Below are positions 1-64,000 of a stretch of 64,000 bases of DNA, in pieces (positions within the stretch are counted from its first letter, which is position 1; the number at the start of each line of letters is the position of its first letter). The translations under genes were made by a program, and so were the position numbers. This stretch comes from Schmidtea polychroa (Eukaryota). The stretch is taken from positions 5,954,001 to 6,018,000 of the forward strand of contig CM097885.1 in assembly GCA_044892525.1 (NCBI GenBank). The letters are read 5' to 3'. The notes below the pieces were generated by a model. It did not search any database, had not been told where the DNA came from, and saw only the letters and a program-made list of their open reading frames with translations.

Positions 1-20
1 ACTCATATCATTAATTACCT

Positions 21-1083
21 TTAATTTATTGCTCCGATCACCTCCTCGTGTGGTGGAGCATTCCCATTTGGGTACTCAAAATTAACCTCTGGATCCTCGT
101 CACCGAATGCAGCCACTGATTTATGGAATTTTCGACGTCTGCCTGGAAATAACTCATGGCACTGATGTTTGAAATGTCCAGATCTTTTACAATGGGCACA
201 TTGAATATTGGGGCATTCAGATCTTCTATGACCTTCTTCGTGGCATGCCCAACATCGCAAAATTTGATTTGTTCGGACATGATCTCGCAAATGAAACTCC
301 CAGGTATTATAAGGCTTACTCCTATTCATAGGTTTCCATCCATTTGAAATAGCATATCGATGTTCTCTAGTAAGATCGCCTTTGAATCTTGGATTATGTT
401 GAGGTTCTCTTGTATATTCATCTTTGAATCTGGGATTAGTTTCTCGTTCTCGAATTGATCTGTTATCATAATTATATCTTGGTAAGCTCTTCTTAACAGC
501 ATCAGCATAGCGTTGTGTTTTATTCATTGAAGCTACATCAGCATGAAATACATTAATTTCTTTTGAAACTTGATCGTGTCTCTTTAATCTTTCTTTCATT
601 TCATCAAATGATTTTAAATCTTGCATTTTGAGATCTTTTTTCAAGCGAATCTTCAAGCGAATTGAATAGCAAAAATTTTTTTAGTTCTTCTTCATCAAGT
701 TTATGCTTCAAAATATTTTTTGCAAGTTTCTCAATTTTTGAGCAGAATTCTTCGGCAGCCTCATTTCCTTGATGATAATTTAGCGCTTCGTTGAGATCAT
801 CGATAAGACTTCTGTTCTTAGAAAAAGCGTTTCTTAATCTTTCTGTATAATGCAGAGTTTCATTAGTCAACTCATATTTCTTCGTTGAATTGATTGATAG
901 AAAAGCTTTGACGAATTTGCTTCTGTATTCATCGACAATATTTGTCATCTCGAAGAATCGTTCCGTTTCTAAGATAAAATCTTCCACGTCTGAATCCATG
1001 TCATATGTTTCTGGTGGCTTGATAAAATTTGCAATCGTGGTCGCCATATTAGCCACAGAGCTACGGGTATTAATAGAATCCAT
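21..1083 (-). pseudogene. gag: Ty3/Gypsy-type gag, frameshifted (element continues beyond the window start)
   Basis: Two overlapping ORFs (604-1113, 21-656). N-terminal capsid-like segment (DVEDFILETERFF) and two CCHC knuckles (CWACHEEGHRRSEC, CAHCKRSGHFKHQC). The frame break near 604-660 coincides with a duplicated TTCAAGCGAAT. Confidence 0.8.
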
Positions 1084-1845
1084 AACTAAAACACGTTTAT
1101 TATAAAAACACAAATATTATTAAAACAAATTATAACGTTAATTTGTTTGAGGAGTTTCTAAAAAATAATAATTAATGTATAAGTAAGGATTTTAGCATAC
1201 AATCAAACATGCACAACATCATACCATTATTTAAATACAAATTACAAAACGCCTCACATATACATATTTTGATTTCAACTGTTCATGTCCAAAACGATTT
1301 TCATTGGTGAATAGTCTTCTGATAAATTTGATTTGACTTACTTGTTTTTGATTTGACCTACATAAAACTGAAAAAATAACAAATTTGATTTGAAATTTCG
1401 TGAAAATACCTAGAAAATCGTGAAAAATCATAAAATCCTAATAATAATGATGCTAATAATGCTGATAGGCGATAAACAAAGAGTGAAAAATAAAAAAGAA
1501 AAGATGATTTAGAGGGGGATTAAAATTCGTCTGAAAATGCAATGGAAAGAAACGACATATGAATAAAGGGATAAGGGAAAGACAGTGTAGTGATTTTACA
1601 GGTGTTTTGTTATTTTTATTAAAAACGTTTATTAAAAATTATTAAATTAAATTATTAAATAAACAGTAGTAAAACCGTTTGTTTTAATATTTAGTATATA
1701 GATAGCTTTTTGAATATAGCTGATTGTAAATTTATAATAAAATTTCTAAGAATTGTTCAATTTTTTTTATTATTCTGAATGGACCATTTAATAAATATAC
1801 ATTGAGTATATAGTTGCATATTTTGATTGTTACATTGACCTACCA

Positions 1846-2262
1846 GGCATTTTATCTACTTCTATTGGGAATTGTTGGATGCAACATTTGTAAATAAGCA
1901 ACGATAATATAATTCATTTAATGATCGGTCTAAGCTTATAGACATTTGTTATTATCGTATTATTGGCCTCATTGTGCGTCTGCTTCATTATTAAAGAAAC
2001 TTCTCTGGACAAAAACACTTGCGATGGAAATAAAGAAGTACACGAAAACGTTAAATTATTAGGATTTATCTTTAAAAGTTCAATCGAATTTTCTGATGAA
2101 AAAAATGAACCAAACGAACTTTGTGGACAATAATACTCCAATATTCATTCAGTCAGATCCCATTATCAAAATAATTTAAATGCAACTCGTCTATCTCGAA
2201 CTAATTCCCGCGAACATTTAATGTTGTTAGCTGCAACTGCAGTTATAATTTCTTGTCAGCCA
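1846..2262 (+). pseudogene. Possible decayed GPCR-like fragment (TM-loop-TM)
   Basis: One frame with several stops reads IGNCWMQ...TFVIIVLLASLCVCFII...RTNSREHLMLLAATAVIISCQP, resembling ECL2-TM5-ICL3-TM6. Resemblance by eye only. Confidence 0.2.
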
Positions 2263-5200
2263 AAGAGGACCAAACCTCAACAGACAGTAGAAAAAAAATA
2301 GGTTTGGAGCAAAAGGTGAAGAGAAATAGGGCCGAAAAACAGTAAAAAATTATATATTGCCATTTCCAAATTTGGATTTTAACAATTGAAACTTTGTTTG
2401 CAACATTAAAAATAAAAAAAACAGCACCTACCTGAACTCATTCAACAACCGATCGCGTATGACATTAAGCACCCGAGATAACGTTTGAAATAAACTCAGG
2501 TAGAGTAGCGTCCTACCTGAGTCGAAGCCAAGGGTATAAATACCCGATCAGAAAGCAATAACAACACAAACAAAACAAAGAAAACAAAAAAAAAGAAAAA
2601 CAAAAAAAACAACCGAAATACCTTTAATTTTCATTTCCGGCGAACTTAAATGATTGAATTAATTATAATTTTTGTGGAGATTTAGCGTTAAGTAATGCCA
2701 TTAATCATTATCGAATATATTAAAACGAACGCAAAGCAAAAATGATTCTGAAAAAATGAACATTTATAAATTATGCATTTCAGAGAATTTAGGATTATAT
2801 TAGGGACAAGTAGGAAATTTCGGGATTATCATGAAGTAGACAGAATCTTAAGCTGATAGGAAAGCACGAGTCATTCGAGGAAACATCTATGATGCAGAAG
2901 GAGGACAGCTCAACATTCCACTGTGTTATTAATGTTTATATGCGATTATAATTAATTTCTTTTTCTTTGTTGTTGTAAAATCTTCATGCACAGCATAAAT
3001 AAATATACTCGGGCGTAGGTGGATCTTCCCCTTGGTGGTCTGACGAAAGAAGGATGAGTGAACCCGGTTGGCAAAACTTTGAAATCTTCACTCGTGTCAG
3101 ATGGAATGAGACCGGAGTATACATAATGAAAGAAAATCAGAAACATGTCATTGAGTAATTAAAGGAGGGCGGTTGAGGAGGTTCGAAAAGAAACATTTGA
3201 TCAATTATTTAATAAACGAACAGAAACGAGGTTTCGATGAGTGGCTACTAAATTATGAGTGGTATGATTGTTTTCTAATTGTTTCTTTAAACAATTTAAA
3301 TAAATGATAAAATTTTAATATGCATGTCACAATGTTAGATAAAGGTTCTTTTGGAATATCTCTATCCCTGATCTTCATATACAATTTCTAAATTAATAAT
3401 AAATGACGAATTTTAGACTTTTAGCGTTACAATATCGCAGGAAATGAAAAATGATGTACGGAATGCCGGTTAATGGGAAGTCAGGAGCTGCGACAGATCC
3501 CCCGAAACAATAAAAGAAAGATTGGGATTAATATGAAATTTGAAATTTGCTAAAATAAGGGTTGTTTTCTATGTCGAGTTAATCGTAAAGTAAAAATATT
3601 CTTAAATAACAAAATGACGAGTAAAACAATTAACCCATAGGATAGGAACACATTAAGGAGATAACACGAAGGAGATAATTTAATGGGCTTTAGAGAAATC
3701 ATGACTTAAAATTGAAAAGCGTCTTATTTTTTATAAGTATCTCCAATAGGCAAAACTGATTTTTGACTTTCTATCATAAATAAAAGTAGCATTGTCATTC
3801 ATATATGATGATTAAAATTTAATTAAGATATTATTAGTATGGATTCAATGGAAAATTTCTGCCAAGGTGTGATGCGCTATATGACAAAAGCGACTCAGTA
3901 GGCCGAGAGAGCTGAGTCGCTCATGAAAAGAGGTCAAAGTATGGAAGGAACCTGGTTTATGCACAAAAAAGGGCAGAAACTTCATCAGAAGATCGAGCCC
4001 CTGGAGTAAACTCGGGCCGAAGACTAAGGAACAATCAGAAAACTTAAAATAAATATCCATTCGAGCGCGGGCCCAGAAAATTAGAGACTTCTGGGCGGGA
4101 AATCATATCGACGCTGAAGTTGGAGGAGTACCGTCGTATTCCGAGACAGAACTGTTTTCTGCATTAGCAGTTCTGATCTCCAAAATGTCGACAATAACTC
4201 TAATCACAAAGAAACCCTCCAAGCCCCTACCAGGGAAATTCGAATGAAAACGCAGGTGGGAGCTCCAGTTCACCTAGAAAGATGGCCCATAAAAATGACG
4301 ATAATGAAATGATTAACCCTACACTGCATGACTTTTTATATTTGATTGTCTAAGTACTTTGTACACTTTCACTTAAACTGTAAGACGTTTTAAAAATTGA
4401 TTTGGTAATACAAAACTATTGAGAATTACATTACGATTTTTTTGTATTATATTACAAATATAGCCAATACACTGTAATATGAGAGAACATTTACCGAGAA
4501 CAAGAGCGAGACAGTTGTGTATCACCAGTGATACAATATGCAGTGTAGGGTTAATAATATAAATAATTGTATTGATCTGAGTAAATTTTCGCTTAGTAGT
4601 ATAACCGAAATAATTAATCAAATTGAAAAGACTGTTTCCTTAAGAAACAATCATATTAAAATTAAAATGTAAATAAAATACATTGAGAAAATTACGATAT
4701 CGTTATCTTCTTAAGGCTAAGGAAAATTGTCTCCTAATGAAAATATCTAAATATTATTCGGACCTTATTTAAACAATAAATTAAATGTAATTTATAAAAC
4801 ATTTCGCGACATCAAATGAACAATTACAGTGATTTTGTCGAATTAATCTCAGCCAATTCGACTGAAAACTCCAATTTCAAAAGCTTTTTTGACCTTTTGA
4901 CAATTCGTTTAAACGAAGTGTTTTTATTGTTATTTATTATTTTATTGAAGGTTTGAAGTAGACGGCGACTAATAAGAGATTGAGTACATAAAAAATGATG
5001 AAGGGACAAGGTAAATCGAGGTACGACACCTTCTACGGTACCCTGTGAACTTAGCTACTCGTTGGATTGTTAATATTTCTCGTTGTAGAGCTCACCTTTT
5101 GCCAAAGGTCACCCGCTAAAGCCCAGTAACAACGTCACCTGTGAAGTTCTAATAGAATTGTGTAGCTTATAATAGCATCACTCAATTGTTTAATGTATTC

Positions 5201-6301
5201 AACTAACGACGAAAGCCTTGGATTTTTTCTACACATTTTATAATAATCAAAATTTATTGGTTTTATGTGTAATAAATTTTATAAATTATGTCTGTGGATG
5301 AATATAACTAATAATTAATTCCCTTTGTATATTTTATTTTGATTATTTAATTTATACCCCATAAGATATATTAGAAAACATCAAAATAATAATACATGAG
5401 GACAAATATGTTGAATACAGATAAAATGTAATAAAATAAGAATACCCTAATATCATAGCAGAGTTATTGTTATATAGTGTTAAATAATTAGATTATAAAT
5501 ATATAAAAAGAATTCAGAAATAAAATAAAATATAATGTACATAATCGTAAGAATATATACAAATATTATCAGGTGTTATTTTCAAATATTATTGCTACAT
5601 TTTGAATAATGTTGTCCTATTGAGCTGACTCCTATTTTCATCTACAATGAGCACAGATGTTGAATTTGTATTTGTCTGACCCTGTCCGATAACACTTAGA
5701 CAACACTAATGAGTTCGTAGGCTTACCCTCGTAACCCAAGTCAACCGTCCTACTTATGAAGTGCTAATTTACCCCTTAATACTAAGTTGAATTTTTCATG
5801 TTTAATTTTTAATTCATGTTAAGCTTTCCCATGCTGTTTTTAATAAAATTTTATTATTTTATTTTTATTAATATTATTTTTGGAATAGAAAATAAAATTA
5901 AGATTTAAAAATACATTCAGTTTTTTAATAAAAAAAAGAATTCTTAAATTTGTATTATATAATATTTATAATAAAATAAAATAAAATAATTACTTCTCAT
6001 TCAAAGTTTAAGTATATTAACTAAGAATTTTGTATAAGCTGATTTATCAAAATATTGTATAAATCAATTATCTAATTATCATCGTTTGATTTGTTCACTA
6101 GAACTCTTAGTTTAGCATTTTTTTATTATAAACACACTTGATTAGGACATTTATAAAAGCTAAATTAAATAAATTCCCCTTGTAGAGTTAATGAGTTTTA
6201 TTAAAAGTCGAAAATATTGAATAACGAATTTGTTTAAATAATAAAAATAACATCCTTTTTATTTAGAATTGTAAACTTTATCAAATTTTGAAATCTTTTA
6301 A

Positions 6302-7978
6302 ATGACATCCCAAAAAGATATTAAAAAACTTCCTATAGTATATTCAAAATTTTATGATATCACATTTGGCGGTTTAGAAAGACTCCATGTTTTTGATTCT
6401 TGTAAATGGCGAAAAGTCGTGGATCTTTTAATTAGTAATAATAATATATATAGCGACTATTACAAGCGAAAATATATAATTAATATTCCACAGATTACTC
6501 TAGTGATTCAAAATCTAAAGATACATTTAATGGAGTAGTTCCTGTTATTTCATATGATACTATTACAGAAGCTTTTGAAGCAACTGAAGATCAGTTGAAG
6601 ATTGGTCATTCTTCAAGCTATTTAGATAGTCTAAAAGTACAAAATTATATTAAAATAAAATACAAAATTCAAATATTGCAGTACAGTTACAATGTGGCTA
6701 AAATTGTTGAAGTTGCCGCAGTCGCTCTCATTCCTAATTACTTTGTTAAATGGAAATTGTTATCAAAATTTAGATATCACGTTGGTGGAACTATTTTGGC
6801 AGCCAGATTAGCATTAGTGAATGGTTGGGCTATAAATGTTGGAGGTGGGTTTCATCATGCATCTAAAAACTCTGGTGGCGGTTTTTGTGTTTATGCTGAT
6901 ATTTCAATAGCAATTAAAGAAATGCAAATTCAAAATCCAAATCAAAAATTCCTCATAATCGATTTAGATGCCCACCAGGTTATTTATTTTAATTTGACAT
7001 TTGATATAAGGTATTGAATATCCATAAAAATTTCTGTTTTATTATTTCAAGTCAAATAGAAATATTTATGGCCAATTTTTGATGCAGCAACGCCTTGAGG
7101 ATTAATTTGAGGAATTGTTATAGTCACGTCTATTAATGAAGAAATTCCTATTTTATAATGTTAATAATTTATTATATAAATTTAGTTTCCACGGCAACGA
7201 TTATTTAAACAAGACTTTATTTTGATTAATTTTTGATTTTTATCATTAATTCAATAATTATTGTAATTTTATGTTAATTGACTAGTTCAATGTTATGTTA
7301 ACCAAAGGAAATAAGTTATATTAAAATTGATGGTTAGATCTTTAGGGAAATGGTCACGAAACTGATTTTAAGAATGATCCAAATGTGTTCATATTTGATA
7401 TGTATAATGAAGGTATCTATCCACATGATGAAGAAGCTAAAGGTTTGATTGAACATTTACTCATCGAATTGATATTTGTATTCCAGCTGGAATTAAGTTA
7501 GGAGTTGGGTTGATGTCATACACAAAGGATCCGGAATATCTCCAAAAATTGACGGAGTAAGTTTTGCTGATGTTAATTTAGTATCAGCATTTTATAATGT
7601 TATTTAATACGTGATTTTTAATTGCATTAATTTAATAAACATTTTTTGTTTAAATAAGTGAATAACGCTTCGATTTTAAATGTGTTCATTTGATTTGATC
7701 TCTACATTTTCTCAAGGAATTTGGAAAAGTGTTTCATTGAATTTCAGCCGGAATTGATAATTTATAACGCTGGAACAGACTGCTTATTGGGTGACCCCCT
7801 CGGCCGTTTAAGTTTGACTGAAAATGGAATAATCAAACGAGATGAAATCGTATTTGAAAAGGCCAAAGAGAAAAAATGTCCAATACTAATGCTGACGAGT
7901 GGCGGTTATCAGCTGACGAATGCTGCTATTATTGCTAAGTCAATTTGGAATCTTTTCCAAAAAAATCTTATCCAATGA
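6302..7978 (+). CDS. HDAC11: Histone deacetylase 11 (class IV); 6 exons: 6302-6434, 6521-6636, 6682-6978, 7346-7442, 7487-7556, 7717-7978
   Basis: GT-AG introns join into one frame with HDAC11 motifs LPIVYS..YDITFGGLERLHVFD, GWAINVGGGFHH, GGGFCVYADI, IDLDAHQ|GNGHE, YNAGTD.L.GDPLG, MLTSGGY. AATAAA near 8053. Confidence 0.95.
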
Positions 7979-9315
7979 AAATTGATTTGTTTCATTGATA
8001 ACACAATTAATTTTTACTGAAAATATTTTTAGAACTTACCGGAGTCACTTCAATAAATAAATTTTGTTCATTTTATTATTTTCATATCTTTATTACGCTG
8101 AGAAATTATATTTATTTATCTAGATTTACTCTACTTCCTCAAAATGTTCAATTTACCAGCGAAACGTCATTAGCTGTGAGATGAAACTTGAATATTATGG
8201 AAAAGTAAATTTAATTAAATGAAGATTTGACAAGATTATTCTTGGAGTTTGAAGTGTATGAAAAAGATGACGGTGACTATTGGAAGTAGAATAGCAATGT
8301 TGTTGAAAGGTCTGCTTAAAAATTTTTCTATAATTTCACATGACGATCTAGATTGGTAACATCTCAAAATCATCTACAATTGTTAATGTTGTAATTGGTT
8401 ATGGTACCATCAGTGTCGGATTTACCTTGTCTAGATCTCCACAATTTTAGGGGTCAGAAAATGTTATTCCATTTTTTCAATTTGAAAAAAATTAGGTTAA
8501 ATTTTTGAAAGTTTAGTTCTAATATACAGCATTTTTATCGGAGATCTTTAAATCAGATTTATTTCATTACTCAGTAATTTTATAACAATTCATCAAATCA
8601 GCAGATATTCTAACGTTATATTAACACCTTATCAAGTTTAATGAGGAATAAAGTTGTGGAAATTGATTGGAGCTTATGACAGATATCCCAATGCAGAGGA
8701 AGTGGCAAGAACAGGAAAGTAAGTGCCTCATCGAACCCTATTCCATATAACAAAGACAGAAGTAGCAATATGCCAACAAAAAATACCAATGCCCAAAACA
8801 AGTAATTGCACGGTAACAATAAAAAGTGATAGTATGTAGTGCGATAGAAGTAGTGTATGTACCGCTCATTTCAACAACTGGAGCTAATTCAATCTAATAT
8901 CCAACTTCACGGAGATTGTATCAGAAAGAAAATGTCGTTTACATCTTCTAATGGTGTTTGTAGATGTAAAATTAGTTTGCGATATTAATAACCTAAAACC
9001 GGTCGAGGTCAAATTACGAAATTTCAAAGGAGTAACGATATTGGTATTCAACATTATCCGGAGAAAACAAAAGCAAATTGAGAAAACATCGGAAACGAAG
9101 ACGAATGTCAGGTGTTACTAGAAATTCAGCAGTTACTCTGTGGTAAAATAGTCGTCCGGTTCGATATCGTCAGTAAGCTCAATGCTCTCACATTGGATCT
9201 ATACAGTGTAATGGGAGTTCGTGAAATGTCTGAGGACGTGTTCATGTGCTCATTTGTAAAAAAATGTTATACCACATAATATAAAGCTATCAAACCTGGC
9301 ATACCGAGTGATTAA

Positions 9316-9631
9316 CTCGTTCGCTACCAAGGTATTCTGGAGAAAACGTCCACCATAACCCAATTTCTTTTCATTGTTATATGAAATCAATTGGAAAAGA
9401 TTTTACGTATGTGTATTTAGAACAGTCCAATAAAGTAAAAAAAGTATTCTTTTAAACTGTCACAAATATGTGACGCTGGGTTATTGATAGAAACTACATG
9501 CCGTAGCCCACGTGTCACATTAAATTAGAAGAAATCGATTATAAGCCAAAAAATATCTGTCAGATATGTGTGACGTTGGGCTGTGGTAGTAAAAGGCTGT
9601 GTCATATATGTGACGGTTGGTAGCGAACGGG
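9316..9631. mobile_element. piggyBac-type MITE
   Basis: TTAA on both sides (9312-9315, 9632-9635); 15-bp TIR CTCGTTCGCTACCAA / TTGGTAGCGAACGGG with 1 mismatch. Confidence 0.85.
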
Positions 9632-12348
9632 TTAAGCATCGCAAGAAATGGAACAAAGATAGAAGGATCAATCAAATACTGCGTGAGTCAGAACCCTTCT
9701 CAGCCAAGCAGACCACAGCAATAGTTAGTGATATATGCAAGTGTAGAAAGTCAATGGGAAGAGGTGTTTAAATCGAACTCGTGAGTCTTTAGCGAAAATC
9801 AAAAACAATAGATAGAAGATCAACTATATCCAATCAAAGTAAGCAGTCGAGAAGACGTGTCAGGTGATGACGAGTATACATATATATATATATATTGAAC
9901 CTTCCCAGTTAGAACTAAAGTTTAATAAAAATGGGACACGTTGAACCTTCGAAGACGAGCTAACGGAGAGTGATGATATTATATTCGTTGAAGAAAAGAG
10001 GAAACAAGAACCTGCAAAGACAGTAAAAATGGAACTGCACAATCAGAAATTCCACTCAGGAAAACTGATGTAATGTGACCTCGATTCCGACGAATATTTC
10101 TCGTTAGAGGAACAAGAGAACAATGAAGATGAGAAAAACATGATCATATGCGAACCCGATATCGCAAAAGAAGAGGAACCCAATTTTATTATCCAAAAGG
10201 CGAGATAGCAGATTACGGAGAAGGAATCGACACGACACTTTGGAAGCCGCATAGATGATGGCGACACACTAAACCTCGCACTGGCCAAAGGATTCAATAA
10301 AACAAAAATGCTAATATAGGACTGCGGAATGGAAGTAGTGCGCAGCATAAAAGATAATGCGAACATTATCTTAACGGCCCAGGGAGGAACGTTAGATGAT
10401 GAGGGTAGACCCATCACTACATTCAATTGGACAAATATTATAGAACAGGGCCAGGCAAGTACAGAGTAAACGTGTACGTCGAGGAACGTCAGCAGTAGAA
10501 GTCTTCTAATAGACCTCTATCTCCATAATTCAGATCAACAACCCAATTAAACTAATAACAAATAATTTTCGGAACTAGTGTTATACAATATATAAATTAT
10601 TTAATAATAGAGTTTTTAATTTTAATAATATAATTATAAAGGACAGAAACTATTTAATAAAATATGAACATAATTAGACAGGTCAGAAACATGACAAAAT
10701 ATTATTTAATAAACAAATATTCGATAAATGTATATAGCATGTAAAATAAATATTTATATTAAGTACTTAAAATTTAGTATATAAGCAATCACCAAAATCA
10801 GTCTATTCGCCCAAAAATTAAACCTAGTACCTGAATCTTGTAAAGGTAATCTTTGCGAGATTTCAAAATAAGACAATCAGAAAAGTCTAACAGATTTTTG
10901 CATTCGCAATATAAATTGCACAACAAAACATTCAACAGAAGCATAACCAGCACTTATTTTAAATAAATTGAGTATAAAAATTCTAGAAGAACAAATTGAA
11001 CTGTAAATTTTAAAAGGTGAATTTTATTTTTGAATAAATTTTAGTAACTAGGTCGTATTGTTATTCGATCATTTATATAAGAACCAGTAAGTTGAGATTC
11101 TCAAATAGTGAGACCTCATATATGTACATTAGTACAAAAGAATCTTGCAATTTGTAGCAGTAATGAATCTTTGAGAATGGAAACTTTATCTGACTTTTAG
11201 AGTTGATCGCAAAATTCGATCCATTTTTATCTGACAATATTCAACTGTATGACCAATTTGGTTCTGGGAAAACGTCATATCCCAAAAATGTTATGAATTA
11301 CTTGATGGCAAAAAAGTTTTAAGATTCGATTGAAACCAACAAAAAACTCAAAATATTTTGGAATTTCTGTCGATTTTACGCCATATGTTTCTCATAAAGA
11401 CCTACTTTGCATAATTATAAGATATTGTCTTAGTGACTTTTGAGTCGATTGAACGATTTTTGAAGTATTATAATTTAAAATCATTCAGGTGTAAATTTAG
11501 CAGAGGTCCACAGTTCAATTTTAATCCTAGGCTCAAATCGATTTCGCTGATTGTAGATTACAAAGGTATGACTAAGTAAAAGGCATGCATACAAATATTT
11601 TAGAAAAAAATCGCAAGGCAAAGTTTCTTCCTTCCTTTGTTGGAAATGCTGGAGTTAAATCATGTATCGAATCCATGAATTTTTTCAGTATGGCCGAAAT
11701 AATTTATAATTATGCTGGGGTACTACCTGGTTGGCTCTTATTGACTTAGCTCCTTCTCTAAGGGATGATTTCTCATTCGCGTATAATGACTACCTCCTTG
11801 TCAACCATGAGCAGAACTCGCACAACCTACCCTCCAACATAGCACCCGTGAATTACTTCACGTTGGAACTGCACTATGCCGGCGAGACACCAGTAAGCAG
11901 GTGAGCCCCTGCCTTAGGACTACTCCTTACTGAAGCCCCGACTTCCCTCTCACGACTGCCGATAGAAGGACTTACGTCTAATCACACGATCGAACCTCCC
12001 ACTGGAGTTTCCTTGAATGCAAACTGAGTGATGTTTGTCGAATCGGGAACTTGCAGGTGTATCTACCATGCTATACCAACCTCCTTATTTAGAGAAAACG
12101 TATAAGAACCACAAAGCATTTATTGTAATATTATGACACTGAACACAGAAACTTTGTACACATAAATATACCCCGATAGAGGAAAAGAAAAATATAAGAA
12201 CAGTGATGATATGACTCCCCATTTTCAAATCGCCGGGAATGCTCTTCCGGGGGGGTCTCATTTTCCCCACTCAGTGTCAGCGAGTAATTCGTCCAAATCA
12301 AAATTCGGAGGCATTTTCCTCCCATGTTACCCCGGCGGCGGAGATGAT

Positions 12349-12933
12349 TCACCCTGGGATCCCGGTCGTCAGATCGACCACGGTGGGTTTACTGTTACTG
12401 TTGACTGGGGTGACTGTTGAGGGTGTGCTTTGTTTGACGGATGCCCGCTCTCGTTGTTTCTGTTTGCGTTCGGCACGCGACAGCTGTCGACGTTTAGGTT
12501 TTGAAACTGCTGAGGTAATTCGTGATACGGCAGATGAAGACGTGATGTTTGGCTGTGCTTTACTAGTCCCGGTGAAGATAAAATCTGGACATCTAGGAGA
12601 GAGTTCGGTCTCCACGCACTCACCGCAGGACTTCTTGAACGGAGATGAAGACCTGGCAGAGGTATCTTGGTGCACTGGAAAAAGATTATCGGCTTCGTTG
12701 ATAGGGATTTTTGCGATTTTCCTGGTGGTTGCTGCTTGGAGATATAATTTATGAAGGGCCTCGGATTGCTCCTTTATTAAACTTCTTTGTGCACGACTCT
12801 CGGAGATTAGAGCGTCACGACAATGCTCGCTGCGATATAATTTTTTCTGCATTTCTTTCATCTGCACTGGGTTGAACCATGTGCCTTCAAGCTCGTCGAT
12901 TTTCCACTTGTATCGACCGATCTGGGTCTGCAA
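12349..12933 (-). CDS. Unknown ORF inside the solo LTR (coiled-coil N-half, basic Ser/Thr-rich C-half)
   Basis: 194-aa open frame in a GC-richer block. No recognisable family; an in-frame stop lies just upstream. Confidence 0.35.
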   Translation of the reverse strand: MQTQIGRYKWKIDELEGTWFNPVQMKEMQKKLYRSEHCRDALISESRAQRSLIKEQSEALHKLYLQAATTRKIAKIPINEADNLFPVHQDTSARSSSPFKKSCGECVETELSPRCPDFIFTGTSKAQPNITSSSAVSRITSAVSKPKRRQLSRAERKQKQRERASVKQSTPSTVTPVNSNSKPTVVDLTTGIPG

Positions 12934-13940
12934 ATCCTTAATAATTAAGTTCTTATCTGCGCAGGAGAAACACGGCGCAATTCGGGCTTGTTATTCTGCA
13001 ACATGTTGTGTAACTACAAAGAAAAGAACCGTGATAATCACAACATACCATGTATAAGAATTCGTTAGTTGGGCGCGGGCATTTGTTCAGAGAAAATTAA
13101 CCTAGACGGCACGTGAGAAGTCCCCTCCTTACGACTTTATCACTACTACTCCGCATATCATTTACATGTAACTACTCCTCCACTACCGTCCTGACGAATG
13201 CAAACGTACAATAATATTAAGCAAGTTTATTAATTATTAAACTTCCTCAGATCACAGGACCAGAATTTTTTAAATTGATAATTATGATACACTGCGCGAA
13301 TTAGTCCCCCCGAGGACCTTCCCTCTTCCCCTTACGAGACAGTCACCGCATTACCCGATAGTTATAAGAATAAATAATGGTTGATGTATTATTCAATAAA
13401 AATTTCGATGTTTATATTCAATACCGGTTAAGAATGACATGTAATTATTTGCCGTGTACATTTTCCAGGTGGGGCTATTATTTCACGCCCTCAATGTTAT
13501 GTTAGATCACCGTCGAGATTATCTCAGTTGGAGTTCTCTGATATTGTTAGTTATGGACTTTCGCGTCTGCTGCTTATCTCACGTTGAGCACTCATTTTAT
13601 CTTGCCACTGCATGCAATTTGGTCAAAAACATCTGAGCGCGGGAATCCACCCCGGTTGCCAACTAGCGGGCTTAATTCTGCAAATCTACTGAATGTGTCA
13701 CATACTAGAGGCTTACGTCGTGGGTGAATACTGAGTAATCATGTCGTTTCACATTATCCCACGTGGATGACTCTCACTGATTATTTTCATAAAATGCAAC
13801 TACTCGCGTCGGATACGCTGGGATTTGATTTGTCTACTCATATTGGATGATTTTTTAATGATTATATATTTTTTGTTTCTGTTAATTCGCATTCGAATCT
13901 ATGACTTTGGATTTTACTACTACAAGTCACACGTCTCAGA

Positions 13941-14147
13941 AGTAGTGTGGTTATATACCCAACCAAAACAGCCCCCCAACAAAAACATGCCTCCAAATCA
14001 CTTAAGCTATTAGAAAAACAACCTAAAACTTATACTTTTATAGTATTTTAACCCTATATTTTGAAAACAACCACCCTTAATGACTCTAACTGTTTTAATC
14101 TTTAAAGCCTCAAACTCAAAAGCTTCAAACTAAAAAGAGAATAGAAA
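13941..14147 (+). repeat. Polinton-1 left TIR (imperfect)
   Basis: Reverse complement of 27704-27894, with substitutions and a ~17-nt indel. Confidence 0.9.
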
Positions 14148-14167
14148 TTGAATTTTTTGTCATTTTT

Positions 14168-14389
14168 TTAAATAATCGATTCAAGTTCTTTTATTCTTTC
14201 CTGTAATTGTTTTATTTTATCTAATCTTTTCTCAGCTACTTCTACTGCATTCATGTAAAAATGTCGATACTTTTCATTCTCTACCACCAACTCTTTAATG
14301 TATTCTAATGGTTCTTCTTCTCTTCTTTTTATTCTCTTAAGTTTAACTTCATTCAATTCATTTCTCATTCTTTCAATAAAGTCAATCAT
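14168..14389 (-). CDS. Small coiled-coil protein of Polinton-1
   Basis: 73-aa ATG-initiated, charged heptad-like ORF divergent from the capsid gene. Confidence 0.5.
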   Translation of the reverse strand: MIDFIERMRNELNEVKLKRIKRREEEPLEYIKELVVENEKYRHFYMNAVEVAEKRLDKIKQLQERIKELESII

Positions 14390-14475
14390 TTTTATAAATT
14401 ATTTTTTTATTGAATTCCCTTTTATTTTTATTTTTATTTTTCAACTTTTATTTTTATCAACTTTTATATATAAAA

Positions 14476-15768
14476 ATGAATAATATAAATCTTAAAATTC
14501 AAGAAAAAAATAAATTAAATCTTGATTATAATAAAGAATTTACTCATGAAATTAAAAAAAATGATATTTTAAAAATCTCGCCAACTTCAGGATCTATTGC
14601 AAACTTAAATCGTAGGGGTGATATAGTTTTTCAATCTCTTCAAACATCAAACCCAATAGATATTTGTAATGCCAAATTATATTACAAAGTAGAATTAGAA
14701 ATTGAAGCAAACAAAGATATAACCCTAGAAAATAATTTCTTTCCAAATTTATTCTCCAACATGAGATTAAAACTAGGATCATCAGAAATTGAAACTGTTT
14801 TGCATCCGGGAGTATATTCTACAATGTTAAATTTTATTTTGACTGGTTGTGATTATAAAAACGAATATGGTGAATTAACAGGTTGGATTCCTGATGATAA
14901 TAAAGAGGATTTAGATAAAGATGGTTTAGATGTAAACCATGGTTACCATAAAAGAGCTGAACTTTATAAATCTAAAAAATTTGAAGGTTATTTTGAATTA
15001 AAACACTTGTTTGGATTCCTTCAAAACTATAATCGTATACTTCATAATGTTTTTATAGAATTCATCTGTAATAGAGTAGAAGGTGATAAAAGATTGTTCT
15101 ATGGAGCTGTAGATACAAAAGCTAAATTAAAATTATCAACACTTGAATTACATATACCTGAATGGACATTAAACCCACATTCTGAGATTAAACTCCTTGA
15201 AAGATTAAATTCCAACAAGTCTATAAATGTAAATTATTTAAATAGAATCTGTAGTGAATTTAGTATGACAGAGGGTTCAACATATTCTATAAAGGTAGCA
15301 AATTTAGCATACCGACCAAGATATATCTTGATTGGATTCAAAGAAACAGATTCATCTTTCCAAAAAAATAACAATCTATTTATTCAAAAGATTGGAGATG
15401 ATAATTTAAAAACAATCCAAATTCAATTAAATAGTTCTTATTATCCAATAAATAGAATGGAATTTAATATTGAAAATAATGAAAACATATTCCCATATCT
15501 AAATTATATTGAAACATGTTATGATTTCAAAGTTGAACCGCAATTAAGTTTAGAAGATTTCAAAAATTTATATACTATATTTTGTATAAATGTATCAGAC
15601 CAAGATGATCGATTAGCCATAAATAATGTTGATGTTACACTTCATGTAACAAAGGATTCTAATTTTAAAGCTAAAGTATATACATTAATATTAGAAGAAA
15701 AGAAAATAGAAATGAAATTATATGGTGGAAAGATTTCAATTATTGAAAATGTTAGGGGAGATTCTTGA
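14476..15768 (+). CDS. Double jelly-roll major capsid protein (hexon-like)
   Basis: 430 aa from ATG 14476. ITLENNFFPNLFSNMRLKLGSSEIE...PGVYSTM and RPRYILIGF resemble Polinton/alpha-adintovirus MCP; the gene context fits. Confidence 0.8.
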   Translation: MNNINLKIQEKNKLNLDYNKEFTHEIKKNDILKISPTSGSIANLNRRGDIVFQSLQTSNPIDICNAKLYYKVELEIEANKDITLENNFFPNLFSNMRLKLGSSEIETVLHPGVYSTMLNFILTGCDYKNEYGELTGWIPDDNKEDLDKDGLDVNHGYHKRAELYKSKKFEGYFELKHLFGFLQNYNRILHNVFIEFICNRVEGDKRLFYGAVDTKAKLKLSTLELHIPEWTLNPHSEIKLLERLNSNKSINVNYLNRICSEFSMTEGSTYSIKVANLAYRPRYILIGFKETDSSFQKNNNLFIQKIGDDNLKTIQIQLNSSYYPINRMEFNIENNENIFPYLNYIETCYDFKVEPQLSLEDFKNLYTIFCINVSDQDDRLAINNVDVTLHVTKDSNFKAKVYTLILEEKKIEMKLYGGKISIIENVRGDS

Positions 15769-15797
15769 TATAATCCCTAATATTTTAACATTTTAAA

Positions 15798-17213
15798 ATG
15801 TCTTTAAATAAACCCTATTGGAGATGTGAAACTTGTAATTGTCAAGTTACAAGACATCATAAAGCAAGTCATCTTAAAACTAAAAAACATACAGTAGGTG
15901 ACCTAATTCCACGAGCTGGAGGCGATTTGAAATCTTCAAAAACAACATCTTCAATATTAAAACCTTTTACTACAGAAAAATATCCAGGTGAAAGACATTT
16001 ATTTAAACACAACTATACTGGACCAGGAACACGTCTAGATATTAGATTAGATGAAAATAATAATCCCAAACAAGGAGAAGAACCAATAAATAGAATTGAT
16101 CAAGCAGCTTTAAAACATGACATTGCATACAATTCAACAAATCTTAGAGATAGACATGTTGCAGATGTGAATTTAATACATGATTTAAATAGTATCCAAA
16201 ATCCATCAACCCAAGAAAAGATTCAAAGAGCTCTAGTTAAATTAGCAATGAAAGGTAAGATTTTCATAGGCTTAGGACACAGTCCGATCACCATGGGTGC
16301 AAGACTTCCTAGGAAAGCAAAAGATGTTGCTTATAAAAAGATTATCGAACAAGCAGAGATTGAAAGATCCCTCGAGAGTACAGCCAAGACTAGTTTACAA
16401 ACCCCAACAGAATCAGAAATAAAATATGCAAAGGAATTACACCATGAATTTAGAAAAAATAAAAAATATTTAAAAGTTCAAGTACATGAAAAAGATCAAA
16501 GATGGTCTGCAGATTTAGTCTTTATGCCAACCAAATCATCAGACCCTGAAAAATATAAAATAATTTTAACTGTAATAGATTTATATACAAGATTTGCTTT
16601 TGCAAGATGTTTAGAAAATAAAACAGGATATTCTATTACAGAAGCATTTGAAAATATATTTGAAGAAAATCAAAGAATCCCAAAATATTTATGGTGTGAT
16701 AAAGGAACAGAATTTTATAACAAAGTTTTTACAAAGTTTTTAAATGAAAATGATATTAAATTAAATTCAACAGAAAACGAAGGAAAAGCAGTCGTAGTTG
16801 AAAGATTAAATAGAACATTAAAAAATAAAATGTGGAAATATTTTACTGCTATTGGAAAACAAAAATGGAACAATGAGTTGTTACAAAAGATTGTAAATGA
16901 ATATAATAATGATGTACATAGTTCTATAAAATTAACACCTTTAAATGCTTCCATGAAGCCTGAAACCATTAAAGTGGTAAATATTGAAAATGATGTTATT
17001 GAAAAACCAAAGTTTAAAATTGGTGACCGAGTAAGAATATTTAAATATAAAAATAAATTTGAAAAAGGATTCACAGCAAAATGGACAAATGAAATTTTTA
17101 TTATAAATAAAATACATTATACAACTCCAATAACATATACCATCTTTGATTTAAATAATGAAAAAATATTAGGTAGATTTTATAATAATGAACTACAGAA
17201 AACAGATTTTTAA
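15798..17213 (+). CDS. Zinc finger + parvovirus-like PLA2 (PLA2X) + retroviral-like integrase fusion
   Basis: CETCNCQVTRHHKASHLKTKKH; HNYTGPGTRL...PINRIDQAALKHDIAY; DDE motifs WSADL, WCDKGTEF, VERLNRTLK; C-terminal FKIGDRVRI...GRFYNNELQK. Confidence 0.92.
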   Translation: MSLNKPYWRCETCNCQVTRHHKASHLKTKKHTVGDLIPRAGGDLKSSKTTSSILKPFTTEKYPGERHLFKHNYTGPGTRLDIRLDENNNPKQGEEPINRIDQAALKHDIAYNSTNLRDRHVADVNLIHDLNSIQNPSTQEKIQRALVKLAMKGKIFIGLGHSPITMGARLPRKAKDVAYKKIIEQAEIERSLESTAKTSLQTPTESEIKYAKELHHEFRKNKKYLKVQVHEKDQRWSADLVFMPTKSSDPEKYKIILTVIDLYTRFAFARCLENKTGYSITEAFENIFEENQRIPKYLWCDKGTEFYNKVFTKFLNENDIKLNSTENEGKAVVVERLNRTLKNKMWKYFTAIGKQKWNNELLQKIVNEYNNDVHSSIKLTPLNASMKPETIKVVNIENDVIEKPKFKIGDRVRIFKYKNKFEKGFTAKWTNEIFIINKIHYTTPITYTIFDLNNEKILGRFYNNELQKTDF

Positions 17214-17224
17214 GTCGACAAGCC

Positions 17225-17989
17225 CTAAAACAAACTTTTCCATATTTCAGCTTCTTCTCTATCCAAATAAATATAATTATATTTTTCTTTCCAATGATTA
17301 TCAACAAACATATCAAACATATTCTTATCAGGTTCAACATTTGAAAATAAATCATTATAAATCATATTCTTATCACGGCGATCTAATTTAAAAAATATAA
17401 AACAATTGGAATTATTTCTTATTGAATTTTTATCTAAAGCATAATATGTTTGAGATATATAAATAACATTACAATTATTATGTCGACCTCGTGTAAAGTA
17501 ACTCTTTTGAATCTCTTGATTTTTCATATTAACAACATCATCAAATATAACTAGATTCCTTTTATCTTTAGGAAGTAAATCACAATGTAAAACATCTTCT
17601 TCACAAATATAATCATTTTTATTACTAATATCTGATTCTAAAATCTTTTCCTTATACCAATCAACCATATCACAAGGTTGAAAAACTTCTTCAGGACACC
17701 TATGTTGATTTTTAAAAATATCAATTATTGCTTTTTTAGTTAATTTATTTTCAAATCCACATTTCAAAAGTTGTAATTCTGGTTGATTTATGGTTGTAGA
17801 ATAAAAGATTAAATTATTATAATCTAAAAAATCATCTTCAAGTAACATTCTCAAAACAAGTACATTCTTTCCACATCCAGAAGAACCAACAATTAATAAT
17901 CTAAAATTATCAGGAAATACTTTATTATTAAATTTACTCTTATGTCTATTTAAAATTGGTTTCCAAATTATTGGACTTCGTACATCCAT
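17225..17989 (-). CDS. A32/FtsK-like packaging ATPase
   Basis: Walker A GSSGCGKN, Walker B LVIFDD, RGRHNN, ISQTY. Confidence 0.92.
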   Translation of the reverse strand: MDVRSPIIWKPILNRHKSKFNNKVFPDNFRLLIVGSSGCGKNVLVLRMLLEDDFLDYNNLIFYSTTINQPELQLLKCGFENKLTKKAIIDIFKNQHRCPEEVFQPCDMVDWYKEKILESDISNKNDYICEEDVLHCDLLPKDKRNLVIFDDVVNMKNQEIQKSYFTRGRHNNCNVIYISQTYYALDKNSIRNNSNCFIFFKLDRRDKNMIYNDLFSNVEPDKNMFDMFVDNHWKEKYNYIYLDREEAEIWKSLF

Positions 17990-18004
17990 TTTGTTTATTA
18001 TAAA

Positions 18005-18598
18005 ATGACAACTGAAGAATCTTTGCAAGAATTAATAAATTCAAATAAAAATAAATCAGTAGTAATTGATGGTAAAAAATATTTTATTGGAAAACATGTA
18101 AAAGAACAAGTTAGAGCGAAGCTCCACGAAGCTAAAGAAGGTGGCATTCTTCCATTAGCTGCTTTAATACCTGCAATCATTGCTGGTTTATCAGGTGCTG
18201 CTGGAATAGCTGGAGGAATTGCAACTACAGTTCAAAAAGCTAAAGAATCTCAAAAGACAGACCTAGAAAAAGAAAAACTACAAACTGAAATCGATTCAAT
18301 GAAGAAGGTAGGGCAAGCTAAAGGGGGAGTGTCCGTTGGAAAGGGTCTCTATCTTAATCCATATGAGGGGAGTCGGCAAAAGTCTCAGGGGACTCTGTCC
18401 AAGGGAAAGGGTCTCTATCTTGATCCTTATAAAGATAGAGGTTTAAATGATTTTTTAAAAAATCAAATTTCTACATCTGAATCTTTATCTTCAAAAGATA
18501 AAGAAGATTTAAAAAAAATATGTAAATCTTTAAAGAATGGATGCCTTTGTAAAACTAAAAATGGTAAAGGATTATACTTGAAGCCCTTCGAACTATGA
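18005..18598 (+). CDS. Virion core / membrane-active precursor protein
   Basis: EGG|ILPLAALIPAIIAGL amphipathic segment and three GKGLYL repeats, typical of adintovirus core proteins. Confidence 0.65.
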   Translation: MTTEESLQELINSNKNKSVVIDGKKYFIGKHVKEQVRAKLHEAKEGGILPLAALIPAIIAGLSGAAGIAGGIATTVQKAKESQKTDLEKEKLQTEIDSMKKVGQAKGGVSVGKGLYLNPYEGSRQKSQGTLSKGKGLYLDPYKDRGLNDFLKNQISTSESLSSKDKEDLKKICKSLKNGCLCKTKNGKGLYLKPFEL

Positions 18599-18620
18599 TA
18601 CCATTTTTGATACCATTAAA

Positions 18621-19502
18621 ATGGTATATGAAGAAAGATTAGCACTTTTAAAAAAATTACAATCAGAACAAGATAAATATAATAAAAAAGATACAACTCA
18701 ACATGCTGAATCTATAATATTAAATGAGGTAATAACACAACAACAGGGGCCAACAATTAAAGCTATAAAAGAGTTGGAAGATTTCAATGAGCAAGCAAAA
18801 TTTAAAGAGTTAGAAGATAAAAAACAAAAAATAAAAGAACTAGAGTGGCAGGATAAAGAAAAAGAATCCAGTGAAAACCATCCTGAAAGAAATCAAAGAA
18901 AACGCAGAAGAATTTCTAATGTGGAAGAAGAAGAAATGTTTTTAAAAACAAAACCTCTTAAAGTTGATCCTAAAATTAGAGATGATTTACCTCCTTCAAT
19001 TAGACCCACATTTAATACTAATACTGAAGGATATCAAATAATAACAATTAATAAACAAAACTTTACTTTATATTCAAATTTAGAAAATAAATCACGTATT
19101 CATTCACAAAATGTTTATAATAATGAATATTTAGACTTTGAATTTACAGATGATTTTTATAGATTACTTTGTGGATATTCTTCAGATGATGTTGAAGAAA
19201 TTAAAAAATATTTAAATTTAATAAAATTAATAAGAGCTAGTTCTAAAGCAAAATATATTCAAGATTTAAAGAATTATTTAAATAAAAATGAAAAGGGTTA
19301 TGTTGTTACAGAGGGAGAGGGATTAATTAGTGAAGGTGGTAAACCAAATCCCATCAATCTTTTTATTGAATTAAGAAAACTATTAGCTGCAAGGAAAGCA
19401 GGACATAATAATTTAGATTCTGATATTTTAAAGATTTCTAAAGATTTGTTAAAACATGGAATTATTTCAAAAGATAAATTTAATAAGTATACGAAGTTAT
19501 AA
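18621..19502 (+). CDS. Conserved adintovirus protein (GasderminX-like)
   Basis: GEG motif followed by LRKLLAARKAGHNN...DLLKHGII C-terminus; located before the protease. Confidence 0.55.
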   Translation: MVYEERLALLKKLQSEQDKYNKKDTTQHAESIILNEVITQQQGPTIKAIKELEDFNEQAKFKELEDKKQKIKELEWQDKEKESSENHPERNQRKRRRISNVEEEEMFLKTKPLKVDPKIRDDLPPSIRPTFNTNTEGYQIITINKQNFTLYSNLENKSRIHSQNVYNNEYLDFEFTDDFYRLLCGYSSDDVEEIKKYLNLIKLIRASSKAKYIQDLKNYLNKNEKGYVVTEGEGLISEGGKPNPINLFIELRKLLAARKAGHNNLDSDILKISKDLLKHGIISKDKFNKYTKL

Positions 19503-19524
19503 ATACGAAGTTTTAAAATACAAA

Positions 19525-19989
19525 ATGACTCCTTCAATATTAGATTTTTTAAAAACATTTGGAATAAAGGCAAAAACAAATTTTGATTTAAAAGATTATG
19601 CAAATTATTTAAATTTAAAAATTAAAATATTAATGAATGATGAATTATCAAGTCTGGAGAGTCCCCTGAATATAATAATCAATTATCAAAATTCAAATGA
19701 AAAAGGATCTCATTGGGTTTGTATATATAAGAAATCTATCTACTTTGATTCTTTTGGGATTAAACCTACTAAAGAAGTTGAAGATTATCTCTTGAGGGGT
19801 TCTCCGATTGATTCCCCAAATGGTTATACTTTTAACTCTTTACAAGTTCAACCTTTGAATACTAAAATATGTGGTATTTTAAGTTTATATGTTTTGTATA
19901 GATTGAATAAGGAAGAGGGAAAGGGGCATACGCAGGATTTTGAATCTATAATTCAAGAAATTTATAATGATCTAGAATCTCTACTATAA
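19525..19989 (+). CDS. Adenain-like cysteine protease
   Basis: GSHWVC, YFDSFG, QVQ...ICG (His/Asp/Gln/Cys). Confidence 0.92.
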   Translation: MTPSILDFLKTFGIKAKTNFDLKDYANYLNLKIKILMNDELSSLESPLNIIINYQNSNEKGSHWVCIYKKSIYFDSFGIKPTKEVEDYLLRGSPIDSPNGYTFNSLQVQPLNTKICGILSLYVLYRLNKEEGKGHTQDFESIIQEIYNDLESLL

Positions 19990-20037
19990 GGATTTTTACT
20001 ATAAGGATTTTTACTATATGAATTTACTACTAAAGAA

Positions 20038-20802
20038 ATGGAGCTTCACAACCCTCCGGAAGATAATTTAAAAAAAATGGTAAACATAATGTCAGATAAA
20101 TATTCAAGAACTTTATCTATAAATTCAAAAGAATCAGACTTTACTATAAACTTTCAAGATTCAATTAAATTAGATCAAAATTTAAATTATGAATTGGGGC
20201 TATTATGGTTTTGTGCTTATAATACTATTTTTAATATAACTAAAGATAATAATAAATTTACTATTCAAACTCGTGAAGGGCATAAACCAGAAATTATAAC
20301 AATAGAACCTGGGGCATATGAGATAAAAGATTTAAATGATATACTTTCTAAAAAAACAAATGAAGGTATTAAAATTAAAATGGATATACCAACTTCAAAA
20401 TGTGTAATGACTTTGAAGAATATAAAAATTAGTTTTTTAGATAATTGTTTCTTTCACACAGTTTTAGGATTTAAACTAATGGATATAACAATAAAAGAAG
20501 ATAAAATAATAACATCAGAACATATTATAAAAATAATAAATACAAACACAATAAATATTCATTGCGATTGTATAACAGGTTCTTATAATAATGGTAAACA
20601 AACAAATGTTTTATATTCCTTTCCCTCAAACACAGTTCCTATGGGATATAAAATAGTTGAAAGAATGAATCCTCCAAATTATTTACCTTTATGTAGAAAA
20701 TATATAATGGATATTAATTTTAAAATTCTTAATCAAGAAGGAGAATTGATTGATTTTAATGGAGAAGAGATTTCAATGTATTTACATTTGAAACAGGTTT
20801 AG
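20038..20802 (+). CDS. Minor capsid protein (penton-like)
   Basis: IEPGAYEI, INIHCDCITGSYNNG, GYKIVE, NQEGELIDFNGEEI. Confidence 0.85.
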   Translation: MELHNPPEDNLKKMVNIMSDKYSRTLSINSKESDFTINFQDSIKLDQNLNYELGLLWFCAYNTIFNITKDNNKFTIQTREGHKPEIITIEPGAYEIKDLNDILSKKTNEGIKIKMDIPTSKCVMTLKNIKISFLDNCFFHTVLGFKLMDITIKEDKIITSEHIIKIINTNTINIHCDCITGSYNNGKQTNVLYSFPSNTVPMGYKIVERMNPPNYLPLCRKYIMDINFKILNQEGELIDFNGEEISMYLHLKQV

Positions 20803-20842
20803 TTCCTCTCAGGGGACTCCGTCCATTTTAAATTATTAATAA

Positions 20843-21829
20843 ATGAGTTCTTATATTCCATGTAATAGAGGTGGTGGAACAATAAAAACAGGGTTTAATA
20901 CAGAAGAAATATTAACTTTAACAGAAAATAAATATATTAATGAAAGAGGTGATTCAATGAAGGGTGATTTAATTTTAAATGGACACAAGATAAAAGAATT
21001 ATCTTTTCCAACTGATGAAGCTGATGCAGTTAATAAGAAATATGTAGATGGTGTTAAAAAATATACTGATTTAACAACAACAAAAATTGATTCAATGGAA
21101 TCAAAGCTTAATAATATCGAACAACGATTTAATGATAAATTTGACAAGTTACAAAGTCTGTTAACTGAACAAGTTGTAAAGTTAAATACTGCTATATTAA
21201 ATTCTAAAGATAAACAAATTATGAATACTAAATTTAATAAAATATATAATATAATAAATGAGATGATTACATCATTTAATAAAAGAATTTCAAATTTAGA
21301 GTCTCATGGAACACACATTAACACCACACATAGTATTAGAAAAAGAGCTGCTGAATTAGAACAGAATAAAACATTATTACCCCATACATATAAACATTTT
21401 ATAGAACCAAGTTTAATAACAACAAACAGTAAAGAATGGGGTGTTTTTATGGTTGTAAAAATTATTGATCCTTATTTCTTTTTGTTTGATGATGATAATG
21501 AAAGAATGAAATGGTTTGTGAAATGTGATTATAATAGTAAGCTTGAAAAGGGTGATGTTATAATGACTAGTTATGATTTACCACACGGAGATTGGTATGT
21601 TAATACTCATTCACATGGACTACATAAAGTTAAAAGTAAGAATATTCATTTTTCTAGTTCACTTGTACAATATATAGATTTAATATTTTATGAAAAAAAG
21701 GTTGATGTTGATGAAGTTCGTAAAGCATTGAGAGAATTGTATAAAGATATCCTCTCAACAAGAGTTTCTTTTGATATCCGAGTATTGGTGCCAGATGGTG
21801 CTCAGAAGAATAAAGTCTTATTTTTTTAA
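20843..21829 (+). CDS. Fiber-like protein
   Basis: GDLILNGHKIKEL..PTDEADAVNKKYVD fibre/neck motif, then coiled coil and a distal globular region. Confidence 0.55.
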   Translation: MSSYIPCNRGGGTIKTGFNTEEILTLTENKYINERGDSMKGDLILNGHKIKELSFPTDEADAVNKKYVDGVKKYTDLTTTKIDSMESKLNNIEQRFNDKFDKLQSLLTEQVVKLNTAILNSKDKQIMNTKFNKIYNIINEMITSFNKRISNLESHGTHINTTHSIRKRAAELEQNKTLLPHTYKHFIEPSLITTNSKEWGVFMVVKIIDPYFFLFDDDNERMKWFVKCDYNSKLEKGDVIMTSYDLPHGDWYVNTHSHGLHKVKSKNIHFSSSLVQYIDLIFYEKKVDVDEVRKALRELYKDILSTRVSFDIRVLVPDGAQKNKVLFF

Positions 21830-21837
21830 TTATTAAA

Positions 21838-22449
21838 ATGGAAGAAGTAAGAGAAGAAAAAATTTACCCAGAATTGAGATCATCAGGATATTATTCCGAA
21901 GGTCACAAAGGTTCCAAGGCCTCGGCTCCCACAGAACTTGAAATTATGAGAGTAAAAGAATTTAAATCCGAAACCTTACATTTACAAGATTTATTAAAGC
22001 ATTATAAAAAAATTAAAAATAGATGGAATAAAGGGAATACAGTTTTAAAAGTTATAGGTTATTCTTTAGGATTTGCATCTGCAATATTAACAGTTATTTT
22101 ACCCATAACTTTACCAGTTGTTACTCTTGCACCTGTAATACTTGGAAGTATTTCTGTGGCTGATGGTTTCTTAACTGAAATAGTTTCATTATCTTATACT
22201 TCTCAAAAGAAAAGTTTATATAGAGAAGTTTGTTTATCAATAGAATTAGGAATCTCTAAATTATTTTTATTTCAATTAAAAGCTTTGGAAGATGGAATCC
22301 TGACAGACGAAGAAATAATGAAATCAAATCAAATAATACAAGATATAAAGAAGGAGGTTATAAGATTAAAAAGGGAGGGCATGGTGGCTAATGTTATAAG
22401 TAATAAAAAAACATCTCGAGAAAAATGGTTAAAGAATTCTTACTTATAA
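21838..22449 (+). CDS. Membrane protein of Polinton-1
   Basis: Hydrophobic hairpin (VIGYSLGFASAILTVILPITLPVVTLAPVILG) flanked by helical regions. Confidence 0.6.
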   Translation: MEEVREEKIYPELRSSGYYSEGHKGSKASAPTELEIMRVKEFKSETLHLQDLLKHYKKIKNRWNKGNTVLKVIGYSLGFASAILTVILPITLPVVTLAPVILGSISVADGFLTEIVSLSYTSQKKSLYREVCLSIELGISKLFLFQLKALEDGILTDEEIMKSNQIIQDIKKEVIRLKREGMVANVISNKKTSREKWLKNSYL

Positions 22450-22543
22450 AATGGGTGTATTTTTAAAAAAGTAGATCAGGTTGCTATAGTTGCTTAAATT
22501 AATTGTCGACATTTTATTATTAAAAAATTAAATATCGTTGGTT

Positions 22544-25500
22544 TCAGTTATGGTTGAAAGCCAACCTATGAATCATTAATTTATGATCTTTAAATTCTTT
22601 ATCACTTAGACCTTTTATATATTCAGGATCAGTATTAAAATATTTAAGTTCTAAACATATAGGATTAAAAACTTGAGAATATAAAGGTTTCTCGATTTCT
22701 CTCTCGGGATAAATAATTTCAACATTATAAATATCAAGATCAGTAATCTTTGTATCATATAACTTATTCAACTTTTCTAGATTTTTTATTATAGGGATTA
22801 AATTATTTCCAATAGGTAGAGTTGTCTTTAAATCACTTAGTATGAATCTCTTATCATCATAATTTGATAATGATACTTTTTGAGATTCTATCAAGTGAAT
22901 ATCATGGTTTTCACTTTTAAGTTGATGTATTTCATCAATTTTATCTTTATGATTTGGATTCAATGTATCTATATAATCTTGATGAGAAAGATTCTTTGCC
23001 ACCACTCTCTGTATTCCTTTACATCTGTTATCCTTTACAGGTTTTTCTTCTTTAGGAAATATAGGATATCTATGTGTAATGGTTTCTTCTGTTTCTGGAG
23101 TTTTAAATATAAATGATCTAGTTATAAATTCAGGGTTTCTAAATGTTTCGTATGAATATTGTTTAGCACGAATAAATATTCCATTTTCTATAGGAGTAAA
23201 AGGTTTTTCATCTTTAAACGAAAATAGTTCTCCAGATGAATTTATTAAATTTGAAAGTATAGGATTTTCTTTCATATCTTTTTGTAAATCATGAGTTCTT
23301 ATTGTTAAAAACATTGAATCTGTATCCATTGCATGCATTGATATATTTGCTCCGTATATAGGTTGTAAGATGTTATAATATGTTTCATACATTTGTAATT
23401 TTGAAAGTTCTAAAATTGTAAACCCTATAAATATTGGTTTGTTATATGTTTTCTCATAATTTTTTAATTCTACTGCAGTAAGATTTTCAGAAAATACTTG
23501 TGCGTTTTTAAATGTAGGCTTTCCTAGCATGCGATTATAACGCTTAATATCTTTGGTAGTATTTGTTAGGAGTTCAATATGAGTATATTTATCAACATTC
23601 TCCATTGTTTTCCCAAAGACTGAATTGTTTAAAATTTTATAATTATTATCTTTAAAAAGATTACCTTCTCTTTTTGCAATGTTTCGGCACCTAATGTTCT
23701 CCTCGATAAAGCTTTCATGAATGGAGCTTGTTTAAATCTTATGACACTATGAACTTTTTTTAATATCATTCCTCGTGAAAGATAAAATTGGAGGAGTCTA
23801 TAGTGACAAAGATAAAACCTTCGATCTGTTTGATCACAAAGAAGTTTCATTGTTGGAGGTTTATCTTGTGAGATTTGCCATTCAGAAAGTTCGTTGATAT
23901 CAATCTTTCTTCTTATGGGAGCTAAAGGAAAATATCTTGTTCCTGATTTTATATCATCTGGATAGTCGAGGTCGCATTCTATAAAGTAACCTATTGGAGA
24001 ATCTTTCGATGTTGAAAGTATTTCTTTCATAAGGTCATCTGTTGGGTTCTCTATTTCAGTGAAATCACCCATTGGTAAAAATTGAGTCATAATTCCTGAA
24101 TATAAAGCTGTTGCATCTATATAAAGTATAAATATAGGATTTTTCATTGTTTCTAATAATTCTTTTAATTCCTCATTGTTAATTTTCATATATGGATCAT
24201 CAGGGTGTTTAGATAGTCTTCGGCTAGTAGTTATTGCATTTCTAGCTTTTATTTCTCTATTCCCCATTACTGAAGAGACTCCTCCTCTAATGTTTGTTTT
24301 AATTTGGTTAAACATATCGAGGTTAGTTAAAAGATCTATAATTTTATCACCTTCTTCTATATTTGAAGTCCAAATGGTATATAACATAGTATCCCAAGCT
24401 AAAGAGGGTGCAGTTATATAATTATAAGGTTTGAGAACAAAAGAGTTTGTAAATTCTTCAAAGCAATCTGCTAGAATATAAACATCTAAGGATAAATACA
24501 TGTTGGTATATTCTCCTAAAGTTTTACACTTGAATAATTCCCACATTTTTAATGCTCGAGAATATTCTTGATCTGTAATCCCTGATTGTAGTAAGTTTGA
24601 AAAGAAATCTTCTTTGTTAGGAAGACTTGTTTCATTATATCTTTCAAACGAGTCAACATAGTCATAAGGATATATTCCTTTTGCTAAACATGTAGGATAT
24701 TCTTCTAGAGGAATATTATTTTTTTCCAAGAATTCTCGAGTGATTTTAAAATTTTCTGGTTTCATTGTTTTTGCTACTGCATCTAAAGACATTTGGAGAA
24801 AGTTTAACGAGTCTATAAATTTTAATTTTCCATATTCAACTGATTTATATTTTTCTTTTGTTAAGCCGATAACTTTGAAAGAGTTTTTAGCATTTGCTGC
24901 TAAATGTTTAATAAATAGATGTATGTCATATCCAAAAAGATTATGAAATATAACAGGTATAAATTTAGGAGTATGGCAATTAAGATTGCAAATTTTATGA
25001 GCTGCTCCTCGATAATTATTTTCCTTTTTTAAATGATCATGATCTATAACTTTTTCATCAGGAAGAATATTCTGTTTACACATCCAACAGTTGGAAGTAT
25101 TTTCATATTCTTGTTGTTGTTGATTAGAAATATTTTGAGGATACTTTGTTTTTAATATTTTAAATATTTCATGTTCTAGATCATTTATATTTTTAGTAAA
25201 ATGATTCAAGACTTCTTCAGAGGTACCTCCTAGAATTGAATATTCTCTAGATTCTATGAGTTCAGGATAATTACTTTTAAATAATAATTTATAAGCAGAT
25301 GGTAATTGTTTAGTTTTTTTAACACTATTAGGTTTATTTCTTTTTCTTAGAAAGGCTTTCATCCTCTCTGGTTTCATCTTCTCTCCTGAGGAGTTCCATA
25401 AATCCATGAGTTTATTTTTTTCTATTATTTTTAAATATTGATAAACCAAATCTTGTTTATGGTTTATAGATTCAAAGTCACCATAAAGAACTCCAACTGT

Positions 25501-26823
25501 TTGTAGTAAATTTGAAAAGTTTTTAAAATACATCTTGGGATTATTAGGCATTTTAATTAAAGCTGGATCATCTTTTTCACAAAATCTTGTATGTTTAATC
25601 ATAGAGTTTTTAGTTGTTGAATAATGAAGACATCTTTTACATGTTCCTCCTCCACTAGTTGGATTCTCTGGTGATGTAAAAGCTTGAAAGTTTTTTATTA
25701 AAACATAATGTTGATTATTTTGTTGTTCCAAGATTAAAAGATATATCTCATTGTCCTGTGCTCCGTTATCCTTGGTTCCACTATCTGAAATATAAATTGG
25801 AATAATTTCTTTCCCTATAACATGCTCATAAATATTAAGTTTAAGATTATTTAATTTTTCAAATTCTGGAATGTCTTCTAGTTTCATTGGGTGTTTGAAT
25901 CCTTTGGGAAATATTAATTCATTTTCATATTGTTTGTATTTTGAAACTCTTTGAGGGTTTGATTCTTGAGGATGTAAATGTGCAAGTATCGACCACATGA
26001 AACATTTGTTATCATTATTTTGTATGTTTATAACATTTTTAGATTTAAAGGGTGTAGGAATATAAGATTTAGGATTAGGTGGTAATCCTCTCCAATAATC
26101 AATCACTAAAGTTTGGAAAGAGTTGAATACTAAGTTTGAATCTCCTAATTCATTTTCAACCTCTTCTTGTTTTGCTTCTACTGCTTGAATTATTTCTTTG
26201 ATGGTTTTATCAAATCCTTTAGTTGAAAATAAATATTTAAAGGGTATTCCAATTTCAACATCTAAAGATGTTGTCTTTTCTTCTGCTCCTCGCCAGTATT
26301 TTGCTTTGATTATAATTTTATATTTTATAACATTATACCTTGTCGGTTTATAATTTTTTAAAGCTTCAGTGAAAGAATTTTTAATATTTTTTTTATTTTT
26401 ATTTATATATTCTCCAGGAGTTATAGGTCCATTGATTTCTAATTGAAATTCATCTACATGATTAAAATCATCCCAGTTATATTTTTCTCTTTCAACATGA
26501 TCAGGTTCTCCTTCTGAATGACATTCCTCATCGTCAGAATTTTGTTTTTTATTTTTACATTCTTTTATATGTTCTAAGTAATAGAAATTTAGTTTTGTTG
26601 AAAAGTTACAATGAGGACATGTAAATATTTCTCTATTTTTCCCGATACAATTTTCAAAATGTTTATTATATCCAGAATATAGAAATCTTCCTTTACATTT
26701 AGGACAAACTTTTGAATTTGTATCATTAAGATTGTTTTCTTTTAATAAATGAGCTTTCGATTTTAAGTGAGAAATTAATCCAGTTTTATTTTTAAAAACT
26801 TTATTACAAATATTACAATTCAT
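22544..26823 (-). CDS. polB: Protein-primed family B DNA polymerase with one frameshift (~23708)
   Basis: N-terminal C2H2 fingers; YGDFES; endonuclease-VII-like C..C..DHDH..YRGAAH..CN; FHNLFGYD; KGIYPY; YIDATALY; K..NNSVFGK (restored frame); MDTDS. Start is 26823 or 26862. Confidence 0.93.
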
Positions 26824-26930
26824 TTTTAGAAAAAAATTTTTTATTGGATACCCTGTTTTCATTTTATTTTTTAAGATTTATATTATTCATTTTTTATAAA
26901 TTAAAAATTAAAAAAATGACAAAAATCCGA

Positions 26931-27013
26931 TCTCCGATAGCGCAGTGGGAATAGACTGGCACAGTGGTTCAAATGGATAGCGGTTCAAATCCTAACTACG
27001 GTTAGTTTTTTTT
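26931..27013 (+). ncRNA. Candidate RNA Pol III small RNA (tRNA-type promoter, non-cloverleaf)
   Basis: A-box TAGCGCAGTGG 26938-26948, B-box GGTTCAAATCC 26982-26992 at tRNA spacing, T8 terminator 27006-27013. Confidence 0.6.
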
Positions 27014-27703
27014 CAACATAAAATAATATTAAAAATTTGAAAATAATATTGAAAATAGTGTGGGTATCTTATATTTATAAAGTACTTGTATATTTTATTT
27101 TATTTTATTTTATTTATTTTATTTATTTTATTTATTTTATTTATTATTTTATTTTTTAAACATAAATATGAAAAAAAAAATATTGAAACGGGTGATGGTG
27201 GCGAACCGGTAATTATCGCCACCTGTCTTTCGAACACCCCCGGATCGATTCTTTAATGTGCATATTTATTTCTCAGTTGTTTTCGGACCTCTTTCGAATT
27301 CACTTTCGAATTCATTTGTACTTTCGAGCAGCACACTTAAAACGCCGATGAAATCGACTTCGTGAGCGAGAAGCGAATAATAAGGTGTGCTGCTATTATC
27401 GGATTGATTCTGATGTATGAGTCTGGCCAGCTTGTATATTGGAAGAGATTCGATAAACGAAAGAGGTTGATAAATAAAAAAAATGATCCGGATCAAAAAA
27501 AACTGTTGAGGGGACAGTGAAAAAAAAAAAAAAATACCACTGTCCCCTCAGAGCAGTTTTACTATTTTTCATTTATTTTTTAATTTATATAATTTAAAAT
27601 CAATAATCTGATAAAGATCAACTCCGGAGTTTCATTGCGATCAGTAGTGTGTATATAGCCCTATCCCAAATAGCCCTCTAACTTTTTCATAATGCCATTT
27701 TCT

Positions 27704-27894
27704 TTTCTATTCTCTTTTTAGTTTGAAGCTTTTGAGTTTGAGGCTTTAAAGATTAAGGGTGGTTGTTGTTTAAAATATGGGGTTAAAATACTATAAAAAC
27801 ATAGGTTTTATGTTGTTTTTCTAATGGTTTAAGCGTAATGGAGGTATGTTTTTGTTGGGAGGGCTGTTTGGGTTGGGTATATATACACACTACT
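27704..27894 (-). repeat. Polinton-1 right TIR
   Basis: Inverted copy of 13941-14147. Confidence 0.9.
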
Positions 27895-29476
27895 CTCAGA
27901 GGTGGCCGATTCATATGATGGAGGATTTTCCATAAATGCTGGGAGATGGCTACAATTCCTACCCAACAAGAAGTATCCCGAATTGGAAGACAGAGAGAAA
28001 TGTTTGTCCCTGTGGTACCGCATTTGTCAATAAAAAATAAATTGTTTTCATTTACTTAGTCTTATAACTCGCCTCGTGTTGGTAAACATGACATTCGTGG
28101 TTTACCGTCTAAACCTGTAAAAGATGAGCTACACACAATCAGAATTAACAGTGAAAGCTGAAACATAGACTTGATTTTTTGAGATATTAAACGTAAATCT
28201 TAGACAAGTTGTGACGTTAGTAGCGCAGATCTAGATCTGTAGACAACTCGACATTTCCGAAAAATAGGGGTACTGAACTCTATAGAACGATTGTAAGCTT
28301 AAAGGTAGTGTCTTCCTCAATCACTGTGAATCCACACATCATTTTCTGTCGACCTAATAACACACTCGTGCTTCACTATTCCCATTGAATTTTAAGTCAC
28401 CTTCAGTGACGGACCCGTGAGGAAGCCCCCACATTACGGCCCGAATCAACTGCGTGATTGAAAAACTCCATGTCCACCGGCTGAGCTCCCGATGGCACCT
28501 CACACCATGACATGGGGTATCTCAACGCCACGTTTCTCAACAAATAAAATTTCATAAAATGGTAGTTACTGAATAAAGTATAAAACTCTGAATGAAATTA
28601 TTTATTAATGTTAACGATATTCAACCATATAAACATCTAAATCTACAAACATTAAAGTTATGGGATCAAATGAAAAGTCATGTGTTACAAAACAAAATTT
28701 TAATTATAAATTAACTTCATGATTATCATTAACTTAAAAGACAAATTCCACATAAAAGTTATCCTTACCACTAATATCGATGTTGAGGCTGAGTCAAAAA
28801 ATCTGTCGGTCGTTTTCTGAAAGCAAATTTGTTTTCGATTTCGAATCCTGGAAATTCCGATGCTACTGATTTTCTTGAGTGATCTATAAGTCGCTGATAA
28901 TGCCTGTAAAGTTTTTGGATTAACTGTAACGGTTTATAGAATTTATCCTACCTGTAAAGTTTTTGGATTAACTATAAGTTTATAATTTTTGTGTTTGCTT
29001 ATATAATAATTTTTAATGTGTGCGGACCAATCAGAATTGAGTACCGCTTAATTTTGTTGCTTTAATTTATTTTTCTTGTTTTTTGGTTTTTTCTTCCTAT
29101 TTTCTTTATTTTTATTATATTTTCTATTTATTTTCCTTAATTTCCTTATTATTTACTGAATTTTACGTTATTTTCCGTCATTCTATTGTCCTATTTTAAT
29201 TTTTCTTATTTTTATATTTTTGTTTTAATTCTTATTTTCTAATTATTGTTTTTCTTATATCTTATTCTATTTTATTCGTAAATTTGTTTATTTTATTTTT
29301 ATTTTCTTCGCACCCTGCTTATTTTACTTTCCTAATTTCCAAAATTAATTTTCCGACTCAGCCCAACAATTATATTTAGTCGACTAAGAAATAAAGTGCT
29401 CTTGAAAAGATTGCAGAACGATCGATAAAATCACTATTAAAAACATCAAGGTACGAGAATATACTGACTGCCTTAA

Positions 29477-29708
29477 CCCTTTCGCCCCTATTGGGACAAT
29501 ACGTCCCAGAAACTTTCATCATGATCCTACTGGGATATTTTCAATGGTCCATAAAAGCCTATTGGGACTTACTTTCCCAGGACTTTCTAGGATATTCAGA
29601 AGCGCCACGATTACAAAAATGAGAATATTTCATAATTAGGTCAATATTAACAAGTTCCAATATATAAATTTAGCATAGTGTCATTAGCGGAAAGTCGGTG
29701 CGAAAGGT
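29477..29708. mobile_element. piggyBac-type MITE
   Basis: TTAA TSD (29473-29476, 29709-29712) and CCCTTTCGC / GCGAAAGGT termini. Excision restores the hAT frame (LTA-LNTII). Confidence 0.85.
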
Positions 29709-30493
29709 TTAAACACCATTATTAATGATATTGAAGAGGGTTTCAATCAATCTTCAAAAGCAGAAGCACAAAATATTCTTGCAAAAGGACGAATTTGAAT
29801 TTCTTATAATCACTGTCTTACGGAACACAATCTTTGAGAATGGATCCTGTGACTCTTAAAGATCTATGAAAGGTCATTGGAAGCCAAAACTAAGATTTTT
29901 TTGCCTAAAATTGAGTACACTAAAAAAAGAAAACGAAACAAAAATAAATTTCCAGGTTAATTTGAATTTTTTGAAGATGATCTTATTTCGAAAGAAACAT
30001 TTAAAAAGGTTTTTATAAAAATTTTGGATACAATTCATTTCAATCTAAAAAAGGTGCTGTGTCGTACTAAGAAGCTCATGATTTGTTTGGATTTTTAATT
30101 GAAATTAATATTCACAACGATGTCTTGAAGATAAAAGTAGATAAACTTATAAAACAATATGATGGGATGTTATAGCAGGAAATCTTACAACTTCACAGTT
30201 TTATAAAAATAATGATCTAAAAACTGAGTTGACATGATTAAAGGAAAAAACATGGAAATTGCATTTCCAAATACTGAAACAATTCTCAGAATTTTCATAT
30301 AAGATAAAGATAAATGGTTAAAGAAATCTCTTTAAAATTAAAACTTGCTAAAAATGATTTAAGATCAACTATGTCTAAAGTGACCAAACGTCCCGATTTT
30401 TCACGATTTAATCCAGTGTCAAAATGAATAAAAAAATATGTCAAGGAATAAAATATTATACAATTTTTTATATTTATAAATTGTACTTATGTT

Positions 30494-31183
30494 AGTAGGG
30501 TATTGTGTGGACCCGGGAACAAAGACATATGACGTCATCGATGACGTCACAAAGAAATATGACGTCATACCCCCGGGGAGGGGGTTTTTTTTTAATTTTT
30601 TTTTTTAATTTTTTTTTTTAATTTTTTTTTTTAAATTTTTTAAAAAAATTTTTTTTTTTTAAACATTTTTTTTTAATTTATATTACGTTGCGGTATTTTA
30701 AAATTTATATTACGTTGCGGTATTTTAAAATTTATTATATTTTAATTATTAAATATATTACGTTGCGGTATTTTAAAAACTTATTGATAAAAGTTTAATA
30801 AAATAAAATTATTATTACACACACACAATATAGTCTACCCGACAAAATATTCTGTTCCCCTATGGTCACACACACACACAATGTATAAAAATATTATTTA
30901 CACACACGCAACAAGTTAGTGTTCTCATTGATATATTAATAATCTATATACTCCGAGTCTATCCGACAAAATATTCTGTTCCCCTATGGTCACACACACA
31001 CAATGTATAAAAATATTATTTACACACACGCAACAAGTTAGTGTTCTCATTGATATATTATTAATCTATATACTCCGAGTTTATCCGACAAAATATTCTG
31101 TCCCTCTATGGGTACTGCTCACAAGGGTACTGGTCACGCTCAACAACTCGCAAGGGTATTAATAAACAATGTAATAAAACATA

Positions 31184-31240
<57 letters not shown>

Positions 31241-31335
31241 ATTTCTATCACAAATCATGGTTAACAAAAAACATAGTCGAATATTATAAAATTAAGGTAT
31301 TGTGTTAGCACACACTCGTTATAATAATTAGCAAT
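30494..31335 (+). repeat. Maverick-2 left TIR (842 bp)
   Basis: Near-identical reverse complement of 60311-61014, plus one extra ~123-bp internal unit. Confidence 0.95.
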
Positions 31336-31348
31336 GTAATAAAACATA

Positions 31349-31415
<67 letters not shown>

Positions 31416-31684
31416 ATTATTATTATTAATATTATTATTATGGGTACTGCTCACAAAGGTCACAAAGGTAAAGGTTACAAATGTAATGCTAAAAATATTC
31501 AAGACATTAACAAAGAAATTATACTTTAAATATACACTAAAATTTATTAACACACTGAGTAAAGGTAACTAACAAAACTTTAACATATTATTATTATTAC
31601 AATGTATAAAAATTGTTCACAAAGTTACTGTTAAAAATAATCAAGATAATAAAATCAATACATTTATTAAATAATTTAAACACA

Positions 31685-34600
31685 TCATCGAAAATAATCA
31701 TGTCCAAAATAATTATCATCTGCTGGATCATGGAAATCATCTGTATCATGGAAATCATCTGTATCATCTGCTGAGATAGCTTCCGTTGAATCTATAAATA
31801 TATCGGTGTCACCGCCCCTATAATGGCCATATGCCAAACTTTGATTTTTATCCACCCAATTTCGTTTATCATCTCTACACGTCAAGGCTCTTTTATTATT
31901 TTTAATACTAAAAAGTTGGTGATTTTTTGACGTTATTCTAAACTGAGGGACTGTGTATATTTTATCATTTAAATAACAATCTAGATACGACTGATGTGTT
32001 AGTCCAGTATCTTTCATACTTATCCCCTTAGCCTTCATACTTTCCTCATCACCCATCAAACTGTAACATTTAGGTCTCAAGAACACCCAATCTTTATATA
32101 ATAACCCTTTATTCTCGTCTTTGAATTTGCCAATGACAGAATCAAGGTTCCTACTATATAAAGGATGATTTGGGTCATAATTCGAAGTATCTAATAATTG
32201 ATCTCTAATCATCGCAGGTAAAAGAATGTCAAGACTACAATGTTTAATTTCCAAGAAGAAGGAATCTGTGTCTCCAGCAACGATATTAATTTCGCAGTTG
32301 AATTCGTCGCGATATTTTTGCAACTCTTCATACTGCAGCTGGTACATCCTGAGTTTGGATAAATCAAGTACGGTTTGACCAATGTAACTAGGTCTATTCA
32401 AACACACTATGTCCTTCCTCAATAAAACCGAAATCAAGTCATCATCGATTTTCGTGGATTTACGAAAAGTCGGTTTCGAACAGAATGTTAATAATCTCTG
32501 TGAAGAATTACACAGACGTAAATTAATACGTTTTTTAAGATTTTCAACAGTCTTGCCGTAAAGACTGTTGTTTAATAATTTATAAAAATTTTTATCGAGT
32601 TTATTTGTCGACGCTGCTCGTAACGCCGTATTTGTGTTAATATAATTTTTGAAAATTTTATCTTGTTTAAATTTAATTGCTCTATGTGTTTTTGATATTT
32701 TAACACCTAATTTAATAAATATTTGTAGAAGCCTCCAATGAAGAACGTAGTTCCTCTTGGGGCTATGTGTAAGCAACAGCTTCTCTATTTTCGAACCCGG
32801 TACACACATCTTTTCAGCGGCAACGGGAAGATCGTCCAGTTTGTCGTGAATTGACGTCGGTATTTCTAAATCCACTTCTATGGTATAACCATAATCAAGC
32901 AGATCTAAATCTACCGTTGTGCATTCAACAATTATATTATTTAATAAATTATCATCAGTAACCCATTCAAAGTCACTGCAAGGTAATGGTTGACTTAAAG
33001 CCCAACCGTATAAATTATTTATATCTATGTAAAGCAAAGCGGTATCCGGGTCTGTTTTTACATAATGTTTGTTTACAAAAGTTAGTCCGCCACGGATACC
33101 GCCCTCGAAAAAGTTATACATCTCCATATCGGTGAGGAGCTCAATTGGAGAGTTTAAAGTTAATAAGGCTGAATTCCAAGACATACCTGGAATCCCTAAG
33201 AAATTTAATGGCTCTAGTCGGTTATGAGCAATGGACTTAGCTCTAAATTGCTGGAAAAAATCGGCTAAAAGGAAAACATCAAGTTTTAAATAAACCATCA
33301 TGTAATCGAAAAGTGAAGTACATGAAGTTTCAACCCAAATTCGCTGAGCTGTCTCATATTCAGCAGGAGTCACATCTTTCCAAATAGGTGGTAACTGATG
33401 AGTGTTATGTAGAACCTCTAATGAAGTTGCGACATCATAAGGAAAAATTCCCTTTGCAGTTATTATTGTACCCTGAAATTCTGATTCGGTCAAGGGTAAA
33501 GATGATAAAGTTTTGACAGCATTATTTAAAGACTCGCTGACAAATTGATAAGAGTCTATAAATTTAACAGTTAATGAGTCAATCCTAGCAAAAAGACTAA
33601 GGAATTTCTCGCTGGTTAAAGGAATACAACTAATATTCCATGAATGATATTTTGAAAGGCCAAATTTCAAGATATGATGCAGATCATAACCCTTTAAATT
33701 ATGAAATACTACAGGAAGGGTATGTCTAATTTGCCTCGACAGATTACAAGTTGTACAAGCGGCACCAAGATATAGACCGGTAAAATGATCATGGTCCCTA
33801 ACTGGACTAACTAAAGGCTTATTACACAAATAACATGATGTGCTGTTTTCAAACATTAATTGTTGCTCATCTGTAATTATCATTTTCTTTTGATAATTTT
33901 TATAATAATAAGGAGTTACAATATATTTCCCTATCATTTCAATTTCAGTAAGAAATTGATCGACACAATCTAAACCGGTGAACGACTTATAAATTTTTAC
34001 GCCTGTGAAATTATTAATAAAAAGCATACCGGCAGAAATAGGCAGATGACGTTGAAAGTAGCGAGTGTCTTTAGGTAAGATAGCCTCAAAGTCAGCGTAA
34101 ATAACAAAGGGAGGAGTAACGGTTTTACTCCAATCAGTAAATTCTAAATATTTATTTTTAGGCAATGTGTACAAGGTAGTACCAAGCTGATTTTTATCGC
34201 AAAGACCCTTATGTCTATTAAAAGCGTCATCATTCCTAAAACCGTTTAAACATCTAGGGCACCACTGACTACAAATCCTAACAGGAGTGATTGAACTATT
34301 CCTACAATTAAGAAATCTATTTAAGTCTGTGATTCCAAGATAATGATAATTATCATTCTTTTCGATTAATAATAAATTGATAGGTATGGCTCCTACTATC
34401 TTACTCCTATATATTATATCAATAAAGGGATGTTTCATAACTGCATCTTCATCGAAAATGTCAATCAAAGCCTTTTCGTTATAAGTAAGAACATTAATAC
34501 TATAACCCGGATTTTGTTGTTCAAATTTACTTATATTTGATAGTTTCATCGGCATATCATTAGGATCAAATTTAATTTCAGAAAGATTGTAGGAATTAGG

Positions 34601-35065
34601 GCGATTTCTATATTGCCTATTTATACAGTCATATTTAATAATTGACAAGAAACTATACAAAAAGCAGAAGTGGTCATTATTAACTACATTAATGAGACAG
34701 CTTAAGTTTCTTAAAGATTTTGGGGTTTCAATAAAACTTCTACCACTTAATCGACTTATTTCAGCAAATTTAGTAAGAACAAAGCTTATGTATTCTATTT
34801 TATTGATAGTCCAATTACTACCTTTCTCATTAATTTTAATTATTTTTTCATTTAAACGAGCAATACCTTCGTCAATGAATGTATCGCTCCAAACTCGGGC
34901 GGAATTCGAGATTACAAAAGATTGTAACTCATCATCTTTTATAAATTCCACCTTTAGACAAAATTGAATTTTACATGATTTTAATTTATTTACATATAAA
35001 TTTAATTTATTTATTAAAATTTCTGGTACAGAGACCGTTTTTAAATCTAAAGACGAAACGTCCAT
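31685..35065 (-). CDS. polB: Protein-primed family B DNA polymerase (intact, 1126 aa)
   Basis: YADFE, endonuclease-VII-like CYLC..DHDH..CN, FHNLKGYD, KGIFPY, YIDINNLYG, KLLNNSLYGK, GDTDS. Confidence 0.96.
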   Translation of the reverse strand: MDVSSLDLKTVSVPEILINKLNLYVNKLKSCKIQFCLKVEFIKDDELQSFVISNSARVWSDTFIDEGIARLNEKIIKINEKGSNWTINKIEYISFVLTKFAEISRLSGRSFIETPKSLRNLSCLINVVNNDHFCFLYSFLSIIKYDCINRQYRNRPNSYNLSEIKFDPNDMPMKLSNISKFEQQNPGYSINVLTYNEKALIDIFDEDAVMKHPFIDIIYRSKIVGAIPINLLLIEKNDNYHYLGITDLNRFLNCRNSSITPVRICSQWCPRCLNGFRNDDAFNRHKGLCDKNQLGTTLYTLPKNKYLEFTDWSKTVTPPFVIYADFEAILPKDTRYFQRHLPISAGMLFINNFTGVKIYKSFTGLDCVDQFLTEIEMIGKYIVTPYYYKNYQKKMIITDEQQLMFENSTSCYLCNKPLVSPVRDHDHFTGLYLGAACTTCNLSRQIRHTLPVVFHNLKGYDLHHILKFGLSKYHSWNISCIPLTSEKFLSLFARIDSLTVKFIDSYQFVSESLNNAVKTLSSLPLTESEFQGTIITAKGIFPYDVATSLEVLHNTHQLPPIWKDVTPAEYETAQRIWVETSCTSLFDYMMVYLKLDVFLLADFFQQFRAKSIAHNRLEPLNFLGIPGMSWNSALLTLNSPIELLTDMEMYNFFEGGIRGGLTFVNKHYVKTDPDTALLYIDINNLYGWALSQPLPCSDFEWVTDDNLLNNIIVECTTVDLDLLDYGYTIEVDLEIPTSIHDKLDDLPVAAEKMCVPGSKIEKLLLTHSPKRNYVLHWRLLQIFIKLGVKISKTHRAIKFKQDKIFKNYINTNTALRAASTNKLDKNFYKLLNNSLYGKTVENLKKRINLRLCNSSQRLLTFCSKPTFRKSTKIDDDLISVLLRKDIVCLNRPSYIGQTVLDLSKLRMYQLQYEELQKYRDEFNCEINIVAGDTDSFFLEIKHCSLDILLPAMIRDQLLDTSNYDPNHPLYSRNLDSVIGKFKDENKGLLYKDWVFLRPKCYSLMGDEESMKAKGISMKDTGLTHQSYLDCYLNDKIYTVPQFRITSKNHQLFSIKNNKRALTCRDDKRNWVDKNQSLAYGHYRGGDTDIFIDSTEAISADDTDDFHDTDDFHDPADDNYFGHDYFR

Positions 35066-35124
35066 TTTTAATATAATATGATTATTATTTAAATCACTGG
35101 TGACATCTACGACACCATAACCTA

Positions 35125-36774
35125 TGTTGGTTACTTAGGGGTGTGTCCTTTTTACAATTTAAAATACGTTAGGGGTAATCATAACCGTTCGACTCTTTCC
35201 TAAGCACCTCCATGACTATTGCAATTTAAACCATTTGTGTACCCATGGCGACGACCATGTTGGCACTGTACACAAAGGTGAAAAAACAATGAGCAGGTGA
35301 GCTCTATTACTAAAACTACTCCCCATTGGATTTTCTTTTCGGGTTCTAGACTGCCGATAGAAGGTCTTACGTCCTTATTCACTATATATGCTATTTTTGG
35401 ATCGTTGTTGGTCCTCAATTACGGGTATTTCTAATTGTTCTCTTATAAAATTTTGTGCAGGGATCCGTCCTTATTTCCCAGCTAGTAATTATTGTTCTAC
35501 ACTTCCTACAATATTTAAATTATCCTTTGAAAAATTTGCGCAGGGATTGGCCCTTATTTTCAAGTTAATCCACACTTGCCATAATATTTAAATTGTCCTT
35601 CAAAGATTTTGAGCAGGGATCTGCCTGTGTTTCTAATCCTGAGCTGTCGGAAAAATTACATAAATCTAACTTTATCCATCTTCAACTGGTCTCAACTATT
35701 CCATCTTTACTCCTAACTCACTTATGTCTATAAAACATAAAGGCGACTAAGCCACCTACATTATCTAAATCTAAATAAAATCCTAAACGACCTAAAATGA
35801 CATTACACTCCCAAATCATTCCTATCACTATCACTGTCCTCTAACTCGATGGACTCAACCGGCGAAATATCTGCCGACCAACAGCACGTAGTGCCGCCCG
35901 TCCACAAACTTTTCCCCAGCCCAGACCATCGACACAATCAACAAATAATATAATTGAATTCAATAAAAACTATGATTTAGAATAAATGAATTTAAACCAT
36001 TAAAAAGGATCACTAAAGAAAATTTAACCGAAACATTAATAGCATATAAAATTTATTAATTAAAATACTCCATAAAAATTACAGAAAACAATAACAAATA
36101 AATTACCACATCCACGTTGGCATAAAATCGAAACTGAGAGTTCTGCAAATTAAGTGGCTATGTTGGAAAAAGTGAGAGTGTTTTTCAATTGAATTTGTGA
36201 TCAGTATTTATACTGATTTTGAATGCGTACTCTATCCAATCAGAGTGCGAGAATTATTGAATTGATTTTGCACACATGCATGAATGTGTGTAATTATTTA
36301 TTTGTTTTAATTTCATAAATTTCTTATTTAATTTTTATTAATTTTAATTTTACAAATTTTATAATTTAACTAATTTGAGTTATATTAATTTTTATTAATT
36401 TAAACATTTTTATTCTTTAAATTTAATAAGTTAAATAACCATTTAATTCTATAAACTTTACAATTTACATAATGCTAATTAATTTTATTATTTTTGACGA
36501 TTTAATCTTTATATTGTTTAAATAATTTTCAACTAATTCCATTTTCTATTTTATTATTTTTCTATTTAAATTTTTAAGTGTTGAATTTTCTGTTAAATTT
36601 ATTTATCTCTTTATTCTATTATACGGGGTTTATTGATTCTTAATGTGTAATGTAGTTTATTTTATTTATTTTAAATTAAACCTTGGTCATAAATTTTTTT
36701 CAACTTTGCGGTTTTTGTGTTAGGTATTTTCGATCGATTAAAACAAACTCTCAGTTCTCGTTTTCAGCCCAACA
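35125..36774 (-). repeat. 3' LTR (1650 bp)
   Basis: Direct repeat of 48880-50536. Confidence 0.96.
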
Positions 36775-37802
36775 AATCACTCCGGGACCCGTTAAAATTG
36801 CGTCCCGCAATTCTGTTAGACATATGAATTTCCCAGGTCATAGTCTATTACATTCCCATTAACCTATAAACATACTATAATAGTTTAAGACATGTTAGAA
36901 TTCAATTAGCAGAAGAAGGTCTAAGCTCAAATTCAAGCAGTTGCCACATACAGTGACTGGTCATAATACACATACATACTGATACAGTGTCCAAACTCAA
37001 GTACGAGTCATATGCAAAAGTTTTATTTCTGGATCAATTCTTCAGTTGGTTGTTTCTTATCTTTTCTGGGTTCGGTTTTCAATCTTTCGGCTGGGTTTTG
37101 TAGGCATGTTTGATTCCTGTTGTTGATTTTCATAATTAGCTCGTAATACTTACTGAAGATCATAGGATTCTCTCTATCGGGGTTTGACTGTTTTCCCATA
37201 TTCTCTTTGGATTTTTAGGTTGGGATTCTGATTTTCTGGATCATTTGATGGTATTGACGGACCTTGCTCCAGGGTTTTCGGAACTTTTGTTCAACTGGGT
37301 GATTTGACACATTGATTTTTCTTTTGGTTTTTCTTGGTGGTTTTGTTTACGGTATTGCTCTTATTAAGGGGTTTTCTTCCTCTAGTGGGTAACTTGAATT
37401 ATTTTCGATTTTGGTCTAAGTTCGCTTGATTTGATTAAGTTTCTAATGTCACTGGGTCTGTGACTTTCGTCTCATTTATCAGGATCTTTTACCGTTCTTT
37501 GTTTAGGGGTTCCAAATTAGGTATTATTTTTAGATATTCGTTTAACTCATTCTTTCTAGGTTTGCATCTTTATCTTTCTTCTGGATTTATATTCTTTCTT
37601 CTCATTTGAGCCTCTGTTCTCCTTTACCATTGTAAGGGTTCAAATTTTGTATTTTTCCCAACTGATTACTTGATCCATTTCTATTTATACATCGATCTTT
37701 TGCCACATTATACATCAATTTATACCTATACATCTAGTACATTTAGTTTGCTATTTATACATCAATTTTTACATATGTTCACTTCCTTTTTACTATTTTC
37801 AT

Positions 37803-40364
37803 CTACACTTCCACGTTAATTTCCACTACATCCTTTGGACTACCCTTCTGCTTTTCCTTGGCTGTCATCATTTGTGTCTCTTCTGCCATATCTTTACATT
37901 TTTCTTGATTACTCGTTATTTCATTGATTCTTAATTCGGCTGACCTCGCTTCTTCTTTTAGTCGGAGTATCGTTGTCTTGAGTACTTCATTTTCTCTTGT
38001 TCTGTTTTCTGCAACCTTTCTCCATATCATTATCAATTCATCCTGTCTCGTTTCTTTTACAACTAGTTCCATTATTAACCTGCACTGTTCCACACATTGT
38101 CTCCTCAATTCCTCGTATGCGTTGGGTTTCACCTGTTCCTTCACGTCATTTGTCCGTCTCTGTACATTTGTCGACTGTTGTTTTATTAGCATTGGAGATT
38201 GGTGTTTTCTAATTTCTGGCTGATAAATTCTGTTTTCGACATATTTTTTATTGTTCTGTTCTGTGACGTATTCTCGTGACTGATCTCTCACTGGGTTTGT
38301 CCCATTCGGACATTTATTGACTAAATGTCCAGTTCTTTTACATTCGTAACACCTCTTTATGCGGCGATATTTATTTTTTCTGTGCTCATTTTTCTGACAA
38401 TTCCCATACGTCTTATCGAAGAACCGATAGCGCTCATTGTGTCCTTGTGGTTGGTATTTGTTCCAGTAATTGTTTGTACTCGCGTCCCATTCGATATCTG
38501 GTTCGCACCCGCTTTCGATTTTTAACGTGTTTATGTCATGGTACTTTTCTTGCGTTTTTTCATTATTTCGTTTTTCGTGATTTTCGCCATTCTTCGATTC
38601 GCGCTTTTCCGGGATTACTGCAATTCCACCCTGACTATCGATGCCGGTATAATCTCTCTGATTGTTCTCAAATGTTTTGATGTTTTGATGGTCTAATATT
38701 ACCTGTTCCAGTTTTTCAATTATTTCGCTTTCGATCCTTGAGTCCGGAATTTTTTGTAAATCTATTTCGTTGCTCGTTATCATTCTCATCATATTGATTT
38801 GTATTACTCTTTTTTGTTCTCTTCCCCATATTCCTTTTATCTTTTCCATCTGGTTGTCGTTGGTGGTTAGTCTCATTATATCCAATTTTAAAAGTTCTTC
38901 CTTTCTCGTTTTCCAATATTTTTCTTCTCTTCTTGCCTGAGGTTCTTTTCGTTTACTCCATCTTTCTTCCGCTTCTCGTGCTTCCGCGATCTGTAAGGTA
39001 TTCCATTCTCGTTGTTGTTTTGTTCGGATATTTTGAATTTGTAATGTGCCTCCCACACATTGTAATACATTTATTCTTGATTGTTGTTTTCCTTCCGCTT
39101 GAAACTGATAATCGATCATGTTACTGCACAGTCCTGTGAGAATTGTTATTTGATTTTGCATTTCAGCTAGTTGCTTTGCTGACGTATCCCTATTGTCACT
39201 CCGTTGTTGGTTTCTTTTCTTCGCACATGCAACTGCTAGATGGTCTCCTTGTCCGCACGAGAAACATTTTTTGGATACTCCACATCTTACTGCGGTATGT
39301 CCTTTCTTACCGCAATTCCAACATCTTCTTTGCCCATGACATTCATCGAGCCAGTGTCCTTGCCTCTTGCAGTTATTACAAAACTTTCCAATGTTTCCAT
39401 TATTCGACCTCTTGCTTTTGTTGTCATTTTCGTTTCTTCGATTATTGTTGTTATGACTCCACTGTCTGTGGTGCTGGGGTTGATTATCTGCGATAGGCCT
39501 CCTACTTGGTGGTTTTGTTACTTTGTAATACATTTCGCTTACATTCGCTGCCTCTACTGCTTCGTCCAGCGTCTTGCAGATTTTGCATCCGACTACACCT
39601 TTAATGTCATCTCGTCGCAATCCTTTTACAAATTGGGTTACTAGTTGTGTTTCCATATCCTTTTCACTGAACAGCGGTTTGGCTAGACGTCTTAGTGCGC
39701 TTGCGTAGAGTATATTTGATTCATTCACTGCTTGTCCTCGATTGAAGAATTCTAGAAATTTGTATTGTGCATCTTTTGCTTCTCCAAATGTTTTTATCAG
39801 AGCTTCCTTAATTTCTTTCCAGGTTTTTAGTGGGTTTGTACACTCTTTTATTCCGACGTACCAATTAAACGCGTCATCTGCTAGATATAGTGGGAGTCTT
39901 CTCACTATCATTTCGTTTGTCCATTTTAGAGCATCGCAATAAGATTCAAAATGTTGGATAAAGTTTGATAGTTTGTTCGGTTTTCCGTCGTATTTTTCGC
40001 CATTATATTTTCCCTGGAAATTGGGTATCTCCATTTCACTGAGTCTCTTGTTGATCGCTTCCATTTGGGCTGTTGTATCTACCATCTTTAATTGTATTCT
40101 TTTTCCGTTTGTCTTTTCTTTTATTAGGTTTATGTCACTTTTATTATTTCTGTTTTCAGATAGAGTTTTTTTTTCCTGAGGTTCTGATACGCGTATTACG
40201 CTTCTTGGCCTATTGTTTTCGAAATCCTTTTCACTGCTTCCTCTTATGGATCGACCTTTGGTCTTTGAGATGTCTTTTTGATTTTGCTTTTCGATTTCTT
40301 GTGCTTGCGTGGGTTTAATAGTTCGTCTTCCTTTCTTTGCAACTTTTAATTCTTCTTCTTTCAA
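37803..40364 (-). CDS. gag: Gag-like protein with four CCHC zinc knuckles
   Basis: KYDGKP..LSNFIQHFE, LPLYLADDAFNWY, QAVNES...FVKGL capsid motifs; knuckles CNNCKRQGHWLDEC, CWNCGKKGHTAVRC, CFSCGQGDHLAVAC, CYECKRTGHLVNKC. Confidence 0.9.
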   Translation of the reverse strand: MKEEELKVAKKGRRTIKPTQAQEIEKQNQKDISKTKGRSIRGSSEKDFENNRPRSVIRVSEPQEKKTLSENRNNKSDINLIKEKTNGKRIQLKMVDTTAQMEAINKRLSEMEIPNFQGKYNGEKYDGKPNKLSNFIQHFESYCDALKWTNEMIVRRLPLYLADDAFNWYVGIKECTNPLKTWKEIKEALIKTFGEAKDAQYKFLEFFNRGQAVNESNILYASALRRLAKPLFSEKDMETQLVTQFVKGLRRDDIKGVVGCKICKTLDEAVEAANVSEMYYKVTKPPSRRPIADNQPQHHRQWSHNNNNRRNENDNKSKRSNNGNIGKFCNNCKRQGHWLDECHGQRRCWNCGKKGHTAVRCGVSKKCFSCGQGDHLAVACAKKRNQQRSDNRDTSAKQLAEMQNQITILTGLCSNMIDYQFQAEGKQQSRINVLQCVGGTLQIQNIRTKQQREWNTLQIAEAREAEERWSKRKEPQARREEKYWKTRKEELLKLDIMRLTTNDNQMEKIKGIWGREQKRVIQINMMRMITSNEIDLQKIPDSRIESEIIEKLEQVILDHQNIKTFENNQRDYTGIDSQGGIAVIPEKRESKNGENHEKRNNEKTQEKYHDINTLKIESGCEPDIEWDASTNNYWNKYQPQGHNERYRFFDKTYGNCQKNEHRKNKYRRIKRCYECKRTGHLVNKCPNGTNPVRDQSREYVTEQNNKKYVENRIYQPEIRKHQSPMLIKQQSTNVQRRTNDVKEQVKPNAYEELRRQCVEQCRLIMELVVKETRQDELIMIWRKVAENRTRENEVLKTTILRLKEEARSAELRINEITSNQEKCKDMAEETQMMTAKEKQKGSPKDVVEINVEV

Positions 40365-41349
40365 TAAACTTGGTTCTATTATTAACTGTTTTGATCTGGT
40401 ATGCTTTGTTATTGGTTCAATATTTCCGAACTTGGCTTAATTGTTTGACAATAACTTCTAGTTGGTTGCTGTTACTTGGCTGTTGGCTTGTTTGCTTGAT
40501 TTACCTGAATAGAAAAATATCACTTCTCCCTATCGTTTATTATATTTATAAATTGTAATATATATATTATATAGTGCAATTGCAATATTTTTACTTTGGT
40601 TTCTTTGGGTGCCGGCATATCTTAATATTCATTTCGTCGTTAGTTTTGTTTACACATTGGTTCTCAAATTCCTACGTAATTTTTTCGATCCTTCTTATTT
40701 AATTCACATTCCTTTTCTTCGTTTCTATAGTTTTCTCTACTTTAACTGTCTTTTTTCCTTGGCTTATCTCTATCTATTGACTTGCATTACTTGTATTCTT
40801 GTTTCTATCTTAGTTTTCTTCATTGATGTAGTCTTTATTCTGTTCATGTTTGTTTCCGATTTTTATAATTTCCTCCGTTTACCTTATTGGTCGTCCTTTA
40901 TATCTCTCTTTTTCCATTATCGTTACCAATTTTTAGACTTATTTATTATTCTTGACTCGGTTCTCCATTATTCATTCTATATTCTCATCTATTCTCCTAC
41001 ACGGTTGTCTATTTTCAATTCGTTTTTCGTCTTTTTCCTTCACGATCTTATTTATTTTCAGTTATATATCTGTCAATGACTTCGGCTGTATTCTCATTTA
41101 TAGTCCCGTCTATGTTTCTTTCTAGGTACTCATCTATATTCTCGTTTATCTTTCCTTTTACCTTCTCATCTATATTTACGTCTGTTATTTCCGTTTATTA
41201 TTCGTAGTTATTATTCTCGTTTATATTCGCGTCTATGTTTCTTTCCAGGTACTCATCTATATTCTCGTTTATCTTTCCTTTTACATTCTCGTCTATATTT
41301 ACGTCTGTTATTTCCGTTCCTATTCGTAGCCATTATTCTCATTTATATT

Positions 41350-42004
41350 CGTATCTCTTATTCGCATCTATTATTTGCATCTATTATTCGCATCTATTAT
41401 TCGCATCTATTATTCGCATCTATTATTCGCATCTATTATTCGCATCTATTATTCGTATCTATTATTCGCATCTCTTATTCGCATCTATTATTCGCATCTA
41501 TTATTCGCATCTATTATTCGCATCTATTATTCGCATCTATTATTCGCATCTCTTATTCGCATCTATTATTTGCATCTATTATTCGCATCTATTATTCGCA
41601 TCTATTATTCGCATCTATTATTCGCATCTAGTATTCGCATCTATTATTCGCATCTATTATTCGCATCTATTATTCGCATCTATTATTCGCATCTATTATT
41701 CGCATCTATTATTCGCATCTATTATTCGCATCTATTATTCGCATCTATTATTCGCATCTATTATTCGCATCTATTATTCGCATCTATTATTCGCATCTAT
41801 TATTCGCATCTATTATTCGCATCTATTATTCGCATCTATTATTCGCATCTATTATTCGCATCTATTATTCGCATCTATTATTCGCATCTATTATTCGCAT
41901 CTATTATTCGCATCTATTATTCGCATCTATTATTCGCATCTATTATTCGCATCTATTATTCGCATCTATTATTCGCATCTATTATTCGCATCTATTATTC
42001 GCAT
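41350..42004. repeat. 13-bp minisatellite (CTATTATTCGCAT)n, ~50 copies
   Basis: Direct reading; homogeneous at the right end, variants at the left. Confidence 0.97.
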
Positions 42005-45000
42005 TCCTTTGACTGTCCTTGTCCCTATCATTCTGCCTACCGGTTATCTATCAATTTAGTCTTTAAGCTCTAATTGTTTCTCTTTACTTCGCTCTCTCTT
42101 TTCCCATTTACTTGGTCTTCTTTTTATTTCTCCTACATGCTTCTTTTTACTACTCTTCCAGGTTTTCCCCACTCTCCTGACTCCGGATGCGAAACACTCG
42201 CACTGGTCGATCTCCGATCGTGTGGTGATCAGTCACACGCAGAGATGTTCCAGTATATGCGATGGGCCCTGTTCCACATCTTTCGTCAGGACAGTTGGTA
42301 CTTTCCTGGGCCTTATCCGTACTACGCTGAGCGTAGCTCATAGGTTGTGGATTTCCTAAATCCTAACAGAAAAATTTTTTCCTTATTCATTTGCTCTCAA
42401 TTTTCGTAGGACTTTATTCTCATTTTTACGTCGTGCTCTTAATCTACTTATCTCAATTACTCTTGGTCCTTCTTCATTATTCTAAATATGTCCACGTCTC
42501 TTGTCTAGTTAACGTCTTATTGCTATCGCTTTTACTCTTACCGCTTTAGTTGACTTGTTTCTCGTTAATATGCTCACTATTTCCTCAGGCAGATCCCTCT
42601 CGCATCACTCGTTAATATTTGTTTATCCATTTTATTCGTTACCCTTCTATTCGTCAATGGTTTATTTATTAACCATCCCTGCTCAATTTTGTAATTTATC
42701 ACGCTTCCGTATTAGTATATTTTCCTTATCTTTGATTTTTTATGTTACCTCACTGATTTCCCCGTCATAATGTTTCTCATTTCGTATATTTTACGTTTTC
42801 AAAATTTGTTTGTTGTTTTTCTGTTTATGGGCCTCTTTGTTCCACTCCCTATATTTTATGTTTTTAACTTATTTCCGCGTCTATTTGTTATTTTACTTTT
42901 GGCGCGTAACTTTGATTGGTCATTTATTTTCATTATCTCATTTAATTGTTTATCTATGTCTACATATACACTCATATACTTATACATATACCCTTATCCA
43001 TAACCGTATATTCATATACCTATATCCACCTATATCTGGATATCTACATCTGTACGCATTTCTCCCTAGCTGTTCCTGGAGTGGTTGATATTATTGCTTC
43101 CATCATTTCTGAATTTATTCAAATTTATCATTGAAATTCCCACAATTGTAACTTTATAGTTCGTAATAAAAGTAGACAGTCCGTTCGTTTTTCATTATTG
43201 TAACTTTTTGCTCCATAGTAAAAGTTGGCAGTATGTTCGTTTTCCCTAATTAAAACTTTTGTTCGATATTTCTAATTGATCTCATTTTTGTTAGCATCTA
43301 TTGTTATTTTAATTGACCGTGTCGTGATGTTAAGCTTTCAATTTTTTGTTCTGTTTCTCTGTATCATGTTTCATTTTATATTTGTCGTTTCTCGCTGTTT
43401 TGCCTTTTCGTTCAAATGTCTTTGGCCTTGCTTTCCTTCTGTGAATTTGTTATTTGTTGTTTCATGTTTGTTCATTTCGTTCTGTGTTTTCCTTGTCATT
43501 TTTATTGTGTTTATTTGTTCATATTCTATTTTGTTATATGTGTGCTCTTCATTTTCTGTCAATCATGTTTTTGTATACTTTTTTCCGATTGTTCCTATTA
43601 TTGCTCATGTCCATTTTGACTTTCATCTTGATCTCCCGTTTGTTGTTATCTTAGTTTGATCTCATTTTTCCTCCGCGTCTTCGCCAAATGTCGTCCCCGA
43701 CATTCATTATTTAATTTATTTATTATCTTGTGTTCTCTCGGTTCTCAGTATTTTGTTCTCGTGTCCTCTCTACAATATTTGCCAAACGTCCATTTTTTCT
43801 GATTGATTTTCCTTACTCTTAAATAGGCGTAGATTTTAATAATTTGAGTTTTCGCATTATTTTATCTTTGTTTACGGTGATCGGTCCTCTACTTTTATTA
43901 TATATCATTTTTGTTGGGGTGTATACACCGATATATGCAATTATTCATATACAATTAGTCCTCTTTATGGCACTCAGTTCTGCCATTACTGTCTCTTTTC
44001 AATGCTATGACCATGCTAATAGTTCGTTGGTTTTCTCCTTTACCAACAGAAACCACCGGTACAAGTGTTCTTCTACTCATTCCACCTCCATCTCGGTATA
44101 TTGAATGCTTCATTTTATGACTATTTTCCATGAATATAATGCTGTAATTGTTACAGCTATTTGTATTTCATCTTCAGCTCCCTGCATTTTCCTTTTCCCG
44201 TTTCCTTTTAACGTCTGATATTATCCGTTGCATTTTTATCATATCTTTCTCTCCTTGATTTCCCCAGCTATTCTTATTAGTTCATTTCTTGCATTTAACT
44301 TTATCATTAGAGTTGTTCTATTTCTCTTCACTTTAGTTCAATTTTTCCTCTCTGGCCTTGATTATTCTCTCACGAACAAATTCATTGTTCAAATTTTCGA
44401 TTAGATTGTTCCTCCATGAGATTCCTTACTTCTGTATAGCTAATGCTATTTACGATAATATGACGCTTTTCTGCTTCCATATTTCTCCTGTGGTGGTATT
44501 GGGATTGATTTCCATTGTGATCCGTTTCATTCTATTAATTCACCTACATTGATTCCTAATCTTTTATCTGAATTTTATTACATTTTATTTCCCAAAGTTA
44601 TATACTAATTATACCGCGCTGATATATATATATATATTTTTATATAATCATATACCTTTATATATTCATTGTTCACACTATATATAGTCATCACCCTTTC
44701 TATGTATGTGGGTTCGTAATTCGTGATACTTGCTAGATCTCTCCCCACTGTTCTTAGTTTAGTGTTCTGTACTCTTTCATTTACTGTATATTTCACCCGT
44801 CTGGTTCTAATTGTTTCCAATTCTCTATCGTTGACGTTGGATAATTTTTCATACTTCTTTCCGGTTATTAATATGAGCATCGTACGTTTAACTGTCTTGT
44901 ATATTCATATTACTTTGGCTAACCTTAGGCTTCCTGGTTTCTTTCGCTGGATCATTTTCGTTGATACCTATCATGTTATTCTCGTATCTTGTATATTTAC

Positions 45001-48000
45001 TTTCATTGATTTCTCTCTATACTTTGTCAATCTCCCGAGTCGTTTTACATAAGTTTTAGAATTCATTTTCTACGTACCCTGGGTGTCTGTGATGTTCGCC
45101 TATTTTGCAAAGTTTTTCACTGCCTTTTAACTTAGTTCTCGTGCCTTTGTCACGAAGATTTTATTTCGATTTGTTTTTGCTCTATTTTTGTACCGTGATT
45201 TTATTTTTTCGCAGTTATGCTCGATTGTCTTTGGTTCAGATTTATTTTTCGAGTTACCAGCAAGTTTAGTTCTTGTTTTTGTTCTTTTACTTAACGCTTT
45301 TGTTCATTTTGTTCATTTCTATTCGTGATGTTTCGATGTCTTTTCTTGTCTTTACTTTCTTTTACTTTCCGTAGAATCTGTTGACTCGCTCGGTTTCGTC
45401 TGGTAAACTCATCTCTTTATCTATAATGTTGTTCGTCTCAGATTCACATTTGCAGAAGCTAAGACATGGTTATCATTTGTTTTATTTATCGTTTGGTACT
45501 TTGTTATCTGTCGAGTTTTATCGTATTTTTCATTTGGATGTTTATTCAATCGTTTTTATGGTTTGGTCTTTCCATTTTACCGATGCATTTAACATCCTTG
45601 GGTACTCTACCCTTGGGTTGGTATGCGTAGAAGGTATTACCTGTAGAGTATAATTGGTTTAAATAGTCCTTATCATACACTGTATGTATCGACAACTCAA
45701 TACCAGAATCATATATAGCTTGCTTTTTCCTAAACCCCCTAATCCATACATTCTTATATATCATTTGCATATAATCATTCATACCATTACATATTCATTT
45801 ATCAGTATATTCTCAAAAAGTTCCCCTTCTAAAGCCGCTATCATTCCCTCGGTTTATCCATTCACTAATCAACGTAATAACAATTAACATTTAATAATTC
45901 ATTGACATAAATATTATCAAGAGCCTGCATAACCAATCCTCAACCAATTGCTGGCCCATCATTCAACCATTCAACCAAACAAGGACAAATTATCAAGGAG
46001 AAGACTTATTTATTTTCATAAAATTAGCTTAGCTTACTTATCCTATTGTCAAACCCTGAATTTACTAAAATCCGGATGTAACGATATTCATACATTATTC
46101 TTTTGTTCTGGGCGTATCCAATCATGTTTAGCAAAGAACATTCCGTCTATCTAAATAGAGTAATTTTGTCGAAACCAATTAATTACGATTTGCTACTCCG
46201 TATAATTTATAATTTCCTAATAAATTCCTCAATGCACTGCTAGCAATTTCCTCGAAACAGATTATTAATTCCATACACACGATAATTGATTTTTGATTAC
46301 GCCTAAGATTTATTTGCAAACCACAGCCCGCAACACAACACCATGACCCCACAGGAGTCAACAATGCACAATTCGATCAAGCTCCAATCACGAGCACTCG
46401 ATGTATAGAAGCGTGTCAATTAAAATCATTGTCAAGATGCGCACCAACCGAAATATATTTGTAAAAACTTATAGTTGCAAGTGTCTTGTCTTACCAGTGT
46501 ATCCACATGCTCTTCGGGTGTACGATTTCACCCGCCCTTCGTCTTTACTATTATCATAATTTGTAAATAATCACACCGACCAGCAACCGATCACAATCGA
46601 ATGGGTACTGATTTGGGTTTTTATAATATAGACCTTAGTTTACCTATAATAAATGTGCGTATGAATTAGCAATGTGAGATTAAATTGGCAATTATATTAT
46701 ACAACAATAGGAAACAAAATCGATGTTAATAATATATATATTATAAACAAGCACACACAAACACGGCTCGCAAGACACATGCAACAGGATATTGATTCAA
46801 CAAGGGCATTTAATCAGCTGAAATTTTCCAATTTAAAATTAACAACAAAAATTGTACGAGGATGTTTGTAACCTCATCAGAATCGACTATTTCGTTTCGA
46901 GAATTTCGTAGCCAAATGTGTAAGCTTTTCATTTAAACTTGAGACATTTTATAAAATCTATATGGAATGGCCATTGCTGACAACGAAAGAATCATCAAAT
47001 CCATGGCGGATGGCCATAATTATCACGAATCAGGCCACATTCTCGGAATCCAACGGAATACAATAATCGGCACCATAAATAAAATTTACTAACATTTTTA
47101 GAATAGAAATTCCACTACAGTTGTTTAGGACGCTTGTGATATTTTATTACAGACAAGGCAGACCAACATATAGAGTCAAGTCAATAACACTAAGACGCAT
47201 AAATCAACACTACTTATACAACACACGAATTTATAATTGAATATTTCACGCATATATAAAAAAAATTTTGAAATTACCACTATCCTGAGATTAATAACAC
47301 CAAATAAAATTGATGGTTCTGACCAGTGGACATGATTTATTAATACATTGATTATCCCATTACTGAGTAACAATAATTATTTAAGTGCATATAAATTTGT
47401 ATACAAGTACAAAATGCCATAGTAACATAATTAAAAATCATTTTCATACATGCAAATTTGACAATTTTCTGTTTTATTTTAACCAATTAAATCAAAAATA
47501 GAAAGCCATACATAATTTTATTAAAAACTGAATTTTAAAATACTTATAAAACATACTTGATTTAATTAGTAAAGTCCATAAAATCAATAAAAAATATATA
47601 TAACCATTCCAACTATACTGCACTGAAAAGTCGCTCAAAGTTTTACTCGACATCGACAAAAGCCACGAAACGAACCGAGAGAAATTGCAATGAATCGAAG
47701 AACTAATCAAATTTCCAGCATCATTTTCAAAAGTAAATGTTCGAATTATTATTCCAATTAATAGACATGGTAAAATCAATAAAAACGTATTCCATTTTCG
47801 TTCTGTCAATCTCATATCATTTCAATTTCATCTGAACATTACAGCAACAATCCAAATCCAAAAGAAGTGAAATCTAAAAACGAAAAACAAATAACTGTAA
47901 AACATCTCGTTTCTGATTGGCTGATTTTCATGAACGTAGAAAACCAATTGCACACGCATTGTACAGAACACGCATGCACACATGCCATGCCATACCGCCG

Positions 48001-48854
48001 GCACACACACCAACCGACACCGCAATGTAAAATCATCAACTCAAATAATCACTCAACCATGAAAGAAAAAACACTTTAAACCTGCACCAACCATTCCTCA
48101 ACTCACCCTTATCATTAATACACTGCGGTAGTGCTCAAATGCGCGTCTGAACACGCCCCTGAGCCAAACCGCGCGTTGCGCATCACTGCGTTTCTTCGCT
48201 GAAACCAGTTCAGACGGGCAAAGTCCCCATGCCACCGCTGATGCGAAAACGTGTTGCTAATGTTGATTGATTGTTCCAAAATACGATCTATCATGATTAA
48301 ATAGAATGTATTGAAAATTTTCCATTCGCACTATATGTAGTTATGATTTTTGAACTTCTGCTTTGAGGTAAAATTCTCCATAATAATAGGTCAATTGTTG
48401 ATGATGGCCTTTAGATTATATGGTAGTTATCGGATAAATATTTATAGGAATAAGTTGGAATGTAGCTGACAGTGTCACTTATTTTGTACTAATGAGATAA
48501 CATATAATCATTACAGATTGCATTCAAGCCAGTCAGCACTTGGTGAGCCTATAATGATACTATTGTTGACAGGGCGAATGTTCTAAGGATCGAATTCACA
48601 TTTTTATAAGCATTTGTTAATTTTAATAACGTTTAAATGAGTTTTTATCATCGCATATATATTTATATAATGATCAACTATTAATTCTATCGACAATTGT
48701 AATTATAAATTTTATTTTATTTCTATTAATTATTTCATTAATTGCTCTTTCATATATAACAGAAATTTGTTCACAGAAGCATACACACAGATCTTTATGT
48801 TTACATACATTCCTTGTAGACTTAATTTTTTTATATATTTTTTTTTCTTTTTGA

Positions 48855-48872
48855 TTCCCGGCTGAGCCCCCA
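48855..48872 (-). promoter_or_regulatory. Primer-binding site, tRNA-Pro-like
   Basis: Minus strand TGGGGGCTCAGCCGGGAA, 7 nt downstream of the 5' LTR; resembles the tRNA-Pro PBS TGGGGGCTCGTCCGGGAT. Confidence 0.8.
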
Positions 48873-48879
48873 AAAATCA

Positions 48880-50536
48880 TGTTGGTTACTTAGGGGTGTG
48901 TCCTTTTTACAATTTAAAATACGTTAGGGGTAATCATAACCGTTCGACTCTTTCCTAAGCACCTCCATGACTATTGCAATTTAAACCATTTGTGTACCCA
49001 TGGCGACGACCATGTTGGCACTGTACACAAAGGTGAAAAAACAATGAGCAGGTGAGCTCTATTACTAAAACTACTCCCCATTGGATTTTCTTTTCGGGTT
49101 CTAGACTGCCGATAGAAGGTCTTACGTCCTTATTCACTATATATGCTATTTTTGGATCGTTGTTGGTCCTCAATTACGGGTATTTCTAATTGTTCTCTTA
49201 TAAAATTTTGTGCAGGGATCCGTCCTTATTTCCCAGCTAGTAATTATTGTTCTACACTTCCTACAATATTTAAATTATCCTTTGAAAAATTTGCGCAGGG
49301 ATTGGCCCTTATTTTCAAGTTAATCCACACTTGCCATAATATTTAAATTGTCCTTCAAAGATTTTGAGCAGGGATCTGCCTGTGTTTCTAATCCTGAGCT
49401 GTCGGAAAAATTACATAAATCTAACTTTATCCATCTTCAACTGGTCTCAACTATTCCATCTTTACTCCTAACTCACTTATGTCTATAAAACATAAAGGCG
49501 ACTAAGCCACCTACATTATCTAAATCTAAATAAAATCCTAAACGACCTAAAATGACATTACACTCCCAAATCATTCCTATCACTATCACTGTCCTCTAAC
49601 TCGATGGACTCAACCGGCGAAATATCTGCCGACCAACAGCACGTAGTGCCGCCCGTCCACAAACTTTTCCCCAGCCCAGACCATCGACACAATCAACAAA
49701 TAATATAATTGAATTCAATAAAAACTATGATTTAGAATAAATGAATTTAAACCATTAAAAAGGATCACTAAAGAAAATTTAACCGAAACATTAATAGCAT
49801 ATAAAATTTATTAATTAAAATACTCCATAAAAATTACAGAAAACAATAACAAATAAATTACCACATCCACGTTGGCATAAAATCGAAACTGAGAGTTCTG
49901 CAAATTAAGTGGCTATGTTGGAAAAAGTGAGTGTTTTTCAATTGAATTTGTGATCAGTATTTATACTGATTTTGAATGCGTACTCTATCCAATCAGAGTG
50001 CGAGAATTATTGAATTGATTTTGCACACATGCATGAATGTGTGTAATTATTTATTTGTTTTAATTTCATAAATTTAATTAATTTCTTATTTAATTTTTAT
50101 TAATTTTAATTTTACAAATTTTATAATTTAACTAATTTGAGTTATATTAATTTTTATTAATTTAAACATTTTTATTCTTTAAATTTAATAAGTTAAATAA
50201 CCATTTAATTCTATAAACTTTACAATTTACATAATGCTAATTAATTTTATTATTTTTGACGATTTAATCTTTATATTGTTTAAATAATTTTCAACTAATT
50301 CCATTTTCTATTTTATTATTTTTCTATTTAAATTTTTAAGTGTTGAATTTTCTGTTAAATTTATTTATCTCTTTATTCTATTATACGGGGTTTATTGATT
50401 CTTAATGTGTAATGTAGTTTATTTTATTTATTTTAAATTAAACCTTGGTCATAAATTTTTTTCAACTTTGCGGTTTTTGTGTTAGGTATTTTCGATCGAT
50501 TAAAACAAACTCTCAGTTCTCGTTTTCAGCCCAACA
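48880..50536 (-). repeat. 5' LTR (1657 bp)
   Basis: Direct repeat of 35125-36774; differs by a 2-nt and a 9-nt indel. Confidence 0.96.
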
Positions 50537-50702
50537 CCTATTTGATTAGTATTATTAATACGATTATTATAATAAATATTACTACTACTACTATTATTAT
50601 TATTATTATTATCAATTTCCTCATCACTTATGTTGATTATTTCATCATCATCACTTATTGTGATTACATCAATAACTTTAGATTTTTTACTTGGTATTGA
50701 AT

Positions 50703-50872
50703 TTATTTTTCATTATTTTTTCTTTTATTCATATTAATTAGATTATTTATTTGTTCATTTAATTTATTTACTTGATCTTTTAGATTATTTATTTCGTTTA
50801 TATCATTATTATTATTATTATTGGTGCTGTTAGTATTATTGTTGGTGATATTATTATTATTATTATTGTTGA

Positions 50873-50927
<55 letters not shown>

Positions 50928-50980
50928 GTTGTTGATATTATTATTATTATTATTATTATTGTTGTTGATATTATTGTTGA

Positions 50981-51041
<61 letters not shown>

Positions 51042-51850
51042 ATTATTATTGTTAACAAACGATTCATATAAGCTATAGAAAAGAGACTTCTTAGAAGGTT
51101 TAAATTGTTGGAGATGGAGTCTATGCTTATTATAAAATTCCTTATACGTTATAACTTCAATAACCTCACATTTAGGGCATAGGATGTAGGTGACACCGTT
51201 ATATTTATGACTATAATATCTTTCCATTATATCATCGCAGTCATTATGATATTGACTATTACAAAAGTTTTGGTATTTCAAACCTATGAAAATATTTTTA
51301 TCATAAAATGTTTAAAAAATATTAAGATAATAATCATTTTTAAAGTTTAAGATATTTTTCGTAAGATATTATTCAAAATTATCTTTTAAATAGTATCTTA
51401 TAAAAAATATTATAAAATATATATAATTTAATTCGTTTTCATAAATAATTTAATTCATTTTCATAAATAAATAAATAGGTAAATCTTCTTTTCATGAATA
51501 AATCTTCTTTTCAAAATCATCATAAATAAATAAATAAGTAAATCTTCTTTTCATAAATTATCATAAATAAATAAGTAAATCTTCTTTTCATAAATAAATA
51601 AATAGGTAAATCTTCTTTTAATGAATAAATCTTCTTTTCATGAATAAATCTTCTTTTCAAAAATTATCATAAATAAATAAATAAGTAAATCTTCTTTTCA
51701 TAAATAAGTAAATCTTCTTTTCATGAATAAATCTTCTTTTCATAAATCTTCCTTTCAAAATCATCATAAATAAATCTTCTTTTAAAATATCTTCTTTTCA
51801 TAAATAAATCTTCTTTTAAAATATCTTCTTTTCATAAGTTTCTTCTTTTA

Positions 51851-51910
<60 letters not shown>

Positions 51911-52238
51911 ATTGTTTAAAAAAACTTAAAAACTTATAACAATAAATAAATACTTACATTTTCGTCCTTTCGAAAGAAATTTTCCAGCATCAGCACCAGC
52001 AGAAGTATTTATTACATTTCCATCTAAAAGCATAATAAAAATAATAATGATAATAAGAGTAAACTATTACCATTTATTCTATTCATGTCTACAGCTTGTC
52101 CGTCGATATTCATTTTAATTTGTTGATTAGTACCTAATAATCATATTAAAAATAATAAAATAATAAAATAATAAATTTACCATTAATTCCTCCAACGATC
52201 TTTCCGTCAACTCTTTGAATATTGTTGTTGTTGTTCAT
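50703..52238 (-). CDS. Spliced KilA-N-like / poly-Asn / coiled-coil protein; exons 52238-52181, 52133-52071, 52023-51958, 51283-50703
   Basis: Three GT-AG introns give one frame. MNRINDGNVINTSAGADAGKFLSK...NGVTYILCP loosely matches the KilA-N pattern. Confidence 0.55.
51430..51850. repeat. Degenerate tandem repeat (AAATAAATCTTCTTTTCAT-like) in the long intron
   Basis: Repeated AAATCTTCTTTT units read directly. Confidence 0.85.
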
Positions 52239-52606
52239 GTTGCTAATAGATTTTTAAAAGTGATGAAAAAATGAAAGTGTAGACTATATAAGAGAGATAT
52301 TACAGGTTTTATTAACCGACCAATGAAAATAGAGATAGGATAGGAAAAGACACTACATGTTTGTTTATACAAACCATGACGAAATAATGACCTTTACATG
52401 TCTTTATTACTCAGTGCTTTGTTACTTTGCACTGTGCATGCACTGAACATGTAATAGTATTACATAATATTTTTAAACATAAAATTTTAAACATAAAATA
52501 ATAAAATAATAAAATAATAAAACAAATAATAATAATATTTAACAAATAATAATAATAATATTTAACAAATAATTAAAATAGTCAACAAATAAAAATCATA
52601 CATTTA

Positions 52607-52991
52607 TTAACCATCAAATTTTTTATACAACAACCATGCCAAACAGTGTTGACCACATGTTTGAGTCAATGGATTTTGAAACATAGTTTTATTATATACA
52701 ATAGGTTTCCCAATTGTTTGAAGTTTTGATATCAACAAAGCAGGATAATAGAAACCCATAGGATCGAATACGAATATATTACTAGGTTTCACATATATAG
52801 CTATCCAATGTTCTCCACCAAGATGAGACGAATGAGTATTGATGATTATGGCTTGATTATTGCTCAAATAAGGAATTTTATCAAGAGGAAAAACTCCTAC
52901 AAATTCATTTCCTAATATTTGTTTTCCAATTCGATTAACCTGAACAGAACTACTTTAATAAAATTAAACAGTATCAAAAAACTTACTCCAT
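52607..52991 (-). CDS. Adenain-like protease with a 5-nt first coding exon (intron 52950-52986)
   Basis: ATGGA|GTAAGT...TAG gives MDSVQVNRIG...FVGVFPLD...GEHWIA...FDPMG...FQ...TCGQHC. Confidence 0.88.
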
Positions 52992-53018
52992 GACAACTTT
53001 TTGTGTTTCTGTATACAT

Positions 53019-54242
53019 TTATACTAGCACGGTTCTATTTGCAATAATTTGAACTTCATTTTCAAATACTCCATATATTATAACATGTACCGGTTCAGTA
53101 ATAGCTTTTGCAAACTTAATATCCAGTCGTAAATTCCCGTTTTGTGGTAGTTGACTCTGATTTAAATCAAAATCCGGAGCTAAAACAAATGTGAAAAATG
53201 GATATTTGCTTTTAAATTCTTCTAGAGTTATTCCACAATTCAAGTTTTTATCTAAGTAACCCAGATTTCTAACAATACTCTGCATATATGTCGCACAGTA
53301 ATTATCGCTTTCGAAATCTTGAGTATATGTTTCTCTATAATCAGTATTTTTCGACAAAGTCAATGAAGTAACACCAAAATTTTTGAAAATTGAGCTGGAA
53401 GCAGTATATGATCCATTATATTGCGTTTCATTTTGAAATGTTACCAGAATAAAATTAGGCATTCTTCTGTCACCAAATATTTGTTCTTTATAGAATGATG
53501 AAGCACCTTTAGCAATAGCAAATTGTACAATTTCCTTTGTTTTTAAAGGATAAATTGCATGTTTTGAATTAAGACCCAATTGATGACCAGCTAATACTGA
53601 CGGGTCTACTCGAACTCTTCTCACCAATAATTTTGCATCAACTAATTGGCATATTGGTGCACCAGTTGCACTAGTAAGAGATAATGCAGAATCAGACCTT
53701 TTCAATCTAATGTGTACATTAACTCCTGGTAGCAAATATTTCGGTTGATCCATAAAATCGAGTTGTAATGATGAGCACATAGTGAATGATTTTGAGCCTT
53801 TAACCCACTTTTTTCTTTCATCATCTGTTGCTGCATAACCCATGGGTGTAAGACAGGTATTTTTAGTATCGGAATTGTAATTTAAAATAGTTTCTATCAA
53901 AGCCTTGTGAATGAATGTATTATTTCCGCCCTCAATCTTAATATTATTAAATCCCAAGACTGCATCTTTAAACAGAGTATGAAACATGAAATTGTTCGGT
54001 ATTACATCTGCATTGGCATCCAAAACTTTTCTATCTTTATCTACAACCTTGATCTGAACAGTCAATAAAGTATCATTCAAATCTAAATATTCAGTTTGCG
54101 AACCATTAATATAAAACTCGATATCATTTCTACTATCAGTAATTGAATTCATAGGAAAAACTTCCTCAAAGGCCCCAAATTCGATTACAGCTTGAGGCGA
54201 TGGTCTATCAAATATACATAATTCAGATTTACCACAAATCAT
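53019..54242 (-). CDS. Double jelly-roll major capsid protein
   Basis: KSELCIFDRPSPQ, EYLDLNDT, QPKYLLPGV, GNLRLDIKF, typical of the classical Maverick MCP. Confidence 0.9.
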   Translation of the reverse strand: MICGKSELCIFDRPSPQAVIEFGAFEEVFPMNSITDSRNDIEFYINGSQTEYLDLNDTLLTVQIKVVDKDRKVLDANADVIPNNFMFHTLFKDAVLGFNNIKIEGGNNTFIHKALIETILNYNSDTKNTCLTPMGYAATDDERKKWVKGSKSFTMCSSLQLDFMDQPKYLLPGVNVHIRLKRSDSALSLTSATGAPICQLVDAKLLVRRVRVDPSVLAGHQLGLNSKHAIYPLKTKEIVQFAIAKGASSFYKEQIFGDRRMPNFILVTFQNETQYNGSYTASSSIFKNFGVTSLTLSKNTDYRETYTQDFESDNYCATYMQSIVRNLGYLDKNLNCGITLEEFKSKYPFFTFVLAPDFDLNQSQLPQNGNLRLDIKFAKAITEPVHVIIYGVFENEVQIIANRTVLV

Positions 54243-54601
54243 TTTGCAAATATAGTTCCATGTCCTTTCATTCGTTTGTTTATACGCGATATTCCATGTC
54301 CTTTACGTTTTGGAGCTGGGGCTGGGGGCGTATCTTTTTGAAACATACCAGCAACTCCAGGTAGAACCTTCCCTAACTCAGCTAAAGCATTTGTTTTTAG
54401 AGATGGTAATATTTTCTGTTCATTCATAATAACATCTTTTGCAGTTTTCATACCAAAACTACCGATACGTTTAAGAATAGGAAGTGCAAATCTCCCTATT
54501 GTTTTTAACCAGCCTGATCCGTACTGTTTACCAATAAAATATGGTAATTCACCGCCAGATTGGCTATCACTATACATACTAATAATAATGGAATTAGCCA
54601 T
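54239..54601 (-). CDS. Basic core protein
   Basis: QSGG..PYFIG.QYGSG..RFALPIL motif, repeated KGHG, basic C-terminus. Confidence 0.7.
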   Translation of the reverse strand: MANSIIISMYSDSQSGGELPYFIGKQYGSGWLKTIGRFALPILKRIGSFGMKTAKDVIMNEQKILPSLKTNALAELGKVLPGVAGMFQKDTPPAPAPKRKGHGISRINKRMKGHGTIFAK

Positions 54602-55125
54602 CTACTTTACGAAAATGTAGTGTCAAATGAGTTTTTGAGTCTTTTGGGAAGTTTATAAGTTTTCCACTATCGTCACGAATATTTATTTCTATATTGTTTA
54701 TACATGAGCTTGCTATTGGTAAATACATGGGATTATCTATATTTATATTGACAACTTCATCATGTTCATATTTTCCAATCCATACCGATTTCAAAAGAGG
54801 AACACTGGAATCACCAACAATTATAGGCTCAATAATATTAGTATATATGAACATTTGTTGATGATGTTCAAGTATTCTTGGTTTACGTATACCAGCCGAT
54901 TTTTCCCGATATTGCTGCTTCTCTAATCCAAGTGTATTTGTCAAATTTTTATCAAATGTAACTTCGCAAATATCATCATTCAAACTGAAGGTAAACATCA
55001 AATCTTTCACAATGTCCAAACTTTTAAATATGTGTGAACAATTGTACTTTAAATATTTAAGTAACACATCAAGTTTATCAATATATAATTCGTCAGCAAA
55101 GGTGAATGATTCTTCAACTTCATTA

Positions 55126-56136
<1,011 letters not shown>

Positions 56137-56197
56137 TACAACAAGAAGATTTAATATTAAATTTAATGTCTGGTAATGAAGGATTAGCACCCATTGT

Positions 56198-56692
56198 TTA
56201 TGATCGACTTCCTATTATTCCACCTAATAATGATATTGCTAAAGGTATCAATGCACCGATAAATCCCCCTTGTTGTTTTTATATAATTTTTCTCATTTGT
56301 TGACGATTTTTATTATTTACTAATGATAGCAAAGGTTTCCTATGTTTACTCAATAATTGCTTTTTAGATTTACTGATTTTAATCTTACCTTTGACTACTT
56401 TAAGTATAATATCAAGTAAATCATCGACAACATAATTTGGAAAAGATTGCAAAATACTGTTTCTTTTCATACTGGGTGCTTTTAACAATGTATTGAAAAA
56501 CGGGAAACTCCGATGATTTTTAACAACTTTTACTTTCTTAGTGGTTTTACTTTTAGTTTTAGGTTTAGGATATTTCGAAATGAGATTCATTGCAGGAAAA
56601 TTTTCTGTAATAAGTTCTTTAGATGGAGTATAACTAGTTGTTGGTGGAACTTTTGGTTGTTTTTTACTCGATATCCTTGTTTTTGAAAACAT
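56198..56692 (-). pseudogene. Basic core protein with C-terminal amphipathic peptide, interrupted by TAA at 56279-56281
   Basis: The frame continues after the stop as KQQGG|FIGALIPLAISLLGGIIGSRS*. Confidence 0.7.
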
Positions 56693-56705
56693 GATTTATG
56701 TGTTT

Positions 56706-57344
56706 TCAAATTTGTTTTAAACTTTGTTTATAAACCATGGCACCTTTTGGGTTGAAAATATCTGTTTTTACCCGTATATCATCAGGACATTGTTGTGTGA
56801 AATCGAGAAATATATACCCATGAGGTATTTTCGTAGCATCTTGAAATGCACTGATAAGAAAATTACGGTTATTAGGGTATGCTTGTCGTCCAAGAAAATC
56901 GATGACAGTTGCATCTCTAGGATTCTTGAAAATAACTAGATATTGTACATTTAAATTACGTGTTCGATGTGCACCACCTTGATGAAATAGATTTTGTGTT
57001 ATGAAAATAACTTTTACACCAACATGTCTGCTGATTTTTGTGAATAAATTATTAAAATCCTTTTCTTTATTGGCTTCTTGATACAAATCATCGATAATGA
57101 TGACATCATCTTTTTTCAAACGACTTGACCAGTTTTTATCAAAACCCTTTACTATTTTCATGTTTTTCAATTGACAGAAACTTGATTGAGTCAATCCATG
57201 TTCTTCATCGGCGCCCCTATGCCAATAAATATTGTTGAATTTTGTTTTGAACAAATTAGATTTTAGTAATTTACAAACAAATAATGTTTTTCCACTACCA
57301 CTCGGACCAACGATTTGGTATACTGCATCATTTCGTAATTCCAT
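56706..57344 (-). CDS. A32/FtsK-like packaging ATPase
   Basis: GPSGSGKT, IIIDDL, SRH, ITQNLF, FKNPRD. Confidence 0.95.
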   Translation of the reverse strand: MELRNDAVYQIVGPSGSGKTLFVCKLLKSNLFKTKFNNIYWHRGADEEHGLTQSSFCQLKNMKIVKGFDKNWSSRLKKDDVIIIDDLYQEANKEKDFNNLFTKISRHVGVKVIFITQNLFHQGGAHRTRNLNVQYLVIFKNPRDATVIDFLGRQAYPNNRNFLISAFQDATKIPHGYIFLDFTQQCPDDIRVKTDIFNPKGAMVYKQSLKQI

Positions 57345-57448
57345 TTTTTAAATTTAAACTATATAATTATTGTTTATATTGATAATTTAAATGTACTCCT
57401 TTTTAAAATAACTATATATAACAGAGTTTTTATAATTATTTCATTAAA

Positions 57449-57913
57449 ATGCTTTCAAATATAAATTACATGGCAAAAGCTGATGTATCAAAAATGGTAT
57501 TTCCAATGGGGAAACCACAACAACTCATCAATAGAAGTAAAAAATATCCAATAATATATTTCAAAACTGGTAAATGTAGAATTATGGGGTGTAAGGAAAT
57601 AATCAAAGCTAGTGAATATAATGTTTATGATTTAGAAATACAATCGATAACCGTAACTTCCGATATAGGTTTTTCTTGTAATTTAAATAATTTGGCTAAA
57701 TTAATACCATGCTTTTGCGAACCAGAATTATTTCCAGCTTTGAGATATATAAAATATAACCCTATGTGTGTAAATATATTCGCTAGCGGTAAAATAGTAA
57801 TTCTTGGAATAAAAAATATTGATTACAAATGTATAGTTGATAATATCATATCTGAAATTAAATCAATAATTGAAGGAAAAGAATTTTTAGATTTTTTATT
57901 ATCACTTAATTAA
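57449..57913 (+). CDS. TATA-box-binding protein (TBP)-like
   Basis: Two TBP half-repeats: IIYFKTGKCRIMG and IQSITVTSDIGF..NL..LA...CEPELFPALRY...NIFASGKIVILG. Confidence 0.85.
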   Translation: MLSNINYMAKADVSKMVFPMGKPQQLINRSKKYPIIYFKTGKCRIMGCKEIIKASEYNVYDLEIQSITVTSDIGFSCNLNNLAKLIPCFCEPELFPALRYIKYNPMCVNIFASGKIVILGIKNIDYKCIVDNIISEIKSIIEGKEFLDFLLSLN

Positions 57914-58034
57914 TTATTTATCATTGCAAATTCAATGCAATTAAAATGCATGATTCTGATTGGTCAAAATCTAATTGGCTGATGATTATTTATAACAAAA
58001 TGTTTTCGGTTTAGTTGTCATTTATTCAACAAAA

Positions 58035-58444
58035 ATGTACAACATACAAAGTTCCGCAATCACCTCAATGAAAGAGCATGCAAATTATGGTAATTTCAAA
58101 TTTTTATTATTACATTAATATATATATTTTTTACAGATGAATATCAATCAATTATCCTGCAAAGATTATGCTTCTATTATCCAGAATTAAATGAAATTCT
58201 ACAAGATAGAGATCCAGCTATCATTCCGGATTTGGTATACAACCAAACTCGAATCTGGATATTCGATATAATAAATACCTTTCTATGGGATATCAAGATA
58301 GGAAGGGGGATGAAAGAAATGAAAGCAGAGGCTCCTTGCATTTTCGGATGTAGCTGTTGCAATTTCCGTTATCAACAATATGTTGAATGGTGTTTGGTGA
58401 AGACTCTGAGAAATCATCACTCGAGTCAGATTGTATCAAAATAA
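58035..58444 (+). CDS. Spliced hypothetical protein (exons 58035-58089, 58137-58444), Cys cluster
   Basis: GT-AG intron joins an ATG exon in frame; CIFGCSCC. Confidence 0.6.
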
Positions 58445-58732
58445 ATTTTTTTTTTATGTTGAATTGTTTTGTTTTTGTAAATCGAAATAATAGAAATAGA
58501 AATAATAATAATAGTAATAGAAATAATATAAGTAATAATAGTAATATTAGAAATAATAATAATAAAAAACAATATTTATAATAAAAACATTAATGCAACA
58601 TTAATGCAAATGACATGCAATTTAAACAAAGACATGCAATTTAAACAAAGACATACAGCAATCTGATTGGTTGATAAACAATAGTCATAGGTATAAAAAC
58701 CCTGTACCATTTCATTTTAATCATTATTTACG

Positions 58733-59152
58733 ATGACAAAGAAAATTTCAAGCACTGAAAAGCCAAAAGTTGTTCCAGAACTTGTACAACCTGTTCAAAT
58801 GTTCCACAACTATAAAATGTATTTTTTAAAAGAAGAAATCAATATAAAATTGGTGTCACCGATCAAGCTAATTCCAACTAAATTTCAATTCTTATCCGGC
58901 ACGCTTTCAATGTTAGATGTTAAATCTATTGATGAGGTTTTCAAACGGTTGAATACGAATCTATCTTGTAATCAACATGCCTGGTTCAACAACAGATATG
59001 CAAGATTTTATGATTCATTTGATGAAATCGGTTTCAAAGAAAACGAAAATTGGTATATAACAATTGCAATCCAAGGATATAAAGTTGATAATAAAGATGT
59101 GTATTCTCCAATTTGGAAAATTATGTTTGCTAGACTTTCACAACTATTTTAA
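58733..59152 (+). CDS. Hypothetical protein, possibly OB-fold ssDNA-binding
   Basis: 139 aa with upstream CCAAT (reverse) and TATAAAA. The beta-rich C-terminus ITIAIQGY...PIWKI resembles viral SSBs (weak). Confidence 0.5.
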   Translation: MTKKISSTEKPKVVPELVQPVQMFHNYKMYFLKEEINIKLVSPIKLIPTKFQFLSGTLSMLDVKSIDEVFKRLNTNLSCNQHAWFNNRYARFYDSFDEIGFKENENWYITIAIQGYKVDNKDVYSPIWKIMFARLSQLF

Positions 59153-59285
59153 TGTTATATTTAATAAATGTATTAGTCATATTTGTTTTTTCTCTTTATT
59201 AATTGCAACATTAATGCAAATGACATGCAAATTTAACAAAGAAAATCTATAAACATACTTATAATATAGTTTTAAAGTGTTATTA

Positions 59286-59620
59286 ATGACTACAGAAAAA
59301 GGTTAACATGATTAATTAAATACCGAATTATTTATTATTTAGAATTATTAATCAACTTTTTGTTGGAAAAGTTAGCAGAAATAGCTGGTGTAAAAATTGA
59401 GGATATATTATCTATTACAAATGCCTTAAATATCGGCTGGGTAGCTGAGAGTCAAGATTCAGGATTTGACAATCATGAAGAAACTCAAGAAATTGATGAC
59501 GAAGTCTATGAACCTATAGAGGAACCTAAAGATAATATTACGAATGATTGTATTGATCATGTCGTTGAAAATATAATGAAATGTGGAGATGACGATTGCG
59601 AATGTGTTAATAAATTTTAA
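59286..59620 (+). CDS. Spliced small acidic protein (exons 59286-59301, 59343-59620)
   Basis: 41-nt GT-AG intron gives MTTEKELLINFLLEKL...DSGFD...CGDDDCEC. Confidence 0.55.
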
Positions 59621-59664
59621 AATTGAATTATTTTCATTTAAATATACTATTAAAAACAATAACA

Positions 59665-60193
59665 TTAATTTTTATTCATATATCTACAGAAAATATACAT
59701 TATAACAACTCCAGTTGTAAGTTTTATATAGTTTTTCATTTTTCTTTTGATTTCATCAGTTTCTTTAAAATTGCAGGCCAGTTTATTTAATACACCCCAT
59801 CCGCCATTGGCTTCTATCCATGGGGTAAACTTGGACTTGATTATCTAGAAATGAATATTATTAAAATATAGATTATAAAAGAAATCTTACTTCTAAAGAC
59901 CAATGATAATAATGTTCTGAATCATGTTGACCTTTTGCAATGATTATCTTCATGTAGGTGAATCCTACAATTATCCTTGTCCATTTCATGTCTTCATCGA
60001 AAAGACACTGAAATATTCTATTGAAGTAATACTTCTTGGTTTCCAGGGATTCCATCTCCATCATCTGCTGATAATCGATATGTTCACCTTCAATGATTTG
60101 TTCGGTTCGATTGATCAGGAAATTGAGGCTGTCGACTATATTCGCGGTGACAATTCCGTTTAGAACATTTTCCATAAAATTTGGTTGCGACAT
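59665..60193 (-). CDS. Bcl-2 family protein, 160 aa (exons 60193-59891, 59844-59665)
   Basis: BH1-like LFDEDMKWTRIIVGFTY, BH2 FTPWIEANGGW, C-terminal hydrophobic anchor LTTGVVIMYIFC; 46-nt GTAAG...CTAG intron. Confidence 0.82.
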
Positions 60194-60310
60194 TTCTAAA
60201 ATAATTTAAAATATAATGTTTTTATTTATACTAATACCATATGATTTTGATTGGTTGATAGACTATAAATGTAAAAGAAAGGTTTTGATTTGATACACCA
60301 TAAAAACTAT

Positions 60311-60405
60311 ATTGCTAATTATTATAACGAGTGTGTGCTAACACAATACCTTAATTTTATAATATTCGACTATGTTTTTTGTTAACCATGATTTGTGATA
60401 GAAAT

Positions 60406-60462
<57 letters not shown>

Positions 60463-61014
60463 TATGTTTTATTACATTGTTTATTAATACCCTAGCGAGT
60501 TGTTGAGCGTGACCAGTACCCTTGTGAGCAGTACCCATAGGGGGACAGAATATTTTGTCGGATAGACTCGGAGTATATAGATTAATAATATATCAATGAG
60601 AACACTAACTTGTTGCGTGTGTGGACACTAATAATATTTTTATACGTTGTGTGTGTGTGTGTGACCATAGGGGAACAGAATATTTTGTCGGGTAGACTAT
60701 ATTGTGTGTGTGTAATAATAATTTTATTTTATTAAACTTTTATCAATAAGTTTTTAAAATACCGCAACGTAATATATTTAATAATTAAAATATAATAAAT
60801 TTTAAAATACCGCAACGTAATATAAATTTTAAAATACCGCAACGTAATATAAATTTTAAAAAAAAAATTTTTAAAAAAAAATTTTAAAAAAAAAATTTAA
60901 AAAAAAGCCCCCCCTCCCCCCCGGGGGAGGGGGTGGGGTATGATGTAATATGTCTTTGTGACGTCATCGATGACGTCATATGTCTTTGTTCCCGGGTCCA
61001 CACAATACCCTACT
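60311..61014 (-). repeat. Maverick-2 right TIR (704 bp)
   Basis: Inverted copy of 30494-31335. Confidence 0.95.
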
Positions 61015-62675
61015 TATGTTAAAAATAAAAAAATATTACCATATTATTTTTATTCTATATGAAAATATTTGTTGATACCCCTCTCCTTCAAAGTTGTCCC
61101 GCTTTGCCCATCTAAAAATCTGGTCACCTTAACTATGTCTCAAGATTTACGGAATAATTTAACTATCAAATAATGTTGATAATTATGATTCATTAATAGA
61201 TCAATTTTAGTGAGAAAATGTAGAAAAAAGCTTTTTTAAAGATGTTTTCACTAAGATTATTAATTATTTGTAATAAATTATACAGAACTATGAATAAAGT
61301 CATGAAGTAATAAAATTAAAAAATTGGGTAAATTATTTAGAAATCTTTCGTATCCAAAATTGAAAATTATTCCGCAAGAAATATAAAATATTGAATTTTC
61401 ACACGATTACTTTGTCACCAAGGAGAGAAAATAAAAATTGCAAATGGGGGCCCCTTAAAGTGTAATCCGGCCTTAGGTACTATGCAACAGTAACAATCAA
61501 AGCCTTAATAAAAAATTGACTATGCAAAATTAACAGAATGACTATTGTTGTCCTTGAACCAAGTCCCGGATTTGTTTCATCAAACAAGTAATAGCATGCA
61601 TTGTAAGTTAATTTAAATTCAATGAAAATCCCCAAAAAACAATGACGATTGATTGAAAAGTATAAATTAAAAGGTTAATTAACGTAGAAAATATCAAACG
61701 AAAAGGACAATCAGTCAATAAAAAATGAAAGATTTAAATAAAGTAAATAGTTTGATAGGCCATACCATAAAAGCGTGGATAAATTTAACCTGATTGGCTG
61801 AGGAAACGCACCAATCATTCAAATATACTGATTGTTCAAAAATAACGGTATACTGTAGTTTTATAAAATCTCAATTGTATGCCTTTTAATTGATAGCAAA
61901 CCTATGAAGCTGAATATTTCGAAGTTAAGTTCTGAACTTAATGTTGTTTTCGTTTTTTTGTGGCTTTCATTTCTGATGCTTGTTGTGATCATCAATAATA
62001 TTATGGACAGCACCCAATTAATATTATGAGAGGAGGTTGGTAAGTCAGTCAGTCCTGGCCCGAGATTGAATAAGTCTTAGGAAATTTTGACTGTTTCACT
62101 GATCTATTCGAGAGTCACTTTAAATGACAGATTTTGCTAAGGGTCTTGGCGTAGGTGTAGTGAGCCGTTACACGGCCTTAACAATATCTATATACCTATT
62201 ATACTATATTATATTATATTATACGATATTATATTATATATATAAATGCGCGGTCACCAGCGACTAAGGACCAAACAGAACACAATAACAGTCAATCAAA
62301 ATTCGTGCGATCAGCTAATACTTCTACTTATCAATCAGGCTCTATTAATCAATCTCAGAAGAGTAAAGCAAATTCGATGCCATGTTATCATTATCAAGAT
62401 AAACTGTATTCGGCTCCCAATAGTTTTAGTGTTGGCTCTCATAGACCAACACCCTCATCCATTACAATTCGCGAAATACGGAACAAATCCTAACAATAAT
62501 ATAAAAACCTAAATTTGTTTATTTTGCATTTATTTATTAGTAATTGACTACTTGAAATTCTTACGCGAAATTTATAAAATCGTTAAGCTTTTTAAATTAT
62601 ATATTTTTAAAAATCTGTTTATTTTTTATCGAATGATATAATTTTGTATTTTTTTGTAATTTTGTTTACTTATAT

Positions 62676-63132
62676 CAGTGCTCTTCAACCTTTCGCAGTC
62701 GTCGGAACCCTTCCAAAAACTTTCGCAGTCGTCGGAACCCTTCCAATAAAAATTTCCCCATGTATATGTGGGCATGTATATATGTATTCAATTGGGGTTG
62801 TCGATGTGGTAATTTATAAAAAAATAATGCACTTTATAATATAAAATTATTTTATTTAAATAATTAATGGCAAAAATATAAAGTTTAACATAAAAAAAAT
62901 AGAAATTTGATATTAAATGGTACTCAATGACTAGGTTGAGCCTGTTTTTTGCTACAAATTACATTGAAATCTGGTACAATTCTTGTAATTTTCAATGTAT
63001 AAAATATAAATTATTATATGTTTATTTATATTGAAAACTTTTTTTATAAGAAATCATAAAATTTGTTCGCGGAACCCATAATTTTTTATACGGAACCCAA
63101 GGGTTCCGCGGAACCCAGGTTGAAGAACACTG
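62676..63132. mobile_element. hAT-Charlie-type MITE
   Basis: TIR CAGTGCTCTTCAACC / GGTTGAAGAACACTG, perfect 8-bp TSD ACTTATAT, subterminal GGAACCC repeats. Confidence 0.92.
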
Positions 63133-64000
63133 ACTTATATGTATAAATTTTGTAAAAGAAAAAAAAAAAAAAGATTTCCTGGCTTGTTTATATATTCCAA
63201 AAAAAAATTAACTTTTTCCATCAAATTTCTAATTTGTGTATAAAAATTGAACTGTCTTTAAATATATTGAAATTTGTGATATTAATTGCGTTGGAGAATT
63301 CACTATTATATTTGTGTGATATGCAAGAAAAGTTTGCGGATTCAATGACATATTTTAATGAAAGTGTTCCTGTTTCTAATCGAATGTCAAAAGCCGCTAA
63401 ATTACCGGGTACCACAGTAGGTTTTAGACGTTTGTTCTATTCGATGATCCTTTGCTGATTAGAGGTTTACTGAATTCGCTCGTAAATTCAATATCTGCTG
63501 TTAGATTATTAGATGATAGAATAAGATCGAGTTTATTGTCAATATTTTGTTCAAAGGAATCTGAGATAATGTAGGAATTTAAAAATGCGGATAATTATTT
63601 TTGATTGAACTCATTATATTTATTTATCTCATTACTTTGCTTTTAAGCAACCCAACATTAAAAATGAATTGTGAAAAAAATACGGTGAATTTAATAATAG
63701 AATTTATTTGAATCATAAGTTAGGAATTTATCAGCAATCTAAACATTTGGATCATTTGACTGACTTTGTGATCATCAAAATATGCTTACTGTCTTTAAAT
63801 AGATTCATAGAGCATTAACCACAGTAGCTTCCCACTATTTTTGGAAACCCAGCACTGGTGAGTTACAGCCTGTAACTGACAAGTAGACTACATTTTACCT
63901 TTTCGAGATGGTTCCAGCGTAACCCAGAATACAATGATTCTGTACTACTAGATACCCGTTGAGTGATCAACGTTCGAATTGCATCTAGTGGGTGAGTATC

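Follow-up and report, generated by a model that had tools for sequence, protein, structure and literature searches.

tRNA-derived SINE heads and tDNA/ETC (TFIIIC) insulators keep their A and B boxes after the cloverleaf has been lost; the insulators are characterized by TFIIIC occupancy and barrier activity. Among viruses, the EBERs of EBV are grouped with the VA RNAs of adenoviruses as a comparison. VA RNAs are abundant products of Pol III and bind PKR, Dicer or Exportin 5. The VA RNA genes have intragenic A and B boxes and a T-run terminator, and a tRNA-gene origin has been proposed for them; the RNAs are about 160 nt long and fold into terminal, central and apical stems, with a central GGGU-ACCC pair (PMC7589676, in part). 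MHV68 carries its TMERs as a cluster of tRNA-like Pol III genes, which are transcribed and yield miRNAs (PMC4337559, in part). Among mobile elements, TRIMp3 (Helenus, Ajax, Cassandra) has tRNA- or 5S-derived Pol III promoters in its LTRs (PMC10886601, in part).

Polintons have so far been read almost solely through their proteins. They are piRNA targets in a planarian, according to passages of one source that make no mention of Pol III (PMC8532177, in part). Among the titles and openings of abstracts that our literature search covered, few of them from subscription journals, none describes a Pol III cassette in Polintons.

Here, we analyze a window of 64,000 nucleotides from the AT-rich, 781-Mb genome of Schmidtea polychroa. 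An earlier note had read positions 26931–27013 as a Pol III small-RNA unit inside a Polinton, either a VA-RNA analogue of about 80 nt or a TFIIIC-type insulator. We describe the unit, its copies and paralogues, and a structured segment beside it, and then weigh what they may do.

The carrier Polinton and its Pol III-type unit

The unit forms part of the right terminal inverted repeat of a Polinton-1 copy, whose features are as follows:

13941–27894: Polinton-1 copy with AGTAGT...ACTACT ends and a 6-bp target duplication, CTCAGA, at 13935–13940 and 27895–27900
13941–14147: remnant of the left terminal inverted repeat, without the Pol III-type units and structured segment of other copies
14168–14389, minus strand: 73-aa ORF, found in many other copies between the type C and the A/B unit of the left end
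14476–15768, plus strand: major capsid protein (double jelly roll; PF21738, E 1.3e-26)
23629–26862, minus strand: protein-primed DNA polymerase B (pPolB), main ORF, assigned from Atlas look-alikes
26857–27894, plus strand: right terminal inverted repeat (about 1 kb), containing the type A unit and the structured segment
26931–27013, plus strand: tRNA-sized, probably tRNA-derived Pol III-type unit (type A), outward-facing, with no cloverleaf
26938–26948, plus strand: A-box TAGCGCAGTGG of the type A unit
26957–26974, plus strand: inner A'-box TGGCACAGTGG (26957–26967) and overlapping GGTTCAAAT (26966–26974), subfamily-specific and not conserved
26982–26992, plus strand: B-box GGTTCAAATCC of the type A unit, the same as the B-box of host tRNA-Cys
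27006–27013, plus strand: T8, Pol III terminator-like, at the position expected for a tRNA 3' end

This copy has the hallmarks of a Polinton/Maverick: terminal inverted repeats, the 6-bp target duplication, and an integrase (rve), DJR capsid (PF21738) and A32 packaging ATPase (Pox_A32), all recognized by Pfam, together with a pPolB. The identity of the last comes from Atlas look-alikes alone (top clusters, with PF03175 in 59–67% of members and a score of 0.93–0.95), and searches of Pfam, PDB and PHROGs gave no direct polymerase match. The polB gene is split, its C-terminal part being a second ORF at 22544–23605. The integrase ORF (15798–17213) has an N-terminal phospholipase A2-like domain (PF08398). 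The 73-aa ORF is short and charged and reads outward; a comparable one lies at about 1737–1975 of locus L205.

Most of the left repeat is gone from the window copy, and this loss hides the unit's membership in the repeat from anyone who looks at the window by itself. Its target duplication is intact although its left end lacks any unit, and the loss of units from that end may be later than the insertion.

The signals in the unit stand out from the window. The A-box motif matches only at TAGCGCAGTGG and TGGCACAGTGG (on average 0.22 matches per shuffle, with 2 in just 1 of 100), and the B-box GGTTCAAATCC, which starts 44 nt past the A-box, has its sole exact match here. The B-box alone, with one mismatch allowed, is not above chance in the window (2 found vs a shuffle mean of 3.87), and the joint A..B..T4 pattern occurs once, vs 0 of 200 block-wise dinucleotide shuffles. 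All elements listed in the earlier note are in place: the A-box, the B-box 44 nt on, the T8, and a second A-box overlapping a second GGTTCAAAT. The unit is also close to polB and divergent from it, as had been claimed, starting 69 nt from the first ATG of the polB ORF (26862, minus strand). Pol III-like signals at 26931–27013 are thus confirmed as genuine, and the data support reading them as a Pol III-like unit of type 2 and as part of the Polinton.

The expectation that no canonical tRNA would be found here held: ARAGORN predicted none in the type A unit, and Rfam searches up to E=10 across 20000–40000 gave no relevant match, with neither a tRNA nor a VA RNA for the unit. The unit's predicted fold is no better than chance (z = +0.45; 135 of 200 shuffles equally good), and the CCG(A)TAG/CTACGG pairing that had been proposed to close its ends is not kept across unit types. 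A sigma-70 scan, a model irrelevant to a eukaryote, gave chance-level results.

Neither box has a match in a second Polinton of the window (30624–60906), which shows that not all Polintons carry the cassette. This element has its own inverted repeats, a TBP-like ORF at 57449–57913 (Pfam TBP, E 3.9e-13), and a nested LTR-type element with direct repeats at about 35115–36596 and 48870–50358 and a gag-like ORF at 37803–40085. An array of about 54 overlapping matches with a 13-bp period occupies 41190–42059.

Copies, paralogues and ancestry of the unit

The degenerate A..B pattern of the unit has 3,034 genomic matches and the pattern of type C, a more tRNA-like unit seen in divergent loci, 3,058, with 0 for the reversed control and for the type C control, respectively. 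A DNA search with type A gave at least 44 matches (40 of 2,072 candidates scored). At 29 of 30 loci from this search, the unit lies within Polinton sequence, often by the capsid gene instead of polB, and this places it in a terminal inverted repeat of about 1 kb that is present at both ends; the thirtieth, L022, is a 215-bp repeat fragment with no further Polinton sequence within 1.5 kb. For the A..B pattern, the first 100 matches listed correspond to about 90 sites, of which 81 were fetched in 80 regions, leaving out the window's own site and the last eight. All fall within the first 16 Mb of contig C1, and all 80 regions of this one chromosome stretch have Polinton-1 context. Type C loci were in a Polinton left end in 30 of 30 cases. 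The search outside Polintons that had been suggested therefore led back to Polintons at nearly every sampled locus, and the option that the unit is a dispersed SINE head or tRNA pseudogene fails: other copies of the Polinton carry the unit, and no dispersed SINE appeared among the sampled loci. Rare solo copies may exist elsewhere in the genome, beyond the sampled stretch.

The typical left end runs from the capsid ATG through type D, type C, the short ORF, the A/B unit and the structured segment to the terminus, so that type D lies between type C and the capsid gene, and in most other copies the capsid ATG stands head-to-head with a Pol III-type unit. Three units are present in 29 of 57 young left ends, two in 8 and one in 20; 19 of 24 right ends have one unit and 5 have two. 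Every one of the 151 units found in L061–L140 lies on the strand that also bears the outward-oriented probe. In all 24 right ends, the first A-box is 45–81 bp from the polB ATG; in the young left ends, it is a median of 64 bp (range 45–499) from the capsid ATG, a distance that is looser in divergent subfamilies (30–205 bp in 14 of 15 left ends). Units are deleted or mosaic in many copies. In one Polinton family, the type A unit is a fixed component of the inner terminal inverted repeat and faces outward.

Two of the loci have peculiarities of their own. L159 (2125–2390) represents a subfamily in which the structured segment is followed, within the outer repeat, by a type C unit; this repeat closes with a short inverted pair whose termini are Polinton-like. 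At L132 (8060–8310), several CG-to-TG or CG-to-CA changes relative to its relatives resemble CpG decay.

Nine unit types, collected by a box-based finder, have a mean identity of 0.84 in the A-box and 0.88 in the B-box; the interior (55%), the 5' 7 nt (47%) and the trailer (52%) are variable. The spacing from A to B is always 43–44, and a T-run stands 11–14 nt behind the B-box. Because the types came from a box-based finder, we retested box conservation with the 3' trailer as the anchor, in 29 loci. Of these, 27 have the B core and 20 the A-box, an intact A-box missing in the other 9. Ten of the 29 are out of register; of the 19 scored against the window unit, 18 differ at 0–2 of 21 box positions and at 12–20 of 39 others, and the last, L178, has lost its A-box. 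The copies share ancestry, so these counts represent few independent events. The 30 type C loci, anchored on the A-box, all have a B-box following (27 identical, 3 with one change) and a T-run after it. Between type C and type A, 3 of 23 box positions differ vs 29 of 50 others (p = 0.0003). Type D has a degenerate B-box that ends in TTTT.

The earlier note's call to look for the boxes in other copies is thus answered for the outer A-box, the B-box, their spacing and the T-run, which are kept across paralogues; the inner boxes are not, with A' in 0 of 29 divergent relatives and the B' core in 4 of 29. Nor did folding reveal a conserved structure for type A, B, D, E or F (z −0.5 to +1.0), and that of type C is weakly significant (z −2.36). 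Since the signals are kept while the interior and the fold are lost, constraint would act on the promoter and terminator, not on the RNA, and the comparison argues that the unit is under constraint as a Pol III signal.

Type C points to the source of the family. It scores 32.4 bits against the Rfam tRNA model (cut-off 29) with broken acceptor and anticodon stems, and 25 of 28 positions through the anticodon, including 15 of 17 outside the A-box, are identical to host tRNA-Cys. Type A can be placed in register with tRNA-Cys with one D-loop insertion, matching at 38 of 72 positions, mostly in the boxes. Three host tRNAs were compared, and for most types Cys and Lys are not told apart by local alignment scores; the descent of type A from tRNA-Cys is thus inferred through its paralogy with type C. 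Altogether, the paralogues are likely derived from tRNA-Cys. A separate origin of the 3' end from a tRNA-Arg or tRNA-Lys arm was dropped, the matches being just short ones.

Host tRNA genes are in long tandem arrays (L231–L236, L031–L053, L054–L060), with periods of about 281 bp for Cys (1,001 pattern matches), about 424 bp for Lys and about 278 bp for Arg. Within 60 nt downstream, host tRNA-Cys genes have just T4 runs (5 of 5). At L191 (2457–2515), within about 1 kb of a divergent unit, is a hairpin resembling mir-753, a planarian family (57.5 bits, below the cut-off of 62).

The structured segment downstream of the unit

Beyond the type A unit, the right repeat contains a second candidate:

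27190–27569, plus strand: structured segment, candidate second Pol III gene, 180 nt downstream of the type A unit
27199–27209, plus strand: A-box-like TGGCGAACCGG, identical in 111 of 128 distinct copies
27242–27252, plus strand: B-box-like GGATCGATTCT, 43 nt after the A-box-like motif
27327–27394, plus strand: branched stem-loop (z −3.96), its closing helix rewritten between subfamilies with pairing kept
27397–27455, plus strand: long G-U-rich hairpin of pre-miRNA size (z −5.24), strongly conserved in sequence
27499–27560, plus strand: terminal hairpin with an A-rich loop (z −9.45), then T4/T5

The segment has 2,805 genomic matches. Its box-like motifs have the same geometry as those of the units, with a spacing of 43–44 in 117 of the 121 copies that have both. 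The predicted fold of 27180–27570 reaches −134.6 kcal/mol (z −8.8), which none of 100 shuffles equalled; the minus strand also folds (z −6.2). In a set of 14 hand-picked diverse copies, from which the structure itself was derived, pairing is kept in 96.2% of cells, and both partners have changed in 14 of 51 pairs, including 7 of 11 in the closing helix of the branched stem-loop. This covariation exceeds all 500 shuffles and all slid controls, a comparison that overstates the case because most changes separate two subfamilies and the structure comes from the same sequences. Rfam gave nothing relevant for the segment, and a comparison by eye found none of the hammerhead, HDV, twister or pistol ribozyme cores in the branched stem-loop.

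The length of the predicted RNA depends on where transcription would stop: about 90 nt if at the T4 at 27280–27283, about 375 nt if at the T4/T5 at 27557–27569. In 93 of 128 copies, a T4 is first reached near +90; in 116 of 128, a T5 first comes beyond +320 or is absent. Because host tRNA-Cys genes end in T4 runs, the earlier T4 may stop the polymerase before the main hairpins. Avoidance of T-runs within the segment is not significant against shuffles (P 0.10–0.75) and therefore gives no support for Pol III read-through. A pre-miRNA-like hairpin would share a transcript with the segment's promoter, as the pre-miRNA hairpins of TMERs do with their tRNA-like part, if the T4 near +90 is read through; in the unit, which ends in T8, it would not. 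We regard 27190–27569 as the best candidate for a functional Polinton RNA.

Contigs from sequencing runs, whose RNA origin is a guess, cover both the unit and the structured segment (X1, X2, X3, X5, X7, X8, X9 and X10). Summed contig depth is nearly flat in X10, while in X1 and X2 the segment far exceeds the outer repeat, a difference that we do not count as evidence because contig depth cannot rank parts. Contigs of organism B match the unit with 9 other letters (X5) and 27277–27483 with 0–18 other letters per piece (X7); thus, there are relatives that carry a different organism label. From 27630 to 27900, the organism B runs give next to no coverage, which is not read as a finding. Exact searches found neither a unit motif nor a hairpin motif in metagenome contigs, nor the segment's 5' motif in viral contigs.

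Possible roles and comparison with described systems

In type-2 promoters, TFIIIB is placed about 30 bp upstream by TFIIIC, which binds the A and B boxes. This virus-like transposon, present in thousands of copies, likely recruits Pol III for its own use, and since the signals alone are conserved, we favour a role in cis, in which the unit would bring TFIIIC, TFIIIB and Pol III to the ends of the element; we hold this as an evenly balanced proposition. TFIIIC is predicted to sit on the unit boxes and TFIIIB between the unit and the polB or capsid ATG 45–81 bp away. By analogy with other type-2 promoters, Pol III would make an unstructured RNA of about 75 nt and stop at the T-run, and, next to the inward-reading genes and the structured segment, the ends would stay accessible and protected from silencing. 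The short RNA would be mostly a by-product, with the structured neighbour as the candidate functional RNA. Of the earlier note's two suggestions, the TFIIIC-type insulator survives insofar as a cis reading best fits the pattern of conservation; because the A-box and terminator persist, however, a transcribed unit is a better match than an insulator made of a B-box alone. Persistence of the terminator would also suit a trans-acting RNA. Also counting against the cis reading are the 9 of 29 trailer-anchored loci that lack an intact A-box, the degenerate B-box of type D, the left end of the window copy, devoid of units beside an intact target duplication, the isolated fragment L022, the absence of boxes from the second Polinton and the looser distance to the capsid ATG in divergent subfamilies.

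It is rather unlikely that the RNA of about 75 nt is itself the product, as a tRNA-like decoy or a source of tRNA-fragment-like RNA that would titrate host RNA-binding or small-RNA defence proteins. This VA-like or TMER-like reading, in which the paralogues diversify as in an arms race, sits well with a complete promoter and terminator, the exact tRNA register and the existence of nine types, and up to three units per end, with over 3,000 copies each of A/B and C, would give high output. Furthermore, a single tRNA-like molecule rescues TMER-null MHV68 (PMC4337559, in part), and piRNAs target Polintons in a planarian (PMC8532177, in part). However, the window unit has no fold (z +0.45) and its types share no interior sequence, and VA RNAs need three structural domains (PMC7589676, in part).

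That the units are passengers we consider improbable. A tRNA-Cys gene or tRNA-SINE head would have been captured once, duplicated in tandem and spread by repeat copying while decaying, but neutral decay spares no boxes, and the bias between types C and A, seen equally in the trailer-anchored copies, runs the other way. Spacing and T-run position have also been kept despite about 45% interior divergence. The features that suit passengers are the clear tRNA-Cys ancestry of type C, the varying number of units per end (1 to 3) with deletions and mosaics in many copies, and the lack of units in the window's left end and in the second Polinton; other terminal repeats hold tRNA-like pieces for which a functional RNA product is unlikely (PMC10886601, in part).

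A role in replication or packaging, with terminus-directed Pol III transcription opening an origin and the hairpins folding in displaced single-stranded DNA, is highly improbable: all units face the terminus within the repeat at both ends and the structured segment has a strong fold on either strand (z −8.8 and −6.2), but transcription would end 880 nt before the terminus, the G-U pairs conserved in the long hairpin speak for an RNA of the plus strand, and protein-primed replication needs no RNA primer.

The cis reading resembles what is seen in SINE heads and ETC insulators, where the boxes outlast the cloverleaf, and a barrier or chromatin-opening role is possible for the unit as well. The unit family has the A and B boxes of a tRNA-derived SINE head and, like it, lacks a functional-tRNA cloverleaf (type C passes the Rfam cut-off with broken stems). 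Unlike SINEs, the unit was not found dispersed on its own among the sampled loci and has no body or tail, and unlike bare ETC sites, it keeps an A-box and a terminator. TRIMp3 offers a second likeness, a Pol III promoter in the terminal repeats of a mobile element that is kept as a promoter and not as a functional RNA; those elements are non-autonomous LTR retrotransposons that need their own RNA copy (PMC10886601, in part). The carrier here is instead a DNA element, with inverted repeats and Polinton genes in place of two direct LTRs with a PBS and PPT, and its units face outward and terminate at once.

Like adenovirus VA RNAI and VA RNAII, the unit has A and B boxes, a terminator (T8, within the T≥4 of VA genes), tandem genes and a virus-like carrier with pPolB (PMC7589676, in part). 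Unlike them, it is about 75–80 nt long, unstructured and located in terminal repeats, it has no Rfam VA match, and the central GGGU-ACCC is absent from 26931–27013. Of the claim of a Pol III small-RNA unit, the type-2 signals and the membership in the Polinton thus stand, and the VA-RNA analogue does not: the unit fails as a VA RNA because it has no folded structure, stable or conserved, and it is about half the length of one, with an interior freely replaced between subfamilies. The structured segment is a better candidate analogue of VA RNAs and TMERs than the type A unit. It comes closer to VA RNA in behaviour, not in sequence; a GGGU/ACCC pair closes its 5' stem and is not a central domain.

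A constrained Pol III cassette in terminal repeats would add a non-coding regulatory layer to Polintons, as in adenoviruses and gammaherpesviruses. With more than 3,000 matches for each of two unit types and 2,805 segments, these would rank among the most numerous TFIIIC/Pol III sites of the genome, and such numbers of predicted sites would affect chromatin. The series from a near-tRNA-Cys copy through box-only units to a structured extension illustrates a possible tRNA origin of such genes. More tentatively, and on balance doubtful, the ends may run a full Pol III programme, tRNA-Cys-derived units plus a structured RNA of about 375 nt with a pre-miRNA-like hairpin, produced by thousands of copies, that blunts host RNAi/piRNA defence. 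If true, no earlier VA/TMER-like small-RNA system would be known from an endogenous Polinton, and the family would preserve living intermediates between a captured tRNA gene and a viral non-coding RNA. The likeness to the TMERs of MHV68, drawn here from sequence alone, is that of a tRNA-like cluster, with one to three units and a structured segment per end (PMC4337559, in part). The units differ from TMERs in ending at a T-run with no hairpin behind and in having lost the cloverleaf; the structured segment would match them more closely, with a tRNA-type promoter joined to downstream hairpins, one of them the size of a pre-miRNA.

Follow-up and report, generated by a model that had tools for sequence, protein, structure and literature searches.

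A minimal TBP-like protein and a candidate late-promoter box in a planarian Maverick

Introduction

It has long been asked if Mavericks are real viruses and by what means they would express a capsid, having no RNA polymerase of their own. Adenoviruses keep regulatory and anti-apoptotic genes, E1A and E1B-19K, next to a terminal repeat, and a Maverick of the planarian Schmidtea polychroa carries five small genes, one TBP-like and one Bcl-2-like, in a similar place. The original prediction took this block for an early-region-like cassette that reprograms host transcription and blocks apoptosis, and saw in it an argument for a true infectious cycle. What, then, would these genes do, and how would the capsid genes be switched on? 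The answer that we consider probable, drawn from sequence, is that the TBP may act as an element-specific late-promoter factor which recruits host Pol II within an early/late programme, its promoter being marked by a short box, YATAAACR. Such a pair of protein and box would make the long-standing question testable.

The window is the whole stretch of DNA that was analyzed, 64,000 nucleotides of contig CM097885.1 (assembly GCA_044892525.1, positions 5,954,001 to 6,018,000), and all positions are counted within it.

The element and its core genes

Long terminal inverted repeats (TIRs) opening with AGTAG, a 6-bp target-site duplication (TSD), and an rve integrase, a packaging ATPase and an adenain protease, all found with Pfam, identify the element as a Maverick/Polinton (Table 1). 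Its expected size of about 15 kb is reached once a 15.4-kb LTR retrotransposon, inserted just upstream of the polymerase gene, is subtracted; the true span, 30494-61014, is 30.5 kb. At least 150 near-identical integrated copies, with a mean divergence of 0.67%, were counted, and private changes in young copies are near-neutral. The window also holds a second, TBP-less Maverick family.

A direct Pfam scan of the window polymerase lists only Endonuclease_7 and not PF03175. The rve match of the integrase lies slightly under the cut-off (32.0 vs 32.6 bits), and pairwise blastn against other copies shows about 600 bp deleted at the junction of the penton-like gene and the integrase in the window copy. 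A short, predicted 5' exon likely belongs to the protease. The putative major capsid protein (MCP) gave no match in a family search of the protein itself; when eight aligned members were put to the double-jelly-roll test, one matched PF21738 and one, weakly, PF16903, and the MCP of the other Maverick in the window matches PF21738 at E 1.3e-26. Two further genes are those which we take to be the pX-like gene and 'PW'. Introns are probably not peculiar to the accessory cassette, since the integrase contains an AAT tract bounded by GT..AG.

Table 1. Features of the TBP-bearing Maverick, with positions in the window
Feature	Position	Strand	Remarks
TSD, left, 6 bp	30488..30493	+	identical hexamer recurs at 61015-61020
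Left TIR	30494..31338	+	first bases AGTAG; 689 nt aligned with right TIR, 12 mismatches
Protein-primed B-type DNA polymerase, 1126 aa	31685..35065	-	59% identity over 1085 aa to a PF03175-positive copy (E 1.5e-32)
Secondary LTR retrotransposon, foreign to the Maverick	35125..50536	.	two LTRs, 1648 aligned nt, 0 mismatches; CCTA on each flank
Adenain-type protease ORF	52607..52954	-	PF00770 E 2.3e-6; no in-frame ATG
Putative MCP, 407 aa	53019..54242	-	from size, position and 19% alignment to the other Maverick's MCP
pX-like small basic core gene (presumed)	54239..54601	-	no family match
Candidate late box before MCP	54277..54284	-	42 nt to ATG; within pX-like coding sequence
Penton-like gene (5' part gone) and integrase (3' end gone)	54594..56136	-	rve PF00665 E 1.5e-7
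Candidate late box before pX-like gene	54695..54702	-	101 nt to ATG; within penton-like coding sequence
Candidate late box before integrase	56195..56202	-	66 nt to ATG
'PW' (presumed), conserved basic gene, ATPase-integrase interval	56279..56692	-	no family match
Packaging ATPase	56706..57344	-	PF04665 E 3.4e-7
Candidate late box before 'PW'	56725..56732	-	40 nt to ATG; within ATPase 3' end; unchanged in 30/30 closest copies
Candidate late box before ATPase	57371..57378	-	34 nt to ATG; unchanged in 30/30 closest copies
g1, TBP-like	57449-57913	+	154 aa
Two inverted CCAAT boxes before g2	57959..57978	+	CCAAT upstream in 7/8 g2 subfamilies
g2	58035-58089/58137-58444	+	120 aa; 47-nt GT-AG intron; helical, Cys cluster
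Inverted CCAAT and canonical TATA before g3	58666..58699	+	host-type promoter
g3, OB-fold protein	58733-59152	+	139 aa; T7 gp2.5 / giant-virus SSB type
AATAAA and probable cleavage/poly(A) site of g3	59163..59179	+	A-tail after 59179 in 2 contigs of run X2
Candidate late box before g4	59248..59255	+	38 nt to ATG; equal distance in 6/6 subfamilies
g4	59286-59301/59343-59620	+	97 aa; 41-nt intron; acidic, C-terminal Cys cluster; late-class promoter
g5, Bcl-2-like	60193-59891/59844-59665	-	160 aa; 46-nt intron
CCAAT and canonical TATA before g5	60223..60254	-	host-type promoter
Right TIR	60308..61014	-	two TGACGTCA palindromes; G/C tract close to the end
TSD, right, 6 bp	61015..61020	+	repeats left hexamer

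The accessory block

As predicted, the ATPase and the right TIR flank the five small genes, and the cassette recurs in a high-copy Maverick family. Of the splicing proposed for three of them, the introns stand as predictions with splice sites kept across subfamilies, compared mostly at a synonymous divergence of 0.3 to more than 1: the g2 acceptor is kept in 5/7, the g4 and g5 acceptors in 5/5 each, and the g5 donor in 5/6, one of these read across a 1-nt shift. Joints of the predicted introns are absent among the 15 of 38 matches listed from four contig sets, and one X1 contig crosses the g2 intron unspliced. At 57397 a loose poly(T) end was dismissed, since the piece that matches is about 30 nt long.

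Most cassette genes evolve between subfamilies with a dN/dS below 1: 0.24-0.61 for TBP, 0.12-0.50 for g2, 0.18-0.37 for g3 within the family, 0.38-0.71 for g4 and 0.14-0.46 for g5 exon 1. Distant pairs, which align poorly, give 0.73-1.38 for g2, 0.61-0.79 for g3 and 1.43-1.65 for g4, and g5 exon 2, in distant and likewise poorly aligned comparisons, gives 0.51-0.78, not significant. In 28 young copies the private changes in TBP comprise 22 non-synonymous and 1 synonymous, and cassette variants that are shared point weakly to purifying selection (p 0.09).

Host-type upstream signals are present in part: CCAAT precedes g2, g3 and g5, and neither g1 nor g4 in the window copy. Four CCAAT motifs were observed vs 1.3 in shuffles, 13/500 of which reach four, and TATAAA is not enriched (161/500 shuffles reach the observed count). 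The A-tail at the poly(A) site of g3 comes from run X2, which may be RNA, and 0/60 genomic matches are A-rich after 59179. An octamer-like TGCAAAT module before g2-g4, enriched in the window copy, was dropped as absent from most subfamilies.

A reduced TBP-like protein that keeps its predicted TFIIB contacts

The TBP-like nature of g1 is borne out by Pfam (PF00352, E 3.9e-13) and by Foldseek, where 44 matches reach E<=0.001, all those listed are TBPs, and the best has E 2.8e-9 and TMq 0.69. The predicted fold (pLDDT 95.7) is a two-repeat saddle whose first repeat is without helices H1 and H2; the spacer that holds H2 in three host TBPs has 31 residues there and 16 in g1. Across 66/66 relatives the TFIIB-binding glutamates E91 and E93 are invariant, as are F38, F95, F111, R44, M46, S66, R99 and N109. 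Three of the four intercalating Phe are thus kept, the fourth being an invariant Pro (P23), and polar invariant residues occupy the DNA face where hydrophobic ones are normal. In sequence, then, g1 has the C-lobe TFIIB glutamates of a canonical cellular TBP and neither its four Phe nor its basic N-lobe helix H2. The residues are equated with those of yeast and human TBP, whose roles they presumably share. According to the consulted part of Ravarani 2020 (PMC7221094), the C-lobe glutamates of TBP bind TFIIB and the N-lobe serves TFIIA, Mot1, Brf1 and TAF1.

A genome-wide scan for TFIIB gave 21 matches from 32 candidates, none at Maverick copy number. TBP contacts TFIIB in a DNA-dependent way, and introns break up the canonical TFIIB gene of the host.

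In a quick tree, whose outside rows are few (six host TBP/TRF and one giant-virus row), g1 sits apart from these in a clade of 118 rows with SH-aLRT 99. A Maverick core gene lies on 38/77 metagenome TBP loci, and on 26/33 of those of at least 3 kb; the g3 family accompanies 21/77. The TBP would accordingly be placed as a member of a broad Polinton-borne clade and no recent host capture. Its alleles differ at dS of about 1.2 between subfamilies whose neighboring genes differ at 0.05-0.27, a divergence that fits module swapping and speaks against tight co-evolution with one element.

The YATAAACR box and the genes that carry it

The box was discovered in ATPase leaders, where 23/26 have it vs 0.85 expected. 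In TBP-bearing elements it precedes 104/125 core-gene starts on the sense strand (78/96 when the ATPase discovery set is left aside), and 2/79 starts of TBP, SSB and Bcl-2-like genes. The non-canonical TATA variant is therefore confined to late/structural genes, 'late' being a class assigned from gene identity and not from timing. In coding windows it occurs in 2/272. Where the box falls in coding DNA, Ile-Asn is written ATA-AAC in 27/41 cases near gene ends vs 15/95 elsewhere (p 2.5e-8, counting related rows as independent). The ATPase box lies inside the 104-bp spacer common to the head-to-head ATPase and TBP genes. Not every gene follows the division: the protease mostly goes without the box (3/13 with it), the window polymerase lacks it, and the integrase, no virion shell protein, has it.

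Among TBP-less-type starts the box is found in 0/16, or 0/14 minus two misassigned rows, a control that amounts to about one lineage (the other Maverick family of the window and an unrelated viral contig, L179); of the ORFs of the window's TBP-less Maverick, 0/11 are preceded by it. In a search for further TBP-less controls, viral contigs gave one unrelated locus or none and a phage collection none, and family scans of the element's own genome returned mainly the two Maverick lineages already known. That the box goes with the TBP is thus, as the sequences stand, a single evolutionary contrast, because the TBP-bearing elements are related to one another and the control without TBP is in effect a single lineage.

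The other accessory proteins

The label of host control does not suit g3. It has no match in Pfam, PDB sequences or the Atlas, and its identity is read solely from its fold: its top four structural matches are DUF2815, Enc34 SSB, ASFV CP312R and T7 gp2.5, with Z 6.4-7.1 (every one below 8), rmsd 2.8-3.6 and 101-116 aligned residues. Of 31 viral matches at E<=0.001, all 26 that are named are giant-virus proteins. As modeled, g3 is a T7 gp2.5-type SSB-like replication protein.

The Bcl-2-like call for g5 holds, weakly by sequence: PF00452 is matched below the cut-off (E 8.5e-4), the first 29 of 38 PDB matches are of the Bcl-2 family (best E 0.01), and exon 2 matches only two BH2 regions at E about 1. 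Read from its letters, the protein has the BH1 and BH2 regions and tail anchor of the family, namely a BH1-like WTR, a BH2 WIEANGGW and a hydrophobic tail; the Gly of NWGR is replaced by Thr or Ser in 6/6 aligned sequences and in the host paralog. A profile of the element's g5 exon 1 matches the host gene L174 at E 2.3e-19 (Z=1000), itself PF00452 at E 7.1e-12, and the element's gene is closest to a single-copy host paralog. Bcl-2 matches also fall within genomic ORFs as long as about 3000 aa. Planarian Burro LTR elements likewise have a BCL2-like domain (PMC6431247, section 7), and because Bcl-2 also rides on these retroelements, it is by itself no proof of an infectious cycle, for which it had been advanced. 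Bcl-2 and SSB genes on their own are ordinary cargo.

For g2 and g4, searches of Pfam, the ESM Atlas and, by profile, 5.8 billion proteins returned at most one unnamed relative, and paralogy of the two was set aside for now (hhalign probability 12.9%). The acidic content of g4 is 26-32%. An E1A analogue, by the E1A/'Oncoid' pattern of LxCxE with paired CxxC, was not found: in scans of exon 2, LxCxE occurs in 0/8 g2 and 0/7 g4, MxCxD in 5/7 g4, and each g2 has one CxxC. The early-region analogy survives in the terminal position at the TIR; the block is not purely early, because g4 carries the late box in 6/6 subfamilies.

A proposed programme and its alternatives

In the virus-like programme that we propose, host-type CCAAT and/or TATA promoters, judging from motifs, would let host Pol II begin with the TBP, the SSB, g2 and the Bcl-2-like protein. 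Adenovirus gives the corresponding replication job to its DBP. The SSB, from its fold, would aid protein-primed strand-displacement replication, and the Bcl-2-like protein is predicted to sit at membranes and probably to dampen cell death. The TBP would then bind YATAAACR before the ATPase, 'PW', integrase, penton-like, pX-like, capsid and g4 genes and recruit host TFIIB through E91/E93, turning the packaging and integration genes on. Because the N-lobe helices are lost, it is expected to escape recognition by TFIIA, TAF1, Brf1 and the evictor Mot1. We put at even chances the wider proposition that a broad Maverick clade runs a true viral early/late cascade with one TBP of about 150 residues and YATAAACR, borrowing host TFIIB and Pol II, with the surface for host eviction and redirection deleted and an origin independent of the herpesvirus and giant-virus systems.

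Compatible with late promoters, and in our judgment quite possible if somewhat short of even, is a real programme that serves intragenomic spread only, by intracellular copy-in with particle-like intermediates. The numerous near-identical integrated copies with their near-neutral private changes suit it, as do the Bcl-2 domains of planarian LTR elements (PMC6431247) and data made up of integrated copies and contigs with no free genome or virion among them. Against it stand the purifying selection on the ATPase (dN/dS 0.05-0.25), the promoter class common to capsid, penton-like and ATPase genes, and the module swapping, which implies that lineages were co-resident in one cell.

It was also foreseen that the TBP would reprogram host transcription. 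In this version it would act on host genes as a dominant-negative or re-targeting factor and form with Bcl-2, g2 and g4 an E1A/E1B-like cassette, and host TBP would take the box for a weak TATA variant. Host TBP tolerates TATA variants, to judge by PDB titles of the 1qn series, among them a variant with C at this position (1qn3); moreover, the block is terminal and adjoins the TIR, g2, g3 and g5 have host-type promoters, Cys clusters occur in g2 and in the acidic g4, and a TBP with TFIIB but without TFIIA/TAF contacts could sequester TFIIB. We nevertheless think this unlikely: g3 is SSB-like, LxCxE is absent from the exon-2 sequences scanned, and a plain host TATA is no explanation for a box found in 0/61 TBP leaders yet kept in the core leaders of distant hosts. 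The box travels with the TBP, whereas g2, g4 and Bcl-2 lie beside 0/77 metagenome TBPs (with Bcl-2 exon 2 left out of the queries). The features of the TBP and the matching box before core genes indicate instead the element's own late promoters.

More doubtful still is that the box is a host forkhead-type site or a poly(A)-signal variant, the TBP having another job such as binding origins or terminal repeats. The forkhead consensus is RYAAAYA, with which ATAAACA agrees; tandem gene order places the box near the ends of upstream genes, and an initiator follows it in 6/104 cases. But its orientation is strictly sense (antisense 0/125), its distance to the ATPase start is held at 31-50 nt, GTAAACA occurs in just 3/125, and it frequently lies within upstream coding sequence; the ATPase box is no poly(A) signal of a neighbor, because it is present where that neighbor is head-to-head. 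A reading of the small ORFs as neutral baggage or products of chance is hardly credible and largely refuted, the near-neutral private variation of young copies and the want of any family match for g2 and g4 being set against a between-subfamily dN/dS far below 1 for g1, g2, g3 and g5 exon 1, less so for g4, and conserved splice sites.

If the wider proposition of a viral cascade is true, the TBP and its box would form an orthogonal TBP-promoter pair that stands alone, and they would argue strongly for particle production on a schedule by these elements. The box would be a means of sorting genes into early and late in uncharacterized elements, and a minimal TBP that kept its TFIIB contacts and dropped the TFIIA/Mot1/Brf1 surface would be a natural experiment in TBP biology.

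Comparison with known systems

Mavericks/Polintons, or adintoviruses, have the TIRs, 6-bp TSD, pPolB, rve integrase, ATPase, adenain and capsid-like genes seen here. The gene combination had been thought undescribed, which holds in part: in the portion of Starrett et al. 2021 (PMC8502044) consulted, adintovirus maps bear the accessory labels Bcl2, IAP and SSDBP, and the Fig. 5 legend has 'TBP' for MELD viruses with adintovirus-like PolB, while its text, figures aside, contains no TBP analysis, promoter classes or planarian element. A literature search, with subscription papers and Repbase outside its scope, found no report joining Polinton, Bcl-2 and TATA-binding, and within the same bounds its listings had nothing on a Maverick TBP or the YATAAACR box; PMC11071296 mentions none of TBP, TATA, promoter and Bcl.

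Burro LTR elements and this Maverick are both mobile elements bearing apoptosis regulators, although g5 stands as a spliced gene of its own and its carrier is a DNA element, unlike the Burro retroelement domain. The T7 gp2.5, Enc34 and giant-virus SSB family shares with g3 an OB fold into which a like helix region is inserted, whereas g3 has just 139 aa, no acidic tail and 5-17% identity to them. As in the adenovirus E1A/E1B-19K region, spliced small genes and a Bcl-2-like gene lie beside a terminal repeat that contains CRE-like motifs; the Maverick block differs in having no LxCxE protein, in including an SSB, a TBP and a late-class gene, and in a Bcl-2 nearest to a host paralog.

With cellular TBP/TRF (PF00352), g1 shares the two-lobed saddle, the C-lobe EPELFP loop and three of four intercalating Phe, but H1/H2 are deleted, the N-lobe Phe is Pro and the DNA face has polar residues. 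Giant-virus (Nucleocytoviricota) TBPs have, like g1, lost the N-lobe regulator signatures, as the consulted part of PMC7221094 describes; there the glutamates have diverged and the viruses supply their own TFIIB, whereas g1 retains E91/E93 and the scan revealed no TFIIB borne by the element, and the single giant-virus TBP in our tree lies outside the g1 clade. Nearest in logic are the beta/gammaherpesviruses. KSHV ORF24, in the part of PMC12529657 consulted, mimics TBP, has a polar DNA face and reads TATTWAA late promoters, and both systems thus have a virus-coded TBP fold, a short non-canonical TATA before late genes, host-type early promoters and host Pol II. ORF24 is a large protein that contacts Pol II itself and needs five viral partners; g1 is a bare saddle of 154 aa with its TFIIB glutamates kept, and lacks the large Pol II-binding N-terminal domain and partner complex of the ORF24/BcRF1/UL87 family. 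The Maverick box is YATAAACR where the herpesvirus one is TATTWAA, and the likeness between the two is one of logic.

Structure of the Element

A Maverick of 30.5 kb is delimited by terminal inverted repeats (TIRs), AGTAG ends and a 6-bp target duplication (Table). An LTR retrotransposon, with a gag-like ORF and few long ORFs in its interior, makes up 15.4 kb of this length, leaving about 15.1 kb without the insert; since its two LTRs are identical, the insertion is very recent. The core genes are pPolB, integrase, ATPase and protease, and the putative capsid and penton-like genes gave no family match of their own. This copy is defective, as about 600 bp found in other copies is missing at the integrase/penton junction. 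The Cys/His-rich ORF may be the 5' part of the polymerase, which the LTR insertion would have detached in this copy; in L182 and L184 the polymerase ORF starts with similar sequence. The AAT tract of the integrase differs in length among copies and reads through as poly-Ile, and is probably an intron.

Features of the window discussed in the text
Feature	Position	Strand	Remarks
Gag-like ORFs	21-1116
HDAC11-like exon	6484-7017		read by eye
LINE-ORF1-like frame	12349-12990
Second Maverick	13941-27894		distantly related, control; 6-bp TSD; capsid protein matches PF21738
Left TIR	30494-31338		689 nt aligned to right TIR, 12 mismatches
LTR retrotransposon	35125-50536		identical 1.65-kb LTRs; 60 bp ahead of polymerase ATG
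Cys/His-rich ORF	50703-51311	-	Asn tract
AAT microsatellite	55642-55747		in integrase; GT..AG-bounded within TDxG/KEF motif
g1, TBP-like	57449-57913	+
g2	58035-58444	+	spliced
g3, SSB-like	58733-59152	+
g4	59286-59620	+	spliced
g5, Bcl-2-like	59665-60193	-	spliced
Right TIR	60308-61014		pairs with left TIR
G/C tract, two TGACGTCA palindromes	60928-60978		near terminus; mirrored in left TIR

Conservation of the Small Genes

The five genes between the ATPase and the right TIR, three of them with short GT-AG introns, were confirmed as originally predicted. The DNA search for sibling copies scored 40 of 3533 candidates, a set that leans to intact copies, and g1 to g5 were present in order in all 30 best of the 40; reading frames are open and splice sites intact in 28, 25, 28, 30 and 22 of these 30, respectively. 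At least 150 copies match the TBP gene at 95-100% identity. Twenty-eight young copies, counted after removal of two near-duplicates, diverge from the window by 0.67% on average; their private changes are close to neutral, with 101 non-synonymous or stop and 36 synonymous, and shared changes tilt synonymous (9 vs 8, p 0.09; p 2.6e-4 with the ATPase added). Between subfamilies, a simple counting method gave dN/dS of 0.24-0.61 for TBP, 0.12-0.50 for g2, 0.18-0.37 for g3, 0.38-0.71 for g4 and 0.14-0.46 for g5 exon 1, with 0.51-0.78, not significant, for g5 exon 2 and 0.6-1.65 for the remotest g2, g3 and g4 pairs, where the alignment is poor. The cassette is thus present in siblings, with dN/dS below 1 for most of its genes, as the original prediction had proposed to check.

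Predicted splice sites are kept across the compared subfamilies, and splicing was not confirmed in the read contigs. In two contigs of read run X2, only guessed to be RNA, g3 ends in an A-tail 11 nt past AATAAA, a site lacking a genomic A-tract in 60/60 genomic matches, which suggests that the g3 family is transcribed. The TBP genes of L061, L180 and L199 differ from that of the window by a dS of about 1.2 between subfamilies, against 0.05-0.3 for neighbour genes; g2 and Bcl-2 genes show similar jumps in other copies, and cassette genes seem to be swapped as single modules. Adjoining a Maverick end, L181 (2787-9638) repeats a 2.1-kb unit in tandem, every unit holding a 201-aa HMG-box-like ORF, and in L181 and L183 the Bcl-2 gene is followed by a conserved ORF of 167 aa whose N-terminus is hydrophobic.

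Identities of g2 to g5

An alignment of 28 g3 relatives folds at pLDDT 90 into an OB-fold model, whose top matches are DUF2815, Enc34 SSB, ASFV CP312R and T7 gp2.5 (Z 7.1-6.4), with 31 viral structural matches at E<=0.001, of which the 26 that bear a name are all giant-virus proteins. On this model, g3 is most likely a replication SSB, and its assignment to host control was not borne out. The Bcl-2-like identity of g5 is upheld by weak but mutually consistent matches, a BH2 motif and a hydrophobic tail. Because another residue takes the place of the NWGR glycine, an anti-apoptotic function is only plausible. Outside the elements, its nearest relative is L174, a host gene in single copy (G000:C1:268544059-268544487). 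In L174 a splice donor directly follows GGW, the Bcl-2 of the L185 Maverick family can be aligned to L174 in a single frame, and the intron of the window family lies earlier; this last intron was therefore probably gained within the element. Across the genome, which measures 781 Mb and has four large contigs, many Bcl-2 matches lie inside ORFs of 1000-3000 aa, an arrangement resembling that of Burro retroelements; together with the composition, these ORFs suggest a planarian. Both g2 and g4 are conserved and Cys-bearing; neither matched a family, exon 2 of neither contained LxCxE, and neither lay beside TBPs in 77 metagenome loci.

The TBP-like Protein

The predicted model of g1 keeps both TBP beta-sheets, in agreement with its proposed identity, and lacks N-lobe helices H1 and H2. 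Relatives number 97 in a 90%-clustered collection, mostly of 140-180 aa, and a search of 50%-identity representatives with the TBP profile gave 59 clusters at E<=1e-30. A Maverick core gene lies beside TBP in 38/77 metagenome loci, among them 26 of the 33 loci of at least 3 kb; several long TBP-bearing metagenome contigs are near-complete Maverick-type elements. Two such Maverick-type contigs, read by eye, carry a ubiquitin-conjugating-enzyme-like ORF (L094, 225-722) and a leucine-rich-repeat-like ORF (L123, 1897-3327). A quick tree (128 rows) puts the window TBP in a clade of 118 rows, with host TBP/TRF and a single giant-virus TBP outside it, which suggests an old gene of the lineage rather than a recently captured one. 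The host has several divergent TBP/TRF paralogs (L068-L072).

The DNA face carries invariant Arg, Asn and Ser in place of hydrophobic residues, whose roles we partly presume. Cellular TBP binds TFIIB through C-lobe glutamates, and its N-lobe surface is assigned to TFIIA, TAF1, Brf1 and Mot1 (PMC7221094). The TFIIB-binding-type glutamates are invariant in 66/66 element TBPs, and the N-lobe surface is gone by predicted model and alignment. A genome scan found no TFIIB-like gene at element copy number; an intronless TFIIB-like gene of 301-310 aa has 13 scored clustered copies (L217, L218; G000:C3:38.2-39.1 Mb, C1:23.8-24.2 Mb).

The YATAAACR Box

Among ATPase leaders, an unbiased k-mer search recovered ATAAACA in 23/26, against 0.85 expected. 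YATAAACR was then scored 15-115 nt upstream of de-duplicated gene starts, the rows being related rather than independent: it precedes 104/125 core starts (78/96 with the ATPase discovery set removed), always in sense and never in antisense orientation. By gene, these are ATPase 26/29, integrase 12/17, penton-like 11/17, capsid 13/13 and PLA2-like 5/7, together with PW 22/25, PZ 8/10 and pX-like 7/7, labels that we assume. The protease mostly lacks it (3/13), and g4 carries it in 6/6 subfamilies. It precedes 0/61 TBP, 0/6 Bcl-2 and 2/12 SSB starts; SSB and Bcl-2 genes have CCAAT and a mostly canonical TATA upstream. Coding background gave 2/272 windows, and TBP-less-type starts, a control of one lineage, 0/16 (0/14 without two rows belonging to TBP elements). 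The second Maverick, a high-copy element (98 matches scored, with 99-100% identity among those listed), lacks a TBP, and none of its 11 ORFs is preceded by the box. Distances to the start concentrate at 33-42 nt, a TATA-like spacing with a short leader, and a box within coding DNA skews synonymous choice (27/41 vs 15/95). Judged by gene identity, the box genes would be late.

Proposed Mechanism and Known Systems

The weight of the finding lies in the TBP-box pair, rather than in a host-control cassette. The reading we favour, with somewhat better than even confidence, is that host-type promoters would yield TBP, SSB, g2 and Bcl-2 first; the element TBP would then read YATAAACR, recruit host TFIIB/Pol II and turn on packaging, capsid and integration genes while eluding host TBP regulators. 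That the element TBP instead reprograms the host, the box being read by host TBP, is unlikely: the genes of the proposed cassette are real, but the TBP-box pair fits the element's own promoters. A forkhead or poly(A) site is more doubtful still, the strand, spacing and position of the box disfavouring it. That the small ORFs are neutral baggage, as near-neutral private changes might allow, is scarcely credible beside their between-subfamily dN/dS.

The G/C tract and TGACGTCA palindromes of the TIRs recall the ATF/Sp1 sites that occur in adenovirus ITRs. The cargo combination had been put forward as not known to be described for Mavericks. Starrett et al. 2021 (PMC8502044) already report Bcl2, IAP and SSDBP as cargo and use "TBP" simply as a label, and searches of the open literature found no paper on the Maverick TBP clade or the YATAAACR promoter class. 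Closest in logic is KSHV ORF24, described as a polar-faced TBP mimic reading TATTWAA (PMC12529657), from which the element TBP differs as a bare saddle.

Follow-up and report, generated by a model that had tools for sequence, protein, structure and literature searches.

The window, i.e. the whole stretch of 64,000 nucleotides of Schmidtea polychroa DNA which was analysed, contains a Maverick/Polinton carrying a spliced gene of the Bcl-2 family. The gene has two exons and 160 codons (60193-59665, minus strand), and both exons are under purifying selection between the subfamilies of the element. Its homology to the Bcl-2 family is secure at the level of sequence, and one host gene coding for a Bcl2-like protein is the likely donor. 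A function can be proposed from the motifs: with a probability which we put at roughly 0.6, the product would be a pro-survival protein anchored in a membrane and altered in its BH3 selectivity.

The element and its genes

The genome of 781 Mb is AT-rich and has four large contigs; one of its single-copy genes shares 90% identity with an entry from Schmidtea mediterranea. The element which carries the Bcl-2 gene spans 30494-61014 and has the traits of a Maverick/Polinton, namely long terminal inverted repeats (TIRs), a 6-bp target duplication, an integrase of the rve type, a packaging ATPase and a double jelly-roll capsid protein. The features are listed below; P0004 denotes the S. mediterranea protein C9WPR4 / ACW83059.1 ("Bcl2-like protein").

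30494..31338: left TIR of the Maverick
31685..35065, minus: putative protein-primed PolB, an ORF of 1126 aa with an endonuclease VII domain and family-B motif B at residue 829
35134..50535, no strand given: LTR retrotransposon of 15.4 kb; 1.64-kb LTRs 99.3% alike; gag and zinc-knuckle matches
53019..54242, minus: major capsid protein with a double jelly roll; its Atlas score against PF21738 clusters is 0.98
55126..56136, minus: retroviral-type integrase, PF00665, E 1.2e-7
56706..57344, minus: A32-like packaging ATPase, PF04665, E 3.4e-7
57449..57913, plus: TBP-like ORF, PF00352, E 3.9e-13; 53% identical in the sister Polinton family
59665..59844, minus: exon 2 of the Bcl-2 gene, 59 codons (59844-59668) and a stop codon which ends at 59665; it codes for the end of helix 6, for BH2 and helix 8, and for a basic linker followed by a hydrophobic tail; residues 1-56 gap-free on P0004 127-182, E 2e-9
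59686..59721, minus: predicted tail anchor, 12 uncharged residues flanked by K/R, mean Kyte-Doolittle 2.11
59797..59820, minus: BH2 motif WIEANGGW, aligned to WIQENGGW of Bcl-xL
59845..59890, minus: intron of 46 nt, phase 0, GT-AG, with the GT donor at 59890 and the AG acceptor ending at 59845
59891..60193, minus: exon 1 of the Bcl-2 gene, 101 codons coding for a BH4-like helix, a BH3 region that is degenerate, BH1 and the first part of helix 6; PF00452 20.3 bits, E 8e-4; residues 18-101 gap-free on P0004 43-126
59975..59986, minus: KWTR, the BH1 core, in which W and R are retained and Thr stands in place of Gly
60222..60256, minus: putative promoter with a CCAAT box (60256-60248) and a TATA-like box (60230-60222)
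60308..61014: right TIR of the Maverick, its inner edge 115 bp from the ATG of the Bcl-2 gene
61015..61020, plus: 6-bp target-site duplication; the same hexamer at 30488-30493

The Atlas recognition of the capsid ORF is 2151, which is below the mark of 2300, and the ORF has no Pfam match. The 1126-aa ORF is probably a PolB; a PolB profile or PDB match was not found, and the patterns used did not find motifs A and C. The neighbouring element, whose large ORF is about 26% identical to copies of this ORF, is another Maverick, at about 14476-26862, with a PF21738 capsid, an integrase fused to a PLA2-like domain and an A32 ATPase; no Bcl-2 match was found in this element (about 14.5-26.9 kb). The LTR retrotransposon is young and interrupts the present Maverick copy upstream of the PolB-like ORF.

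A second small gene absent from the ORF list is located at 59286-59620 on the plus strand, convergent with the Bcl-2 gene. It likely has a first exon of 16 nt followed by a putative GT-AG intron of 41 nt and about 97 codons. The helix at the N-terminus of the predicted product and its Cys/His-rich end are conserved; the acidic linker is variable. The product is 57-68% identical in diverged subfamilies, was not found in the sister family and has no family match of note.

A two-exon gene under purifying selection

The initial annotation postulated a hidden spliced Bcl-2 homolog beside the TIR, of which the ORF track would show exon 1 alone, and its coordinates proved exact. The only listed frame is an unspliced ORF of 106 aa, and removal of the 46-nt GT-AG intron adds an exon 2 which indeed carries the BH2 motif WIEANGGW. 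In contigs of runs X1 and X2, which are RNA-like, 59844 is joined to 59891 and exactly 59845-59890 (46 nt, CT..AC ends) is skipped. Four runs were compared at the junction. The joint is present in two of them (X1 and X2) and is the sole joint listed; X4 and X5 have no coverage of the junction. The depth is 46 with a side of 30 letters in X1, one below the bridging rule of the read-placement method, and 18.2 with a side of 39 in X2. It should be noted that both runs belong to a single study, that their RNA status is a guess (no run is recorded as RNA) and that the evidence consists of contigs not assignable to this copy. X1 also has depth within the intron, and X2 has poly(A)-like loose ends elsewhere in the Maverick. 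Over a wider span (X1, X2, X3 and X6) the junction is not among the 15 of 22 joints listed, which is uninformative for X6, a DNA-like run.

Genomic DNA was used as a control with identical exact flanks: a spacer of 0-3 nt was found in 0 copies and a spacer of 40-55 nt in 260. The joined form is therefore no genomic variant as far as this assembly goes. Of the 260 loci the first 30 were inspected: the GT is kept in 29 and the AG in all 30, and both exons are full-length and open with both splice sites intact in 25. The intron is 46 nt long in 21 of these loci, 52 nt in seven, and 47 and 54 nt in one each. Two diverged subfamilies (73-84% protein identity) have a phase-0 intron of 48 and 45 nt, respectively, at the same site. 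Homology leads to the same joint. Database homologs cease to resemble exon 1 at the splice-site residue, and P0004 is aligned by exon 1 over residues 43-126 and by exon 2 over 127-182, back to back and gap-free from helix 2 through the tail; the predicted splice is thus exactly the one which homology requires. Alternative donors (59900, 59931) and acceptors (59836, 59830) are present in the sequence, and the 46-nt joint is the only one seen in the runs.

Three other candidates were discarded. A second intron at GGW is ruled out because the spliced X2 contig is continuous to 59770, and a read-through product because the length of the intron is mostly not divisible by three and, in the copies where it is, the intron ends in TAG. 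The join 57925->58637 in X3 lacks GT-AG ends, and we regard it as a variant at the DNA level. In X2, loose poly(T) ends which precede 60193 and 57397 imply poly(A)-like ends on the minus strand where none would be expected; they occur in contigs of diverged copies and possibly reflect internal priming.

Exon 1 is present in at least 150 copies with 97-100% identity (the best 150 of 2390 candidates were scored). Selection was estimated from Nei-Gojobori counts on sequences which are AT-rich and partly saturated. All seven pairs between subfamilies have a dN/dS of 0.07-0.20 (Fisher p 2e-9 or lower), and both exons are constrained. Within subfamilies the values are 0.27, 0.52 and 0.90, none of the three significantly below 1, and here the counts are too small to test. 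The intron (59845-59890 of the window) is 91% identical to that of locus L031 between two subfamilies, at near saturation of the synonymous sites (dS about 1.9). Either a constraint on a minimal intron or an exchange between subfamilies would account for this likeness.

Upstream of the gene the CCAAT word was found in all four regions compared (three subfamilies and the sister family) and the TATA-like word in the three from this family. Some copies (L053/L054, L055/L056, L057/L058, L059, L064/L065) have the Bcl-2-bearing arm at both ends, inverted and of variable length, which suggests an end-to-end template switching able to fold the gene into extended terminal repeats.

Family membership and probable host donor

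Exon 1 alone scores 20.3 bits against PF00452, below the cut-off of 31.4, which is cleared by the intronless homolog of the sister family (32.7) and by the host gene (46.4). The PF00452 scan proposed in the initial annotation falls short for exon 1 alone and succeeds for the sister and the host gene. Exon 1 scores 21.2 bits against a host-exon profile, exon 1 together with exon 2 scores 40.4 bits, and through these comparisons the match extends over BH3-BH1-BH2. A profile made from the element and host rows found 134 PDB sequences at E<=0.01 (best E 2.3e-6); the best 60 of them are all Bcl-xL, A1 or Bax with Bcl-xL leading. The PDB neighbours of exon 1 are A1 or BAK in eight of nine cases, none significant (BAK E 0.19-1.4), and the first three Atlas clusters carry PF00452 (0.91-0.92; on 12-46% of members).

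With respect to motifs, the protein has a BH2 of the form W-x(3-4)-GGW after helix 6. The Gly-Asp BH3 of Bax, Bak and Bok (Leu-x-x-x-Gly-Asp) is absent at the aligned position in helix 2. The tail anchor announced for exon 2 is probable, as a 12-residue uncharged stretch between basic residues, but it is short; this stretch with its basic flanks is kept in the three subfamilies and matches the tail of the host homolog, which likewise has 12 residues (Kyte-Doolittle 2.05).

Structure prediction, also proposed earlier, gave a divided answer. The exon-1 model is poor (pLDDT 63.5) and uninformative; fold searches with it gave no significant match and put generic helical repeats on top. The model of the sister protein (pLDDT 73) has eight helices in Bcl-2 order, and the top six rows of its fold search are Bcl-2-fold chains with Z 7.7-9.1, which is middling for helical proteins, and an rmsd of 1.7-2.3 for five of the chains and 6.3 for one. 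In a viral structure library this model had no match at E<=0.001. A Bcl-2 helical fold of the element protein is thus supported only indirectly, through the predicted structure of its intronless sister.

BH1 reads KWTR instead of NWGR, as had been noted, and does so in all three subfamilies; the sister family has CWSK and the host gene RWSR. The glycine of NWGR, canonical for groove-binding anti-apoptotic viral Bcl-2 proteins, is absent from the element protein. The initial annotation saw here a divergence of the viral Bcl-2 type, and this interpretation is not supported. Since the probable donor is already RWSR, the substitution is not viral drift, and the glycine is absent from six of the eight host-like Bcl-2 loci examined (L033, L043-L048), i.e. 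the planarian Bcl-2 family is broadly non-canonical. The anti-apoptotic viral Bcl-2 proteins treated in PMC2836074 retain the glycine. It is reported there as the sole NWGR residue kept by vaccinia F1L and as required for the pro-survival activity of Bcl-2, KSHV Bcl-2 and F1L, and BH1 mutations abolish the activity of E1B-19K, A179L, BHRF1 and KSHV Bcl-2. A Bcl-xL-like host gene, its NWGR intact, is present in seven nearly identical copies (L013-L019) in one region, at about 89.9-90.8 Mb of contig G000:C4.

The donor was sought among the best 150 of 909 matches in a PF00452 scan of the genome. Besides two Polinton families and a Burro-like domain within a polyprotein, these comprised eight distinct host-like loci, which were examined. 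Among nine donor candidates the host locus L033 scores 61.6 bits, the next one 36.2 and the Burro-like domain 25.4. L033 is single-copy, as against at least 260 copies of the element gene, and has no Polinton genes within 10-15 kb. Its full-length counterpart is P0004 (L098 is grouped with L033); like the element protein P0004 has a BH1 without glycine, the same BH2 and a 12-residue tail in a colinear, gap-free alignment, at an identity of 21%. The element copy differs from the host gene by a shorter loop between helices 1 and 2 and by the position of its intron. In the host gene BH3, BH1 and BH2 are on one exon ending at GGW, followed by a canonical intron of 2,972 nt and a last exon coding for the tail; according to PMC8998228, pro-survival Bcl-2 genes show a high conservation of this post-GGW boundary. 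Exon 2 of the element gene crosses the boundary, the GGW intron is absent, and the new intron lies 16 codons upstream. A comparison of the intron position with host Bcl-2 genes had been called for by the initial annotation: none of the eight host-like loci has an intron at the site used by the element. The 43-aa tail after GGW matches the last host exon in ungapped comparison (block-shuffle p 1e-4, <5e-5 and 5e-4 for the three subfamilies). The GGW intron is gone and the host-like tail is kept, and the captured copy had therefore lost this intron, as a spliced message would.

The sister Polinton family has a PolB about 50% identical to the present one, the same local gene order and a Bcl-2 homolog at the same position; this homolog is intronless and 40-48% identical to the host gene. 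The simplest history, as we infer it, is that a processed (reverse-transcribed) copy of a gene of the L033 lineage was captured and that a new intron was later gained in this family. A different origin, either from the Bcl-2 domain of a Burro-like retrotransposon or by two captures of the host gene in the two Polinton families, seems unlikely to us. The tree (14 rows, long branches, weak) supports Polinton plus L033 at 60/15 and rejects neither two captures nor, in the AU test, Polinton plus Burro (p-AU 0.09). In the best tree the sister family and the host gene form a group (83/85) which leaves out this family; furthermore, the sister tail does not match the host tail in ungapped comparison (p 0.5). 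Against a Burro origin stand the 25.4 bits compared to 61.6 for L033 and the host-like tail, which it leaves unexplained, and against a double capture the location of the gene at the same place, within the same gene order, in both families.

Proposed function and related systems

The proposal for which a probability was given above is that the element captured a host Bcl2-like message as a spliced, reverse-transcribed copy and gained an intron inside the element. The gene would be expressed early from the TIR-proximal CCAAT/TATA promoter, and the product would go to mitochondrial or ER membranes through its short tail, where its groove, with an altered selectivity, would hold host Bak or BH3-only proteins in check. 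Death of the cell hosting replication of the element would be delayed, and the element would benefit by surviving the DNA-damage signal which linear, protein-primed replication and integration may cause. The BH4-like helix, the lack of a Gly-Asp BH3, the intact BH2, the basic-flanked tail and the exon layout of the donor all fit a membrane-anchored pro-survival protein. Altered selectivity is proposed because the Gly found in the BH1 of canonical pro-survival proteins is a Thr here; mouse Boo/Diva (Bcl2l10), with Ser at this position, is reported to have altered BH3 selectivity (PMC8998228). The selectivity is a property of Boo, which is a cellular vertebrate gene, and the likeness consists of a hydroxyl residue in BH1. 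Planarians do make use of mitochondrial permeabilisation and cytochrome c release (PMC11463336), and planarian bcl2-1 is reported to be essential for survival, RNAi causing death (PMC6970515, PMC4993586); a literature search with ACW83059.1, the accession of P0004, found no paper which would link it to bcl2-1, -2 or -3. We have counted against the pro-survival function the BH1 without glycine, the 12-residue tail, the poor exon-1 model, the 21% identity to the host protein, the weak tree and the limited RNA evidence. Among host BH3 sequences the best match is that of L013, a Bcl-xL-like gene, and in the host loci examined neither a Bak BH3 nor a credible pro-death BH3 partner was identified.

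The protein could instead have a non-apoptotic job, for instance in autophagy, in calcium release or in the control of innate signalling. It would have inherited this job from a paralog in the host, which may itself not be a classical death blocker; models would be the poxviral Bcl-2-fold immunomodulators and M11 of gammaherpesviruses. We regard this as possible though not probable. The BH1 glycine is lost in element and donor alike, such a loss may signal an alternative function (PMC8998228), and roles outside the groove exist (PMC7022251), but the latter source confines NF-kB-inhibiting Bcl-2 folds to the Poxviridae, the host gene has the pro-survival exon layout (PMC8998228), and purifying selection has conserved the Trp and Arg of BH1 as well as the BH2 and the tail. 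That the gene codes for a pro-death or decoy protein, which would neutralise host pro-survival Bcl-2 proteins late in replication and allow particle release, we consider very unlikely: the non-canonical groove and the presence of BAK among the weak PDB neighbours of exon 1 would agree with it, while the missing Gly-Asp BH3 and the lead of Bcl-xL among the profile matches would not, and hundreds of intact, transcribed killer copies in the genome would presumably be costly.

Even more improbable is that the gene was once useful cargo and is now a passive passenger, spliced at a low level from leaky copies with no present effect. The strong constraint along the lineages leading to the present subfamilies speaks against it, and so does the fact that 25 of the 30 copies inspected have kept open exons and intact splice sites. 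In its favour one can cite the retrotransposon in the present copy, the silencing of planarian Polintons by piRNAs (PMC8532177) and the within-subfamily dN/dS values, whose counts are small.

The pro-survival protein proposed here has several relatives in kind. Small Bcl-2-fold genes with a degenerate BH3 are likewise found in DNA virus-like replicons in the case of E1B-19K, F1L, KSHV Bcl-2, BHRF1 and A179L. A pro-survival role, probable for the element gene from its sequence, would be shared with the anti-apoptotic viral Bcl-2 proteins; the element gene differs from them in being endogenous and intron-bearing and in having neither the BH1 glycine nor homology to PF01691. The suggestion that it is an analog of adenovirus E1B-19K survives at best as a loose functional analogy. 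PF01691 gave no row for either exon when these were scanned separately at E<=10, and the Atlas row for E1B-19K (0.86) is a lead only. E1B-19K is not known to have a C-terminal anchor.

According to Starrett et al. (2021; PMC8502044) adintoviruses encode Bcl2 and IAP homologs, and their supplementary map file has three labels. The planarian gene resembles these homologs as Bcl-2-family cargo in the same class of element, and it is spliced, has a BH1 without glycine and a traceable donor. A protein labelled "Bcl2 [Branchiostoma lancelet adintovirus]" (BFVD A0A5H3CWZ2) has rank 4 for the sister model with E 0.43, which is not significant. Protein searches with exon 1 found three near relatives, a profile found the same three, and a 50% library one; such searches are insensitive to short divergent proteins. 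With no sequence relative found outside this lineage, the capture was likely separate from those of other adintovirus Bcl2 genes. Planarian terms have no match in the part of the supplement of Starrett et al. (PMC8502044) which was examined, and in the passages available from the literature searched we found no report of a Bcl-2 gene in a planarian Polinton.

Cell-death regulators are also present on another type of high-copy mobile DNA in planarians. Burro giant Gypsy elements carry BCL2-like and IAP/BIR motifs (PMC6431247), and a study cited in PMC13465017 reports that stem cells are protected by the IAP region of Burro1. The Bcl-2 domain of Burro is part of a retroelement polyprotein and distant (25 bits), whereas the gene described here is stand-alone, spliced and located in a DNA element. 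In this genome a Bcl-2-like domain occurs in many copies within frames of up to about 3,000 codons (L034, L036, L037, L039, L042, L051), and it resembles the published Burro motif in kind (PMC6431247). Planarian Polintons are described as piRNA targets which tend to wake during differentiation (PMC8532177). One may speculate that a Bcl-2 without the BH1 glycine, present in several hundred copies and turned on when Polintons are de-repressed during differentiation, would aid survival of the host cell and regeneration. Giant mobile elements would then have captured death blockers repeatedly and independently, here with a non-canonical groove, as a DNA-virus counterpart of the Burro1 mutualism; we think it quite unlikely that this is so.

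Bcl-2 cargo in adintoviruses is already published, and what the planarian gene adds is an unusually traceable origin. The donor gene, the lost host intron, the intronless sister and the newly gained intron are all found in one genome, which makes it a clean and traceable case of Bcl-2 acquisition by an endogenous DNA virus. It bears on the question of whether Mavericks manipulate host cell death, as would be expected of real viruses. The pair of host and element proteins without the BH1 glycine is natural material for finding out how such Bcl-2 proteins work, in animals which are amenable to RNAi.
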